This document shows, piece by piece, positions 1 through 64,000 of a stretch of 64,000 bases of DNA. The notes beneath the pieces are model-generated. The model did no database searches. It was given only the letters and a program-made list of their open reading frames with translations, and was not told the DNA's origin. The position numbers were made by a program, and so were the translations under genes. The stretch is from Mobula hypostoma (lineage: Eukaryota): NCBI RefSeq assembly GCF_963921235.1, contig NC_086097.1, positions 3,162,001 to 3,226,000 on the forward strand. Direction: 5' to 3'. Every line of letters begins with the position of its first letter. Position 1 is the first letter of the stretch.

Positions 1-106
1 TTTGGAACCATTTTCTAAATTACTGAGCTTTGTGATTCAGAATGGAGTCTTCACCCTTGCATACCTTGTTGAACTGTGTGGATTGTGTTATCGAGCATTC
101 AATAAG
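1..106 (+). CDS. UNC79: UNC79 coding exon (5' part outside window): LEPFSKLLSFVIQNGVFTLAYLVELCGLCYRAFNK
   Basis: Frame from nt 2 is open to AAG|GTAAAA donor at 107; peptide matches recalled vertebrate UNC79 and joins in phase 0 to the next exon (ERDKFYLSR). Confidence 0.9.
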
Positions 107-1691
107 GTAAAATCTTCACTTCCCTTTAGGATTTTTGTATTGAATAAATCTATATCTTTTTAAGGCCGCCTTATAAATAATGTCACGTCATGGTGAACGC
201 ATTGACATGGTTCAGATGTATGGCTGTTATAATCAGGATAGGATCACGCTTAATATCATCAGCATATGTCGTGAAATTTGTTAACTTTGCGGCAGCTGTA
301 CAATGCAATATGTGACAAAATAGAAAAAATGAATTGCAGTAATTCAATATATGTATATTAACTAGCTAAAATAAGTAGTGTAAGAACAGAAATTAAAAAA
401 AAGTATTGAGGTAGTGTTCATGGATTCAATGCCCATTTAGAAATAAGATGGCAGAGGGGAAGAAGCTGTTCCTGAATCACTGAGTGTGTGCCTTCTGGCT
501 TCTGTACCTCCTACCTGATGGTAACAGTGAGAAAAGGGCATGCCCTGGGTGTGGAGGTCCTTAATGACGGACACCGCCTTTCTGAGACACCGCTCCTTTA
601 AGATGTCGTGGATACTATGAAGGCTAGTACCCAAAATGGAGGTGACTAATTTTACAACTTTCTGCAGCTTACTGATCCTGTGCAGTAACGCTCCCCCCAT
701 ACCAGACAGTGATGCAGCCTTTCAGAATGCCCTCCACAGTACAAACCAAATCTCCTCAAACTCCTAATGAAATATAGCTGCTATCTTGCCTTCTTTATAG
801 CAGTATCAATATTTTGCAACTAGGTTATATCCTCAGAGACACTGACGCCCAGGAACTTGAAATTGATTGCTCTCTCCATTTCTGATTCCTCTGTGAGGAT
901 TGGTGTGTGTTCCCTCATCTTACCTTTCTGAAGTCCACAATCAGCTCTTTGACCTTACTGATGTTGAGTGCCAGGTTGTTGCTGCGACACCACTCAGGTT
1001 GTTGGTATATCTCGCTCTCGTACACCCCCTCGTCTCTTTCTGAAATTCTGCCTACAATATTTGTATCATCAGCAGATTTATAGATGGTATTTGAGCTATG
1101 CCTAGCCACACGGCCATGGGTGTAGAGAGAGTCGAGCAGTGGGCTAAGCACACATCCCTGTGCACCAGTGTTGATTGTCAGCGAGATTGAGATGTTATCA
1201 CCAATCTGCTCAGATTGTAGTTTTCTGGTTAGGAAGTCAAAGGTCTAGTTGCAGACAGAGGCATAGAGGCCTAGGTCCTATAGCTTTTCGATCAGACCTG
1301 TAGGGATGATGGTGTTAAATGCCGAGCTACAGTCAATGAACAGAGTCCTGACATAGGTGTTGGTGTTGTCCAGGTGATCCAAGGCTGTATGGAGCCATTG
1401 AGATTGTGTCTGCCATAGACATATTGTGGTGATAGGCAAATTGCAGTAGGTCCAGGTTCTTACTGAAACAGGTGTTGATTCTAGCCATGACCAACCTCTT
1501 GAAGCATTTCATCTCCATAATTGTGATTGCTACTGGATGATAATTGTTGAGGCAGCTGACACTGCTCTTCTTCGACACTGGTATAATTGTTGTCCCTTTG
1601 AAACAGGTGGGAACTTCTGTCTGTAACAATGAGAGATTGTAAATGTCTTTGAATACCCTCGTCAGTTGGTTGGCACAAGTTTTCAGAGCCT

Positions 1692-2968
1692 AACTGAAGA
1701 ATTTTTTCCCATTTTTCAGTCGGTATATTAATCTCAGGTTCTCTTTCCCAGTCAGCTTTAATTTTATTAGAAGCATCAGGACATAAATTCAAAATTATAT
1801 CATATATGATTGCTACAACACTTTTCTGAGAGAGATTTAAATCTAAAATTTTTTCCAAAATATCCGTTGGATATGGATGTGGGAAATTAGGGGAAACAGT
1901 AATTAAAAAGTTCCTAATCTGTAAATATCTGAAAAAGTGAGATCTGGGTAAGTTATATTTGTTAGAAAGTTGATCAAAAGACATAAAACAATTATCCATA
2001 AATAAATCGCGAAAAGATATTATACCTTTAATTTTCCAATCAGAGTAGGCTTGATCCATCGTGGAAGGTTGAAAAAGAAAGTATCATCCTCTGTATGTGC
2101 TAAGCATAGGTTGATACAGTTTAAAGTAGTGCACAGGACTCATATGTCCAAAGATAAACTATCTCGTTATTACTCTTATATTAATCCAATATGTGACAGA
2201 TGTCATTCCGAGATAGCTTCTCTAACCCACATGTTTTGGTCATGTCCCCTGTTGCAGAAATATTGGAAAGATATTTTTGATATTATTTCAACGGTTTTAA
2301 ATATAGACTTACAACCGCATCCAATTACTGCTATCTTTGGACTACCAATGATAAATTTAAATAATTTAACCTCTTCATCACGAAGAATGATTGCATTTCT
2401 TACTTTAATGGCCAGAAGGTCTATTTTATTGAATTGGAAAGAGATTAACCCTCCTAAGGTATTTCATTGGTTTTCACAAACTATGGTGTGTTTGAATTTG
2501 GAGAAAATTAGAAGTGCAGTTTATGACCCTTCCATCAAGTTTGAAAAAACCTGGAGGCCATTCATTCAGCATTTTCACTTAATGTAATATCTTTATTTCC
2601 AAACCTATTCTATTTCTCTGTATTGTTGTTGGAGGGGAATGGAGTCGTCGGCACTGAGGTTTTCTTCTTTTTCATTTTTAAGTTCTTAGATTTGCCCAAG
2701 TCTTTTAGTTTAGTTGATTAATTTTGTCTTTCTTTTGGGTCGGGGTTTTTTTTTTGGTTTTGGTTTTTTTTTTCTTTTTCATGTTTTTTTAGTTTTTTTT
2801 TGATCTGTATTATCCGTTGTTAGTTTTATATGGTTGGGAGTTTTGTCAAATTTCAATATTGGACTTTACGATTACTGTTTGTAAGTGTAACAATTTATCT
2901 CCTATTATTTGTATCATTGCTATGTTTTGTTTATATATTCTAAAATTAATAAAGAGATTGAAAAAGAA
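1692..2968 (+). mobile_element. 5'-truncated L1 with 5' inversion (twin priming)
   Basis: 1692-~2082 encodes ORF2 ...WEKILQL on minus; ~2083-2587 continues SSSVCAKH...CCHC...FHLM on plus; AATAAA and A-rich tail; 15-bp TSD AAGTTTTCAGAGCCT at 1677-1691 and 2969-2983. Confidence 0.92.
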
Positions 2969-3476
2969 AAGTTTTCAGAGCCTTACCAGGTACTCTATCG
3001 AGGCCTGTCACCTTGTGAGGGTTCACCCCCCTGAAAGACAGCCTGACATTTGCCTCCAAGACAGAGATTACAGGGTCACCAGATGCTGCAGGGATCGTCA
3101 TAGTTGTAGTTTTATTCTCCCTTTTTTTTTAAATCTTTTTATTGAGTAAGTATACAAAAAAGGTAAGCCATATAAACATTAATACAATGTTAAAGTATAA
3201 TAAAATTCCAAAAGACATCAATACCAAAAAGAAAATACTACAAACAATGTAATTTAAGCATAAGAAACCAAGATAACATAATAATATACTAAATTTTATA
3301 TATATCAATGGAAAAAAAAGAAAAAAAACCCCCCAAAAAAAAACGCACCGTGCAGCTAACTAAAAGCAAGGCAAAGCAATGGGCTAACTTGAAACCAAAC
3401 AGAGTTAAACTTAAAATCACGTCCTCAATCCCGACCTCCATTAAAAACAGTGAAAAAAAAACAAGAAGGGTAAATA

Positions 3477-6400
3477 TTACATTAAATGAAAATATCGAAT
3501 AAAAGGTCCCCAAATCTGTTCAAATTTAAATGAAGAATCATAAAGGTTACTTCTAATTTTCTCCAAATTCAAACATAAAATCGTCTGAGAGAACCAAAAA
3601 AAGGTAGTTGGAGCATTAAGCTCTTTCCAATGTTGTAAAATACATCTTTTCGCCATTAAAGTAAGAAATGCAATCATTCTACGGGCTGAAGGGGAAAGAT
3701 TACTAGAAATTTTAGGTAGTCCAAAGATAGCAGTAATAGGGTGAGGAGAGATATCTATATTTAATACCTTAGAAATAATATTGAAAATATCTCTCCAAAA
3801 AGTTTCCAAAGTAGGGCAAGACCAAAACATATGAGTTAAAGAGGCTATCTGCCCCGAACATCTATCACAGAAAGGATTAATATGCGAGTAAAAACGCGCT
3901 AACTTATCTTTGGACATATGTGCTCTATGAACCACTTTAAATTGAATTAGGGAATGTTTAGCACAAATAGAGGAAGTATTAACTAATTGTAAAATCTGCC
4001 CCCAATCATCCACAGAAATGGTAAGCCCCAATTCCTGTTCCCAATCTACCCTATTCTTATCAAATGGAGCTTTCCTAAGTTTCATAATAATATTATAAAT
4101 CATAGCCGATGCACCTTTCTGACATGGATTAAGGTTAATTATCGAATCTAAAATATATGTAGGAGGAAGCATTGGAAAGGAAGAAAGTATAGTACTTAGG
4201 AAATTTCTAACTTGTAAATATCTAAAAAAATGTATTCTTGATAAGTTATATTTATTAGATAGTTGTTCAAAAGACATAAGGGAACCATCTAAAAATAAAT
4301 CCAAAAACCGTAAAATACCCTTAGTCTTCCAAGTTTGAAAAGCGCGATCCGTAAAAGAGGGAGGAAAAAATATGTTACCTAAAATAGGAATCGCTAACCC
4401 GAATTGATTAAGATCAAAAAATTTTCTGAATTGAAACCAAATGCGCAAAGCATATTTAACTATCGGGTTAGAGACCTGCTTAAGATGTTTCGAATCAAAA
4501 GGGAGAGAGGAGCCTAAAATAGAACCAAGTGTATAACCCTGAACAGATTGTAATTCCAATGCTACCCATTTAGGAATAGATAGTATGTCCCGGTCAAGTA
4601 ACCAAAATTTCATATGTCGAATATTAATAGCCCAATAATAGAATCTAAAGTTAGGTAATGCTAAACCTCCATCTCTCTTAGCTTTCTGTAAATGTATTTT
4701 ACCCAGTCTCGGATTCTTATTCTGCCAAATAAATGAAGAAATTTTAGAGTCAACTTTATCAAAAAAAGATTTAGGAACGAAAATTGGTAATGCCTGAAAC
4801 ACATATAAAAATTTTGGCAAAAAGAACATCTTAACTGCATTAATACGACCAATCAAAGTTAAATATAAGGGAAACCATTTAGATGAAAGTTGAGTAATAT
4901 GGTCTATTAATGGTAAAAAGTTAGTCTTAAATAAATCTTTGTATTTACAAGTAATTTTAATCCCAAGATATGAAAAGTAATTATTAATCAATTTAAATGG
5001 AAATTTATAATATAAGGGAAGATGTTTATTAATCGGAAAAAGTTCACTCTTACTAAGATTTAATTTATAACCTGAGAAAAGACCAAATTGTGCTAATAAC
5101 TCTAAAACAGCAGGAATGGATCTCTCAGGATTAGAAATATATAAAAGTAAATCATCAGCATAGAGTGATAATTTATGGGACTTTAATCCCCGAGTTATCC
5201 CAGTAATATTTGAAGATTCTCGAATAGCAATTGCAAGAGGTTCTAATGCAATATCAAATAATAGGGGACTAAGAGGACAGCCTTGTCGAGTACCACGAAA
5301 GAGAGGAAAAAAAGGTGAGTTTAAAGAGTTAGTACGAACCGAGGCTACAGGGGAGTGATATAACAGTTTAATCCAGGATATAAATTTCAAGCTAAAATTA
5401 AACATTTCAAGCACCTTAAATAAATAAGGCCATTCTACTCTATCAAAAGCTTTCTCGGCATCTAAAGAAATAACACACTCAGGAACATTTTGTGAGGGAG
5501 TATAAACGATATTTAACAATGTACGAATATTATAAAAAGAGTAACGACCTTTAATAAAACCCGTTTGGTCTTCCGAAATAATAGAAGGAAGTACTTTTTC
5601 TAGTCTATTTGCTAATAACTTAGAAAAAACTTTAGAATCAACATTTAATAAAGATATTGGTCTATAAGATGCACATTGAGCAGGGTCTTTATCCTTCTTT
5701 AGTATTAGAGAAATTGATGCTCTATTAAAAGATTCAGGAAGTTTACCAAGTTTCAAAGAAGCCTCAAAAACCCTACAGAGCCAAGGAATCAATAAAGAAG
5801 CAAAACATTTATAAAATTCAACGGTAAACCCATCAGGGCCAGGAGCTTTTCCCAGATTCATAGAAAAAATAACATTCTTAATCTCATCCATTGTAATGGA
5901 AGTATCTAATAAAGAAGACATATCCTGTGAAATCTGAGGGAAGTCTAACTTATCTAAAAAATCATTCATATATTTAGAATCTCGAGGAGACTCTGATTGA
6001 TATAAAGAAGAATAAAAATCACAAAAGGTTTGATTAATCCCCACATGATCCAGTATCAATCGATCATTTTGGTTATAAATCTGATTGATTTGAGATTTAA
6101 CATAATTAGATTTCAATTGATTAGCCAGCAGCTTGCCAATTTTGTCACTGTGAACATAAAAGTCACTTCTTGTTTTCTTTAATTGGTTTACAATCGAGGA
6201 CGAGAGTAATAAACTGTGTTCCATTTGAAGTTCAGTTCTTTGTTTGTATACCTCCTCAGAAGAAGCCATAACATATTTCTTATCAATTTCTTTAATCTTG
6301 TCCACAATTGCCATCTCCTCCTGCTTCTGTTTCTTCCTCAAAGCAACAGAATACGAAATAATCTGACCCCGAATATAGGCTTTAAAAGTGTCCCAAAGAG

Positions 6401-7253
6401 TGTTAACCGAAATATCTTCTTTATGATTAATTGTAAAAAAAAGCTCAATCTGTTCATTCATAAAATTAACAAAGTCCGAGTCCTGAAGCAACAGCGAATT
6501 AAAACGCCATTGTCTATTATTTGGTATATTGGCCATAATTTTAATAGAAAGCTTAAGTGGAGCATGATCCGAAATGGTTATAGAATCATAATCACATTTA
6601 ATCACTGAAGGAATAAGACGAGAATCAATGAAAAAATAATCAATTCTTGAATAGGAATGATGAACATGTGAAAAGAAGGAAAAATCTTTTTCCTGAGGAT
6701 GCAGAAAACGCCAAATGTCCGTCGACCCAGAATCAGAAAGGAAAAAATTAATCAGATTTGCAGATTTATTAGGTAAAGTCCGTAAAGGAGCCGAACGGTC
6801 CAAAGCTGGAGACAAACAGGTATTACGATCTCCGCCCCAAATCAATGAAAACTCGTTCAAATTCGGAAACTGATCAAACAATGATTTATAAAATTCCGGA
6901 CAATCCATATTAGGAGCATAAACATTAACCAAAACTACTTTTTTATTAAATAGTAAACCACTAACCAATAAAAATCTACCATTCGGATCAGAGAAAATAT
7001 CCTGTTGTATAAAAGTAACTGAGGAATCTATAAAAATAGAGACGCCTCGAATCTTAGCATTGGAGTTCGAATGAAATTGTTGTCCCTTCCAGAATTTGAA
7101 AAAACGTAGTCTGTCCCCCCTCCGTACATGGGTCTCTTGTAAAAATAAAATTTGTGCTTTAAGTCTCCGGAACACTTTAAAAACTTTTTTCTTTTTAATA
7201 GGATGATTAAGACCATTAGTATTCCAGGAGACAAAATTAATAATAGACTCCAT
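3477..7253 (-). CDS. L1 ORF2p (APE endonuclease, reverse transcriptase, C-terminal CCHC), 1258 aa from ATG at 7253
   Basis: SWNTNGL, LQETH, NVYAPN, SRIDYF, SDH; KAPGPDG, YRPISLLN, DAEKAFD, QGCPLSP, YADD; CDRC-x8-H-x4-C; no stops. Confidence 0.96.
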   Translation of the reverse strand: MESIINFVSWNTNGLNHPIKKKKVFKVFRRLKAQILFLQETHVRRGDRLRFFKFWKGQQFHSNSNAKIRGVSIFIDSSVTFIQQDIFSDPNGRFLLVSGLLFNKKVVLVNVYAPNMDCPEFYKSLFDQFPNLNEFSLIWGGDRNTCLSPALDRSAPLRTLPNKSANLINFFLSDSGSTDIWRFLHPQEKDFSFFSHVHHSYSRIDYFFIDSRLIPSVIKCDYDSITISDHAPLKLSIKIMANIPNNRQWRFNSLLLQDSDFVNFMNEQIELFFTINHKEDISVNTLWDTFKAYIRGQIISYSVALRKKQKQEEMAIVDKIKEIDKKYVMASSEEVYKQRTELQMEHSLLLSSSIVNQLKKTRSDFYVHSDKIGKLLANQLKSNYVKSQINQIYNQNDRLILDHVGINQTFCDFYSSLYQSESPRDSKYMNDFLDKLDFPQISQDMSSLLDTSITMDEIKNVIFSMNLGKAPGPDGFTVEFYKCFASLLIPWLCRVFEASLKLGKLPESFNRASISLILKKDKDPAQCASYRPISLLNVDSKVFSKLLANRLEKVLPSIISEDQTGFIKGRYSFYNIRTLLNIVYTPSQNVPECVISLDAEKAFDRVEWPYLFKVLEMFNFSLKFISWIKLLYHSPVASVRTNSLNSPFFPLFRGTRQGCPLSPLLFDIALEPLAIAIRESSNITGITRGLKSHKLSLYADDLLLYISNPERSIPAVLELLAQFGLFSGYKLNLSKSELFPINKHLPLYYKFPFKLINNYFSYLGIKITCKYKDLFKTNFLPLIDHITQLSSKWFPLYLTLIGRINAVKMFFLPKFLYVFQALPIFVPKSFFDKVDSKISSFIWQNKNPRLGKIHLQKAKRDGGLALPNFRFYYWAINIRHMKFWLLDRDILSIPKWVALELQSVQGYTLGSILGSSLPFDSKHLKQVSNPIVKYALRIWFQFRKFFDLNQFGLAIPILGNIFFPPSFTDRAFQTWKTKGILRFLDLFLDGSLMSFEQLSNKYNLSRIHFFRYLQVRNFLSTILSSFPMLPPTYILDSIINLNPCQKGASAMIYNIIMKLRKAPFDKNRVDWEQELGLTISVDDWGQILQLVNTSSICAKHSLIQFKVVHRAHMSKDKLARFYSHINPFCDRCSGQIASLTHMFWSCPTLETFWRDIFNIISKVLNIDISPHPITAIFGLPKISSNLSPSARRMIAFLTLMAKRCILQHWKELNAPTTFFWFSQTILCLNLEKIRSNLYDSSFKFEQIWGPFIRYFHLM

Positions 7254-7972
7254 AAATCCTAAAGTCAACCCACAACAAGGAGGATTGACGATAGGTGCGA
7301 CCCACAAACCCGGAGAGGAAACAGAACATACAAAAGATACCGGGAAAAAGGACGCAACCAGTACTTCAATAATGTATATAGCCCAAAGAGAAACAAACTA
7401 AAACGTGAAGCCCCTCCCACCACCCCCCGCCCCAAGACCTCAAGGCAAAATCTAAAGCAGACCCGCCAGAAAGAAGCAAGCGCTAAAACTACCCCCATGA
7501 CTTCCGGTATACGCTCCCTAAAAAAAAGGTATAAATATGAAAAGGATCAGCTAATTGTAAAACAGTAAAAAAGTAAGTAAAAAAAAGTTAGCTCAATTAA
7601 AATACCCACAGAACAGAACAAAAGCCGGAAAATATATATTAAAAAAACCACAATAAACCTCAAACCCATGAATAGACACAGCAACAAGAAAAAATAGGAT
7701 TATTGACATAAAGTGGTTATAAAAAGCAAAACAGAATAAAATTTAAAAAAAACTACAAAATTTAAGGCCACACAGGAAATACGTAAAATGACAAAAGGGA
7801 AGTAACCACCCAGAATCCCCTGGGAAAAGAAAGAAATGACGCAGTTAAAAAGAAAGTTTAGCGACCATATTAAGAAATCAAAAATAAACTTTTCTGCCCA
7901 GATAGGGCACGAAAAAGTTAAAACCAACCAATTCACAGCCTCCGATCAACGGAGATAATTAAAAAAAGGCAA

Positions 7973-8872
7973 TTAAGATGTTGAGGATGAAAGTTGATCC
8001 AGATAACTCTGGGCATCCGATGGAGAATCAAAAAAACGAAGGGCTCCATCTGACATGCGAATCCTTAGACGTGCAGGGTACAGCAGCGCTGGTCTTAAAT
8101 CCATCTTATAGAATTCTGACATCACGGATCTGTAACGAACCCGTTGGTCCCAGATTGGTTTACTGAAATCTTCCATGAATCGGAACTTAAGATCCGAAAA
8201 ATCAATGAAACCTTTAGATCGAGCAAATCGAAACAGTCTCTCCTTGTCTTGAAAATAATGAAAACGTAAAATAACATGCCTAGGTCTATCTGACCTAGAC
8301 GAATATGATGGGATTCTGTGAACACGATCCAGAAGCGGTGGTTGGTCAGGAAATACAGTAGGGAATGCATCTTTTAAAAGTTGAGAAAAATATTTCATGG
8401 GGTTGTTGGATTCCATGGCTTCCCTCACCCCGATCATTCGTAAATTCTGCCGTCGCATTCTAGATTCCAAGTCAGAGTTTTTAAAAGTCAAAAAGTCAAG
8501 TTTCTTCTTCATTACATTAATTGTTTCTTCGATTTTCCCCATCTTAAGCTCACTTTGTTGCGCGAATTTTTGAAGATCAGATATAGCCGACTGATGTTCC
8601 GCAATACATGTTTGCATCTTATCCATTGAATCGGCAATTTTCTGGAGATTAGTTGAGATTTCCGCATGAATCAGGTCTTTAACAGAGCCTGCAATTTCCG
8701 TACGAATCATCTCCCTAACAGAGGTTGAAATTTCCCTCTGAATTAACTCCGATATCGCTTTCAAAGTCACCGGTGATTCAGTCGGAGGGAAATCCGTAGC
8801 TTTCGGTTTAACCGGAGGTTTACCATCCTTGCCGTTTTTCCCGTTCTTAGACATAGCAGATCTAAGTATCAT
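7973..8872 (-). CDS. L1 ORF1p (coiled coil, RRM, CTD), 299 aa
   Basis: Coiled coil followed by DLESRMRRQNLRMIGVRE, LDRVHR, PRHVILRF, LLYPARLRI typical of L1 ORF1. Confidence 0.93.
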   Translation of the reverse strand: MILRSAMSKNGKNGKDGKPPVKPKATDFPPTESPVTLKAISELIQREISTSVREMIRTEIAGSVKDLIHAEISTNLQKIADSMDKMQTCIAEHQSAISDLQKFAQQSELKMGKIEETINVMKKKLDFLTFKNSDLESRMRRQNLRMIGVREAMESNNPMKYFSQLLKDAFPTVFPDQPPLLDRVHRIPSYSSRSDRPRHVILRFHYFQDKERLFRFARSKGFIDFSDLKFRFMEDFSKPIWDQRVRYRSVMSEFYKMDLRPALLYPARLRIRMSDGALRFFDSPSDAQSYLDQLSSSTS

Positions 8873-9299
8873 CCAATTGTCGGAGAATTCAGTTTAATTC
8901 AAAGTATTGTAAGAATTGATGCCTTAATGGTTAATTAAAGTATAGCTGACCATAGAGAAAAAAAAATTCAGAGGTAATGGAGCGAGTCAAGAACACGACT
9001 TCACTCCATGAGCGCTACCGGAAGTCTCTATTCTCCCTTTTGAAATGAGCATTAAAGGCTTTAGCTCATCTGGTAGTGAAGCATCATTTCCATTCATGAT
9101 GTTGGGATTTTGGTTGTAGAGAGTAATGGTCTGCAAACCCTGCCAAAGTTGATGAGCATCTGACGTCGCCACCCATCTCTCTCAGAATTGTGTCTTAGCT
9201 CTTGAAAGAGCACTTTGCAACTTTAAACAACTCATTTCAAGATAATTTCCACTGATTTGCAATTATTTTTCCAGATTTTCTGAAGTGGACCATCTCATG

Positions 9300-10990
9300 G
9301 CCCAGAATAGTACAGCACAGGAATAGATCCTTCAGCCCTCAATATTGTGCTGAACCAATTAAATTAGCAATCAAGTGGCCAACTAAACTAATCCCCTTTG
9401 CCCTCACAATGTCCATATCCTTCCATTTTTGTCACATTCATGTGCCTATCGAAACGCCTCTTAAGAGTCCCTAATGTATCTGCCTCTACCACCACTCCAG
9501 ACAGTGCATTCCAGGCACCCATCACTCTCTGTGGAAAAAAAACTTGCCCCTCACATCTCCTTTGAAATTACCTTCTTTCACCTTCAATGCAGGCCCTCTG
9601 GTATTAGACATTTCAACCTTGGGAAAAAGATGCTGTCTTTTGACTCCATCGGTGCCTCTCATAATCTAATAAACCTCCATCAGATCTCTCCTCAGCCTCT
9701 GCTGCTCCAGAGAAAACAACCCAAGTTTTTCCAACCTCCTGTTATATCATAAACCTTGTAATCCAGGCAGCATCCTGGTAAACATTTCTGCACCTCCTGC
9801 AAACTCTCAACATCTTTCCTATAATGGGATGACCAGAACTGTATGCGATACTCCAGATGTGGCTGTTATGTTTTCTGCAGCTTCAAAACATTAAACTAGT
9901 TCAAAAGAAGACACAGCAGTCCAAAATGTGAGTCTTACTTTCTGTTTACCCATAATGAATTATTGAAACGAATGAGAATGCTTAATCAGACAATATATCC
10001 ACAAGATTGTAGGTCAAATATGATGGCAGAATATAGCATTAATGGTAAGACTCTTGGCAGTGTGGAGGATCAGAGGGATCTTGGGGTCCAAGTCCATAGG
10101 ACACTCAAAGCAGCTATGCAGGTTGACTCTGTGGTTAAGAAGGCGTATGGTGCATTGGCCTTCATCAATTGTGGGACTGAATTTAAGAGACAAAAGGTAA
10201 TGTTGTAGCTATATAGGACCCTGATCGGACCCCACTTGGAGTACTGTGCTCAGTTCTGGTCACCTCACTATAGGAAGGATATGGAAACCATAGAAAGGAT
10301 GCAGAGGAGATTTCCAAGGATGTTGCCTGGATTGGGGATCATGCCTTATGAGAATAGGTTGAGTGAACTCGGACTTTCCTTCTTGGAGAGACGGAGGATG
10401 AGAGGTGACCTGATAGAGGTGTACAAGATAATGAGAGGCATTGATCGTGTAGATAGTCAGAGGCTCTTCCCCAGGGCTGAAATGGGTAGCACAGGAGGGC
10501 ATATTTTTAAGGTGCTTGGAAGTAGGTACAGAGGAGATGTCGGGTAAGTTTTTTATGCAGAGAGTGGTGAGTGCGTGGAGTGGGCTGCTGGCAGCAGTGG
10601 TGGAGGCGGAAATGATAGGATCTTTTAAGAGACTCCTGGATGCCTACATGGAGCTCAGAAAAATAGAGGGCTGTGGGTAAAGCCTAGGTAGTTCTAAGTT
10701 AGGCACATGTTCGGCACAGCTTTGTGGGTCGAAGGGCCTGTATTGTGCTGTATGTTTCTATTGTTCAAATAGCACCGAAATATGAAATACAAAACAGTGG
10801 ACTAACTAGAGTTTTATAAAGCTGCAACATAACTTCCTGACTTTTGAACTCAGTACCTTGACTAATAAGCCTTCTTAATCACCCTGTCAGCCTGGGTAGC
10901 CACATTCAGGGAGTTGTGAAGTTGGATCTCAAGATTCCTCTGCTCATCAACACTGTTAAGGGTCTTGCCCTTAACTGTGTACTGTCTCTT
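9300..10990 (-). mobile_element. CR1 3' fragment hosting a nested LTR-like element and a + strand CR1
   Basis: CR1-type 3' end and RT remnant; sequence resumes after 10796. Confidence 0.7.
9864..10796. mobile_element. Solo-LTR-like element (TG...CA), itself interrupted by a CR1 (+, ~10005-10760)
   Basis: Starts TGTTATG, ends AAAACA; flanked by GTGGC/GTGGA near-TSD; inner CR1 gives EYCAQFWSPHYRKD and RGDLIEVYK. Confidence 0.6.
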
Positions 10991-12012
10991 CAAAATCAGC
11001 ATCAGGTTTATTATCACCGGCATATGTCGTGAAATTTGTTAATTTAGAAGCAGCAGTTCAATGCAATACATAATAAAGAAGAAAAAAATAATTAATAGTC
11101 AGAGTCATATTCATACTTTATTGATCCCGGGGGAAATTATACCTATATTGAATATCTGCACCTTGTAAGGCATGAAAATGCCCGATGCAGGCCTCTCATG
11201 TCTGAGTCGACGTTCCTGTATATTGAATAGATTAAAAATTGTGCAAAATACAGAAATAATATATATTAAAAAAGTGAGGTAGTGTTCACGGGTTCAATGT
11301 CCATTTAGGAATCGGATGGCAGAGGGGAAGAAGCTGTTCCTGAATCACTGAGTGTGTGCCTTCAGGCTTCTGTATCTCCTACCTGATGGTAACAGTGAGA
11401 AAAGGGCAGCCCTGGGTGCTGGAGGTCCTTAGTAATGGACGCTGTCTTTCTGAGACACCACTCCCTAAAGATGTCCTGGGTACTTTGTGGGCTAGTACCC
11501 AAGATGGAGCCGACTAAATTTACAACCCTCTGCAGCTTCTTTCAGTCCTGTGCAGTAGCTCCTCCCCACGCACCCCCCCTCCATACCAGACAGCGATGCA
11601 GCCTGTCAGAATGCTCTCCACGGTACATCTATAGAAGCTTTTGAGTGTATTTGTTGACATACCAAATCTCTTCAAACTCCTAATGAAGTATAGCCACTGC
11701 CTTGCCTTCTTTATAACTGCATTAATATGTTGGGACCAGGTTAAATCCTCAGAGAAAATTTGACCAAGGAACTTGAAACTGCTCACTCTCTCCAGTTCTG
11801 ATCCCTCTATGAGGATTGGTATGTGTTCCTTCGTCTTACCCTTCCTGAAGTCCACAATCAGCTCTTTCATCTTACTGATGTTGAGTGCCAGGTTGTCGCT
11901 GAAACACCACTCCACCAGTGGACATATCTTGCTCCTGTACGCCCTATCATCACCATATGAGATTCTACCAACAATGGTTGTATCCTCAGCAAATTTATAG
12001 ATGGTGTTTGAG

Positions 12013-12806
12013 TGGTGAAAACATCAGATATGCAGATGACACTGTTAATTACAAGTACGGAGGAAGAACTGCAAAACTTAATTGATATAGTTGTTTAAGA
12101 AAGTGCAAAAATGGGTCTATCTATCAATTGCCAAAAGACAGAATGTATAGTGATATCCAAAAAGAAGGAGAATCCTATCTGCAGGCTGAGAATAAACGGG
12201 GAAGACATAAAGCAAGTACAGAAATTCTGTTACTTAGGAAGCTGGATGGCATCAGATGGCAGGTGCGATATGGACATCAAGAGAAGAATAGGGATGGCAA
12301 AAGACACCTTTACGAGAATGAACAGTATACTGACCAATACTAAACTAGGCACGACAACCCGCCTCAGAGTACTGAAATGTTATGTTTATCCAGTTATGTT
12401 ATATGGCTCAGAATGTTGGACAATATCTAGTAACATGAGGAAATGAATTGGAGCAGCAGAGATGTGGTTTTTGAGGAGGATGCAAAGAATATCATGGATG
12501 AAATGAATATCTAACGAGGATGTCATGAACAGAGTAAACACAAAAAGAGAAATAATGTATGAGATCATGAAAAGGCAACCTAACTTCATTGGACATGTGA
12601 TTAGGAAAGAGGAGTTAGAATGCACAGTAATTATGGGAATGATCGAAGGGAAGAAAGCAAAAGGAAGACAGAGACAAATGATAGAGACAGCAGCCAGAGA
12701 ACTGGAAATGAATACCAATGAATTGATCTACTTGATCTGAAACAGGAGTGTGTGGGCCATGGCAGTCAAAGCTCAAACTGGGCACGGCACCTGATGATGA
12801 TGATGA
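12013..12806 (+). mobile_element. 5'-truncated RTE-clade LINE
   Basis: IRYADD, DIKRRIGMAK, YPVMLYGSECW; (TGA)n tail; TTTGAG TSD at 12007-12012 and 12807-12812. Confidence 0.85.
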
Positions 12807-12909
12807 TTTGAGCTGTGCTTAGCCACACAGTCATGGGTATAGAGAGAGTAGAACAGTGGGTTTAGCACACACCCCTGAGGTGCACCATTGTTGATCATCA
12901 GTGACAAAA

Positions 12910-13462
12910 ACCACATAATTATAACATATAGTTACAACAGTGCAAAGCAATACCGTAACTTGATAAAGAACAGACCATGGGCATGGTAAAAAAAAAAGTC
13001 TCAAAGTCTCTCGAAAGTCCCATCATCTCATGCAGACGGTTGAAGGAAGAAAAGCTCTCTCTGCCATGAGCTTCCAGCGCCGCAAACTTGCCGATGCAGC
13101 ACCCTGGAAGCACCCGACCACAGTCCGACTCTTGAGTCCATCCGAAAACTTCAAGCCTCCGACCAGCCCTCTGACACCGAGCACCGAGCACCGAGCACCA
13201 TCTCAGCTGAGCGCTTCGACCCCTGATCCTGGCAACAGGCAGTAGGCAAAGCTGAGAATTTGGGGCCTTCCCCTCTGGAGATTCTCGATCGCACAGTAGC
13301 AGCGGCAGCGAAGTGGGCATTTTAGAATTTTCTCCAGATGTTCCGCCGTGCTTCTCATGTCTGTCTCCATCAAATCAGGATTGTGCACGGCATCCTACTT
13401 CACAAATACGATATCATTTTGGAGTGGCCGCGCGCGTTGCGTCGCGCTACCATCTTCTCCTC
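12910..13462 (-). mobile_element. CpG-rich non-coding insert, probably LINE 5'UTR-derived or non-autonomous element
   Basis: Minus strand begins GGAGGAGAAGATGGTAGCGCGACGC; abrupt GC/CpG shift; no credible ORF. Confidence 0.45.
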
Positions 13463-14170
13463 CCTAAGGATTGTGGGAATGATGGTATCTGACATAGGTG
13501 TTTGTGTTGTCCAGGTGGTCTAAGGCCGTGTGAAGAGCCATTGAGATTGTGTCTGCCATTGACTTATTGTGGCAATAGGCAAATTGCAATGGGTCCAGGT
13601 CCTTGCTGAGGCAGGAGTTCACTCTCTTTATATTTAACCTTCGAAGGTGTAACATTTCACATTTATTTCACCTTGGTAAGTCAAAGAGGGTGATTAAAAG
13701 CTATTTCCACTGACTTGCAGTTATGCCAGATTTTCTGAAGTGGTCATCCCATGGCCTAACCTCTTATCTTCTTCATACAGAGAGAGATTTGAAAAGATTT
13801 TGCTAACAACACTTTACAGGACCAGTGATCTCAGTTTCCTCTGGGTGATCTGGTTTCCTCCCACACCCAAAGATGAATTGGTTGGTAGGTTAATTGGTCA
13901 TTGTAAATTGTTCCGTGATTACGCGAGGATTAAATTGGGGGATTGTTGGGCAGAGTGGCTCGAAGGGCCGGAAGGGCCTATACTGCACTGTATCGGAATA
14001 CTTAAATAACATCAATGTTACATCAGTTTAAGAGATTATGAGACCATAAGACGTAGGAGCAAAATTAGTCCATCCGGCCCATCAAGTCTGCTCCAACATT
14101 CCATTTTGGCCTTTGAAATTTTGATCGATTTCAATGAGATCGCCACTCATTCTTCCAACTCCAGTGAGTA

Positions 14171-15965
14171 CATAGAAAAACATAGAAACATAGAAAATAG
14201 GTGCAGGAGTAGGCCATTTGGCCCTTCGAGCCTGCACCGCCATTCAGTATGATCATGGCTGATCATTCAACTCAGAACCCTGTACCAGCCTTCCCTCCAT
14301 ACCCCCTGATATCTTTAGCCACAAGGGCCATATCTAACTCCCTCTTAAATATAGCCAATGAACTGGCCTCAACTGTTTCCTCTGGCAGAGAATTCCACAG
14401 ATTCACCACTCTCTGTGTGAAGAAGTTTTTCCTAATCTCAGTCCTAAAAGGCTTCCCTTTTATCCTCAAACTGTGACCCCTCGATCTGGACTTCCCCAAC
14501 ATCGGGAACAATCTTCCTGCATCTAGCCTGTCCAATCCCTTTAGGATTTTATATGTTTCATAAGATCCCCCCCTCAATCTTCTAAATTCCAACAAGTATA
14601 AGCCTAGAGTTGATCCAGTCTTTCATCATATGAAAGTCCTGCCATCCCAGGAATCAATCTGGTGAACCTTCTTTGTACTCCCTCTATGGCAAGGATGTCT
14701 TTCCTCAGATTAGGGGACCAAAACTGCACACAATACTCCAGGTGTGGTCTCACCAAGGCCTTGTTCAACTGCAGTAGTACCTCCCTGCTCCTGTACTCGA
14801 ATCCTCTTGCTATAAATGCCAGCATACCATTTGCCTTTTTCACCACCTGCTGTACCTGCATGCCCACTTTCAATGACTGGTGTATAATGACACCCAGGTC
14901 TCGTTGCACCTCCCCTTTTCCTAATTGGCCACCATTCAGATAATAATCTGTTTTCCTATTTTTGCCACCAAAGTGGATAACCTCACATTTATCCACATCA
15001 AATTGCATCTGCCATGAATTTGCCCACTCACCTAACCTATCCAAGTCACCCTGCATCCTCTTAGCATCCTCCTCACCGCTAACACTGCCGCCCAGCTTCA
15101 TGTCATCCGCAAACTTGGAGATACTGCATTTAATTTCCTCATCCAAGTCATTAATATATATTGTAAACAACTGGGGTCCCAGCATTGAGCCTTGCGGTAC
15201 CCCACTAGTCACTGCCTGCCATTCTGAAAAGGTCCCGTTTATTCCCACTCTTTGCTTCCTGTCTGCCAACCAATTCTCTATCCACATCAATACCTTACCC
15301 CCAATACCGTGTGCCTTAAGTTTGCACACTAATCTCCTGTGTGGGACCTTGTCAAAAGCCTTTTGAAAATCCAAATATACCACATCCGCTGGTTCTCCCC
15401 TATCCACTCTACTAGTTACATCCTCAAAAAATTCTATGAGATTCGTCAGACATGATTTTCCTTTCACAAATCCATGCTGACTTTGTCCGATGATTTCACC
15501 GCTTTCCAAATGTGTTGTTATCACATAGAGTCAGATAACTGACTCTAGCAGTTTCCCCATCACCGATGTTAGGCTAACCGGTCTATAATTCCCCGGTTTC
15601 TCTCTCCCTCCTTTTTAAAAAGTGGGGTTATATTAGCCACCCTCCAATCCTCAGGAACTAGTCCAGAATCTAACGAGTTTTGAAAAATTATCACTAATGC
15701 ACCTACTATTTCTTGGGCTACTTCCTTAAGCACTCTGGGATGCAGACCATCTGGCCCTAGGGATTTATCTGCCTTTAATCCCTTCAATTTACCTAACACC
15801 ACCTCCCTACTAACATGTATTTCCCTCAGTTCCTCCATCTCACTGGACCCTCTGTTCCCTACTATTTCCGGAAGATTATTTATGTCCTCCTTAGTGAAGA
15901 CAGAACCAAAGTAATTATTCAATTGGTCTGCCATGTCCTTGCTCCCCATAGTCAATTCACCTGTA
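14171..15965 (-). mobile_element. Young 5'-truncated CR1 LINE
   Basis: 306-aa open RT (QHGF, LDFQKAFDKV, GVPQGS, FADD, LVRPHLEYC); (TTTCTATG)n tail. Confidence 0.93.
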
Positions 15966-16139
15966 CAGGCCCAGAGCCATCAAACGCTCCTTATATGTTA
16001 ACCCTTTCTTTCCAGGAATTGTTCTTGTAAGCCTCCTCTGGACCTGCTACAATGCCAGCAAATCTTTTCTTAGGTAAGGGGCACAAAACTGCTCGCAATA
16101 CTTCAAGTGTGGTCTGACCATTGCCTAATAAAGACTCAG

Positions 16140-16785
16140 CATAGGACACTCAAAGCTGCTGTGCAGTTTGACTCTGTGGTTAAGAAGGCATACGGTGCAT
16201 TGGCCTTCATCAACTGCAAGATTGAGTTTAAGAGCCGAGAGGTAATGTTGCAGCTATATAGGACCCTGGTCAGACCCCACCTGGAGTACTGTGCTCAGTT
16301 CTGGTCACCAGAAGGAAGGATGTGGAAACCATAGAAAGGGTGCAGAGGAGATTTACAAGGATGTTCCCTGAATTGGGAGCATGTCTTATGAGAATAGGTT
16401 GAGTGAACCTGGCCTTTTCTCCTTGGAGGGACGATGAGAGGTGTATAAGATGATGAGAGGCATTAATCGTGTGGATAGTCAGAGGCTTTTTCCCAGGGCT
16501 GAAGTGGCTAACATGAGAGAGCACAGGTTTAAGGTGCTTGGAAGTAGGTATAGAGGAGATGTCAGGGGTAAGTTTTTTACGCAGAGAGTGGTGAGTGTGT
16601 GGAATGGGCTGCCGGCGACAGTGGTGACAATGGTGAAGGCAGGTATGATAGGGACAGGTATTTGGAACTCAGAAAAATAGAGGGCTATGGGTAACCCTAG
16701 GTAATTTTTCAGGTAAGGACATGTTGGGCACAGCTTTGTGGGCCAAAGGGCCTGTATTGTGCTGTGGGTTTTCTATGTTTCTATG
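16140..16785 (+). mobile_element. CR1 3' fragment
   Basis: LVRPHLEYCAQFWSP, FFTQRVV; TTTCTATG tail. Confidence 0.85.
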
Positions 16786-17430
16786 TTATCTGAAAATTCA
16801 ACGAAGTTCTATAGATGTGTTGTAGAGAGTACACTGACTGGCTGCATCACAGCCTGGTATGGAAACACCAATGCCCTTGAACAGAAAAGCCTACAAAAAG
16901 TAGTGAATGCAGCCCAGTCCATCACAAAAAGCCCTCCCTTCCACTGAGCACATCTACACGGAACATTGTCGCAGGAAAGTAGAATCCTTTATCAAGGACC
17001 TCCACCGCCAGTCCATGCTCTCTCCTTGCTGCTGCTGTCAGGAAGGAGGTACAAGGCCCTCAGGACAGACCTAATGAGGTTAAAGAACAGTTATTATCCC
17101 TCAGCCACCAGGCTCCTCAGCCATAGCGGATTACTTCACACAGCTCAACACTGAATTGATTGCACAACCTAGTGACTCATGTCCACAACTCATGTTCTCA
17201 ATATTACTTATTTATTTATTCCTGTTACCATTTTGTTTTTTTTTCTTTTTATATTTACACGGATTTTTGCCTTTTGCAGATTGGTTGTTTGTCCATCTTT
17301 GTTTTCTGCATTCTCTCATTGATTCTACTGTGATTTTTTTTGCATTTACTGTGAATACACACAAGAAGATGAATCTCATGGTGGTATCTAGTGATATACA
17401 TGTACTTTGATAATAAATTTACATTAGGCT
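16786..17430 (+). mobile_element. Rex1/Babar 3' fragment
   Basis: ESTLTGCITAWYG, LSGRRY; 3' end with AATAAA. Confidence 0.75.
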
Positions 17431-18104
17431 TTGAGCTCAAGATGACGGAAAGGGAAGAAATGAAAGATGGGTGGTACATTGAGTTTTGAAGCAAAGGTAA
17501 AATACAAAATGGATTGAATGCTGGACTGTCAGCCTACTCCCTCTCTAGCCTGATACTCACAGCACTCTATTATGGCAAGCATGTGCCGTACACTTTCTCT
17601 GCCCATGACTTCAATTTTGGGTTCCAGTATCTGCAGTTTTGCTAAACATTGCTAGTTTTTTTCGTCTAAATTCTCCTTTTCCAACCATACAATTCTGCAA
17701 ATCTTGCTGAGTGCAGAAATTAATTAACAACCCACAGACGAGGAAGAGAGATTGAATAAATTTGTTAATTGCAAGCTGCTGGCCAATCTGTGCTGCTCTG
17801 GCATTAGCTTTGTGTTGACTGCATCACATCCTTTTTGTCGCAGTGATTTTCAGGAAATTGGTACATTTGCACATTAACCTTCCATTAAACTCACCACAGA
17901 AAGTCAAGTGATTAATCACATAATTACACTTTCAACAACATTACAATAATTACCATTCACCATTCATCCTCTCATGCTCAATACATGAACAGTCGGTGCA
18001 AATGTTTTTGATTTTGAAAAGGCAAATTGTGATTCTGTGTTTTTTTTCTATCTGTCTGCTCTATCATTAACTTTAATTCAATATTTTTCTCATTCCCTCG
18101 TCTG

Positions 18105-19650
18105 TTTTTTAAGGAAGCTAGAGGATTCAAAGCTTTTAAAAACCAACAGAAGGCAACTAAAAAAAAACATAAGGAGAGAAAAGACAAAATATGAAGGGAA
18201 GCTACCCAGTAATATACAAGAGGATACAAAAAGACTTTTCAGATATTTAAAGAGTAAAAGAGAGATGACAGTGGATATCAAACCGCTGGAAAATGACACT
18301 GGGGAGGTAGTAATTGGGTACAAAGAAATACCAAAGGAACCTAATAAGTATTTTGTGTAGCTGAAGGCATTAGTAATGATCTTTCAAGAATCTTTAGATG
18401 CTGGAATGGTTCTGGAGGACTGGAAAATTGCAAATGTTACTCCACTCTTTAAACCAGGAGAAAGGCAGAAGAAAATATGTTGTAGGCCAGTTAGCTTGAC
18501 CTCAGTAGTTGGGAAGATGTTGGAGTCCATATTAAGGATGAGGTTTCAAGGTACTTGGAGGCACATGATAAAATAGGCCAAAGTCAACATGGTTTCTTCA
18601 AGGGGAAAGATTGCCTGACAAATATGTTGGAACTCTTTGAGGAAATAACAGGCAAGACAAACCAAGGAGAGTCAGTGGATGTTGTTTACTTGGATTCTCA
18701 GAAAGTCTTTAACGAGGCGCTGCATGAGGCTGCTTAACAAAATAAGAGCCTGTGGTATTACAGAAAAGATACTACAGCACCTCTACTTCCTTAAGAGTTT
18801 GCAAGGATTTGGCATGACATCCAAAACTTCGACCAACTTCTAAAGATGTGTGATGGAGAGTATATTGACTGGCTGCATCACAGCCTGCTATGCAAACACC
18901 AATGCCCTTAAATGGAAAATCCTCCAAAAAGTAATGGATATGGCCCAGTCCATCGAAGGTACTGCCCTCCCCACCACTGATCACACTTACAGAGTGTTGT
19001 TGCACGATAGCAGCATTCATCATCAGAGATTCCCACCATCAAGGTCATGCTCTCTTTTCGCGGCTGCAGTCTGGAAGGTGGTACACGAGTCTCAGGACTC
19101 ACACCACCAGTATCAGGAACAGTTATCACCCCTCAACCATCAGGCTCTTGAACCAAAGGGGATAACTAGCAGAGATATTTAAATTTCTATGGCCCGAGGA
19201 AAGATATTTAAATCATCCTTAGTGACAGGTGAGATATCAGAGGATTGGAAGGTAGCCAATATTGTTCCACTGTTCAAGAAAGGCTCTTAAAAAAAAACTC
19301 AGGAGATTATAGGCCGGTGACCCTGATATCAGTAATGGGAAAGTTATTGGAAGATATTTTGAGGGACTGGATATGTATGTATTTGGATAGATATGGACTG
19401 ATTAATTATAATGAGCATGGTTTTGTGAGTGTTAGGTCATGTCTAACCAATCTTACAGAGTGTTTCGATGAAGTTACCAGGAAAGTAGATCAAGACAAGG
19501 TGGTGGATGTTGTCCACATAGAATTTAGTGAAGTATTTGACAAGGTCCCGCACGGGAGATTGGTCAAGGAGTCGCTCGGCATGCAAGATGAGATAGAAGA
19601 TTGGATTAGACATTGGCTTTGTGGGAGAAGTAAAAGAAGAGTAGTAGATC
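18105..19650 (+). mobile_element. Mosaic of CR1 and Rex1/Babar fragments
   Basis: EDWKIANVTPLFK, QSQHGF, ESILTGCI, YRPVTL remnants with frameshifts. Confidence 0.75.
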
Positions 19651-20526
19651 AAACAAAAGAAAATCTGCAGTTGCTGGAAATCCAAACAACACACACAAAC
19701 TCAACTGGTCAGGCAGCATCTATAGAAAAATGTGAAAAGTCGATGTTTTGGGACGAGACCCTTCATAGGACTGGAAAAAAATAGCAGTTAGAGTAAGAGG
19801 GAAGCGGGCGGAGGAAGAAGTGCAAGGTGGTAGGTGATAGGTGATCGGTATTGCTATTAACTAATAATATTTATTAGTAACTACGCAATACAGTAATATA
19901 AATGCAGATAAATCAAACAGGTTAGCAATGATTATATATAAGTAAGTGTATCAGTAAGTGTGGAAATATATGAAAACCAAGCTTCTTCAAGTCTAGGGGT
20001 AAATAGATAGTCTTACGATGATGAGTAAAGTTCAGTTCAGTTCGTGGTATTGAGTTGAGTAGTGATGGAGAGAGAGAGAGAGATTTGAGTCTTCAGGTGA
20101 ACTGATGCCGTTGATCTTCCCGTTGTCCTCCAAAATCCTTTAAAAGTCACCGACTGTGACCACAACAAAGGGGACCGTTCTTCTGTGGTGGAGCTATCAA
20201 CCCAGGCGAGGATTGGACACACAAACAACTCCCCACCGGTCACTCCCTTTTCTCACTGCAAGAGCCACTGATCGATCCACCTAATTGATCCTCTGAAAAC
20301 CCACTTTTTCTGTGGGCACAACAAAGCTCATTCAGTGCCCAAAATCATGTGTTGCAGGTCAATCATCTGACCCTCTATTTATCTCCCCGTGCTGAGTACC
20401 AACTGTCATTCAAACAACAGCTCCTCCCTTCTCTCTCTGTGTAAGAATATACAAGCAGGCCATGTCCTTGTAGAAATGTAAATATGCTGCCAAAAAAATC
20501 ATAACACCATCTCCAAGCAGTCTTCA

Positions 20527-20558
<32 letters not shown>

Positions 20559-21030
20559 ACAAAATATTGGTGTTGAGCACCTCTCTCTCTCTCTTTTCAA
20601 AAACACAGTTCATGGGGGTAATTCAGGACCCCGTCACAGGTGAAACCAGGGGAGGGTGATGGGTGAAATAAAGAGCAGGGAAGCTGATAGGTGAAAGAGA
20701 TAAAGGGCTGGAGAAGGGGAAATCTGATTGGAGAGGGCAGATGACCATGGAAGAAAGGGATGGGAAGGAGCATCAGAGGGAGGTGATGAGCAGGTAAGGA
20801 AGGACTGTAGGGGCCCTGAATGGTAGTGAGGGAGGAGGTGTAGGGGCAAGTATAGCACTTGTTCCACTTGCAAGGATACTCTGAGCACTAGGAAGGAGAT
20901 CAGTGGGGAGGGATGAATGGAGAAGGGAGTCACGTAGGGAGTGATTCCTGAGGAAAGCGGAAAGTGTGGGGAGAGCAACATGTGCTTGGTGGTGGGATCC
21001 CACTGGAGGTGGCGAAAGTTACGGTAGTAG
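19650..21030 (-). mobile_element. Penelope-like fragment interrupted by a solo LTR
   Basis: Terminal repeat with degenerate hammerhead motif (~19735-19772); RNFRHLQWDPTTKH remnant shared with 53.2-54.4 kb copy. Confidence 0.75.
19845..20638 (-). mobile_element. Solo-LTR-like element
   Basis: Minus strand starts TGTGACGGGG; AATAAA near its 3' end (19870-19875); 5-bp TSD GGTGA at 19840-19844 and 20639-20643; 3' terminus is not canonical CA. Confidence 0.65.
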
Positions 21031-22060
21031 ATTGTTGCTTCTCTGACTGGAGGCCTGTGACTAGTGGTGTGCCACAGGTATTGGTGCTGAGTGGGTTTGT
21101 TGTTGTTTGTCATCTATATCAACAATCTGGATGATAATGTTGTTTACTAGATCAGCAAATTTGTGGATGACACTAAGATTGGAGGTGTTATGGACAGTGA
21201 GGAAGGCTATGAGGGCTTGCACTGGGATGTGGACCTGCTGGAAAAATGGGCAACGAAGTGGCAGATCAAATTTAATGCAGACAAGTGCGAGGTGTTGTAC
21301 TTCAGTAGGACCAACCAAGGTAGGTCTTACACAGTGAATAGTGAGGCACTGAAGAGTCTGGTATAACAACGGGATCTGGGAACACAGGGATATAATTCAT
21401 TGAAAGTGGTGTCAAAGGTAGATAGGGTCATAAAGAAAGCTTTTGGCACATTGGCCTTCTAAATCAATGTACTGAGTACTGGAGATGGGATGTGATGCTC
21501 AAGTTGTATAAGACGTTGGTGAGACCTAATTTGGAGTATTATGTGCAGATTTGGCCACCTACCTACAGGAAAGATGTAAACAAGGTTGAAAGTACAAAGA
21601 AAATTTAAAAGGTTATTGCTAAGTCTGGAGGACTTGACTTGTAAGGAAAGATTGAATAGATTAGGACATTATTCCTTAGAATGTAGAAAATTGAGGGGAG
21701 ATTTGATAGAGGTATACAAATAATGAGGGATATAGACAGGGTAGATGCAAGTGAACTTTTTCCACTGAGGTTAGGTGGAACTACAACTAGTGGTCATTGG
21801 TTAAGGGTGAAAGTTGAAAAGTTTAAGGGCAACATGAGGGGAAACTACTTCACTCAGAGGGTTGTGAGAGTGTGGAACAAGCTGCCAGCACAAGTGGTGC
21901 ATGCGAGCTTGATTCCAACATCTTAACAGAAGATTGGACAGGTACATGGTTGGTTGGGGTATGGAGGGCTATGGTCCCACCACAGGTCAATGGGAGTAAG
22001 CAGTTTAAATGGTTTCGGCATGAACTAGATGCACCGAAGAGCCTGTTTCTGTGCTGTACT
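21030..22060 (+). mobile_element. CR1 fragment
   Basis: DDTKIGG, FNADKCEV, YFTQRVV remnants. Confidence 0.85.
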
Positions 22061-22239
22061 TCACTTGCCCCATCACTGAAAAGTCCCCACAACCTATGGC
22101 CCCACCTCGATATTTATTGCTTATCTTTTATTATTTTTATTATTATTATTACTTCTCCTTTCTTTTTCCATTTGCACAGCTTGATGTCTTTTGTACACTG
22201 GTTGTATGCCCAGTCGATGTGGTCGATCACTGATTGGAA

Positions 22240-23370
22240 ATATAGAAAACATAGAAAATCCACAGCACAATACAGGCCCTTTGGCCCACAATGCTGTGCC
22301 AAACATGTACTTACTTTAGAAATTACCTGGGGTTACCCATAACCCTCTATTTTTCTGAGTTCCATATACCTGTCCAGGAGTCTCTTAAAAGACCCTATTG
22401 TACCTGTCTCCACCACCATCGCCAGCAACCCATTCCATGCACTCACCACTCTGCGTAAAAAAAACTTACCCCTGATATCTCCTCTGTACCTACTTCCAAG
22501 CACCTTAAAACTGTGCCCTCTTGTGCTAGCCGAGGAAAAAGCCTCTGACTATCCACACGATCAATGCCTCTCATCATCTTATACACCTCTATCCGGTCAC
22601 CTCTCATCCTCCGTCACTCCGCTGAGTTCACTCAACCTATTTTCATAAGTCATGCTCCCCAATCCAGGCAACATCCTTGTAAATTTCCTTTGCACACTTT
22701 CAATGGTTTCCACATCCTTCCTATAGTGAGGCGACCAGAACTGAGCACAGTACTCCAAGTAGGGTCTGACCAGGGTCCTATATAACTGCAACATTACCTC
22801 TCGGCTCCTAAACTCAATCCCACAATTGATGAAAGCCAATACACCATATGCCTTCTTAACCACAGAGTCAACCTGCGCAGCAGCCTTGAATGTCCTATTT
22901 ACACCCCAAGATCCCTCTGATCCTCCACACTGCCAAGAGTCTTACCATTAATACTATATTCTGTCATCATATTTGCCCTACCAAAATGAACCACCTCACA
23001 CTTATCTGGGTTGAACTCCGTCTGCCACTTCTCAGCCCAGTTTTGCATCCTATCAATGTCCTGCTGTAACCTGTGACAACCTTCCACACTATCCACAACA
23101 CTCCCAACCTTTGTGTCATCAGCAAATTTACTAACCATCCCTACACTTCTTCATCCAGGTAGTTTATAAAAATCATGAAGAGTAGGGGTCCCAGAACAGA
23201 TCCCTGAGGCACACCACTGGTCACCGACCTCCATGCAGGATATAACCCGTCTACAACCACTCTTTGCCTTCTGCGGGCAAGCCAGTTCTAGATCCATAAA
23301 GGCAATTCCCCTTGGACCCCATGCTTCCTTGCTTTCTCAAAAAGCCTTGCTGAAATCCATATACACTACA
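22240..23370 (-). mobile_element. CR1 fragment
   Basis: SKFADDTKVG, FNPDKCEV, LVRPYLEYC; inverted relative to CR1s at 10 and 16 kb. Confidence 0.88.
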
Positions 23371-23874
23371 TGCTGAATCTTCACGAACTTATAACAAACT
23401 AAAGACACTGTTGTGCCTTCTTTGTTATGGCAGTTACATGCTGGACCCAAGAGAGATCATCTGAAATGATAATGCCAAGGAATTTAAAGTTGCTGACCCT
23501 TTCCACTTATGATCCGCTGAGCTCAGTTATAGTGTCATAAATTTCTAGAGCATGTAAGCAGACGAAACTGCCAACGCATTCCATAGAGGCTAATGAGCAT
23601 CTATGCATATTAGTCTCATCTTCCAGCACTTGCCTGGTAACCTTCTATGATTCCTGATTCAACTGCTCGCTGACAACTTAAATGTTGTAAACAAATTGCT
23701 ACTATTCCACTTTCTTGGGTAGTATATTCCAGATATTCATCACTCTCTGAGTGAAAAGGCCCTCCATAGTTCCTATATTAATCTCTTATGTCTTACTGTA
23801 AATTTGTATCCTCTAATTTCATCTGCCTCCAATAAGGGATAAGTTTACTTCCAATTGTACTATGATCGTTCAAC

Positions 23875-24450
23875 CTGGGACACTTGGGTACTAGCCTACA
23901 AAGTACTTCTATAAATATACCATGGAGACCATTCTGACAGGCTGCATCACTGTCTGGTACGGAGAGGCTACTGCATAGGACCAAAAGTAGCTGGAGAGGG
24001 TTGTAAATCTCATCAGCTCCATCTTGGGTACTAGCCTACAAAGTACCTGGGACATCTTCAGGGAGTGGTGTCTCAGAAAGTCAGTGTCCATCAGTAAGGA
24101 CCTCCAGTGCCCAGGGCATGCCCTTTTCTCACTGTTACCATCAGGTAGGAGATACAGAAGCCTGAAGGCACACACTCAGCGATTCAGGAACAGCTTCTTC
24201 CCCTTTGCCATCTGATTCCTAAATGGACATTGGACTCATGAACACTACCTCACTTTTTAAAATATATATTATTTCTGTTTTTTGCAAGATTTTTAATCTA
24301 TTTAATACACATATACTGGTTTTGATTTACTTATTTTTCAATTATTATTATTTTTTCTTCTATATTATGTATTGCATTGAACTGCTGCTGCTAAGTTAAC
24401 AGATTTCACATCACATGCTGGTGATAATAAACCCGATTCGGATTGTGATT
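23875..24450 (+). mobile_element. Rex1/Babar 3' fragment
   Basis: ALFSLLPSGRRYRSLKAHTQRFRNSFFP; inverted homolog of 11000-11650. Confidence 0.85.
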
Positions 24451-25476
24451 CTTTCATTGCTCTGGATGAGACCAAATACAAACTGTATAGTTACTCGATT
24501 GAACAATTGTATTCAGAAAGCAGGTGTGCCTCTGAGCTTTTATTCGATACTTTGTCATTTGAACACCCCTCTCCATTTCATACTTCAGAATAGAGAATCA
24601 TGGAAATGTATCAGTATCTGTGGAAATGTCAGCCTATTCTGACGTCCCTGTTTCTAGTAAAACATTCAAGTAAAGGCACTTCACCTTTTAATTAGGCTCT
24701 TCTATTTAGTAAATGCATCTCCATTTTCTGTAACTTTATTTAACAAGCATGTTTTTTTTTTAGACAGGAAATTCTTAAAACGGTAAGACCGTAAGATGTA
24801 GGAGCAGAATAAGACCATTCAGCACATTGAGTGCTCCACCATTACATCGAGGCTGATTATATCCCTCTCAACCCTATTCCCTGCCTTCTACCCATAACCT
24901 TTAATACCTGACTAATCAAGAACCCATCAACCTTCGCATTAAGTATATTCAATGATTTGGCCTCCACAGCCATCTGCAGACCCACGTCCACTGGAGGCTG
25001 GAAGCCTGTCCTGGGGTTGAAGGACTCTGTTTGTGTGTGTGTGTGTGTGTGTGTGGAATCAGGTTTGTTTTGTCGTTGTTGCTTCTTGTTGTTCTGACAA
25101 GCATTGTGGGCATGCTATTGTGGCGCTGGAATATGTGGCCACACTTGTGGGCTGCCCTCAACAACACATCCTTGGGTGTGTTGTTTGTTAACACAAATTA
25201 CTCACGTATTTCACTGTATGTTTTGGTGTACACATAAATAATCTTGAATCTTGAATTTCAAGTACAAATGTGGCTGCGATGAATATGATTTAACTTGAGT
25301 TTCCTGGGGAATGTACACTAATTTCATCCTTGAATGTTTAAGAAACAAATTGTATCAGTGTGGTGATCAACAGCAGCCAGAGTTTTGATGCAGTTTGTAC
25401 TTAGACTGCTTTTGAAGTGGCTATAGGTTCTATTCTGTCTTACGTTTTTTTTGTATTTTGTGCTTGTATTTTGCAG

Positions 25477-25581
25477 GAACGAGATAAATTCTATCTCTCA
25501 CGATGTGTTATACTTGAATTATTACAAGCACTCAAATTAAAATCTCCAATACCAGACACCAATCTTTTGCTGCTGGTACAG
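25477..25581 (+). CDS. UNC79: UNC79 coding exon: ERDKFYLSRCVILELLQALKLKSPIPDTNLLLLVQ
   Basis: Polypyrimidine tract + TTGCAG acceptor, 105 nt, CAG|GTAAAA donor; matches recalled UNC79 C-terminal region. Confidence 0.93.
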
Positions 25582-25799
25582 GTAAAACTTTGTTCATATC
25601 CTTGGGATATCCTTTACTTATCAAAATATGAGTTACAGTCTACCTGAGTTGTCTCCAAATTGTTGCATCAGTAACTATAGAAGCTACATTTTGGGTAAAT
25701 TTGGTGAGTTACAATAGGACCAGTGTATGTACAATAATAGAGCAGATATTGGGTGGTGTATAGACACAACAACATGGAAGTTTATGAATCCTTAAATAT

Positions 25800-26335
25800 A
25801 GAAGATTAAGGAGATGCTTGTCTTTATTAAGCAAGACATGGAATTCAAGAACAGGAAGGTCGTGTTCGAATTATCTGCAAGATTTATGAGAATGTTGTCA
25901 GGACCCAAGGGCCTGAGTTACAGGGAGAGTTGGGTGGACGAGAACTTTATTCATTGGATTGTAGGAGACTGAAGTATGACCTTATAGAGGTGTATAATAT
26001 TGAAAGGCCAAGACAGAGTGTATGCAGAGAGGATGTTTCCCATATTAGGATCAGAGCGCACAGCCTCAGAATGGAGGGGATGTCCATTTAGAACAGAGAT
26101 GAGAGGGAATTTCTTCAGCCAAAGGGTGGTGAATCTGCAGAATTCATTGCCGCAGACAGCTGCGAAGGCCAAATCATTGGGCGTATTTAAAGTGGAGATT
26201 GATGGGTTCTTGATTAGTCAGGGCATCAAAGGTTATGGGAAAATGGCAGGAGAATGTGGTTGAGGGTGATAATAAGTCAGTCTCAGTGGAATGACAGAGA
26301 CTCAATGGGCTGAATGGCCTAATTCTGCTTATGTA
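25800..26335 (+). mobile_element. CR1 3' fragment
   Basis: PFRTEMRGNFFSQRVVNL. Confidence 0.8.
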
Positions 26336-26607
26336 TCATTGAACAACTATAACTTGCAACATTGTAGAATCTACAGGTGGGAAGTGGGATTTGGCTGGAG
26401 TAAAGCTTTTTGATGAGCACAGACTCAATAAATGGAATTGCTCTTTTTCTGCCTTTTTAAAATTATTCTGTAGTTCATTATGGTTGGTTGTGCAGCATTC
26501 CTTAGCAGTGGCAATAGTACACGGTAGTTTGAAATTCAGCAACGTCGATTTCAGTGGGACCAAGTATTGGAGGGAGGGGGTATGTGTACAAAGCACTGTC
26601 CCTAGTA

Positions 26608-28098
26608 CGGTACCTATAAGGAGCATTCACCCGCCTCGCTTGGAAGTTGTCATATTTTATTGTTTTACAACATTGAATGACAGTAGATTTAATTTGGCTT
26701 TTTTTGGACACTGATCAACAGGAAAAAGACTCTTTCGTGTCCAAGTGAAACCAGGTCTCTACAAAGTGCTCTGTTAATTACAAATATAAAACACAAAATA
26801 ATTGATTGCGTAAGTATTCATCTCCTTCCAGTCAGTTTTTCGTAGAGGCACCTTTGACAATATTTAGTAGATGTAGCCTTGAATCTGTGTGGATAGGCCT
26901 CTATCAGCTTTGCACATCTGGACACTGCAATTTTTACCCATTCTTCTTTACAAAACTGCTCAAGCTCTGTCAGATTGCATGGGGTTCATGAGTGAACAGC
27001 CTTTTCAAGTCCAGAAACAAAATCTCAATTGGATTGAGGTCTGGACCCTGACTTGGCCACTCCAGGACATTTACTTTGTTCTTTTTAAGCCATTCCTGTG
27101 TAGCTTTAGCTTTATGCTTGGGGTCATCATCTTGCTGGAAAACACATCTTCTCCCATGTCACAGTTCTTTTGCAGCCTGCATCAGGTCTTCCTCCAGCTC
27201 TATGGCTTATGCCAAATGTAGCATTTAGTCTCATGGCCAGCAGGCTCAATTTTGCTTTCATCAGACCACAGAACCTTCTTCCAGCTGACTTCAGAGTCTC
27301 CACATGCCTTCTGGCAAACTCTAGTGAAATCTTTTGTAAGTTGTTTTTTCAACAGTAGGTTTTTTCTTTGCCTCTTCCCATAAAGCTGCGACTGGTGAAG
27401 CACCTGGGCAACAGTTGTATGCGCAGTCTCTCCCATCTCAACCACTGAAGCTTGTAACTCCTCCAGGCTTGTCATAGGTCTCTTGATGGCCTCCCTCACT
27501 AGATCCCTTCTTGCACAATCACTCAGTTTTTGAGGACTGCCTGCTCTAGGCTGATTTACAGTAGTGCAGTATTTTTTTCCATTTCCTGATGATTGGGCAC
27601 TCCAAGAGATATTCGGTGACTTGGAGATTTTCTTTTATCCATCTCCTGACTTGTGCTTTTCAATAACCTTTTTCTGAAGTAGCTTGGAGTGTTTTTTTTG
27701 TCTTCGTGGTGTAGTTTTTGCCAGGATACTGACTCACCAGCAGTTGGACCTTCCAGATGCAGGTGTATTTTTACTACAATCAGCTGAAGCACCTTGACTG
27801 CACGGTGATCTCCATTTAAATTATTATATGACTTCTAAAACCAGTCAGATATAGCCAGTGATGATTTGGTGTGGCGTATTAAAGGGTGTGAATACTTGAG
27901 CAATCAATTAATATGTGTTTCATATTTGTAGTTAATTTAGATCATTTTGTAGAGATCTGTTTTCACTTTGACACGAAAGGGCTTTTTTCTGTTGGGGAAA
28001 AAAGCCAAATTAGATCACTGTTAATCAATAAATGGAAAAAACTGTGAAACAATAAATGGAAACTTTGGGTGGGATGTGAATACATTTTATAGACACTG
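26608..28098 (-). mobile_element. Decayed Tc1/mariner DNA transposon with long IR/DR-type TIRs
   Basis: TA flanks at 26606-07 and 28099-100; ~215-bp imperfect inverted repeats (26608-26825, 27882-28098); transposase remnant WKKVLWSDESKIE; frameshifted. Confidence 0.9.
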
Positions 28099-28099
28099 T

Positions 28100-29790
28100 A
28101 GATGGTGATAAAAAGGCCACTCTCAGGGTGCAGGAATAACACCTCATATTCCGTCTCGGTGGCCTCCAACTTGATGACATGAGCATCGATTTCTCCAAGT
28201 TGCAGTGATTTTTCCCATCCTCCCTTTGTTATTCATTTCCCACTCTGCCCCGCCTCTTACTATTTCTTCTCATCCTGCCTATTGCTTATCCTGGTGCCCC
28301 TTCTCCTGACTCCTTCTCCCATGATCCGCTTGTGCAAGGCCTTGACCCTGCCTTGTGCAGCTGGACTTCCTGTCAGATTGCCAGCAGGTTGTAAGAGTGG
28401 GCTCCCTCACTTCCAACCCTCTGACTCTCAGTACAGGAGCCCCTCAGGGCTGCGTACTGAGTCCCCTCCTTTACACCCTGTATACCCATGACTGTATCAC
28501 CACCCACAGCTCTAATCTGCTAATTAAATTTGCTGACAACGCTACATCGATTGGCCTTATCGCAAACAATAACAAGGTGGCCTTCAGGGAAGAAGTCATC
28601 TCTCTGACACTGGTGTCAAGAAAACAACCTCTCCCTCAATGCCGCACAAACAAAGGAGCTGGTTGTGGACTACAAGAGGAATGGAGACAGGCTAACCTCT
28701 CTATTGATATCAATGGATCTGGGGTTGAGAGGGTAAACAGCTTTAAGTTTCTCGGCATCCACATCACCGAGGACCTCACGTGGTCTGTACGCACCAGCTG
28801 TGTGGTGAAAAAGACACAACAGTGCCTCTTTCACCTCAGACGGTTGAAGAAGTTTGGTACAGGCCCCCAAATCCTAAGAACTTGCTACCGGGGCACAATT
28901 GAGAGCATCCTGACTGGCTGCATCACTGCCTGGTATGGGAGCTGTACCTCCCTTAATCGCAGGACTCTGCAGAGAGTGGTGCGGACAGCCCAGCGCATCT
29001 GTAGTTACGAACTTCCCATGATTCAGGGCATTTACAAGGACAGGTGTGTAAAAAGGGCCCGTAGGATCAGTGGGGACAGGAGTCACCCCAACCACAATCT
29101 ATTCCAGCTGCTACCATCTGGGAAATGGTACCGTAGCGTAAAAAGCAGGACCAATAGGCTCCGAGACAGCTTCTTCCACCAGGCCATCAGACTGATGAAC
29201 TGACGCTGATTTGAGTATACTGTATATTACATTGACTGTTTTATTTATTGTAAATTACATATCGACCTTCACTAGTCCGACTACCTGTAATCTGGTTCCT
29301 TCAATAATCCGGCACTGATTATGCTTAATGTGATCCTTCTGTAATTCGGCATTTTCACTAATCCGGCACTCCTCAGGTCCCAGTGGTGCAGGATTAGTGA
29401 AGGTCGACCTGTATTATAAATTACTATGATTGCATATTGCACATTTAGACAAAGACGTAATGTAAAGATTTTTACTCCTCATGTATGTGAAGGATATAAG
29501 AAATAATGTCAATTCAATTCTCCTGGCCAGTCAGGTTCCTCTTTCTCCAGCCCTTTACCTTTTCCATTTATCACCTCCCAGCTTCTCACTTAATTCCCTC
29601 TCCTCACACACCCAGATACTCCCCTCACCTTCCAGCTTGTTCTCTTTCCTCTCCTCATTATTCAGGCATCATCCCCCTTCCTTTCCAGTCTAGATGGAGG
29701 CTCTTGGCTCAAAATGTCAACTATTTATTCCTTTCCATAGATGCTACCTGACCTGATGAGTTCCGTCACTATTTTCTGTGTTTTGCTGAG
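28100..29790 (+). mobile_element. Penelope-like 3' fragment interrupted by a Rex1/Babar LINE (~28330-29515, +)
   Basis: Penelope-type 3' sequence on both sides; inner ORF 28355-29203 [25 protein letters not shown]. Confidence 0.8.
29258..29411. mobile_element. MITE (Tc1/pogo-like)
   Basis: Terminal inverted repeats CATATCGACCTTCACTAGTCC / GGATTAGTGAAGGTCGACCTG, TA on both sides, 154 bp non-coding. Confidence 0.75.
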
Positions 29791-29864
29791 TTCATGCACC
29801 ATTGTGTGTGTTCCCTAGTTCCAGCACCATTGTGTGTGTGTGTGTTGTTGAGTTTCACACTATT

Positions 29865-32800
29865 TTAGACCGTAACACCGGAAGATAAAGGAGCAGAATT
29901 AGGCAATTTGGCCTTTTGAGTCTGCTCTCCCAATTTGTTGTGGTCAATCTATTTTTCCTCTCAGCCTTCTCCCTTCATGCACTGACCAATCTATCAACTT
30001 TTGCCTTAAATCTACAAAAAGATGGCCTCCACAGCTGCCTGTGGCAAAGAATTCCACAGATTCACCACTCTCTGGCTAAAGAAATTCCTCCTCATCATTT
30101 TAAAAGGATGCCCTTCTAATTTGATGCAGTGTCCTCCGGTCTTAGACTCTCCCTCCATCCTCTCCACAGCCACTCTCTGAAGGCCTTTCACCATTCGATA
30201 GTTTTCAATTAGGTCATCACTCATTCTTCTGAATTCCAGTGAATGGAGGCCCAGAGGCATCAAACACTCCTCATGTGACAAGCCTTTCTATCCCAGAATC
30301 ATTTTCATGAACCTCCTCTGAACCCTCTCCAATGTCAGCACATCCTTTCTAAGATAAGAAACCCGAAACTGTTCACAGTGCTCCAAGTGAGGCCTCACCA
30401 TTGATTTATAAAGTCTCAACATTACATCCTTGCTTTTATATTCTAGTCCTATCAAAATGAATGCTAATACTGCATTTGCCTTCCTCACCACAGACTCAAC
30501 GTGGAAATTAACCTTTCAGGAATTGTGAACAAGGACTCCCAAGACCCTTTGCACCTCAGATTTTTGAATTTTCTCTCCATTTAGAAAATAGACTTCGCTT
30601 TTATTTCTTCTACTAAGTGCATGACCATACACTTCCAACACTGTATTCCATCTGCCACTTCTGTGCCCATTCTCCTAATCTGTCTAAGTCCTTCTCTAGC
30701 CTCTCCACTTCCTCAAAATTACCTGCCCCTCCACCTATCTTCATATTATCTGCAAACTTTGCAACAACACCATCAATTCCATCATCCAAATTATTGACAT
30801 GTAATGTAAAAAGAATCGGTTCCTACAGAGACCCCTGTGGAACAGCACTAGTCTCCGGCATCCAGCGAGAAAGGGCTCCCTTTATTCCCACTCTTTGCCT
30901 CCTGCCAATCAGCTACTGCTTTCTCCATGCTAGATTCCCATTGTAATTTGTAGGCTCACATCCTTACTATTGTTTACGGGTCTGTATACACTCACATTGG
31001 GGTCTTTTTACCCTTGCACTTCCATAGCTCTATGCATAATGATCCACCACCTTCTGACCCTATGTCACCTCGCTCTAATAATTTGATTTTATTTTTAACC
31101 AACAGGCCAACGCCTCCCCCTCTGCCTTAATGCCTATCCTTTCGATATGATGTGTATCCATGTGCATTAAGCTCCCAGCTATGATCTTTCAGCCGTGATT
31201 CAGTGATGCCTACGAGATCATACCTGCCAATCTGCAACTGTGCTACAAGTTCATCTGCCTTATTCTGTACACTGCACTCATTCAGATACAACACCCTCAC
31301 TCCTGTATTCCCCCCTTTCGATTTTGTCCGCCTTTTATGTTGCAACTTTTATGCTGACTTTATGCCCTATCAATAGCTTCCCTTCACCATACATTGCCTC
31401 TGTAAACCAGCTACCTTACCTTCAACACTATTATCCGCCTTTCTACAATATTTCTTGATGCTGGGGCACCACTCCACTAGTTGGCATATCTCACTCCTGT
31501 ACACCCTCTCGTCACCACCTGAGATTCTACCAACAATGGTTGTATCATCAGCAAGTTTATAGATGGTATTTGAGCTATGCCTAGCCACACGGTCATGTGT
31601 ATATAGAGAGTAGAGCAGTGGGCTAAGCACACATCCCTGAGGTGCGCCAGTGTTGATCATCAGCGAGGAGGAGATGTTATCACCAATGCGCACAGACTGT
31701 GGTCTTCCGGTTAGGGAGTCGAGGATCCAATTGCAGAGGGAGATACAGAGGCCCAGGTTCTGTAACTTCTCGATCAGGATTGTGGGAATGATGGTATTAA
31801 ATGCTGAGCTATGGTCCATGAACAGCATCCTGACGTGGGTGTTTATGTTATCCTGGTGGTCTAAAGCCGTGTGGAGAGCCATTGAGATTGCATTGACCTA
31901 TTGTGGAGATAGGCAAGTTGCAATGGTTCCAGGTCCTTGCTGAAGCAGGAGTTCAGTCTAGTCATAACCAACCTCTCAAAGCATTTCGTCACTGTAGATG
32001 TGAGTGCTACCGGGTGATAGTCATTAAGGCAGCCCACATCATTCTTCTCTGGCACTGGTATAATTGTTGCCTTTTTGAAGCAAGTGGGAACTTCTGCCCC
32101 TAGCAGAGAGAGGTTGAAAATGTCCTTGAATACTCCCACTAGTTGGTTGGCACAGGTTTTCAGAGCCTTACCTGGTACTCCATCGGGACCTTCCGCCTTA
32201 CAAGGGTTCACTCTCTTTAAAGACAGTCTAACATCAGCCTCTGAGACAGAGATCACAGGGTCATCAGGTGCAGCAGGGATCTTCACAGCTGTAGTTGTGT
32301 TCTCCCTTTCGAAGCGGGCATAGAAGGCGTTGAGTTCATCTGGTAGTGAAGCATCGCTGCCATTCATGCTGTTGGGTTTCACTTTGTAGAAAGTAATGTC
32401 GTGCAGACCCTGCCAGAGTTGCCATGCATCCGATGTCACCTCCAAATTGTCCCTTCACCCTTGATCTAGCCCTCCGCAAATCATACCTGGTTTTCTGGTA
32501 CAGGCCTGGGTTACCAGACTTGAATGCCACATATCTAGCCTTCAGGAGTCGACATACCTCCTGGTTCATCCATGGCTTTTGGTTTGGGAATGTACAGTAA
32601 GTCTTTGTAGGCACACACTCATCCGCACAGGTTTTAATGAAGTCGGTAACATCTGCAGCATACTCATCCAGATTCGAAGATGAATCCCTGAATGCGGTCC
32701 AGTCCATCGATTCAAAGCAGTCCTGTAGGCGCTCCTGTGCTTCCCTTGTCCATACCTTCTTGGTCCTCACTACTGGTGCTGCAGTCTTCAGTCTCTGCCT

Positions 32801-33450
32801 ATACTCAGGGCGTAGAAATACAGCCAGGTGATCAGACTTCCCGAAGTGAGGGTGTGGAATAGTACGGTAGGCATTCTTGATGGTGGTGTAACATTGTCCA
32901 GAGTGTTGTTTCCTCTGGTATTGCAAGTGATCTGTTGATGGTAATTGCTTAGGTCTTCTGAAAATCCAATTGCACAGCATCCACTGATTCTCCTTTGTCT
33001 TCACTGTTTGTTATTTCTTCGGATTTGTTCAGCATGTTTTTCTATTGAGGAAACTATGCTGACTAAGGCCTATTTTATCGTATGCCTCCAAGTACCTTGA
33101 AACTACACCCTTAACAACAACTCCAATAGCTTCCCAACCACTGAGATCAAATTTACTGGCCTATAATTTCCTTTCTTCTGCCTCTCTCCTTTCTTGAAGT
33201 GTGGAGTGACATTTCCAATTTTCCATTCCTCTATCACCATGCCAGAATCTAGTAATTCTTGAAAAATCATTATTAATGCCTCCACAATCTCTTCAGCCAG
33301 CTCTTTCAGAACCCTGGGGTGTACACCATCTGATCCAGGTGACTTACTTACCTTCAGACCTTTCAGTTTCCCATGATACTTCTCCCTCATAATAGCAACT
33401 TCACACACTTCTGCCCCCTTATATTCTCGAACTTCAGGCATACTGCTAAG
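29865..33450 (-). mobile_element. CR1 fragments with nested Rex1/Babar LINE (~31457-32960, -)
   Basis: CR1 RT/EN remnants; Rex ORFs 31370-33004 ([32 protein letters not shown]). Confidence 0.85.
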
Positions 33451-33639
33451 TGTGGGCTGCTGAGTTCCTGCACCATTTTGTGCGTCTATTGCAGAGTTCC
33501 TACACCATTGTTTCTGAGTTGCTGTGTTCCTGCACCATCGTATGTGTGTGTTGCTGAGTTCCTGCACCGTTGTGGACATGTTGTCAAATTCCTGCAGCAT
33601 TGTGTCTGTGTTGCTGAGTTGCTGCACCATTGTTGTAGA

Positions 33640-36600
33640 TTTATAGAGAAGTACAGCACAGAAACAGGCCCTTCACCCCATCTTGTCTCTGCTGAAACAA
33701 TTTATATTGCTGACTCCTGTTGACCTGCACCGGGACCATAGCCCTCCGTATCCTTGCTATCCATGTACCTACCCAAACTTCTCATCAACATGGAAATTGA
33801 ACTCGAATGGACCACTTGTGCTCACTCCACACTCTCACCATCCTCTAAGTGAAGAGGTTTCCCCTTATGTTCCCCTTAAATCTATCAACCTTTCAACCTT
33901 AACCCATGATCTCTGGTTATAGTCCCACTCAAACTCAGTGGATTTCATAATTCTGTATACCTTAATCTTCTACAATCCAAGGAATAAAGTCCTAACCTAT
34001 TACTTTTTCCTTATTACTCAGGTCCTTCAGACCCAGCAACATCCTTGTAAATTTTCTCTGTACTCTTTCACCCTTGTTTACATCTTTCCTGTAGGTGGGT
34101 GGCCAAAACTGCTTACAATACTCTACATTAGGCCTCACCAATGTCTTGTACAATTTCAACATAACATCCCATCTCCTGCACTCAATACATTGATTTATGT
34201 AGGCCAATGTGCCCAAAAAAATTCTTTGACTCTTTCTACCTGTGATGACACTTTCAATGAATTACAGACCGTATGCCCAGAGCCCTTTGTTCTGCCACAC
34301 ACCTCAGTGCCCTACCCTTCACTGTGTAAGACTTACCCTGGTTAGTCCAACCGAAGTGCAATACATTGCACTGCCTGCATTAAATTCCATCTGCCATTAT
34401 TCAACTTATTTTTCCAGCTGGTCCACATCTCTCTACAAGCCATGATAGCCTTCCTTGCTGTCCACTTCACCCCCAGTTTTGTTGATTCAGATAACTATAT
34501 TATCATCCAGGTCATGGATATAGATGACGAACAACAACGGGCCCAGCACTGATCCCTGCCGCACACCTCCAGTCAGAGCAGCCATCTACTACCACCCTCT
34601 GGCCTCTCTGACAAAGCCAATGTCTAATCCAATTTACTACCTCATCTTGAATGCCAAGCAACTGAACCTTCTTGACCAGCCTCCAATGGGGACCTTGTCA
34701 AATGCCTTGCTAAAGTCCACGTAGACAACATCCACTGCTTTGCCTTCATCCACTTTCCTAGTAACCCCTCAAAAAGTTCTATAAGATTGGTTAGACATTA
34801 CCTACTACACACGAATCCATGCTGTCTATACTTAATCAGTCCATGTCTATCCAAATGCTTATAAATCTGGTCCCTTAGAATACCTTCAATAACTTTCCCA
34901 CAACTGATCTCAGAGTCACCGGCCTATAATTTCCTAGTTTATGTTTAGAGTCTTTTTTAAAGAGCAGAATAATGTTGGCTATCTTTTAGTCCTCTGGCAC
35001 CTGTCCTGTCATGAAGGATGATTTAAATATCTCTGCTTGGGCCCCACCAACTTCTGCACTTGCCTGCCATAGGGTCCGATGTAACATCTTGTCAGACCCT
35101 GGGGATTTATCAACCCTGATTTGCCTCAGAGTAGCAAAAAACTTCCTCCTCTGTAATCTGTACAGGGTCCATGAAGTTGATGCCACTTTGCCTCACTTCT
35201 ATGGACACTGTCCATCTCCCGGGTAAATACAGATGCAAAGAATTTATTTAAGATATTCCCCATCTGTTTTGGCTTTACACGTGGATTACCATTTTGAACT
35301 TCCAGAGGACAAATTTTGTTCCTTTTGCTCTTTTCCTTTTGCTCTTAACATATCTGTTGAATCCCTTAGGATTCTCCTTCACTTTGTCTGCTGGAGCGAC
35401 TTCATGCCTTCTTTTAGCCTTCCTGATTTCTTTCTTCCATTTTCTCTTGCATTTCTTGTACTCCATAAGCACCACATTTGTTCTTACCTGCCTATGCATG
35501 CTATACACCTCTTTTTTTCTCTTAACCAGGACCTGAATATCTTTTGAAAACTAAAGTTCCCTACACTTGCTATCTGTACCTTTTGTTCTGACAGGCACAT
35601 ACAAGCATTGTACTCTCAGAATTTTGCTTTTGACGGCCTCCTACTTAGCAAGTACACCTTTGCCAGGAAAATAGCCGGCCCCGATTCACACTTCTGATAC
35701 CATCAAAACTGGCCTTTCTCCAATTTAGAATCTCAACTCGTGGACCAGAACTATCTTTTTGCATATTTACTTTGAAACTGATGGCATTGTGGTCATTGGA
35801 TGCAAAGTGTTCCCCTACACAAACTTCTGTCACCTGTCCTGTCTCATTCCCTAATAGCAGATGCAGTATTGCATTCTCTCTCATTGTGACTTCAATATAG
35901 ATTCCTTCATTTCCTTTATTGAAGGAAACTTTCCTGAATACATTTGACAAACTCTATCACATCTAGCCCTTTTACTGTATGGGATTCCCAGTCAATATGT
36001 GGAAAGTTAAAATTACCTACGATAGCAATCTTATGTTCCTTGCAACAGTGTGAGCTCCCTCTCTAAATCTGTATCACTAAATCCCTGGGACTTTTGGGTG
36101 GTCTATAATATCGACCCATTAATACAGTCATACCTTTCTTATTTCTCAGTTCCATCCATAACACCTCATCAGACAAGTTCTCCATTCTGTCCTGACATCT
36201 TCCCTGACGAGTAAATCCCCCCCCCCTTTAATCCCTCCTGCTCTCTCATGTCTGAAACAATGGAACCCAGAAATATTGAACTGCCAGTCCTGTCCCTCCC
36301 ACAACCAAGTCTCACTAATGGCTGCACTATCATAACTCCAGGTATTGATCCATGCCCTGAGCTCATCCGCCTTTCCTACAATACTTCTTGCACTGAAATC
36401 TTGGGACACTAATCGCATAATGCAGAACTTTTTAGTTCTTGACTTTTTCTGAGGTTTTATCAACACCTGTCTCTATAATCTCTCCACTAACTGTTCTGCC
36501 ACTCTGGTTCCCATCTCCCTGCAACTCTGGTTTAAACCCCACCGTGCAGTATTAGTAAACCTTCCAGCTAGAGTATTAGTACCCCTCCAGTTCAGGTGCA

Positions 36601-36985
36601 AATAGCTTCTTCTGTACAGGTCCCGCCTTCCCTGGAAGAGCGCCCAGTCATCTGTAAGTCTTATGCTCTCCCTCCCCCACCAACCTTTTAGCCACATGTT
36701 GAACTATATAGTCTTCCTGGTTTTGACCTGACTAGCACATAACATGGGGAGCAATCCTGAGATCACAACCCAGGAGGACCTGCCCTTTAACTTAGCACCT
36801 AACTCCCTGAACTCCTTATGCAGAACCTCATCACTCATCCTACCCATGGCATTGGTACCGATATGAATCATGATCTCTGGCTGTTCACCCTCCCACTTAA
36901 GAATGCTCAGGACTTGATCTAAGATCTCCTGGACCCTGGCACCCAGGAGGCAACAAACAAACAGCCTGGCCCAATCCACTGGTAA
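33640..36985 (-). mobile_element. Long decayed CR1 retaining ORF1 SGNH-esterase, endonuclease and RT remnants
   Basis: GARVQ...IHIGTN...VVISGLLP (esterase), ARSIVGKADEL...ISETWL (EN), NDHN, RT remnants. Confidence 0.85.
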
Positions 36986-37995
36986 CTGTGTGTTGCTAAA
37001 TTCCTGCACTATTCTCTGTGTTTTGCTGAGTTCCTGCACCATTGTGTGTATTGCGGAGTTCCTGCACCATTTTATTTGTGTTGCTGAGTTCCTGCACCAT
37101 TGTATGTGTGTTGATGAGTTTCTGCACCATTTTGACTGTGTTGCAGAGTTCCTATAGTATTGTGTGTGTTATAATTCCTGCAGAATTTTGTGTTTTTTGC
37201 TGAGTTCCTGAAGCATTGTGTGTTTTTGCCGAATTCCTGCAATGTTGTGTGTTTTTGCTGTTCCTGCACCATTATGTGTTTGTTGCAGAGTTCCAACAAC
37301 ATTGTGTGTGTGTGTGTTGCCAAGTTCCTGCACTATTGTTTGTATATTGCTGAGTTCCTGCACCATTGTGCGTGTTGCCGAGCTTCTGCACCATTTTGAC
37401 TGCGTTGCAGAGTTCCTGCAGCATTGTGTGTTATAATTCCAGCAGAACTTTGTGTTTTTTGCTGAGTTCCTGCACCGTTGCATGTGTATTGCTGAATTCC
37501 TGCACCATTGTGTGTTTGTTGCCAAGTTCCAGCAACATTGTGTGTGTGTTGCTGTGTTCCTGAACCATTGTGCCTGTATTACTGAGATTCTACACTATTG
37601 TGTATGTGTTGCTCAGTTCCTGCAGCATTGTTTTTTGCTGAGTTCCTGTACCATTGTGTCTGTGTTGCTGAATTCCAGCAACATTGTCTGTGAGTTGCCG
37701 AGCTTCTGCACCATTGTGTGCATGTTGCTCAGTTCCTGCGCCATTGTGTCTGTGTTGCCGAGTTTCTGCACTATTGTAGTATGTATTACTGAGTTTTTGC
37801 ACCATTGTGTGTGTGTTGCTCAGTTCCTGCAGCATTGCGTGTGTTGTGAGTTCCTGCACTATTCTGTGATTTTTGCCAAGTTCTTGCACTATTGTGTGTG
37901 CAATGCTGAGTTCCTGCAACATTGTGTGTGTGTGTTGCCGAGATCCTGCGCCATTTTGTGTGTGTTGCCTAGTTCCTGCATCATTGTGTATGTGG
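36985..37995 (+). repeat. Minisatellite, ~28-30 bp unit GCTGAGTTCCTGCACCATTGTGTGTGTT (largest block)
   Basis: Directly visible tandem array; further blocks ~29770-29860, 33455-33635, 38385-38635, 39790-39865, 42630-43230, 43460-43640, 45590-45670, 48245-48490. Confidence 0.95.
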
Positions 37996-38639
37996 GAAAT
38001 TCTTCAATCAGGGCGCTTGTGACTACTGGAAATTTAAAGTAAAAGATAATCTTTAACGCTCTCTTTTGTTTATGTTATAATCTTTATTTTGTGATCTGGA
38101 CTGAAGATCAGATCCTGGCATTGATCAACCTTCAAGAGAAGTTTATATTTTAAGGCATTTTTGCAGAGTTTTCACTGATGAGCACATTACCATCACATCA
38201 TCAAAATACTGAAGTTTATTTGAAATGAAATGAGAAAGAAAGATTTGAAAGTCAATCCTGCAAATAAAGACCATGCCCTTGAATAAATTTGTTTTAACTC
38301 ATTTTTAAGAACATTCAAAATATATTTTTGAGACACATTTTCTTAAGTGAGTCAATATTTTCCTTGGCTAATCAATGAAACATTCCTGTACCATTGTGTG
38401 TAGCTACGTTCCTACGCCATTGTGTGTGTGCTGTTGTGTCCCTACACCATTGTGTGTGTGTTACTGTGTCCCTGCACCATTGTGTGTGTTTTGCTGAGTT
38501 ACAGCACAATTGTATGTACATGTTCCTTAGTTCCTGGTCACCTTTCGTGTGTCATGCTGAGTTTCTGTACCATTGTTTGTGTGAGGTTAACCGAGTTCCT
38601 GCCCTATTGAGTGTGTGTTGCTGAATTCCTGTACACCGT

Positions 38640-39785
38640 GGGCAGATTTAATAGAGCTGCTGGGAATAGTTTAAACTAATCTGGCAGGGAGATGGAAAAC
38701 AGCATGATAGAGCTGAGGACGAGAAGCAGGTTTACAAGTCAATGATGTGTATAACATGAATGTAAGGAGGGACAAGCTAAAGATTGGGTACAAGTGCAGA
38801 CAGAACAAAGAGTTAAATTTTATCACAGAGGGAAAATTCAAATGGGTGAGGAATGCAGGACAGAAGGTGCTGTATTTAAATGTGCATGGCATTCGGAATA
38901 AGATGGACAAATTCATGGCACAATTGGAGATTGGTCAGTGTGACATTGTGGGCATCACTATGGATATACTTTGTATCAAATGCACAGGTAGGAAGGTTAG
39001 GCAGTACTGTGGCTCTGTTGGTAAGAGATGGAATTACATCATTAGAAAGAGGTGACATAGGGTCAGAGAATGTTGAATCTCATGCAATACTGTACTCCCA
39101 GAAGGTTAATTTACAGGTTGAGTCTGTGGTAAAGAAGGCAAATGCAGTGTTGGCATTTATTTCAAAGGGAATAGAATATAAAAGTAAAGAGATTATGCTG
39201 AGCCTTTATGAGACACTAGTCAGGCCGCACTTGGAGTATTGTCTACAGTTTTGGGCCCCATATCTCAGAAAGAATGTGTTGTCATTGGAGAGACTCCAGA
39301 GGAAGTTCATGATAATGATTCTGGGAATGAAGGGGTTAACTTATGAGACGTGTTTGGCAGCCTAGGGCCTGTACTCACTGGAGTTTGGAAGAATGCAGGG
39401 GGATCTCACTGAAGCCTACTAAATGTTGAAAGGACTACCTAGGGTGAATGTGGAGAGGATGTTTCCTATGGTGGGTGTATCCAGAACTGAAGGGCACAGC
39501 CTCATAACTGAGGGGCGACCTTTTAGAACAGAGGTACGGAGGAACCTTTTTAGCCAGAGAGGAGTGAATCTGTGGGATGCTCTGCCACAGGCTGCGGTGG
39601 AGGCCAAGTCCATGGGTATATTTAAGGCGGAAGTTGATAGTTTCTTGATCGGTCTGGGCATCAAAGGATATAGCGAGAAGGCAGGTATATGGGATTGAGT
39701 GGGATCTGGGATCAGCCATGATGGAATGGTGGAAAAGACTCGATCGGCTGAATGGCCTAATTCTGTTCATGTCTCATGGTCTTAC
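38640..39785 (+). mobile_element. CR1 fragments (EN start and 3' end)
   Basis: LYLNVHGIRNK; LVRPHLEYC; PFRTEVRRNLFSQR. Confidence 0.85.
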
Positions 39786-41084
39786 AGACTGTGTGTTCTG
39801 AGTTCCTGCATTATTGTCTGTCTGTGTTGCTGAGCTCCTGCACCATTGTGTGTGTATTGCCAAGTTCTTTTCCCATTTTCCCTGCGTTGGCAAGTTCTGT
39901 GTAACACCCACGTAGGGCTGGTTGCTGCACTCTTTATGAGAACAATCAAGTTACATAGTACTATACCAGGTGCTGGTAGGTCATCAGAAGCTCTAGGTAG
40001 CAGAAGGAAGCAGTGAACAGAAACACACTTCTGGAGGTAAGTTTCGTTTATAAAAAACAATATATGCAAAATACTTACATGAGTAAGAACAATTCAAAAT
40101 TCCAACATTCTGATTAGGTTCCAAATCTCAGATATCAAACTAAAACCAAGTTCCTTGTTAGTTAGAATCAGTGAGATTCATTAGAATAACCTTTATTACT
40201 CCAATTTCTCTAACTAATTAGATATAGTGTTATTCCCTATTTAAAGGTTTACAGACTAACCTTTCCTTTTTATTTGTCCCTAGTTAGTTAGAAAACTAAT
40301 TGAATTCCTATTCTTAAATATTATGGTTAACTTCAGTTTTCAGTTTTAGTCAATATGTCTACAAATTCAAATTCAAATTCATAAAATATTTATAAACAGC
40401 TTAACTCCTTTCATGACAATTCCCCAACATTGCAACTTTTAAACAGTAAAACGCATTCAGTAATTTGTCAAATTCTTTGCAAAATATAATAATTTCTTGC
40501 AGAAAATCAAATTCAGATCCTTTGAATGAAAATAAACATATATCCAACTGTATTAAATCCTCTGCGTCTTAAACATTTCGATCCCGTGCTAGTTCTTCAA
40601 TTTTGGGTGGCTTGCCACTTGCCGTCTTGTTTCTTGTTTTGTTGGATGAAGTAGTTGATCATCCACAGAAAGTCAATCACGAATTTACAGAACAAAAACC
40701 TGACGGGTATTCAACAGGATTACAATCTGGATTACATATTCTATTTTCTATTCCAAACGTTACTCAATATCACGTCATTTCCAAACATTTCTCTGTTAAA
40801 ACACAGCTGAACATATTTCACACACAAACTAGACAATTGGAACAGTAAAAGTTTTAATTCACCAAATCCCTTGGTGTGATTTAATAGAACTAATTCCCAG
40901 ACTCGTCTTTGCCTATATTGTCTCATTACAGTTTCTGCTTGTTATAGCTGTATCTTCAATAGATCTTTTATTGCTATTGTCTCTCCTCCAGGGGTTTCAC
41001 ACTGAGGTTTCCAAGTAAGTAGGGTGGAGTTACTGAGGACTAATTCCACTTTATTATCATTTATGTTAATTATCTTTAGAAATA

Positions 41085-41700
41085 TAGAAACATAGAAAAT
41101 AGGCCCTTCGAGCCTGCACTGCCATTCATTACGATCATGGCTGATCATCCAACTCAGAACCCTGTACCTGCCTTCTCTCCATACCCCCTGATCCCTTTAC
41201 CCACAAGGGCCATATCTAACTCCCTCTTAAATATAGCCAATGAACTGGCCTCAACTGTTTCCTGTGGCAGAGAATTCTACAGATTCACCACTCTCTGTGT
41301 GAAGAAGTTTTTCCTCATCTCGGTCCTAAAAGGCTTCCCCTTTATCCTCAAATTGTGACCCCTCGTTCTGGACTTCCCCAACATCGGGAACAATCTTCCT
41401 GCATCTAGCCTACCCAATCCCTTTAGAATTTTATACGTTTCAATCAGATCCCCCCTCAATCTTCTAAATTCCAGAGAGTATAAGCCTAGTCGATCCAGTC
41501 TTTCATCATATGAAAGTCCTGCCATCCCAGGAATCAATCTGGTGAACCTTCTTTGTACTCCCTCTATGGCAAGAATGTCTTTCCTCAGATTAGGGGACGA
41601 AAACTGCACACAATACTCCAGGTGTGGTCTCACCAAGGCCTTGTACAACTGCAGTAGAACCTCCCTGCTCCTGTACTCGAATCCTCTTGCTATGAATGCC
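41085..41700 (-). mobile_element. Young CR1 3' fragment, near-identical to 14171-14820
   Basis: Long runs of exact identity by eye; TTTCTATG tail; followed by a + strand CR1 3' end (41701-41915). Confidence 0.92.
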
Positions 41701-42067
41701 AGGGGGATATTAGAGGAAGGTTTTTTACTCAGAGAGTGGTTGGTGCGCAGAATGCACTGCCTGAGTCAGTGGTGGAGGCAGGTACACTAGTGAAATTTAA
41801 GAGACTACTAGACAGGTATATGGAGGAATGTAAGGTGGGGGTTATATGGGAGGCAGGGTTTGAGGGTCAGCACAACATTGTGGGCCAAAGGGCCTGTACT
41901 GTGCTGTACTATGTTCTTAATCTCTTGGAATTGCACCAATGCTTAATCTTTGTGGCGTCCATAACCACATATCTTAATCCCTTTCCTGGGCAATAGTTTA
42001 ACACAGGCTTAGACACAAAACCACCCAATCAATTCTGAGGGCAATCACACAGCGTTCAACGAATTCA

Positions 42068-42085
42068 ATCCCAGACAAGCCCCCA
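42068..42085 (-). other. tRNA-Pro primer-binding site of an LTR element remnant
   Basis: TGGGGGCTTGTCTGGGAT vs canonical TGGGGGCTCGTCCGGGAT (16/18, both CpG transitions), includes complement of CCA. Confidence 0.75.
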
Positions 42086-42850
42086 CAACAAAACCCCCTT
42101 TTTAACTGGGCATCTCTGGAAATGCAGCTTGTTAGCCCCTCAGTAACAGCCACTGGACTCTGCAGTGAGGGAACCACCTTTTCAGATTCCATACGTCTAG
42201 AAAGTATCTGACTTTGGTACTGCCAGACCTGTGAGGTTGGGATGTCTTGCACACCCAAACCCTGGTTTGTGTGAATGCTGTTTGATTTACTGCCCACTGC
42301 AATCGCCCGTTGTCAAGAAATAACAGATTGTACAATGCATACAATTATAAAGAAAGTATATTTATGAACCTTAACCAAATAGTTAGTAAAGACATTAAAA
42401 ATCAGGAAGGTGGAACTGGGAGAAGGGCCCATTATAATTAAGAAGTCACATATGCACAGGTGGAGCTCAAATCTTCCAAAAGTTGTTGTTTCTGAAGTAC
42501 TTATTGCATCAACCCCTATTCACCGCTGCCCAGTACAAGTTCCCCTCTTGGCTCCATCAGATCGCGTGTACCTGCCGAATCAAATCCTACTGTCGGTTCT
42601 CTCGAGCCCCTTCTCTCTCCATCTCCGTTCCTCAGTTCCTGCATCATTCTGTGTGTGTTGCTAATAACTCGCATCATTGTGTGTGTGTTGTTGAGATCCT
42701 GCACCATTTTGTGTAATTTTTGAGTTCCAGTACCACTTGGTGCCTGTTAGAGCAGCATTTTGTGTACGTCTTCCTGAGCTCCTGCACCAAATGTCTTTGT
42801 GTCGATGAGATTCTGTGCCATTGTGTGTGTGTTGCTGATGTCCTATACCG

Positions 42851-42889
<39 letters not shown>

Positions 42890-43055
42890 TGTGTGTCTGT
42901 GTGCACGCACAAGCGTTTTCAAGTCCCTGCACCACTTTGTATATTACTTTGTTCCAGCATCATTTTACGCCTATTCTATCGAGCTATAGCACTATTTTGT
43001 GTGGGAGTTCCCAAGTTTCTGCACCATTTTGTGTATGTTGCTGAGTTCCTGCCCT

Positions 43056-43089
<34 letters not shown>

Positions 43090-43639
43090 GGTGAACTGCT
43101 GCATCGTTGTGTGTGTGTTGTTGAGATCTTGCACCATTCTGTGCATGTTACTCACCACCTACGCCATTGTGTGTGCGTTACTCACCTCCTACGCCATTGT
43201 GTGTGCCTTTCTGAGTTCCTACACCAATTTCATTAGATCAGACTAAATGGGAGCAGAATTAGGTCATTTGGTCCCATCGAGTCTGCTCTGCCATTTCATC
43301 ATGGCTGATCCAATTTTCTTCTAGTCCCCAATTTCCTGACTTCTCCTCGTATCCTTTCATGCCTTGACCAATCAAGAATCTATCAACCTCTGCCTTAAAT
43401 ATACATAAAGACATGGCTTACATAGCTGCCTGAGGCAAAGAATTCTGTAGGTTCACCACGTTTTGTATGCGTGTTCCCCAGTTTCTGCTCTATTCTGTGT
43501 CTCATGCCTAGTTCCTGTATGTGCATTGGCAATTTCCTGCACCACGTTGTATGTATTGCAGAGCTCCAGCACCATTCTGTGCACGCATTCTCAACTTTCA
43601 GCGCCATTTAGTGTGTGTTGCTGAGTTCCTGCACCATTT

Positions 43640-46600
43640 TAAGATCATAAGACATAGGAGCAGAATTAGGCCATTTGGCCCTTGGAGTCTACCCCACCAT
43701 TCAATCATGGCTGATGCTTTTTCCTCCTCTCAGCCCCACTCCTTAGCCTTCTCCCTGTAACCTTTGACCTGTGTCCAATCAAGAACCAATCATTCTCCAC
43801 CTGAAATACACCCAACAACCTGGCCTCCACACCTGCTTGTGGTAACAAATTCCACAAATTCACCACCCTCTGAATAAAGACATTTCTCTGCATCTCTGTT
43901 TTAAATGGACACTCCTCTATCCTGAGGCTGTGCCCTCTTGTTCAAGATTGCCACGCCACAGGAAACATCCTTTCCATATCTATTCTGTCTAGGCCTTTCA
44001 ACATTCAAACAGTTTCAATGAGATTCCCCCTCATCCTTCTGAATTCCAGCGAGTACAGACCCAGAGTTCCTGCACCATTTTACGTTCAAACGTTCCTTGT
44101 ATGATAACCCTTTAGTTTCTGGAATAATCCTTGTGAACCTCCTCGAACCCTCTCCAATGCCAGCACATCGCTTTTTAGCTGAGGAGCCCAAAACTGTTCA
44201 CAATACTTAAGGTGAGGCCTCACCAGTGCCTTATAAAGCCTCAGCATCACATCCCTGTTTTTGTATTCTAGACCTCTTGAAATGAATGCTAACATTGCAT
44301 TTGCCGCCTTCACCACAGATTCAACCTGCAAGTTAACCCTTAGGGTGAGTGAGCAAGGACTCCTAGTCCCTTTGCATCTCAGATTTTTGGATTTTCTCCC
44401 TGTTTAGAAAACAGTGTGCACACTTATTCCTACTACCAAAGTGCATGACCATGCAATTTCCAACATTGAGTTTCATTTGCCAATTTCTTGCCCATTTCCC
44501 TAATTTGTTTAAATTCTTCTGTAGCCTACCTGTTTCCTCAACACTACTTGCCCCTTCACTAATCTTTTTATCATCTACTCCCTTGTTCCAGAAAGGGAGT
44601 AAAGATAACCCAAGAAATTGTTTCTATTGGTCCGTGTGCAGGTCAGTGGGACTAGGCAGAAAATGGTTCGGCACAGCCAAGAAGGGCCAAAAGGCCTGTT
44701 TCTGTGCTGTAGTTTCTATGGTTTCTATGGTTTCTAAATTATAGACCAGTGAGTCTGACTTCCGTGGTGGGCAAGTTGTTGGAGAAGATCCCGAGAGACA
44801 GAATCTGATTAGGGATAATCAGGATGGCTTTGTCAAGGGTAGGTCGTGATTTACGAGCCTGATTGATCAGAGGGCACAAGCTATAACAATGTTGGACAAA
44901 CTTGGGTTGTTTTCTCTGGAGTGGTGGAGGCTGAGAGGGGATCTGATGGACGTTTATAGGATTATGAGAGGCATAGATAGAGAAGACAGAGAGTATCTTT
45001 TTCCTCAGGGTTGAAATGTTTAATATCAGAGGACATGCATTTAAGGTGAGAGAGGATAATTTCAAAGGAGATGTGAGGGGTAGGTTTTGTTTACACAGGA
45101 AGTGGTGGGTGTCTGGAATGTGCTGCCTGGGGTGGTGGTAGCAGCAGATGCGTCAGGAACTTTTAAGAGACTTTTAGATTGATGCATGAACATGAACAAG
45201 AACATTCCTTCCACATCCACTCTATCAAGGCTTTTTACCATTTGCTTGCTTTCAATTTGGTCATGCCTCATTCTTCTGAATTGCAGTGAATACAGACCCA
45301 GAGCCATCAAATGCTCTTCATATGACAATTCATTCAATCCTGCAATCATTTTCCTGAATCTCCTTTGAGCACATCCTTTCTAAGATAAGGGGCCCAAACT
45401 TGATCAAAATACTCTAAGTGAGGCCTCACCGGTGCTTTATAAAGTTTCAACATTACATCCTTGCTTTTATAGTCTAGTCTTCTTGAAATTAATGCTATCA
45501 TCACATTTGCTTTTCTTACCACAGACTCAACCTATAAATTAACCTTTAGGGAGTCCTGCACAAGGACTTCCTAAAGGTTAATTCCGGGACTATTTTGTGT
45601 GAGTGCTCCCGAGTTCCTGCACAATTTTGTGTGTGTTGCTGAGTTCCTTCGCCATTGTGTATGTGTTGCCATGTTGCTATACCCTACATATTGAAATCCC
45701 TCTGACTATTTTGGCATACATTTTCTACCTCCCATTGTACTATGTAGACCACATCCTTACTACTGTTTGGAGGTCTGTATATGATTCCCACCAGGGTCTT
45801 TTCACCCTTGCAATTCCTTAGCTCTATCCATAATGGTTCAACACCTTTTGACCCTATGTCACCTCTTCCTAATGATTTGATTTCATATTTTACCAGCAGA
45901 GCCACGCCACCCTCTCTGTCTTCCTGCCTGCCTTTCGATACAATGTGTATCCTTAGACATTAAACTCTCAGCTATAATCTTCCTTCAGCTATGATTCACT
46001 GATGCTTGCAACATCATACCTGCCAATCTGTAACCATGCTACAAGTTCATCTACCTTAATCCGTATAATGTGCACATTCAGACATAACACCTTCAGTCCT
46101 GTATTCACCCTTTTTGATTTTGTGTGCCTTTTACATTGCAGCTCATCCTGTTGTCTGCAATTGTGCCTCTCCTTGCTTGAAGTCTCATTACATATTGCCT
46201 CTTTTTGTAAACCAACTACTTTAAACCACCTTAGGTTCAGGTGTAACCTGTCCCTTTTGTACAGGTCATACCCTCCCCAGAAGAGATCTCAATGATCCAT
46301 AAACATGAACCCCTGCCCCCTGCCCCCTGCACCTGATTCTCAGCCGCGCAGTCACCTGCCAAATCATCCCACTCTTAACCGCACTGGCAGATGGCACAGG
46401 AAGCAATTCAGAGATTACTACCTGGAGGTCTAATTTCTCAACTTGCTACCTTGCTCTTACCTTGTCTACGTGTATCTTTGGTGCCAATATGTACCAAGAC
46501 TTCTGGCTGCTCACCCACATCCTTGAGAATGCCATGGACCTGATAGGAGATATCTCTGATCCTGGCAACAGGGAGGCAACATAATATCCAGGTTTCTCTA

Positions 46601-46870
46601 CCCTCTTCTCTGTTCCTCTGACGAAAGAATCTCCTTTTACCACTGCAGTCCTCTTCACCTCTCTGCTCTTCTGAGCCATAGCACCAGACTCAGTGCCAGA
46701 GACCCGGTCACTGTGCACCACTCCCCACCCCTGGTACGGTCATCCCCCTCAATATGACCTAAAGTGGTATACTTCTTATTGAGGGGAAACAGCCACAAGT
46801 GTACTCTGCACTGGCTGTGCATTTCCCCTCCTTCTCCTGACAGTCACCCAGTTACATCTCTCCTGGAATC
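43640..46870 (-). mobile_element. Cluster of CR1 fragments (mostly minus, one plus at ~44575-45185), including EN and esterase remnants
   Basis: LVRPHLKYC, IYRPPNS, VVKGDSFVRG remnants. Confidence 0.8.
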
Positions 46871-46875
46871 TAGTG

Positions 46876-48190
46876 TCTAGAAGTTTTCTGATGACTCTGC
46901 CGTAGTTGGATGCATCAGCAGGGGAGATGAGGCTGAGTACAGGGCTACGGTAGGAAACTTTGTCACATGGTGTGAGCAGAATTATCTGCAGCTTAATGTG
47001 AAGAAGACTAAGGAGCTGGTGGTAGACCTGAGGAGAGCTAAGGTACCGGTAACCCCTGTTTCCATCCAGGGGCTCAGTGTGGACATGGTGGAGGATTACA
47101 AATACCTGGGGATATGAATTGACAATAAACTGGACTGGTCAAAGAACACTGAGGCTGTCTACAAGAGGGTCAGAGCCGTCTCTATTTCCTGAGGAGATTG
47201 AGGTCCTTTAACATCTGTTGGACGATGCTGAGGATGTTCTACGAGTCTGTGGTGGCCAATGTGATCATGCTTGCTGTTGTGTGCTGGGGCAGCAGGCTGC
47301 GGGTAGCAGACACCAACAGAGTCAGCAAACTTATTCCTAAGGCCAGTGATGTTGTGGGGATGGAACTGGACTCTCTGACGGTGGTGTCTGAAAAGAGGAT
47401 GCTGTCCAAGTTGCATGCCATCTTGGACAATGTCTCCCATCCACTACATAATGTACTAGTTGGGCACAGGGGTACATTCAGCCAGAGACTCATTCCACCA
47501 AGATGCAGCACAGAGCGTCGTAGGAAGTCATTCCTGCCTGTGGCCATCAAACTTTACAACTCCTCCCTTGGATGGTCAGACGCCCTGAGCCAATAGGCTG
47601 GTCCTGGACATTTCCTGGCATAATTTACATATTACTATTTAATTATTTATGGTTTTATTACTATTTAATTATTAATGGTGCAACTGTAACGAAAACCAAT
47701 TTCCCCTGGGATCAATAAAGTATGACTATGACTATGACCGTTTACACCTCGGACTTCAACTACTGCACAGAGTCTTGTCATCTTCAGAAGTTTTCAGATG
47801 ACTCTGCCATAGTTGGATGCATCAGCAAGGGAGATGAGGCTGAGTACAGGGCTACGGTAGGAAACTTTGTCACATGGTGTGAGCAGAATTATCTGCAGCT
47901 TAATGTGAAAAAGACTAAGGAGCTGGTGGTAGACCTGAGGAGAGCTAAGGTACCGGTGAACCCTGTTTCCATCCAGGGGATCAGGTGGCTATCAACTTTA
48001 CAACTCCTCCCTTGGAGGGTCAGACATCCTGAGCCAATAGGCTGGTCCTGGATTTATTTCATAATTTACTGGCATAATTTACATATTACTATTTAATTAT
48101 TTATGGTTCTATTACTGTTTATTATTTGTGGTGCAACTGTAACGAAAACCAATTTCCCCCAGGATCAATAAAGTATGACTATGACTATGA
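46876..48190 (+). mobile_element. Head-to-tail pair of Rex1/Babar 3' fragments with (ATGACT)n tails
   Basis: KFSDDSAIVG, KTKELVVDL occur twice; tails at ~47720 and ~48175; CTAGTG at 46870-75 and 48191-96. Confidence 0.85.
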
Positions 48191-48914
48191 CTAGTGGTGA
48201 CTGCCTCTCTGTAGCTCCTGCCTATCACCTCCTCATTCTTCCATTATGTGTGTGTTGCTGAGTTCCTGCACCATTGTGTGTGTTCAGTTCTTACCCCTTC
48301 GTGTCTGTGTATTGCTAAGTTCTTTCACCATTGTGTGTGTCTGTGTGTGTGTTGAGTTCCTGCACTATTGTGTGTGTGTGTTGCTGTGTTCCTGCACTAT
48401 TGTGTGTTTTGCTGAATTCCTACATCATTGTGTGTGTGTGTTGAATTCCTGCACCACTGTGTGTGTGTGTGTGCGTGTGTGTTCCTGAGTCTCTGTACCT
48501 GTTGTTGTGTTCTTTATCCGAGTACATTGTACCTTTAGTCCTTAAACTGAAGTTGATTTTGGGCAGAAATACTTTGTAAGTTCAATCTAAATTAATATTT
48601 ATTTGATCGTGGTATCTGACAGAAACTGAAGCTAAATTGAAGATTCTTTGAATCATTGTCTTTAGTTGCTGTTCATTAATCATAAATAATGATGCATCTT
48701 TTCATGTTTAAAGAAAATTATTAAGTAATATTGCTGAAATGGTTGAAGATGGGTATGCTGTGATTTACCTATAATGTGCAAGCAGGAACTTTGTGCAGGA
48801 GTGATGAATGATTGCTGTTGTCTGAAGGTTGCTATTTTAGAATAATGGAAATGTTCTAATAAATGGATGAAATGATGATGTAAAAAGCAAATGGATCTCT
48901 CTTGTCCTTACCAG

Positions 48915-48992
48915 TTTGTTTGTGCCGATGCTGGAACCAAAATAGCTGAATCGACAATTCTGCAGAAACACATGATTTCTTCTGTCCCTGGA
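48915..48992 (+). CDS. UNC79: UNC79 coding exon: FVCADAGTKIAESTILQKHMISSVPG
   Basis: CTTGTCCTTACCAG acceptor, 78 nt, GGA|GTGAGT donor; absent from the ORF track, read manually; collinear with flanking exons. Confidence 0.92.
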
Positions 48993-50424
48993 GTGAGTAC
49001 TTATTTATTTTATGTTATTTAGATATGTAGCACGAAGTAGGCCCTTCTGGCCCTTCAAGCCATGCCATCCCAACAATCCAACAACCCCAATTTAACCCTA
49101 ACTTAATCACAGGACATTTTATAACGGCCAGTTAGCCTACCTATACATCTTTGGATTGTGTGAAGAAACTGGAACATTTGGAGAAACTGATGCATTCCAA
49201 GGAGAGGACATACAGAGGATGCTATAATTGAACTCTGAACTTCTGACACCTTCAACTCAAAAGAGCATCGCACTGACTGCTACACTGCCATGGCACCCAC
49301 ACTGAGGCACATTTCATCACTGCAAGCTTTCTTAATGATTCCTCTTCTATCGTGCATCAATTTAGATTTGCTGTTCATTCTATTGCAGTTATCCTACAAT
49401 TCTGGATGAAAGGCATATTTTTAATGTGTTCGTTTCCAGCCAGCACTGCATTTTAACCCATATCAAATTACAATTACTTTCCTTAAGGCTGATCAACATC
49501 TCCACCCACTAACCCACCCCTCCACACCCCCAACCACCACTACTTTATCATTTCCTGTCAGTCGCCTTATTTACAGACTCCTGTGTCTAGCATCACTTTA
49601 TGGGCATACAATCAATCCATGTATACAGGTTGTCTTATGTATTTATATTTGTTGTATTTTTTATTATTATTGTATTCTTGATCTCATTGTGTTTTTTTGT
49701 GCTGCATCAGATCTGGAGTACCAATTATTTTGATCTCCTTTACTGGAAATGGTATTAAACAATCTTGAATCTTCAAATAGTGCTTGAGAAAGGAAAGAAT
49801 GAGCCTCTGCTTTGAGAAGCTGCAGGAAGGTGACAGTATTCATAGAATGCACATAAATAAATTCTAGGATTTGGTTTGGAAGGGAGTACTCAGACAATGA
49901 CATTGTCAAACGCGTGAAACCCTTGTTGTAGATGATTAGGTTGTGTCATTGGATGATGCTTTAGGAGCCTTTGGTGAAATGATGTATGCTGTAACTGCCA
50001 TGCTTGGCATGGAGGGAGTGATTGTTCCTGCTGACATACTTAGCTTTATGGCATAATTAGTGATTTTATTAATGTATTTATTTGTGAGTAAATACCAAAG
50101 GAATTGTAATGATAGGGAATAAAATTAATAATTTTGTGTTGATACACAACATTGAACTGTGAGATTTGCTTATGATAACTGCCATTGGGAAAAAATGTCT
50201 ACTTCCAATTTTCTTGATTATTGCAAAGGATTCAGAGGGCAAATGGCATCTTTATTACAGGAGCAAAAATGTAAAAAGACTCATTCAGAAAGTATTTGAG
50301 AGACCAGATTCAGGGAGGATGCTCTCTTTGACAGGGAAGTCCAGGACTGGAGAGTGCAGTTTAAGAATGAAATTAGGATTAGGGTAAGTACACAACCAGT
50401 GGTCAGATCAAAACTCGTCACTGA

Positions 50425-50910
50425 GTCATGGAAAAGTACAGCACAGAAACAGGCCCTTTGGCCCATTTAGTCTGCACTGAGCCATTTAAAATGCCTACTG
50501 CCCTCGACCTGCACTGTGACCGTAGCTCCCCATACCCCTATCATTCATATACCCATCCAAACTTCTCTTAAATGTTGAAATTGAGTTTCCATGCACAACT
50601 TGCACTGGTAGCCTGTTCTACACTCTCATGAACCTCTGAGTGAAGAAGTTTCCCCTCAAGTTCCCTTTAAATTTTTCACCTTTCACCATTAACCCATGAC
50701 CTCTGGTTGTAGTCCCAACCAACCTCAGTGAAAGAGCTTGCTTGCATTTACCCTATCTATACCCCTCATAATTTTGTATACCTCTATCAAATCCCCTCTC
50801 AATTTTCTATGTTCTAAGAATAGTCTTGACCTATTCAATCTTTCCTCCAGACACAGCAAAATCCTTGTAAGTTTTCTCTGTACTCTTTCAACTTTATTTA
50901 CATCTTTCCT
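50425..50910 (-). mobile_element. CR1 3' fragment
   Basis: RGDLIEVYKIMRGIDRV. Confidence 0.8.
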
Positions 50911-51179
50911 CACACATCCCTCACATATCCATTCAGCAAATCCGTATCATCAAGTCCTGTCACATCTAATCATAAAATGATGTTGCACAATTAAACAGCT
51001 AACAGGGGGAAGAGTCTTTGAGAATGTCACCATCCTCACTGATAGGTGCACCCAGCAACCAAGTGGTAAGCCACTTACAACTTCAGCCAGAAGTCTGACT
51101 GAATATTTCATCTTCTGAGATGCCCATTATCACAGAAACCATTGAGTTCAATTCTAAATACACATCACGAAAAGGCACC

Positions 51180-51625
51180 TCACAGAAAAGGCTGGAGGAA
51201 CTCAGCAGGTTAGGCAGCATCTATCTCATTCCACCAAGAGGCAACTCTGAGCGTAATAGGAAGTCATTCCTGCCTGTGGCCGTCAAACTTTACAACTCCT
51301 CCCTTGGAGGGTCAGACACCCTGAGCCGATAGGCTGGTCATGGACTTATTTCCTGGCATAATTTACATATTACTATTTAATTATTTATGGTTTTATTACT
51401 ATTTAATTATTTATGGTGCAACTGTAATGAAAACCAATTTCCCTCGGGATCAATAAAGTATGACTATGACTAATTAACAGTTGTGTAGGGCCAAGAACAT
51501 TCATCAGGACTGGAAAGGAATGGGGAGGAAGCCAGAATAATGAGATGGGGGGTGGTGTGGGGGAAGGAGTATTATCGTTTCCATAGATGCTAACTGACCT
51601 GCTGAGTTCCTCCAGCATTTTCAAG
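51180..51625. mobile_element. Penelope terminal-repeat remnant with inverted ends, containing a short Rex 3' end (~51225-51470)
   Basis: GCTGGAGGAACTCAGCAGG at 51190 vs CCTGCTGAGTTCCTCCAGC at ~51598; (ATGACT)n tail inside. Confidence 0.7.
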
Positions 51626-51706
51626 TTTATGGTTATTTAACTGTGCACGTGTATACCGCCAAATGAAATAACGTTCCTCCGGATCAAAGTACACAACAGC
51701 CTACAT

Positions 51707-51709
<3 letters not shown>

Positions 51710-51742
<33 letters not shown>

Positions 51743-51752
51743 CTCTCTCTCT
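51710..51752. repeat. (CA)n(CT)n microsatellite
   Basis: Direct. Confidence 0.9.
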
Positions 51753-52749
51753 CACAATATGAAGTAATATTACCACAAATAAATTAATAAATAATGAAGT
51801 GCATTTGTATATGTTGCTCTGGATTTCCAATGTCTGCAGAATCTCTTGTTGAAGAAAAGGCTGAGGGCACTACATAGAACAAAATCTGTGAGAATAAGAA
51901 ACAATTAGCTTGTAGCATTGAATACTAGCATTCTAAAGTGGACTGTATCTTAATCGAGACACCTACTTGAAAATGTGGAAGATTTCTCAGGTGTGTCTTG
52001 CTCACACAAAAACAAGAAAAATCCATTCTGGCTAATAACCAGCCATTTAAAGCATTCTCAGTTGTCAGCACGTTGATGGAACGTATTGCCAACCGTGTTA
52101 ACATGCAGTGCTTATTCTCCAATATCATGCTCAGTAAGTACTGCTTTGGGATCACTCTCCAGATGTCATCACAACCTTCGTGCAGTCATGTCAGAAGAGT
52201 ATGATTGCTCTTGACTACAAAAAAGTATCTGATCAAATGTGGATTCAAGGTGCCTTGAAAATCCCGAAGTCAGTGACTGTTAAGTGGAAACCATTGCAAT
52301 CATTGGCGTCACTTCTTGCATAAAGTAAGAATTATTTTTGCCACAAAAGAATCTGCAGATGCTGGAAATCCAGAGCAACATACACAAAGTGCTGGAGGAA
52401 TTCAGCAGGCCAGGCAGCATCTATGGAAAAAAAGTACAGTCTGTGTTTCGGGCCGAGACCCTTCAGCAGGACTGAATGATGCCAAACAGTTAATCAGCCC
52501 AAGGACATCACTGAGGAATTCTTCTGTCTGGTATCCTTGGCCCAAACCATCTTCAGCTCCTTCATTAATGACCTTCCTTCCCCATGAGTTTTAATGCTGA
52601 TTGCACAGTACTCAGCCCCATTAGCAAATATGCTTCATGTAAACAGCCCACAATTGCATGTAATAAGGGCAGAATAATATTCCAGTATAAGCTGATTTAT
52701 AATATTCATATCACAAATGTGCCAGGCAATTTCACTGACAAAAAAAAAG

Positions 52750-52980
52750 CATAGTAACAGGCCCTTCTGGCCCAACGAGCCCATGCTGCCCCGTTATACC
52801 CATGTGACTCATTAACCAACGCCACGTCTTTGGAATGTGGGGGAAACTGGAGCACCGAGCATAAGCCCAAGCAGTCAGAGGGAGAATGTAGAAACTCCTT
52901 AGAGACAGTGGGAGAATTGAACCCGGGTCGTGGGCACTGTAATAGTGTAGTGCTAAGTTCTGTACTACCATAGCGCCCCT
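52750..52980 (-). mobile_element. tRNA-derived SINE
   Basis: Head GGGGCGCTATGGTAGTACAG, B-box-like GGTTCAATTCT, CR1-like tail; related remnants at ~13820-14010 and ~49020-49290. Confidence 0.65.
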
Positions 52981-53182
52981 CTGTTACTCTGCGACATTAC
53001 CACCATGAATATTCTAGGACAGCATTGAACAAAATCTTAGCTAACCAGCCATCTCAATACTGTGGTCATTATGAAAGATAAACTTGTCTTCTGAAACTCC
53101 AAAGTCTTCGCACCAGGTGTAAGACATGCCAGCAGCGTGATAGAATATTCTCCACTTACCCAGACACATTCATTTCAATTGG

Positions 53183-54444
53183 AAACACAAAATACTCTGC
53201 AGATGCTGGGGTCAAAGCAACACTCACAACAAACTGGAGGAACTCAGCAGGTCGGGCAGCATCCGTGGAAACGATCAGTCAACGTTTCCTAGTTCCTCCG
53301 TCTTCGCCGCATCTGCTCCCAGGATGAGGCTTTCCGTTCCAGGACATCTCAAATATCATCTTTCTTTAAGGATCAGGGTTTCCCTTCTGCCGTCATCAAT
53401 GATGCCCTCACCTGCTTCTCCTCCATTTTCCGCACTTCGGCCCTCACCCCATCCTCCCGTTACCACAACAGGGACAGAGTTCCCCTTGGCCTCACCTACC
53501 ACCCCACCAGCCTCCAGATCCAGCACATTATCCTCCGCAACTTCCGCCACCTTCAACAGGACCCCACCACTAAGCACACCTTTCCCTCTCCACCCCTCTC
53601 TGCTTTCCGCAGGGATCGGTCCTTCCGCAACTCCCTGGTCCACACGTCCCTCCGGACGGATCTCCCACCCGACACTTATCCTTGCAAGCGTAAGTGCTAC
53701 ACCTGCCCCTACAGCTCCTCTCTTGCCAGTATTCAGGGCCCCAAACAGTCCTTCCAGGTGAGGCAACACTTCACTTGTGAGTCTAATGGGGTCATCTATT
53801 GCATCCGGTGCTCCCGGTGCGGCCTCCTCTACAGTGGTGAAACCCGATGTAGACTGGGGGGCCACTTCGTCAGCACCTCCGCTCCGTCTGCCAAAACAGA
53901 CAGGATCTCCCAGTTGCCACCCACTTCAACTCTGCTTCCCATTCCAATTCAGATATGTCCATACATGGCCTCCTCTACTGCCATGATGAGGCTAAACTCA
54001 GGTTGGAGGAGCAACACCTTATATACCATCTAGGTAGTCTCCAGCCCCTTGGTATGAACATAGAATTCTCCAACTTCCGGTAATTCCCTCCCCCTTCCTT
54101 CCCCTATCCCTATGTCACTCTGCCCCCTCCCCCAGCTGCCTATCACCTCCCTCATGGTTCCGCCTCCTTCTACTACCCATTGTGCTTTCCCCTATTCCTT
54201 CTTCACCTTTCCTGCCTATCACCTCCCTGCCTCCCTTCCCCCACCCCTTTATCTTTCCCCTTACTGGTTTTTCACCTGGAACCTACCAGCCTTCTCCTTC
54301 CCACCGTCCCCCCACCTTCTTTATAGGGCCTCTGCCCCTTCCCTCTACAGTCCTGACGAAGGGTTCCGGCCTGAAACGTCGACCGATCTTTTCCACGGAT
54401 GCTGCCCGACCTGCTGAGTTCCTCCAGCATGTTGTGAGTGTTGC
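53183..54444 (+). mobile_element. 5'-truncated Penelope-like element with GIY-YIG remnant and inverted 5' terminal repeat
   Basis: FTCESNGVIYCIRCSRCGLLYSGETRCRLG; 53213-53288 is an inverted copy of 54373-54446; 14-bp TSD TTCATTTCA(A/G)TTGG at 53169-82 and 54445-58. Confidence 0.9.
54348..54385 (+). ncRNA. Minimal type I hammerhead ribozyme motif in Penelope terminal repeat
   Basis: CAGTC-CTGACGA-A-GGGT tccg GCCT-GAAAC-GTC-GACCG: intact core, stems I and II, loopless stem III. Confidence 0.7.
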
Positions 54445-55479
54445 TTCATTTCAGTTGGCTCCCAAGAAGCAGAATGAGGCAGCCCGAATGGAATCTGACT
54501 ATCATCCTATTTGTTCATTACCTCAATGATTAGTGCATCATGACTTCGAGCAGATGGGGGTTGTTAGCCATGGTTGGTAGCTCATCTAGGGGAAGGAAAA
54601 CTCCACTACCTTGCAGCTATACCCACTCATGGAGAAGGCTTTGGGAGTAAACCCCGAGGGAAATATCCGGAGCTGGAGTCCCTAAGGCAGTCCTATGTTG
54701 AGTTCAACGCTGACTGGCAACTCCTGTGATGCTGCTGTTACCAAAGTGTATCAGTTGCTGCCATTCCTTTGGATTCATCAGATGCAGAGCGGGGGTGGGG
54801 GGGGGGGATGCTACATGGGCAACAGCTTGTTTTCCATATCACACTGCCCTGGCTTGCATATTACCTCAACAGCTGGGATGCAACCTCCATGATCGATACT
54901 GACTAAGCTGCAGTGTGTATCATTGTCAAAGTACCTCAGTAAGGAACTCGGAAAGATTCTCCCAGACCTCTGCCCACCACCACTGATAGGACAAAGGTAT
55001 CAGTGAATGGGAAAACAATTTGTATCTTCCTCTCCAAGTGCACACTATCCTGACTAAGATCATTGCTGAGTCTAAATCCTGGAACTCAATGACATTGTGG
55101 CAGTACTTTCATCAGAAGGACTTTAGTGGCCAAGGTGAGAGCTCAGTCCTCTTTGGTGATGAGAAGTAGCTAGTGGTCTTGCAGGTGGTATCTGAACACA
55201 ACGGATAATACATCTTTTGTTCCCTTGTACCTGTGCAAAAGTGGACTGAAGTGCCTGAATTCCTGGGATACAGTTACACTTGCAGAATTCTCAGAACTTG
55301 TCCACATCTATTCAACGTTAGTGGTTTTGGAATGAAGTAGGATGTCCTCAGTAAGTGCAAACTGAAAAAGTAACGTTTTATTTGTATCCTTACAAACATG
55401 CAACGGTGTATTCTGATGATGAACTGGAAGTTATCATGGCTATTTATTATGTACCATATTCTAGATTAATTAGATAATT

Positions 55480-56215
55480 AATGCAGACAGTTGTGAGCTG
55501 TTGCAATTTGGGAGGATAAACCTGGGTGGGTCTTACACGGTGAGCAGTAGGGCACTGGGGAATGCAATGGAACAAAGGGACCTTAGAATAGAGATACCTT
55601 ATTCTTTGAACGTGGCACCACAGGCTCATAAAGAGAGCTTTTGACACATTGGCCATCGTAACTCAGGGCACTAAGTACAGGAGTTGGAATGTTATGTTGA
55701 AGTTGTATAAGATGCTGGTGAGGTGAATTTTGGAGTATTTTGTGCAGTTTTGATCACCTACCTGCAGGGAAGATATTAACTAAGCTGATTCCACAACCTA
55801 CAGACTCCACAACTCATGTTCTCAGTATTATTTATTTATTAGGAAAGATACTAGCAAGAGTCAAAGATTAGAAATAAAGGGAACCTTTTCTGATTGGCTG
55901 TGAGGAGTATAGCTAGGGTGAATGCTTGCAGGCGTTTTCCCCTCAGGGTGAGTGTGAAAGGTGAACTATTTAAGGGGAATTTGAGTGTGAATTTCGTCAC
56001 TCAGACAGTGGTATGAGTGTGGATGACCTCCCAGTGGAAATTATTGATGGGAGGTTAATTATTACATTTAGGGAACATTTAGATAGGCCCATGGAGGAGA
56101 GGGGTATGGCATTCTTTGGTCAGGTGCAGGCAGATGGGATGAGGCAGAAGGCCAGGTTGGCACAGACTAGTTGGACCGAAGGGCCTGTTTCAGTGTTGTC
56201 GTGCTTTATGATCCA
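55480..56215 (+). mobile_element. Old CR1 3' fragment
   Basis: Degenerate RT and 3' end similar to other CR1 copies. Confidence 0.65.
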
Positions 56216-56452
56216 TGATGTCTTTTCGAGGCATCAGACCTTGAATATGTTATGGATGCTGGGAAGGGTACTGTGCACGATGGATGGAGCTGGTTGAGTT
56301 CACAACTTTCTGCAGCTTAGTTTTTGATTCTGTGCAGTGGCTCTCCTCCATATGAAACAGTTAAATACTGTATTGGTAAATTGTGATTCATTAGGTTCTT
56401 TAAAGAAATACAGTAATTGTTTACTTTGTGCAAAGAAATCTGCATATGAAAG

Positions 56453-57515
56453 TGACGCACTCAAAATGCTGGAGACGCTCAGCAGGCATTGTAGAAAAGA
56501 GTACAGTCACTGTTTCAGGCTAAGGCCCCTCAGCAGGACACTCTCAGGATAAGGCTTTTCATTCCAGAATGAAGGAGATGTTCTCCAGAACTTCCACCAC
56601 CTCCAACGGGATCACATCACCAAGCACATCTTTCCCTCCTCCCCATTTCTCCCTATGCAACTCCCTTGTCCAATTGTCCTTCCTGGCACTTACCTTGCAA
56701 GCGGAACAAGAGCTGCACCACCTCCTTCACTGCTATTCAGTGCCCAAACAGTCCTTCCAGGTGAGACGACACTCCACCTGTGAGTCTGTTGGGGTCATAT
56801 ACTGGGGTCCTATACTGTGTCCAGTGCTCCATGTGTGGCCTCCTGTGTATGGGTGAGACCTGACGTAGATTGGGAGACCACTTTGCCGAGCACCTACACT
56901 CTGTCCCCCAGAAGAAGCAGGATCTCCCAGATGCCCCCCATTTCAATTCCATTTCCCATTCTCATTCCGATATGTCTATCCATGGCCTCCTCTACTGTTG
57001 CGATGAGGTCACACTCAGGCTGGAGAAACAACACCTTATATTCCACCTTTGTAGCCTCCAACCTGATGGCATGAACATTGACTTCTCTAACTTCCGGTAA
57101 TGCCCCACTCCCCCCTCCCCCCCCCGCCACTTCACCATTCCCCATCCCTTTTTCCCTCGCTGACCTTATCTCCTTGCCTGCCCTCTGGGGCTCCTCCTCA
57201 CTTCTCTTTCTTCCATGGCCTTCTGTCCCCTCCTATTAGATTCCCCCTTCTCCAGCCCTGTATCTCTTTCACCAATCAACTTCCCAGCTTTTCATCCCTA
57301 CCATCCCGGTTTCACCTATCATCTTGTGTTTCTTCCTCCGCCCCCCCCCACCCCACCTTTTAAATTTACTCCTCATTTCCTCATCTTTTTTTCTCCAGTC
57401 CTGCTGAAGGATCTTGGCCTGAAACATCAACTGTACTCTTTTCCATAGATGCTACCTGGCCTGCTGAGTTCCTCCAGCATTTTGTGTGTTGCTTGGATTT
57501 CCAACATTTGCAGAT
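56453..57515 (+). mobile_element. Penelope-like fragment
   Basis: TCESVGVIY, GDHFAEHL, RLEKQHLIF; terminal repeat with degenerate hammerhead at 57396-57433; inverted repeat at 5' end. Confidence 0.85.
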
Positions 57516-57521
57516 TTTAAA

Positions 57522-58190
57522 ACCGCAAACACGAAGAAATCTGCAGAAGCTGGAATTTCAAGCAACTCACATACAAATTGCTGGTGAACGCAGTGGGCCA
57601 GGCAGCATCTATAGGAAGAGGTACAGTCGATGTTTCAGACCGAGACCCTTCGTCAGGACTAACTGAAAGAAGAGATAGTAAGAGATTTGAGAGGGAGAGG
57701 GGGAGATCCGAAATGATAGGAGAAGACAGGAGGGGGAGAGATGGAGCTAAGAGCTGGAAAGTTGATTGGCAAAAGGGATGTGAGAGGATCATGGGACAGG
57801 AGGCCAAGGGAGAAAGAAACGGGGAGGGGGGGGAAAACCCAGAGGATGGGCAAGGGGTATAGTCAGAGGGACAGAGGGAGAAAAAGGAGAGAGAGGGAAA
57901 AAAAAATAATAATAAAAAAAATAAATAAGGGATGGGATACGAAGGGGAGGTGGGGCATTAACGGAAGTTAGAGAAGTCAATGTTCATGCCATCAGGTTGG
58001 AGGCTACCCAGACGGAATATAAAGTGTTGTTCCTCCAACCTGAGTGTGGCTTCATCTTTACTGTAGAGGAGGCCGTGGATAGACATATCAGAATGGGAAT
58101 GGGACGTGGAATTAAAATGTGTGGCCACTGGGAGATGCTGCTTTCTCTGGCGGACAGAGCAGATCTGCAGATTTTCTCTTGTTTTTGCAT
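57522..58190 (-). mobile_element. Penelope-like 3' fragment, tail-to-tail with previous copy
   Basis: Terminal repeat with hammerhead motif 57624-57660 (CTGACGA...GAAAC ATC GACTG); short inverted tail at ~58163-58188. Confidence 0.85.
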
Positions 58191-58667
58191 ATAAAAGTGT
58201 GTTTCTTAATTCTAATCAGAGACATTTATTGAGGCTAGAAACTCCCCATTGAAAATCTTGATGGTACCAAAGGGCTTTCCAGCTGATATATCAAATTGTT
58301 AGCTGCTGTGCAGTGACCTTGGTGTTGGTTGTGGAGAAAGCTCTTGCAAATTGCTCCCATACATAAACTGAAGGATGCTGATGTAGTCTTGTAACACTGT
58401 AGTGTAGTGAAGAAGCAGTGAAAAATATTTCAAGGATGAGATATTTTTGAGGATATGCCATGTCAGTTCAGAGCAGATGAGGCACAATTGCTGTTTATAA
58501 TGTAGGGAAGTATGAGCTCTGATATTAATAATTCTTGAAATTAATCATTCTTAAAACTTCACCTTGAACGACAAGCAATTATTTCCTTACAGAGCTCACA
58601 GAAATATTGGTTTTACCGTATAGAAAGCCACATACTGTTTATTGATCACATTCTCTTTCTTTTGCAG

Positions 58668-58757
58668 TACACAACTGCTGCAATGGAATGCATGCGACAG
58701 TACATCAGCGAATTGCTGGACTTCATAGCTGATATGCACACGCTGACCAAACTGAAG
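58668..58757 (+). CDS. UNC79: UNC79 coding exon: YTTAAMECMRQYISELLDFIADMHTLTKLK
   Basis: TTCTCTTTCTTTTGCAG acceptor, 90 nt, AAG|GTATGT donor; matches recalled UNC79 AAMECVRQYINEVLDFMADMHTLTKLK. Confidence 0.93.
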
Positions 58758-58794
58758 GTATGTCATCTTTTAAAGCTTCTGTTTAAATTCATAG

Positions 58795-59510
58795 TAACAC
58801 ACACAAAATACTGGAGGAACTCAGCAGGTTGGGCAGCATCTATAGAAAGGAATAAACAGTTTCAGGCTGTGACCCCTCATCGGGACTGGAAATGAAGTGA
58901 AGGAGGGGGAGGGGAAGAAGTCAGAAGAAAAAGGTGGGAGAAGGCAAGGAGGACAAGGTAGAATGTGAGGGGTGAAGCCAGGTGGGCAGGAGAGGGAGAA
59001 TGGAATAAGAAGCTGGGAGGTAATAGGTGGAAAAGGTAAGGGCCTGCAGAAGAAGGAACTGATAGGAGAGGAGAGTTGACCATGGGAGAAAGAGAAGAAA
59101 GAAGGTGATAGGCAGGTCAGGGGAAGTGGTAGGAGGCTAGAGTAGGGAATAGAAGAAGGAAGGTGGGATGGACAAAAAACCGTAAGGAGAAATCGATGTT
59201 CATGCCATCAGGCTACCTAGACAGATTGTGATGTGTTGCTCCTCCATCTTGAGAGTGGCCTTATCGTGGCTAAACAGACCATAGACTGACATGTCGGAAT
59301 GGGAATGGAGACAGGAAATACCACATTTCCTGGGTGGAGTGTAGGTACTCGACACAGAGGTCTCCCAGTTCATGTCGAGGCTCACCAATGTAGAGCAGTC
59401 CACATCGGGAGCACCAGACACAACGGACATCCCCAGCAGATTCGCAGGTGAAGTAGTACCCCACCTGGAAGGGCTGTTTGGGGCCCTGAATGGAGGTAAG
59501 AGAGGACATG
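58795..59510 (-). mobile_element. Penelope-like fragment starting ~40 nt after the UNC79 exon donor
   Basis: FTCESAGDVRCVWCSRCGLLYIGE; terminal repeat. Confidence 0.8.
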
Positions 59511-59789
59511 AGTGGGTTATATGTACAGAAAGATGCCGAAAATATCATGAAAGATCCCACCTGTCCTGTTCACGGACTGCTTGTCCAACTTCCATCAGGG
59601 AGGAGACTATGTAGCATCCACACCATTATCACCAGACTCAAAAACAGTTACTTGCCCAAGCAGTAAGTCTGATCGACACCTCCACCCACTAACCCACCCC
59701 CTCCACACCCCCAACCACCACTACTTTATCATTTCCTGTCAGAATCCATGTATAGACCTAGTGTCACTTTATGGACTTACGATCAATCT

Positions 59790-60115
59790 GTTAAGAGGAT
59801 TAGATAGAGTGGACAGCCAGCGCCTCTTCCCCAGGGCACCACTGCTCAATACAAGAGGACATGGCTTGAAGGAAAGGAGTGGGAAGTTCAAGGGGGATAT
59901 TAGAGGAAGGTTTTTTACTCAGAGAGTGGTTGGTGAGTGGAATGCACTGCCTGAGTCAGTGGTGGGTGCAGATACACCAGTGAAATTTAAGAGACTACTA
60001 GACAGGTATATGGAGGAATTTAAGCTGGGGGGTTACATGGGAGGCAGGGTTTGAGGGTCGGTACAACAATGTGGGCCGAAGGGCCTGTACTGTGCTGTAC
60101 TATACTATGTTCTAT
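59790..60115 (+). mobile_element. CR1 3' end nested in a Rex 3' fragment
   Basis: RGLDRVDSQRLFP, FFTQRVV; similar to 41701-41915. Confidence 0.8.
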
Positions 60116-60639
60116 CTATAGAAGCTATTATATATTTATATTTATTGTGTTTATTATTATTATTATTATCATGTTCTTTACCTTATTTTGTTTTTCTGTG
60201 CTGCATGGATCTGGAGTTACAATTATTTTGTTCTCCTTTACACTTGTGTACTGCAGCAGTCTTGGGCATCAATCAATCTTGAATCTCCAGTTCAGAAGAT
60301 CACTCACAAGCACTGACATTGGCTGTGTATATGGCACAATCTCATTGCAGCTCTTAATAGATGGATCATTTGTTTCTTATTAGATCAGCAACATTTCTAG
60401 ACCAAAGTAACGAATGGACTAGAGAGGATGGGTAGAAGCAGATTATTTTCAGTAATTAAAAACAAAAAATTAGGACCATAAGACCATAAGACAAAGGAGC
60501 AGAAATTGGCCATTTGGCCCATCGAGTCTGCTCCGCCTTGGGTAAAGACCTTGGGTAAAGAGGTAAATATTGGGGATTTTGAATGCTGGTCAGAAGTAAC
60601 TTCCTTAGATAGTGCTCTGAGGTTATCATATTAATGTCT

Positions 60640-62485
60640 AGCATTAGTAGTTTAAACTAATTTTGTGGGGGATGGGAGCCAGAATGACAGTGCTGAAGAT
60701 GAGGTGGTTGGTTTACAGAGTCAGGGAGAAACAAACACAGTGATGATGACAGGACAGCAATGGCTGGAATTTCTGGAAGCAATTCAGAATGCACAATATA
60801 TACATCTCAAAGAGGAAGTAATATTTTTAAGGCATGATGACATAGCCATGGCTAATGAGAAGCCAAGGCTAACATAAAAGCCAAAGGGAGGGTATATTAT
60901 AGAGCAAATATTAGTGGGAAGTTAGAAAATTAACAAGCTTTTAAAAACCAACAGGAGTCAGCTAAAAAAACTAATTAAGGAGATAAAGATAGAATACAAA
61001 GTTAAGCTAGCAAATAATACTAAAGAAGATACTAAAATTTCTTCAGATACATAAAGTGTAAAAGAAATGTGAAAGTGGATATCAAACCACTGGAAAATGA
61101 TGCTGGAGAAGTAGGAACAGGGGAACAAAGAAATGGATGAACTGAATAAGTATTTTGCATCAGTCTTCACTCTGGAAGACACTAGCAGTATGGTGGAAGT
61201 TCCAAGTGTCAAGGTGTGTGAAGTTACTATTATTAGGGAGAAGGTTCTTAGGAAACCGAAAGGTCTGAAGGTAGATAAGACACCTGGACCAGATGGTGTG
61301 CAACCCAGGGTTTTGAAAGAGGTGGCTGAGGAGATTGTGGAGGCATTAGTAAAGGAGAATCACTTTTTATTGTGTACTTGGATTTTTAGAAGTCCTTTGC
61401 CAAGGTGCCACACACAAGGCTGCTTAACAAGCTATGAGCCTGTGGTATTCCAGGAAAGATTCTAGCATGGAGAAAGCAGTGGCTGTTTGACAGGAGACAA
61501 AGCTTTTCTGACTGGCTGCCAGTGATTAGTGTTGTTCCACAGGGGTCTGTGTTGGAACCACTTCTTCTTACGTTATATGTCAGTGATTTGCATGATGGAA
61601 TTGATGACTTTGTTGCAAAGTTTGCAGACAATATGAGGGTAAGTGGAGAGGCAGATAGTTTTGAGGAAGTAGGCTTCATAAGGACTTAGACAGATTTGGG
61701 CAAAGAAGTGGGAGATGAAATACAGTGTTGAGAAGTGTATAGCCATGCACTTTGGTAGAAGAAATGAAAGGGTTAACTATTTTCTAACTGAGAGAAAATA
61801 CAAATATCTGAGGCGCAAAGGTTTGATCACCAAAGTTTAGTTTGCAGGTTGAGTCTGTGGTGAAGAAGGCAACTGCGATGTTAGCATTCATTTCAAGAGA
61901 ACTAGAATATAAAAGCAAGAATGTAATGTAGGAGCATTGTGTGTGGTTTTGGGCCCCTTATCTTAGAAAGGATGTGCTGAAACTGGAGAGGATTCAAAGG
62001 AGGTTGATGAAAGTGATTCCAGGATTGAATAACTTGTCATATGAAGAGCGCTTGATGGTTCTGGCCTGTATTCACTGGAACTCAGAAGAATGAGGCGTGA
62101 CCTAAATTGAAACCTATTGAATGCTGAAAGGCCTTGACAGAGTGGATGTGGAGAGGATGTTTTCTATGGTGGGAGAGTCTAAGACCAGGGGACACAGCCT
62201 TAGAATAGAGCGGCATTCTTTTAGAATGTAGATGAGGAGGAATTTCTTTAGCCAGAGAGTGGTGAATCTGTGAATTTCATTGCTACATTCAGTTGTGGAG
62301 GCCAAGACTTTATGTATACTTAAGGCAGAGGTTGATAGATTCTTGATCGGTCAGGGCATGAAGTTATATGGGTGGATGGGGGGGAGGGGAAGGCAGGAGA
62401 TTGGGGCTGAGAGGAAAATGGATCAGCCATGATGAAATGGCAGAGCACTCCTGATGGGCCAAGTGGCTGAATTCTGCTCCTATAT
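60640..62485 (+). mobile_element. Decayed CR1
   Basis: ELNKYFASVFT, KTPGPDG, KFADN remnants and CR1 3' end. Confidence 0.85.
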
Positions 62486-63423
62486 TGTTATCGATATCCT
62501 ATCTTGTTATCGATGAGGCAGAAATTGAATAAATTAATGATGAAAATGGAAAGAAGGACATTTGCTTCTGGATAGGGTAAATGGCAAAATATACTCTCTT
62601 GTTTATTTGCCTGTTTTCCATATTAGAAATTCATTGTATAATTTTGCTGATATGTGATGTGATCATTAGTGGAGAACAAAATGCTATATTATTTCATGAC
62701 TGGCCTTTGTTCAAATTAGTTCCTGATAGGGGTTCTTTGGGATTAACTCTGCAAAGTTCACAGCTGGATACGCAGTTTCCTATCAGCAATCTCCTTTTAA
62801 ACTAGAAAATGCAGAGCTTTACTATCACTGACCACTCTCAAGAAAAGAAGTAACTTGTCTGAATAGAGTCCTCAGTGTTTCTTTTACGTTACATTTGTGC
62901 AAGTGTTAAATTTAGATCAGGACAAGGAAGGATTGCATGTATGTGGATTAGCAGGCTCAAATTCAAGTTTATTGTCGTCTAACTTGACTGTACATAGATA
63001 GAACCAAATGAAACAATGTTCCTCTAGATCATAGTGTACCCACAAAACATATAAGACACACAGCACATAAAACAGAAGTCCTCGTCCTGATGCTCCTTTC
63101 CCTCCTTCCTGACAGTCATGGGTCAGATAGATTGTGGGATGACAAAACAATGCTTTGGTTTCTGCTTGGCTGCAAGAGAAAAGCCTGCCTTATCTCTTGA
63201 TGGTGGCATCAACGTGTTACACACTGAGCATTATAACAACTTTATTAGCTTATGAACACCTTATGATGTCAGTTCACCACCACCTTCTCAAGGGAAACTT
63301 GAATGCCAATTAAAAGTTGGATTAGAGACCATGTCTTGGGTAGGTTCGTTGAATGAACTCAGGCCTTTCTTTTTGGAGTAAAGGAAGATGAGAGATAATT
63401 TAATAGAGGTGTATAAGGAGGTA

Positions 63424-64000
63424 CTTCTCCGTGGATTGTCACCTTGTCATGCTTGTGTGGTCCTGTGATCCCGAGAGCAATGCCGTCTGGAGCTATGCTC
63501 CTGGTAGGGTCACCCATGGCGGTAAGGTCGAGGGTGAGGTCCCTGACAAAGAACAATCCAACCAAGACCTCAATGTGGAACAGACGGACAAAGTTACTTC
63601 GAACTCAACGGCTGTGAGGGCGGATGAAGACTGCAACAAATCCATCAGCTTCAATCGTCGTGGTTTCCATGCCATTGGAATCAGTTGGTTGAATTGTGAA
63701 GTATCGTGTGCTTCTTGGAGTGCAACATCAAATACACGCTCTGTGGGCCACTTCTTCAAGTCTTTCTGCAATCAGGGGAGGGCGACGGGAGCAGTCAATA
63801 TGATGGCTGGAAGCTCCTAGTCAAGAACTGGCACAAAAGCGGTGAATACTTGATTCAGTTGATCAACTTTTGGACAGAAGCAGGAAAGTTGTTCGACAGC
63901 AGTATTCACATCTGAGCAACCCTATTTAGGATCCACTCTGCTCACCCTGAACTGGGAAGGGGCTAGAAAAGGTGCCCCAAAAATAGTCTGCTTCACCCTA
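63424..64000 (+). mobile_element. 5' region of an RTE-clade (Expander/Rex3/BovB-like) element
   Basis: CACCTTGTC...ATGCTCCTGGTAGGGTCACCCATGGC...GGTGAGG...GACAAAGA resembles recalled RTE 5'UTRs. Confidence 0.6.

Follow-up and report, generated by a model that had tools for sequence, protein, structure and literature searches.

The motif at 54348-54385 on the forward strand of the window (the whole 64-kb stretch of DNA analysed, to which all positions refer) is very probably a minimal hammerhead ribozyme (min-HHR) of a Penelope-like retrotransposon (PLE) that is carried in a dead, 5′-truncated copy as a catalytically silent passenger, without effect on the surrounding gene UNC79. It is a member of an already known class, which is extremely abundant in this genome. 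The assignment was based on the base-by-base anatomy of the motif, on the architecture of the element that carries it and on its conservation among genomic copies, while the silence of the intronic copy was judged from its potential partners and its competing folds.

Anatomy of the motif and its likeness to published hammerheads

The motif was resolved into the following parts.

54348-54385, + strand: minimal type I hammerhead motif, CAGTC / CTGACGA / A / GGGT-TCCG-GCCT / GAAA / C-G-T / C / GACCG
54348-54352 and 54381-54385, + strand: 5′ arm and 3′ arm of helix I
54353-54359, + strand: core box C3-A9, CTGACGA
54360, + strand: extra unpaired A between A9 and 10.1
54361-54372, + strand: helix II hairpin with a UCCG loop
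54373-54376, + strand: G12 A13 A14 A15.1, GAAA
54377-54379, + strand: C15.2 G16.2 U16.1
54380, + strand: C17, with the predicted scissile bond between 54380 and 54381

Every core base, U16.1 and C17 are intact. In helix I (CAGUC/GACCG) four of the five positions pair, the exception being an A.C mismatch at 2.4/1.4, and the G1.1-C2.1 pair is present; helix II in the bulged-A register comprises 4 bp (G.U, G-C, G-C and U.G), the 10.1/11.1 pair being G.U with T at 54372, where the min-HHR consensus has G-C. The 15.2/16.2 palindrome is kept, as ACGU is self-complementary, and zero bases lie between 15.2 and 16.2. The description given in the earlier note, namely a helix I with one mismatch, CUGACGA plus an A, a helix II, and GAAAC-GUC without a loop, was confirmed base by base.

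The core boxes by themselves occurred in the window at chance level (7 matches vs. 6.51 expected). In contrast, a full min-HHR descriptor (helix I, core and optional bulge, then helix II and GAAA, then a palindromic insert followed by U and H) matched a single site in a search of both window strands, the focal motif, whereas 300 dinucleotide-shuffled windows held 0.0067 sites on average and two of them contained at least one; as the descriptor was composed post hoc with the motif already known, the shuffle figure is indicative only. Rfam at the gathering score gave 0 matches in the 64-kb window, hence no hammerhead family, and at E<=10 it gave four matches in 54250-54480, with hammerhead families absent; the motif thus received no score from the Rfam hammerhead models. 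The weak local Rfam matches (TTC28-AS1_3, sno_ncR3, TUG1_3 and group-II-D1D4-4) were regarded as noise.

As described by Cervera & De la Pena (2014, PMC4209133), min-HHRs have no helix III loop, a short helix I and a palindromic 15.2/16.2, together with an unpaired base that is conserved after A9 and before 10.1 and a G10.1-C11.1 pair, and their >80% consensus reads U-rich, NNN, CUGANGAH, G…C, GAAAN-palindrome-NU, H, NNN. When the focal motif was compared with this published consensus, all elements fit except U at 11.1, and several min-HHRs in PMC4209133 likewise carry G.U at 10.1/11.1. The Acropora, Ixodes 1 and S. purpuratus 1 min-HHRs of the same paper share CUGACGAA and GAAA-C-G-U-C with the focal motif. 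Further features that it shares with the metazoan PLE min-HHRs of PMC4209133 are a helix I of 4-5 bp, a U/C-rich 5′ flank, a location downstream of the reverse transcriptase-endonuclease (RT-EN) ORF, residence mostly in 5′-truncated copies, sometimes with an opposite-strand second motif at the 5′ end, and a very high copy number. However, the focal helix II has 4 bp, whereas 5-8 bp are common in the published alignment, and the 40 species in Figure S3 of PMC4209133 include no cartilaginous fish.

Canonical type I hammerheads (Rfam Hammerhead_1; the Schistosoma and newt satellite type) have the same core, strand order and cleavage rule (U16.1/H17); unlike them, the focal motif is without a helix III stem-loop, a defined loop 1 for a loop-loop contact, or an Rfam score. 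Viroid hammerheads (De la Pena & Flores 2001, as cited in PMC4209133) likewise have one extra unpaired base 5′ of helix II, but those with the extra base are type III hammerheads with full helices in circular RNA replicons, whereas the focal motif is of type I.

The Penelope-like element that carries the motif

Four features of the host element were delimited.

53190-53288, − strand: inverted, 5′-truncated partial PLE tail copy, adjoining the element's 5′ end and starting inside the hammerhead at about G12
53289-54447, + strand: 5′-truncated PLE copy of ~1.16 kb, with a 3′ boundary common to related copies and a 5′ boundary at the inverted-copy junction
53293-54033, + strand: 246-aa open frame, left over from the C-terminal part of the PLE ORF and bearing a CX3CxxC linker motif as well as a GIY-YIG-type endonuclease stretch
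54386-54447, + strand: 3′ tail past the cleavage site, including a very abundant CCTGCTGAGTTCCTCCAGCA block

The GIY-YIG-type stretch of the 246-aa remnant contains VIYCIRCSRCGLLYSGET in translation, and a Pfam search of the remnant found no family. Against its own 3.48-Gb genome, the 246-aa frame had at least 150 matches besides the window copy, with 73-86% identity among those listed and some of the listed ones inside open frames of up to 864 aa; these matches came out of 213,487 first-look candidates, a figure that does not stand for a copy number. In the 808-aa ORF of the near-full-length relative L038, Pfam placed RVT_1 (E 0.0011, 19.2 bits, below the cut-off of 29.6) and, at residues 768-805, GIY-YIG (E 0.0064, 17.2 bits, below the cut-off of 22.6), which is the right domain order for an endonuclease-bearing (EN+) PLE, RVT_1 followed by a C-terminal GIY-YIG, with both scores sub-threshold. 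The database homologues of the L038 ORF carry PF00078 and many also PF01541, the nearest named ones being uncharacterised proteins from sharks and one ray.

The hammerhead motif lies 63-100 nt before the 3′ end of the element and ~315 nt downstream of the ORF remnant, a placement that is identical in the near-full-length relatives L038-L040. Truncation at the 5′ end was seen in all six of the close related loci that were extended upstream, and inverted 5′ copies were also present in L038 and L040. The inverted copy in the window carries a tail extension of ~25 nt (53190-53214), found on the inverted copy only, and the inverted-repeat arms 53215-53288 and 54373-54446 (74 nt, ~1.1 kb apart) are 93% complementary. 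Craig et al. 2021 (PMC8557442) listed high 5′ truncation, an inverted 5′-truncated copy and a one-sided ‘tail’ of 30-40 bp as PLE traits and located hammerheads in PLE terminal repeats; the window copy agrees with the architecture given there in its truncation, its inverted 5′ copy and its tail extension. The claim of the earlier note, that a minimal type I hammerhead stands in a Penelope terminal region, was hence borne out by the endonuclease ORF remnant upstream, the match to the published class and the terminal position.

Similar to the focal element, Poseidon PAc of Anolis, as described in PMC11167929, is a vertebrate EN+ PLE with a hammerhead that has no helix III, and its copies end at a defined internal site and bear the ‘tail’ signature; in contrast, the PAc hammerhead extends over the start codon, where pLTR and ORF meet, while the focal one follows the ORF remnant. 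Non-LTR retrozymes, according to bioRxiv 10.64898/2026.07.22.740005, resemble the focal motif in that their type I hammerheads are related to PLE terminal regions and need neighbouring copies for an active dimer, but they consist of type I hammerhead repeats in tandem and yield circular RNAs, whereas the focal motif is contiguous with a PLE coding remnant. A retrozyme reading was rejected, as the motif lies in none of the three tandem arrays found in 50500-60500.

Abundance and conservation among genomic copies

A 35-nt degenerate pattern of the motif had 44,018 exact matches in the genome vs. 0 for the reversed control, which amounts to at least 44,018 sequence-intact min-HHRs, or one in roughly every 79 kb. 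The genome, which its closest PLE protein matches mark as that of a shark and ray relative, thereby joins the vertebrate genomes already known to be saturated with minimal hammerheads of Penelope origin. PMC4209133 gives ~9,000 for Xenopus and ~4,000 for the coelacanth, while the present, higher figure comes from a single pattern, the counting methods not being comparable. T occupies 11.1 in 36,185 of the 44,018 pattern matches (82%), and the G.U at 10.1/11.1 is probably, to judge from these counts, the state of the dominant subfamily and no defect peculiar to the focal copy.

With a 121-nt query, 41 genome matches were listed, 40 of which span the query at 94-100% identity, the window copy included. 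All 40 aligned close copies extend ~67 nt past the cleavage site, which the query itself spanned. The unpaired A equivalent to 54360 was present in 35 of 35 close copies, variation among these 35 was almost confined to the six CpGs of the motif, and the focal copy differs from their majority at one position, 54372 (T; C in 27/35).

A broader set of 103 copies (102 distinct) combined those of the window with those flanking the first loci and those of 43 more loci, selected to span 73-86% protein identity; both core boxes are kept in 60 of them, and the full descriptor was passed by 25. The covariation score of the 102 distinct copies was 0.095 vs. 0.109 in shuffled alignments, in one lineage whose near-invariant helices leave the test little power; likewise, paired cells made up 82.5% vs. 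83.0% in shuffles, and pairs with two-sided changes numbered 3 vs. 5.1. The earlier note had counted a lack of covariation in stems I and II across family copies, alongside a lack of cleavage, against its ribozyme, and formally no covariation was found in the 102 copies, by a low-power test on helices that hardly vary. The structure accordingly draws its support from conservation and from its agreement with an established class, and compensatory changes within this lineage do not contribute.

The conservation was quantified on four subfamilies, of 57, 4, 5 and 11 copies (smaller clusters, under four copies, were excluded), by comparing their majority states. These differ in 51/55 upstream columns and 27/59 downstream columns but in only 6/38 motif columns (Fisher tests, p = 1e-14 for motif vs. 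upstream and 0.0024 for motif vs. downstream), and the variation within the motif falls on 2.5, on two loop II positions, and on 11.1, 1.4 and 1.5, with zero core bases among these six. The motif also stands at the same element position in every PLE subfamily sampled. These results demonstrate that the motif is a conserved island across PLE subfamilies, in which, within one family, the core and the inner helix pairs are conserved while loop II and distal helix I vary.

That repeat-rich DNA should have come to resemble the hammerhead core here by chance is scarcely credible. The chance frequency of the core boxes would fit such an origin, as would the lack of an Rfam match, of covariation in 102 copies and of a thermodynamic signal. 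However, the full motif is expected only 0.0067 times per window, its position is constant in PLE subfamilies, the genome matches stand against an empty reversed control, and the agreement with the published min-HHR class (PMC4209133) extends feature by feature; the chance origin is already contradicted by the conservation and copy-number data.

A second question is what the conserved island is kept for, and here the analysis touches on the wider one of what PLE hammerheads are for. In active elements, the 38-nt module would be under selection and presumably works on PLE RNA, either cleaving itself as a dimer or assisted by the PLE protein. It is unlikely, but deserves weighing, that the island is instead kept in active elements for a role other than cleavage, with the hammerhead core as a leftover or a parasite of PLEs; candidates for such a role are a recognition or binding site of the PLE reverse transcriptase/endonuclease, or a component of the 3′ template signal. 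In favour of such a role, the island passes without a break into the conserved 3′ tail, and the run of all 40 close copies past the cleavage site, read with the reservation that the query covered that site, points the same way. For the Anolis element, PMC11167929 reports that the hammerhead cleaves only with the PLE protein and that hammerhead mutants leave insertion in vitro unaffected, and Craig et al. 2021 (PMC8557442) call the function of PLE hammerheads unclear and consider that they may simply parasitise PLEs. In contrast, what stays fixed among the subfamilies coincides exactly with the catalytic core plus the inner helix pairs, and the PLE hammerheads of plants, fungi and protists are described in PMC4209133 as robustly self-cleaving. 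A conserved cleavage module thus remains the preferred reading of the island in active elements.

With its large size, young age and numerous intact copies, the motif family would lend itself to cleavage-end mapping and to tests for orientation bias.

Intronic setting in UNC79 and prospects of cleavage

The gene context and the other motif copies of the window were placed as follows.

2-154, + strand: UNC79 exon, by local tblastn
25474-25593, + strand: UNC79 exon upstream of the motif-bearing intron, by tblastn, with 85-89% identity to three named or UNC79-like proteins and 56% to a fourth
57396-57433, + strand: second sense motif copy in an older PLE fragment, core-dead by A6 to C and also changed at 16.2 (G to A) and 1.1 (G to A)
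57624-57661, − strand: motif copy antisense to UNC79, of another PLE subfamily, with core boxes intact, 16.2 G to A and the palindrome lost
58647-58757, + strand: UNC79 exon downstream of the motif-bearing intron, by tblastn, with 73-76% identity to two proteins, a third aligning at 58554-58760

Upstream of the window, the Pfam UNC-79 domain matched four exons on the + strand of contig C1, and a named UNC79 protein gave 24 matching pieces on the + strand, reaching up to and into the window. Since the exons at 25474-25593 and 58647-58757 are both on the + strand, the focal motif and the 57396 copy share one UNC79 intron and are sense to it. The flanking tblastn exons accordingly agree with the earlier note, which had placed the motif sense to UNC79 and within an intron, and its second, core-mutated sense copy at 57396-57433 was also recovered, with a CUGCUGA core (A6 to C), GAAACAUC, and A at 1.1. 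This copy belongs to a separate PLE fragment, is the nearest sense copy, 3,048 nt from the focal motif, and is the only one within 10 kb of it. Within the UNC79 span, the motif pattern matched four times, two of them in sense, namely the focal copy and C1:3109497-3109531, which is the next intact sense copy and lies 107 kb from the focal one.

The most plausible history is that a PLE copy inserted sense-wise in the UNC79 intron and that the min-HHR of a canonical endonuclease-bearing PLE was preserved in it. With no bases between 15.2 and 16.2, the loopless helix III could presumably not form intramolecularly, and the only active architecture would be a double hammerhead, joined by pairing between the ACGU palindromes of two copies. 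Helix II would tie strands 1 and 2 to one molecule, while the strand with 16.x, C17 and 1.x would come from the partner; because the partner would supply the cleavage strand, each core would cut the C17 of the other copy. It follows from this arrangement, together with the A6 to C change, that the 57396 copy should be unable to cut after C54380, and a heterodimer with 57396 was ruled out as a route to that cut by topology and the core change. The most that the focal core could do would be to act on 57396, in spite of a mismatch in helix III and with the 1.1-2.1 pair broken; disruption of the 1.1-2.1 closing pair is among the analysed mutants named in the legend of Figure S6 in the 2014 supplement (PMC4209133).

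Folding predictions were also unfavourable to an active state. The minimum free energy (MFE) structure of the monomer, in which the core GACG pairs with the cleavage-site CGUC, was predicted at -9.4 kcal/mol, compared with -3.9 for the hammerhead secondary structure, and the homodimeric double hammerhead at -5.3 vs. -23.9 kcal/mol for the cofold MFE, nearest-neighbour energies leaving out tertiary contacts and proteins. Pairing with the upstream inverted copy would give a duplex of -133.7 kcal/mol, covering G12 through helix I. A thermodynamic signal was absent, as the fold stability was not above that of shuffles (z = +1.10).

Could the focal copy nonetheless be active in UNC79 pre-mRNA, with a partner in the same transcript, abundant PLE transcripts in trans or a PLE protein, so that the intron would be cut and UNC79 output lowered? 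Its core, U16.1 and C17 are intact, it is the only window copy passing the full descriptor, and it is both sense to UNC79 and intronic; moreover, the genome offers at least 44,018 potential partner motifs, including the sense UNC79 copy at C1:3109497-3109531, and PMC11167929 reports in vitro activation of a PLE hammerhead by a PLE protein. These points are outweighed, and such activity is highly improbable. The partner at 57396 has the A6 to C change, would leave helix III mismatched and lacks an intact 1.1-2.1 pair, the next intact copy is 107 kb off, and the active fold is strongly disfavoured compared with local and long-range alternatives. According to PMC4209133, min-HHRs have no activity as monomers and low activity as dimers, and the Anolis hammerhead site is described in PMC11167929 as having no RNA-seq read ends. 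For the window itself, four runs of contigs with uncertain RNA status aligned to the repeated parts 53600-54463 and 54572-54895 only, and not to the unique flanks. Further, with one intact motif per ~79 kb, efficient cleavage would strike most long genes.

The lack of an intact sense partner nearby, the weak helices and the strong competing structures together make a silent passenger the most likely state, and on these models the intronic copy is most likely inert. As a realistic outcome, the intronic self-cleavage that the earlier note called conceivable found no support, given the core-dead partner, the more stable competing folds and an inverted repeat that could sequester G12 through helix I. 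For UNC79 itself, the motif is probably without importance.

On the scale of the genome, many of the at least 44,018 motifs must lie in sense orientation within introns. It is a very remote prospect that min-HHRs serve collectively as conditional cleavage sites in host pre-mRNAs, that of UNC79 included, with PLE protein or abundant PLE transcripts as the partner in trans; if so, PLE expression would be coupled to host gene output.

Insertion junctions and head-to-head motif pairs

At the 3′ junctions of simple insertions of the Penelope-like element (PLE), examined at the related copies elsewhere in the genome (L002-L030) and at window 54440-54450, the element ends in …GTTGCTT, which is followed by C. 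In the inverted 5′ copies, the partial reversed PLE tails that adjoin an insertion's 5′ end, the sequence runs past …GTTGCTT into TGACCCCAGCATCTGCAG… (junctions of L002-L030 and of the window). This pattern fits one-sided tail extension and internal initiation of reverse transcription, both of which are reported for PLEs (PMC8557442, PMC11167929).

On the contig that carries UNC79, intact hammerhead motifs (matches to the 35-nt degenerate pattern) were also found paired head to head, with 0-36 nt between them. Each pair presumably marks the inverted 5′ junction of a PLE insertion; in RNA, such pairs would fold into long hairpins.

Head-to-head intact motif pairs, opposite strands (contig C1 of the window's own genome, G000)
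109233-109337
2546805-2546874
4659451-4659530
5439083-5439170

Clustered 3′ fragments in the window

Within 8.4 kb of the window (51170-59570), PLE 3′ fragments are clustered in both orientations; at least eight include some of the motif region or of the tail, and three further fragments are each adjoined by an endonuclease ORF remnant. The cluster looks like a hot spot of nested insertion.

PLE fragments and adjoining ORF remnants (window coordinates)
52370-52476, -, motif-bearing
54321-54450, +, motif-bearing (focal copy)
56447-56539, -, motif-bearing
57392-57497, +, motif-bearing
57557-57660, -, motif-bearing
58788-58896, -, motif-bearing
53209-53288, -, start inside motif
51172-51224, -, tail only
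51573-51621, +, tail only
56524-57074, +, endonuclease ORF remnant
57958-58215, -, endonuclease ORF remnant
59200-59569, -, endonuclease ORF remnant

An antisense PLE tail at 58793-58888 (-) lies immediately beyond the splice donor of UNC79 exon 58647-58757, starting ~36 nt past the exon's 3′ end.

Tail abundance, minisatellites and an unrelated frame

Over window 53600-55200, contigs of several different organisms (runs X1, X3, X19 and X20) covered the PLE part at 90-99% similarity and left its unique flanks uncovered, with depth peaking over the element's final ~100 nt. The family therefore seems common to related species, its tails being far more numerous than its bodies.

Several arrays of a 30-bp minisatellite, the largest of 34 copies, also occur in the window.

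30-bp minisatellite arrays (window coordinates)
36987-37994
38390-38517
42637-42714
43134-43206
45611-45669
48247-48487

The unit (…GCTGAGTTCCTGCACCATTGTGTGTGTT…) is similar to the terminal ~30 nt of the element's tail (…GCTGAGTTCCTCCAGCATGTTGTGAGTGTT…); either PLE tails may have given rise to the arrays, or the tail may imitate a common target repeat. A preference of PLEs for microsatellite targets is reported in PMC8557442.

A stop-free open frame of 1,306 aa at 3480-7397 (-), presumably the ORF of a young LINE-type retrotransposon, is unrelated to the hammerhead finding.
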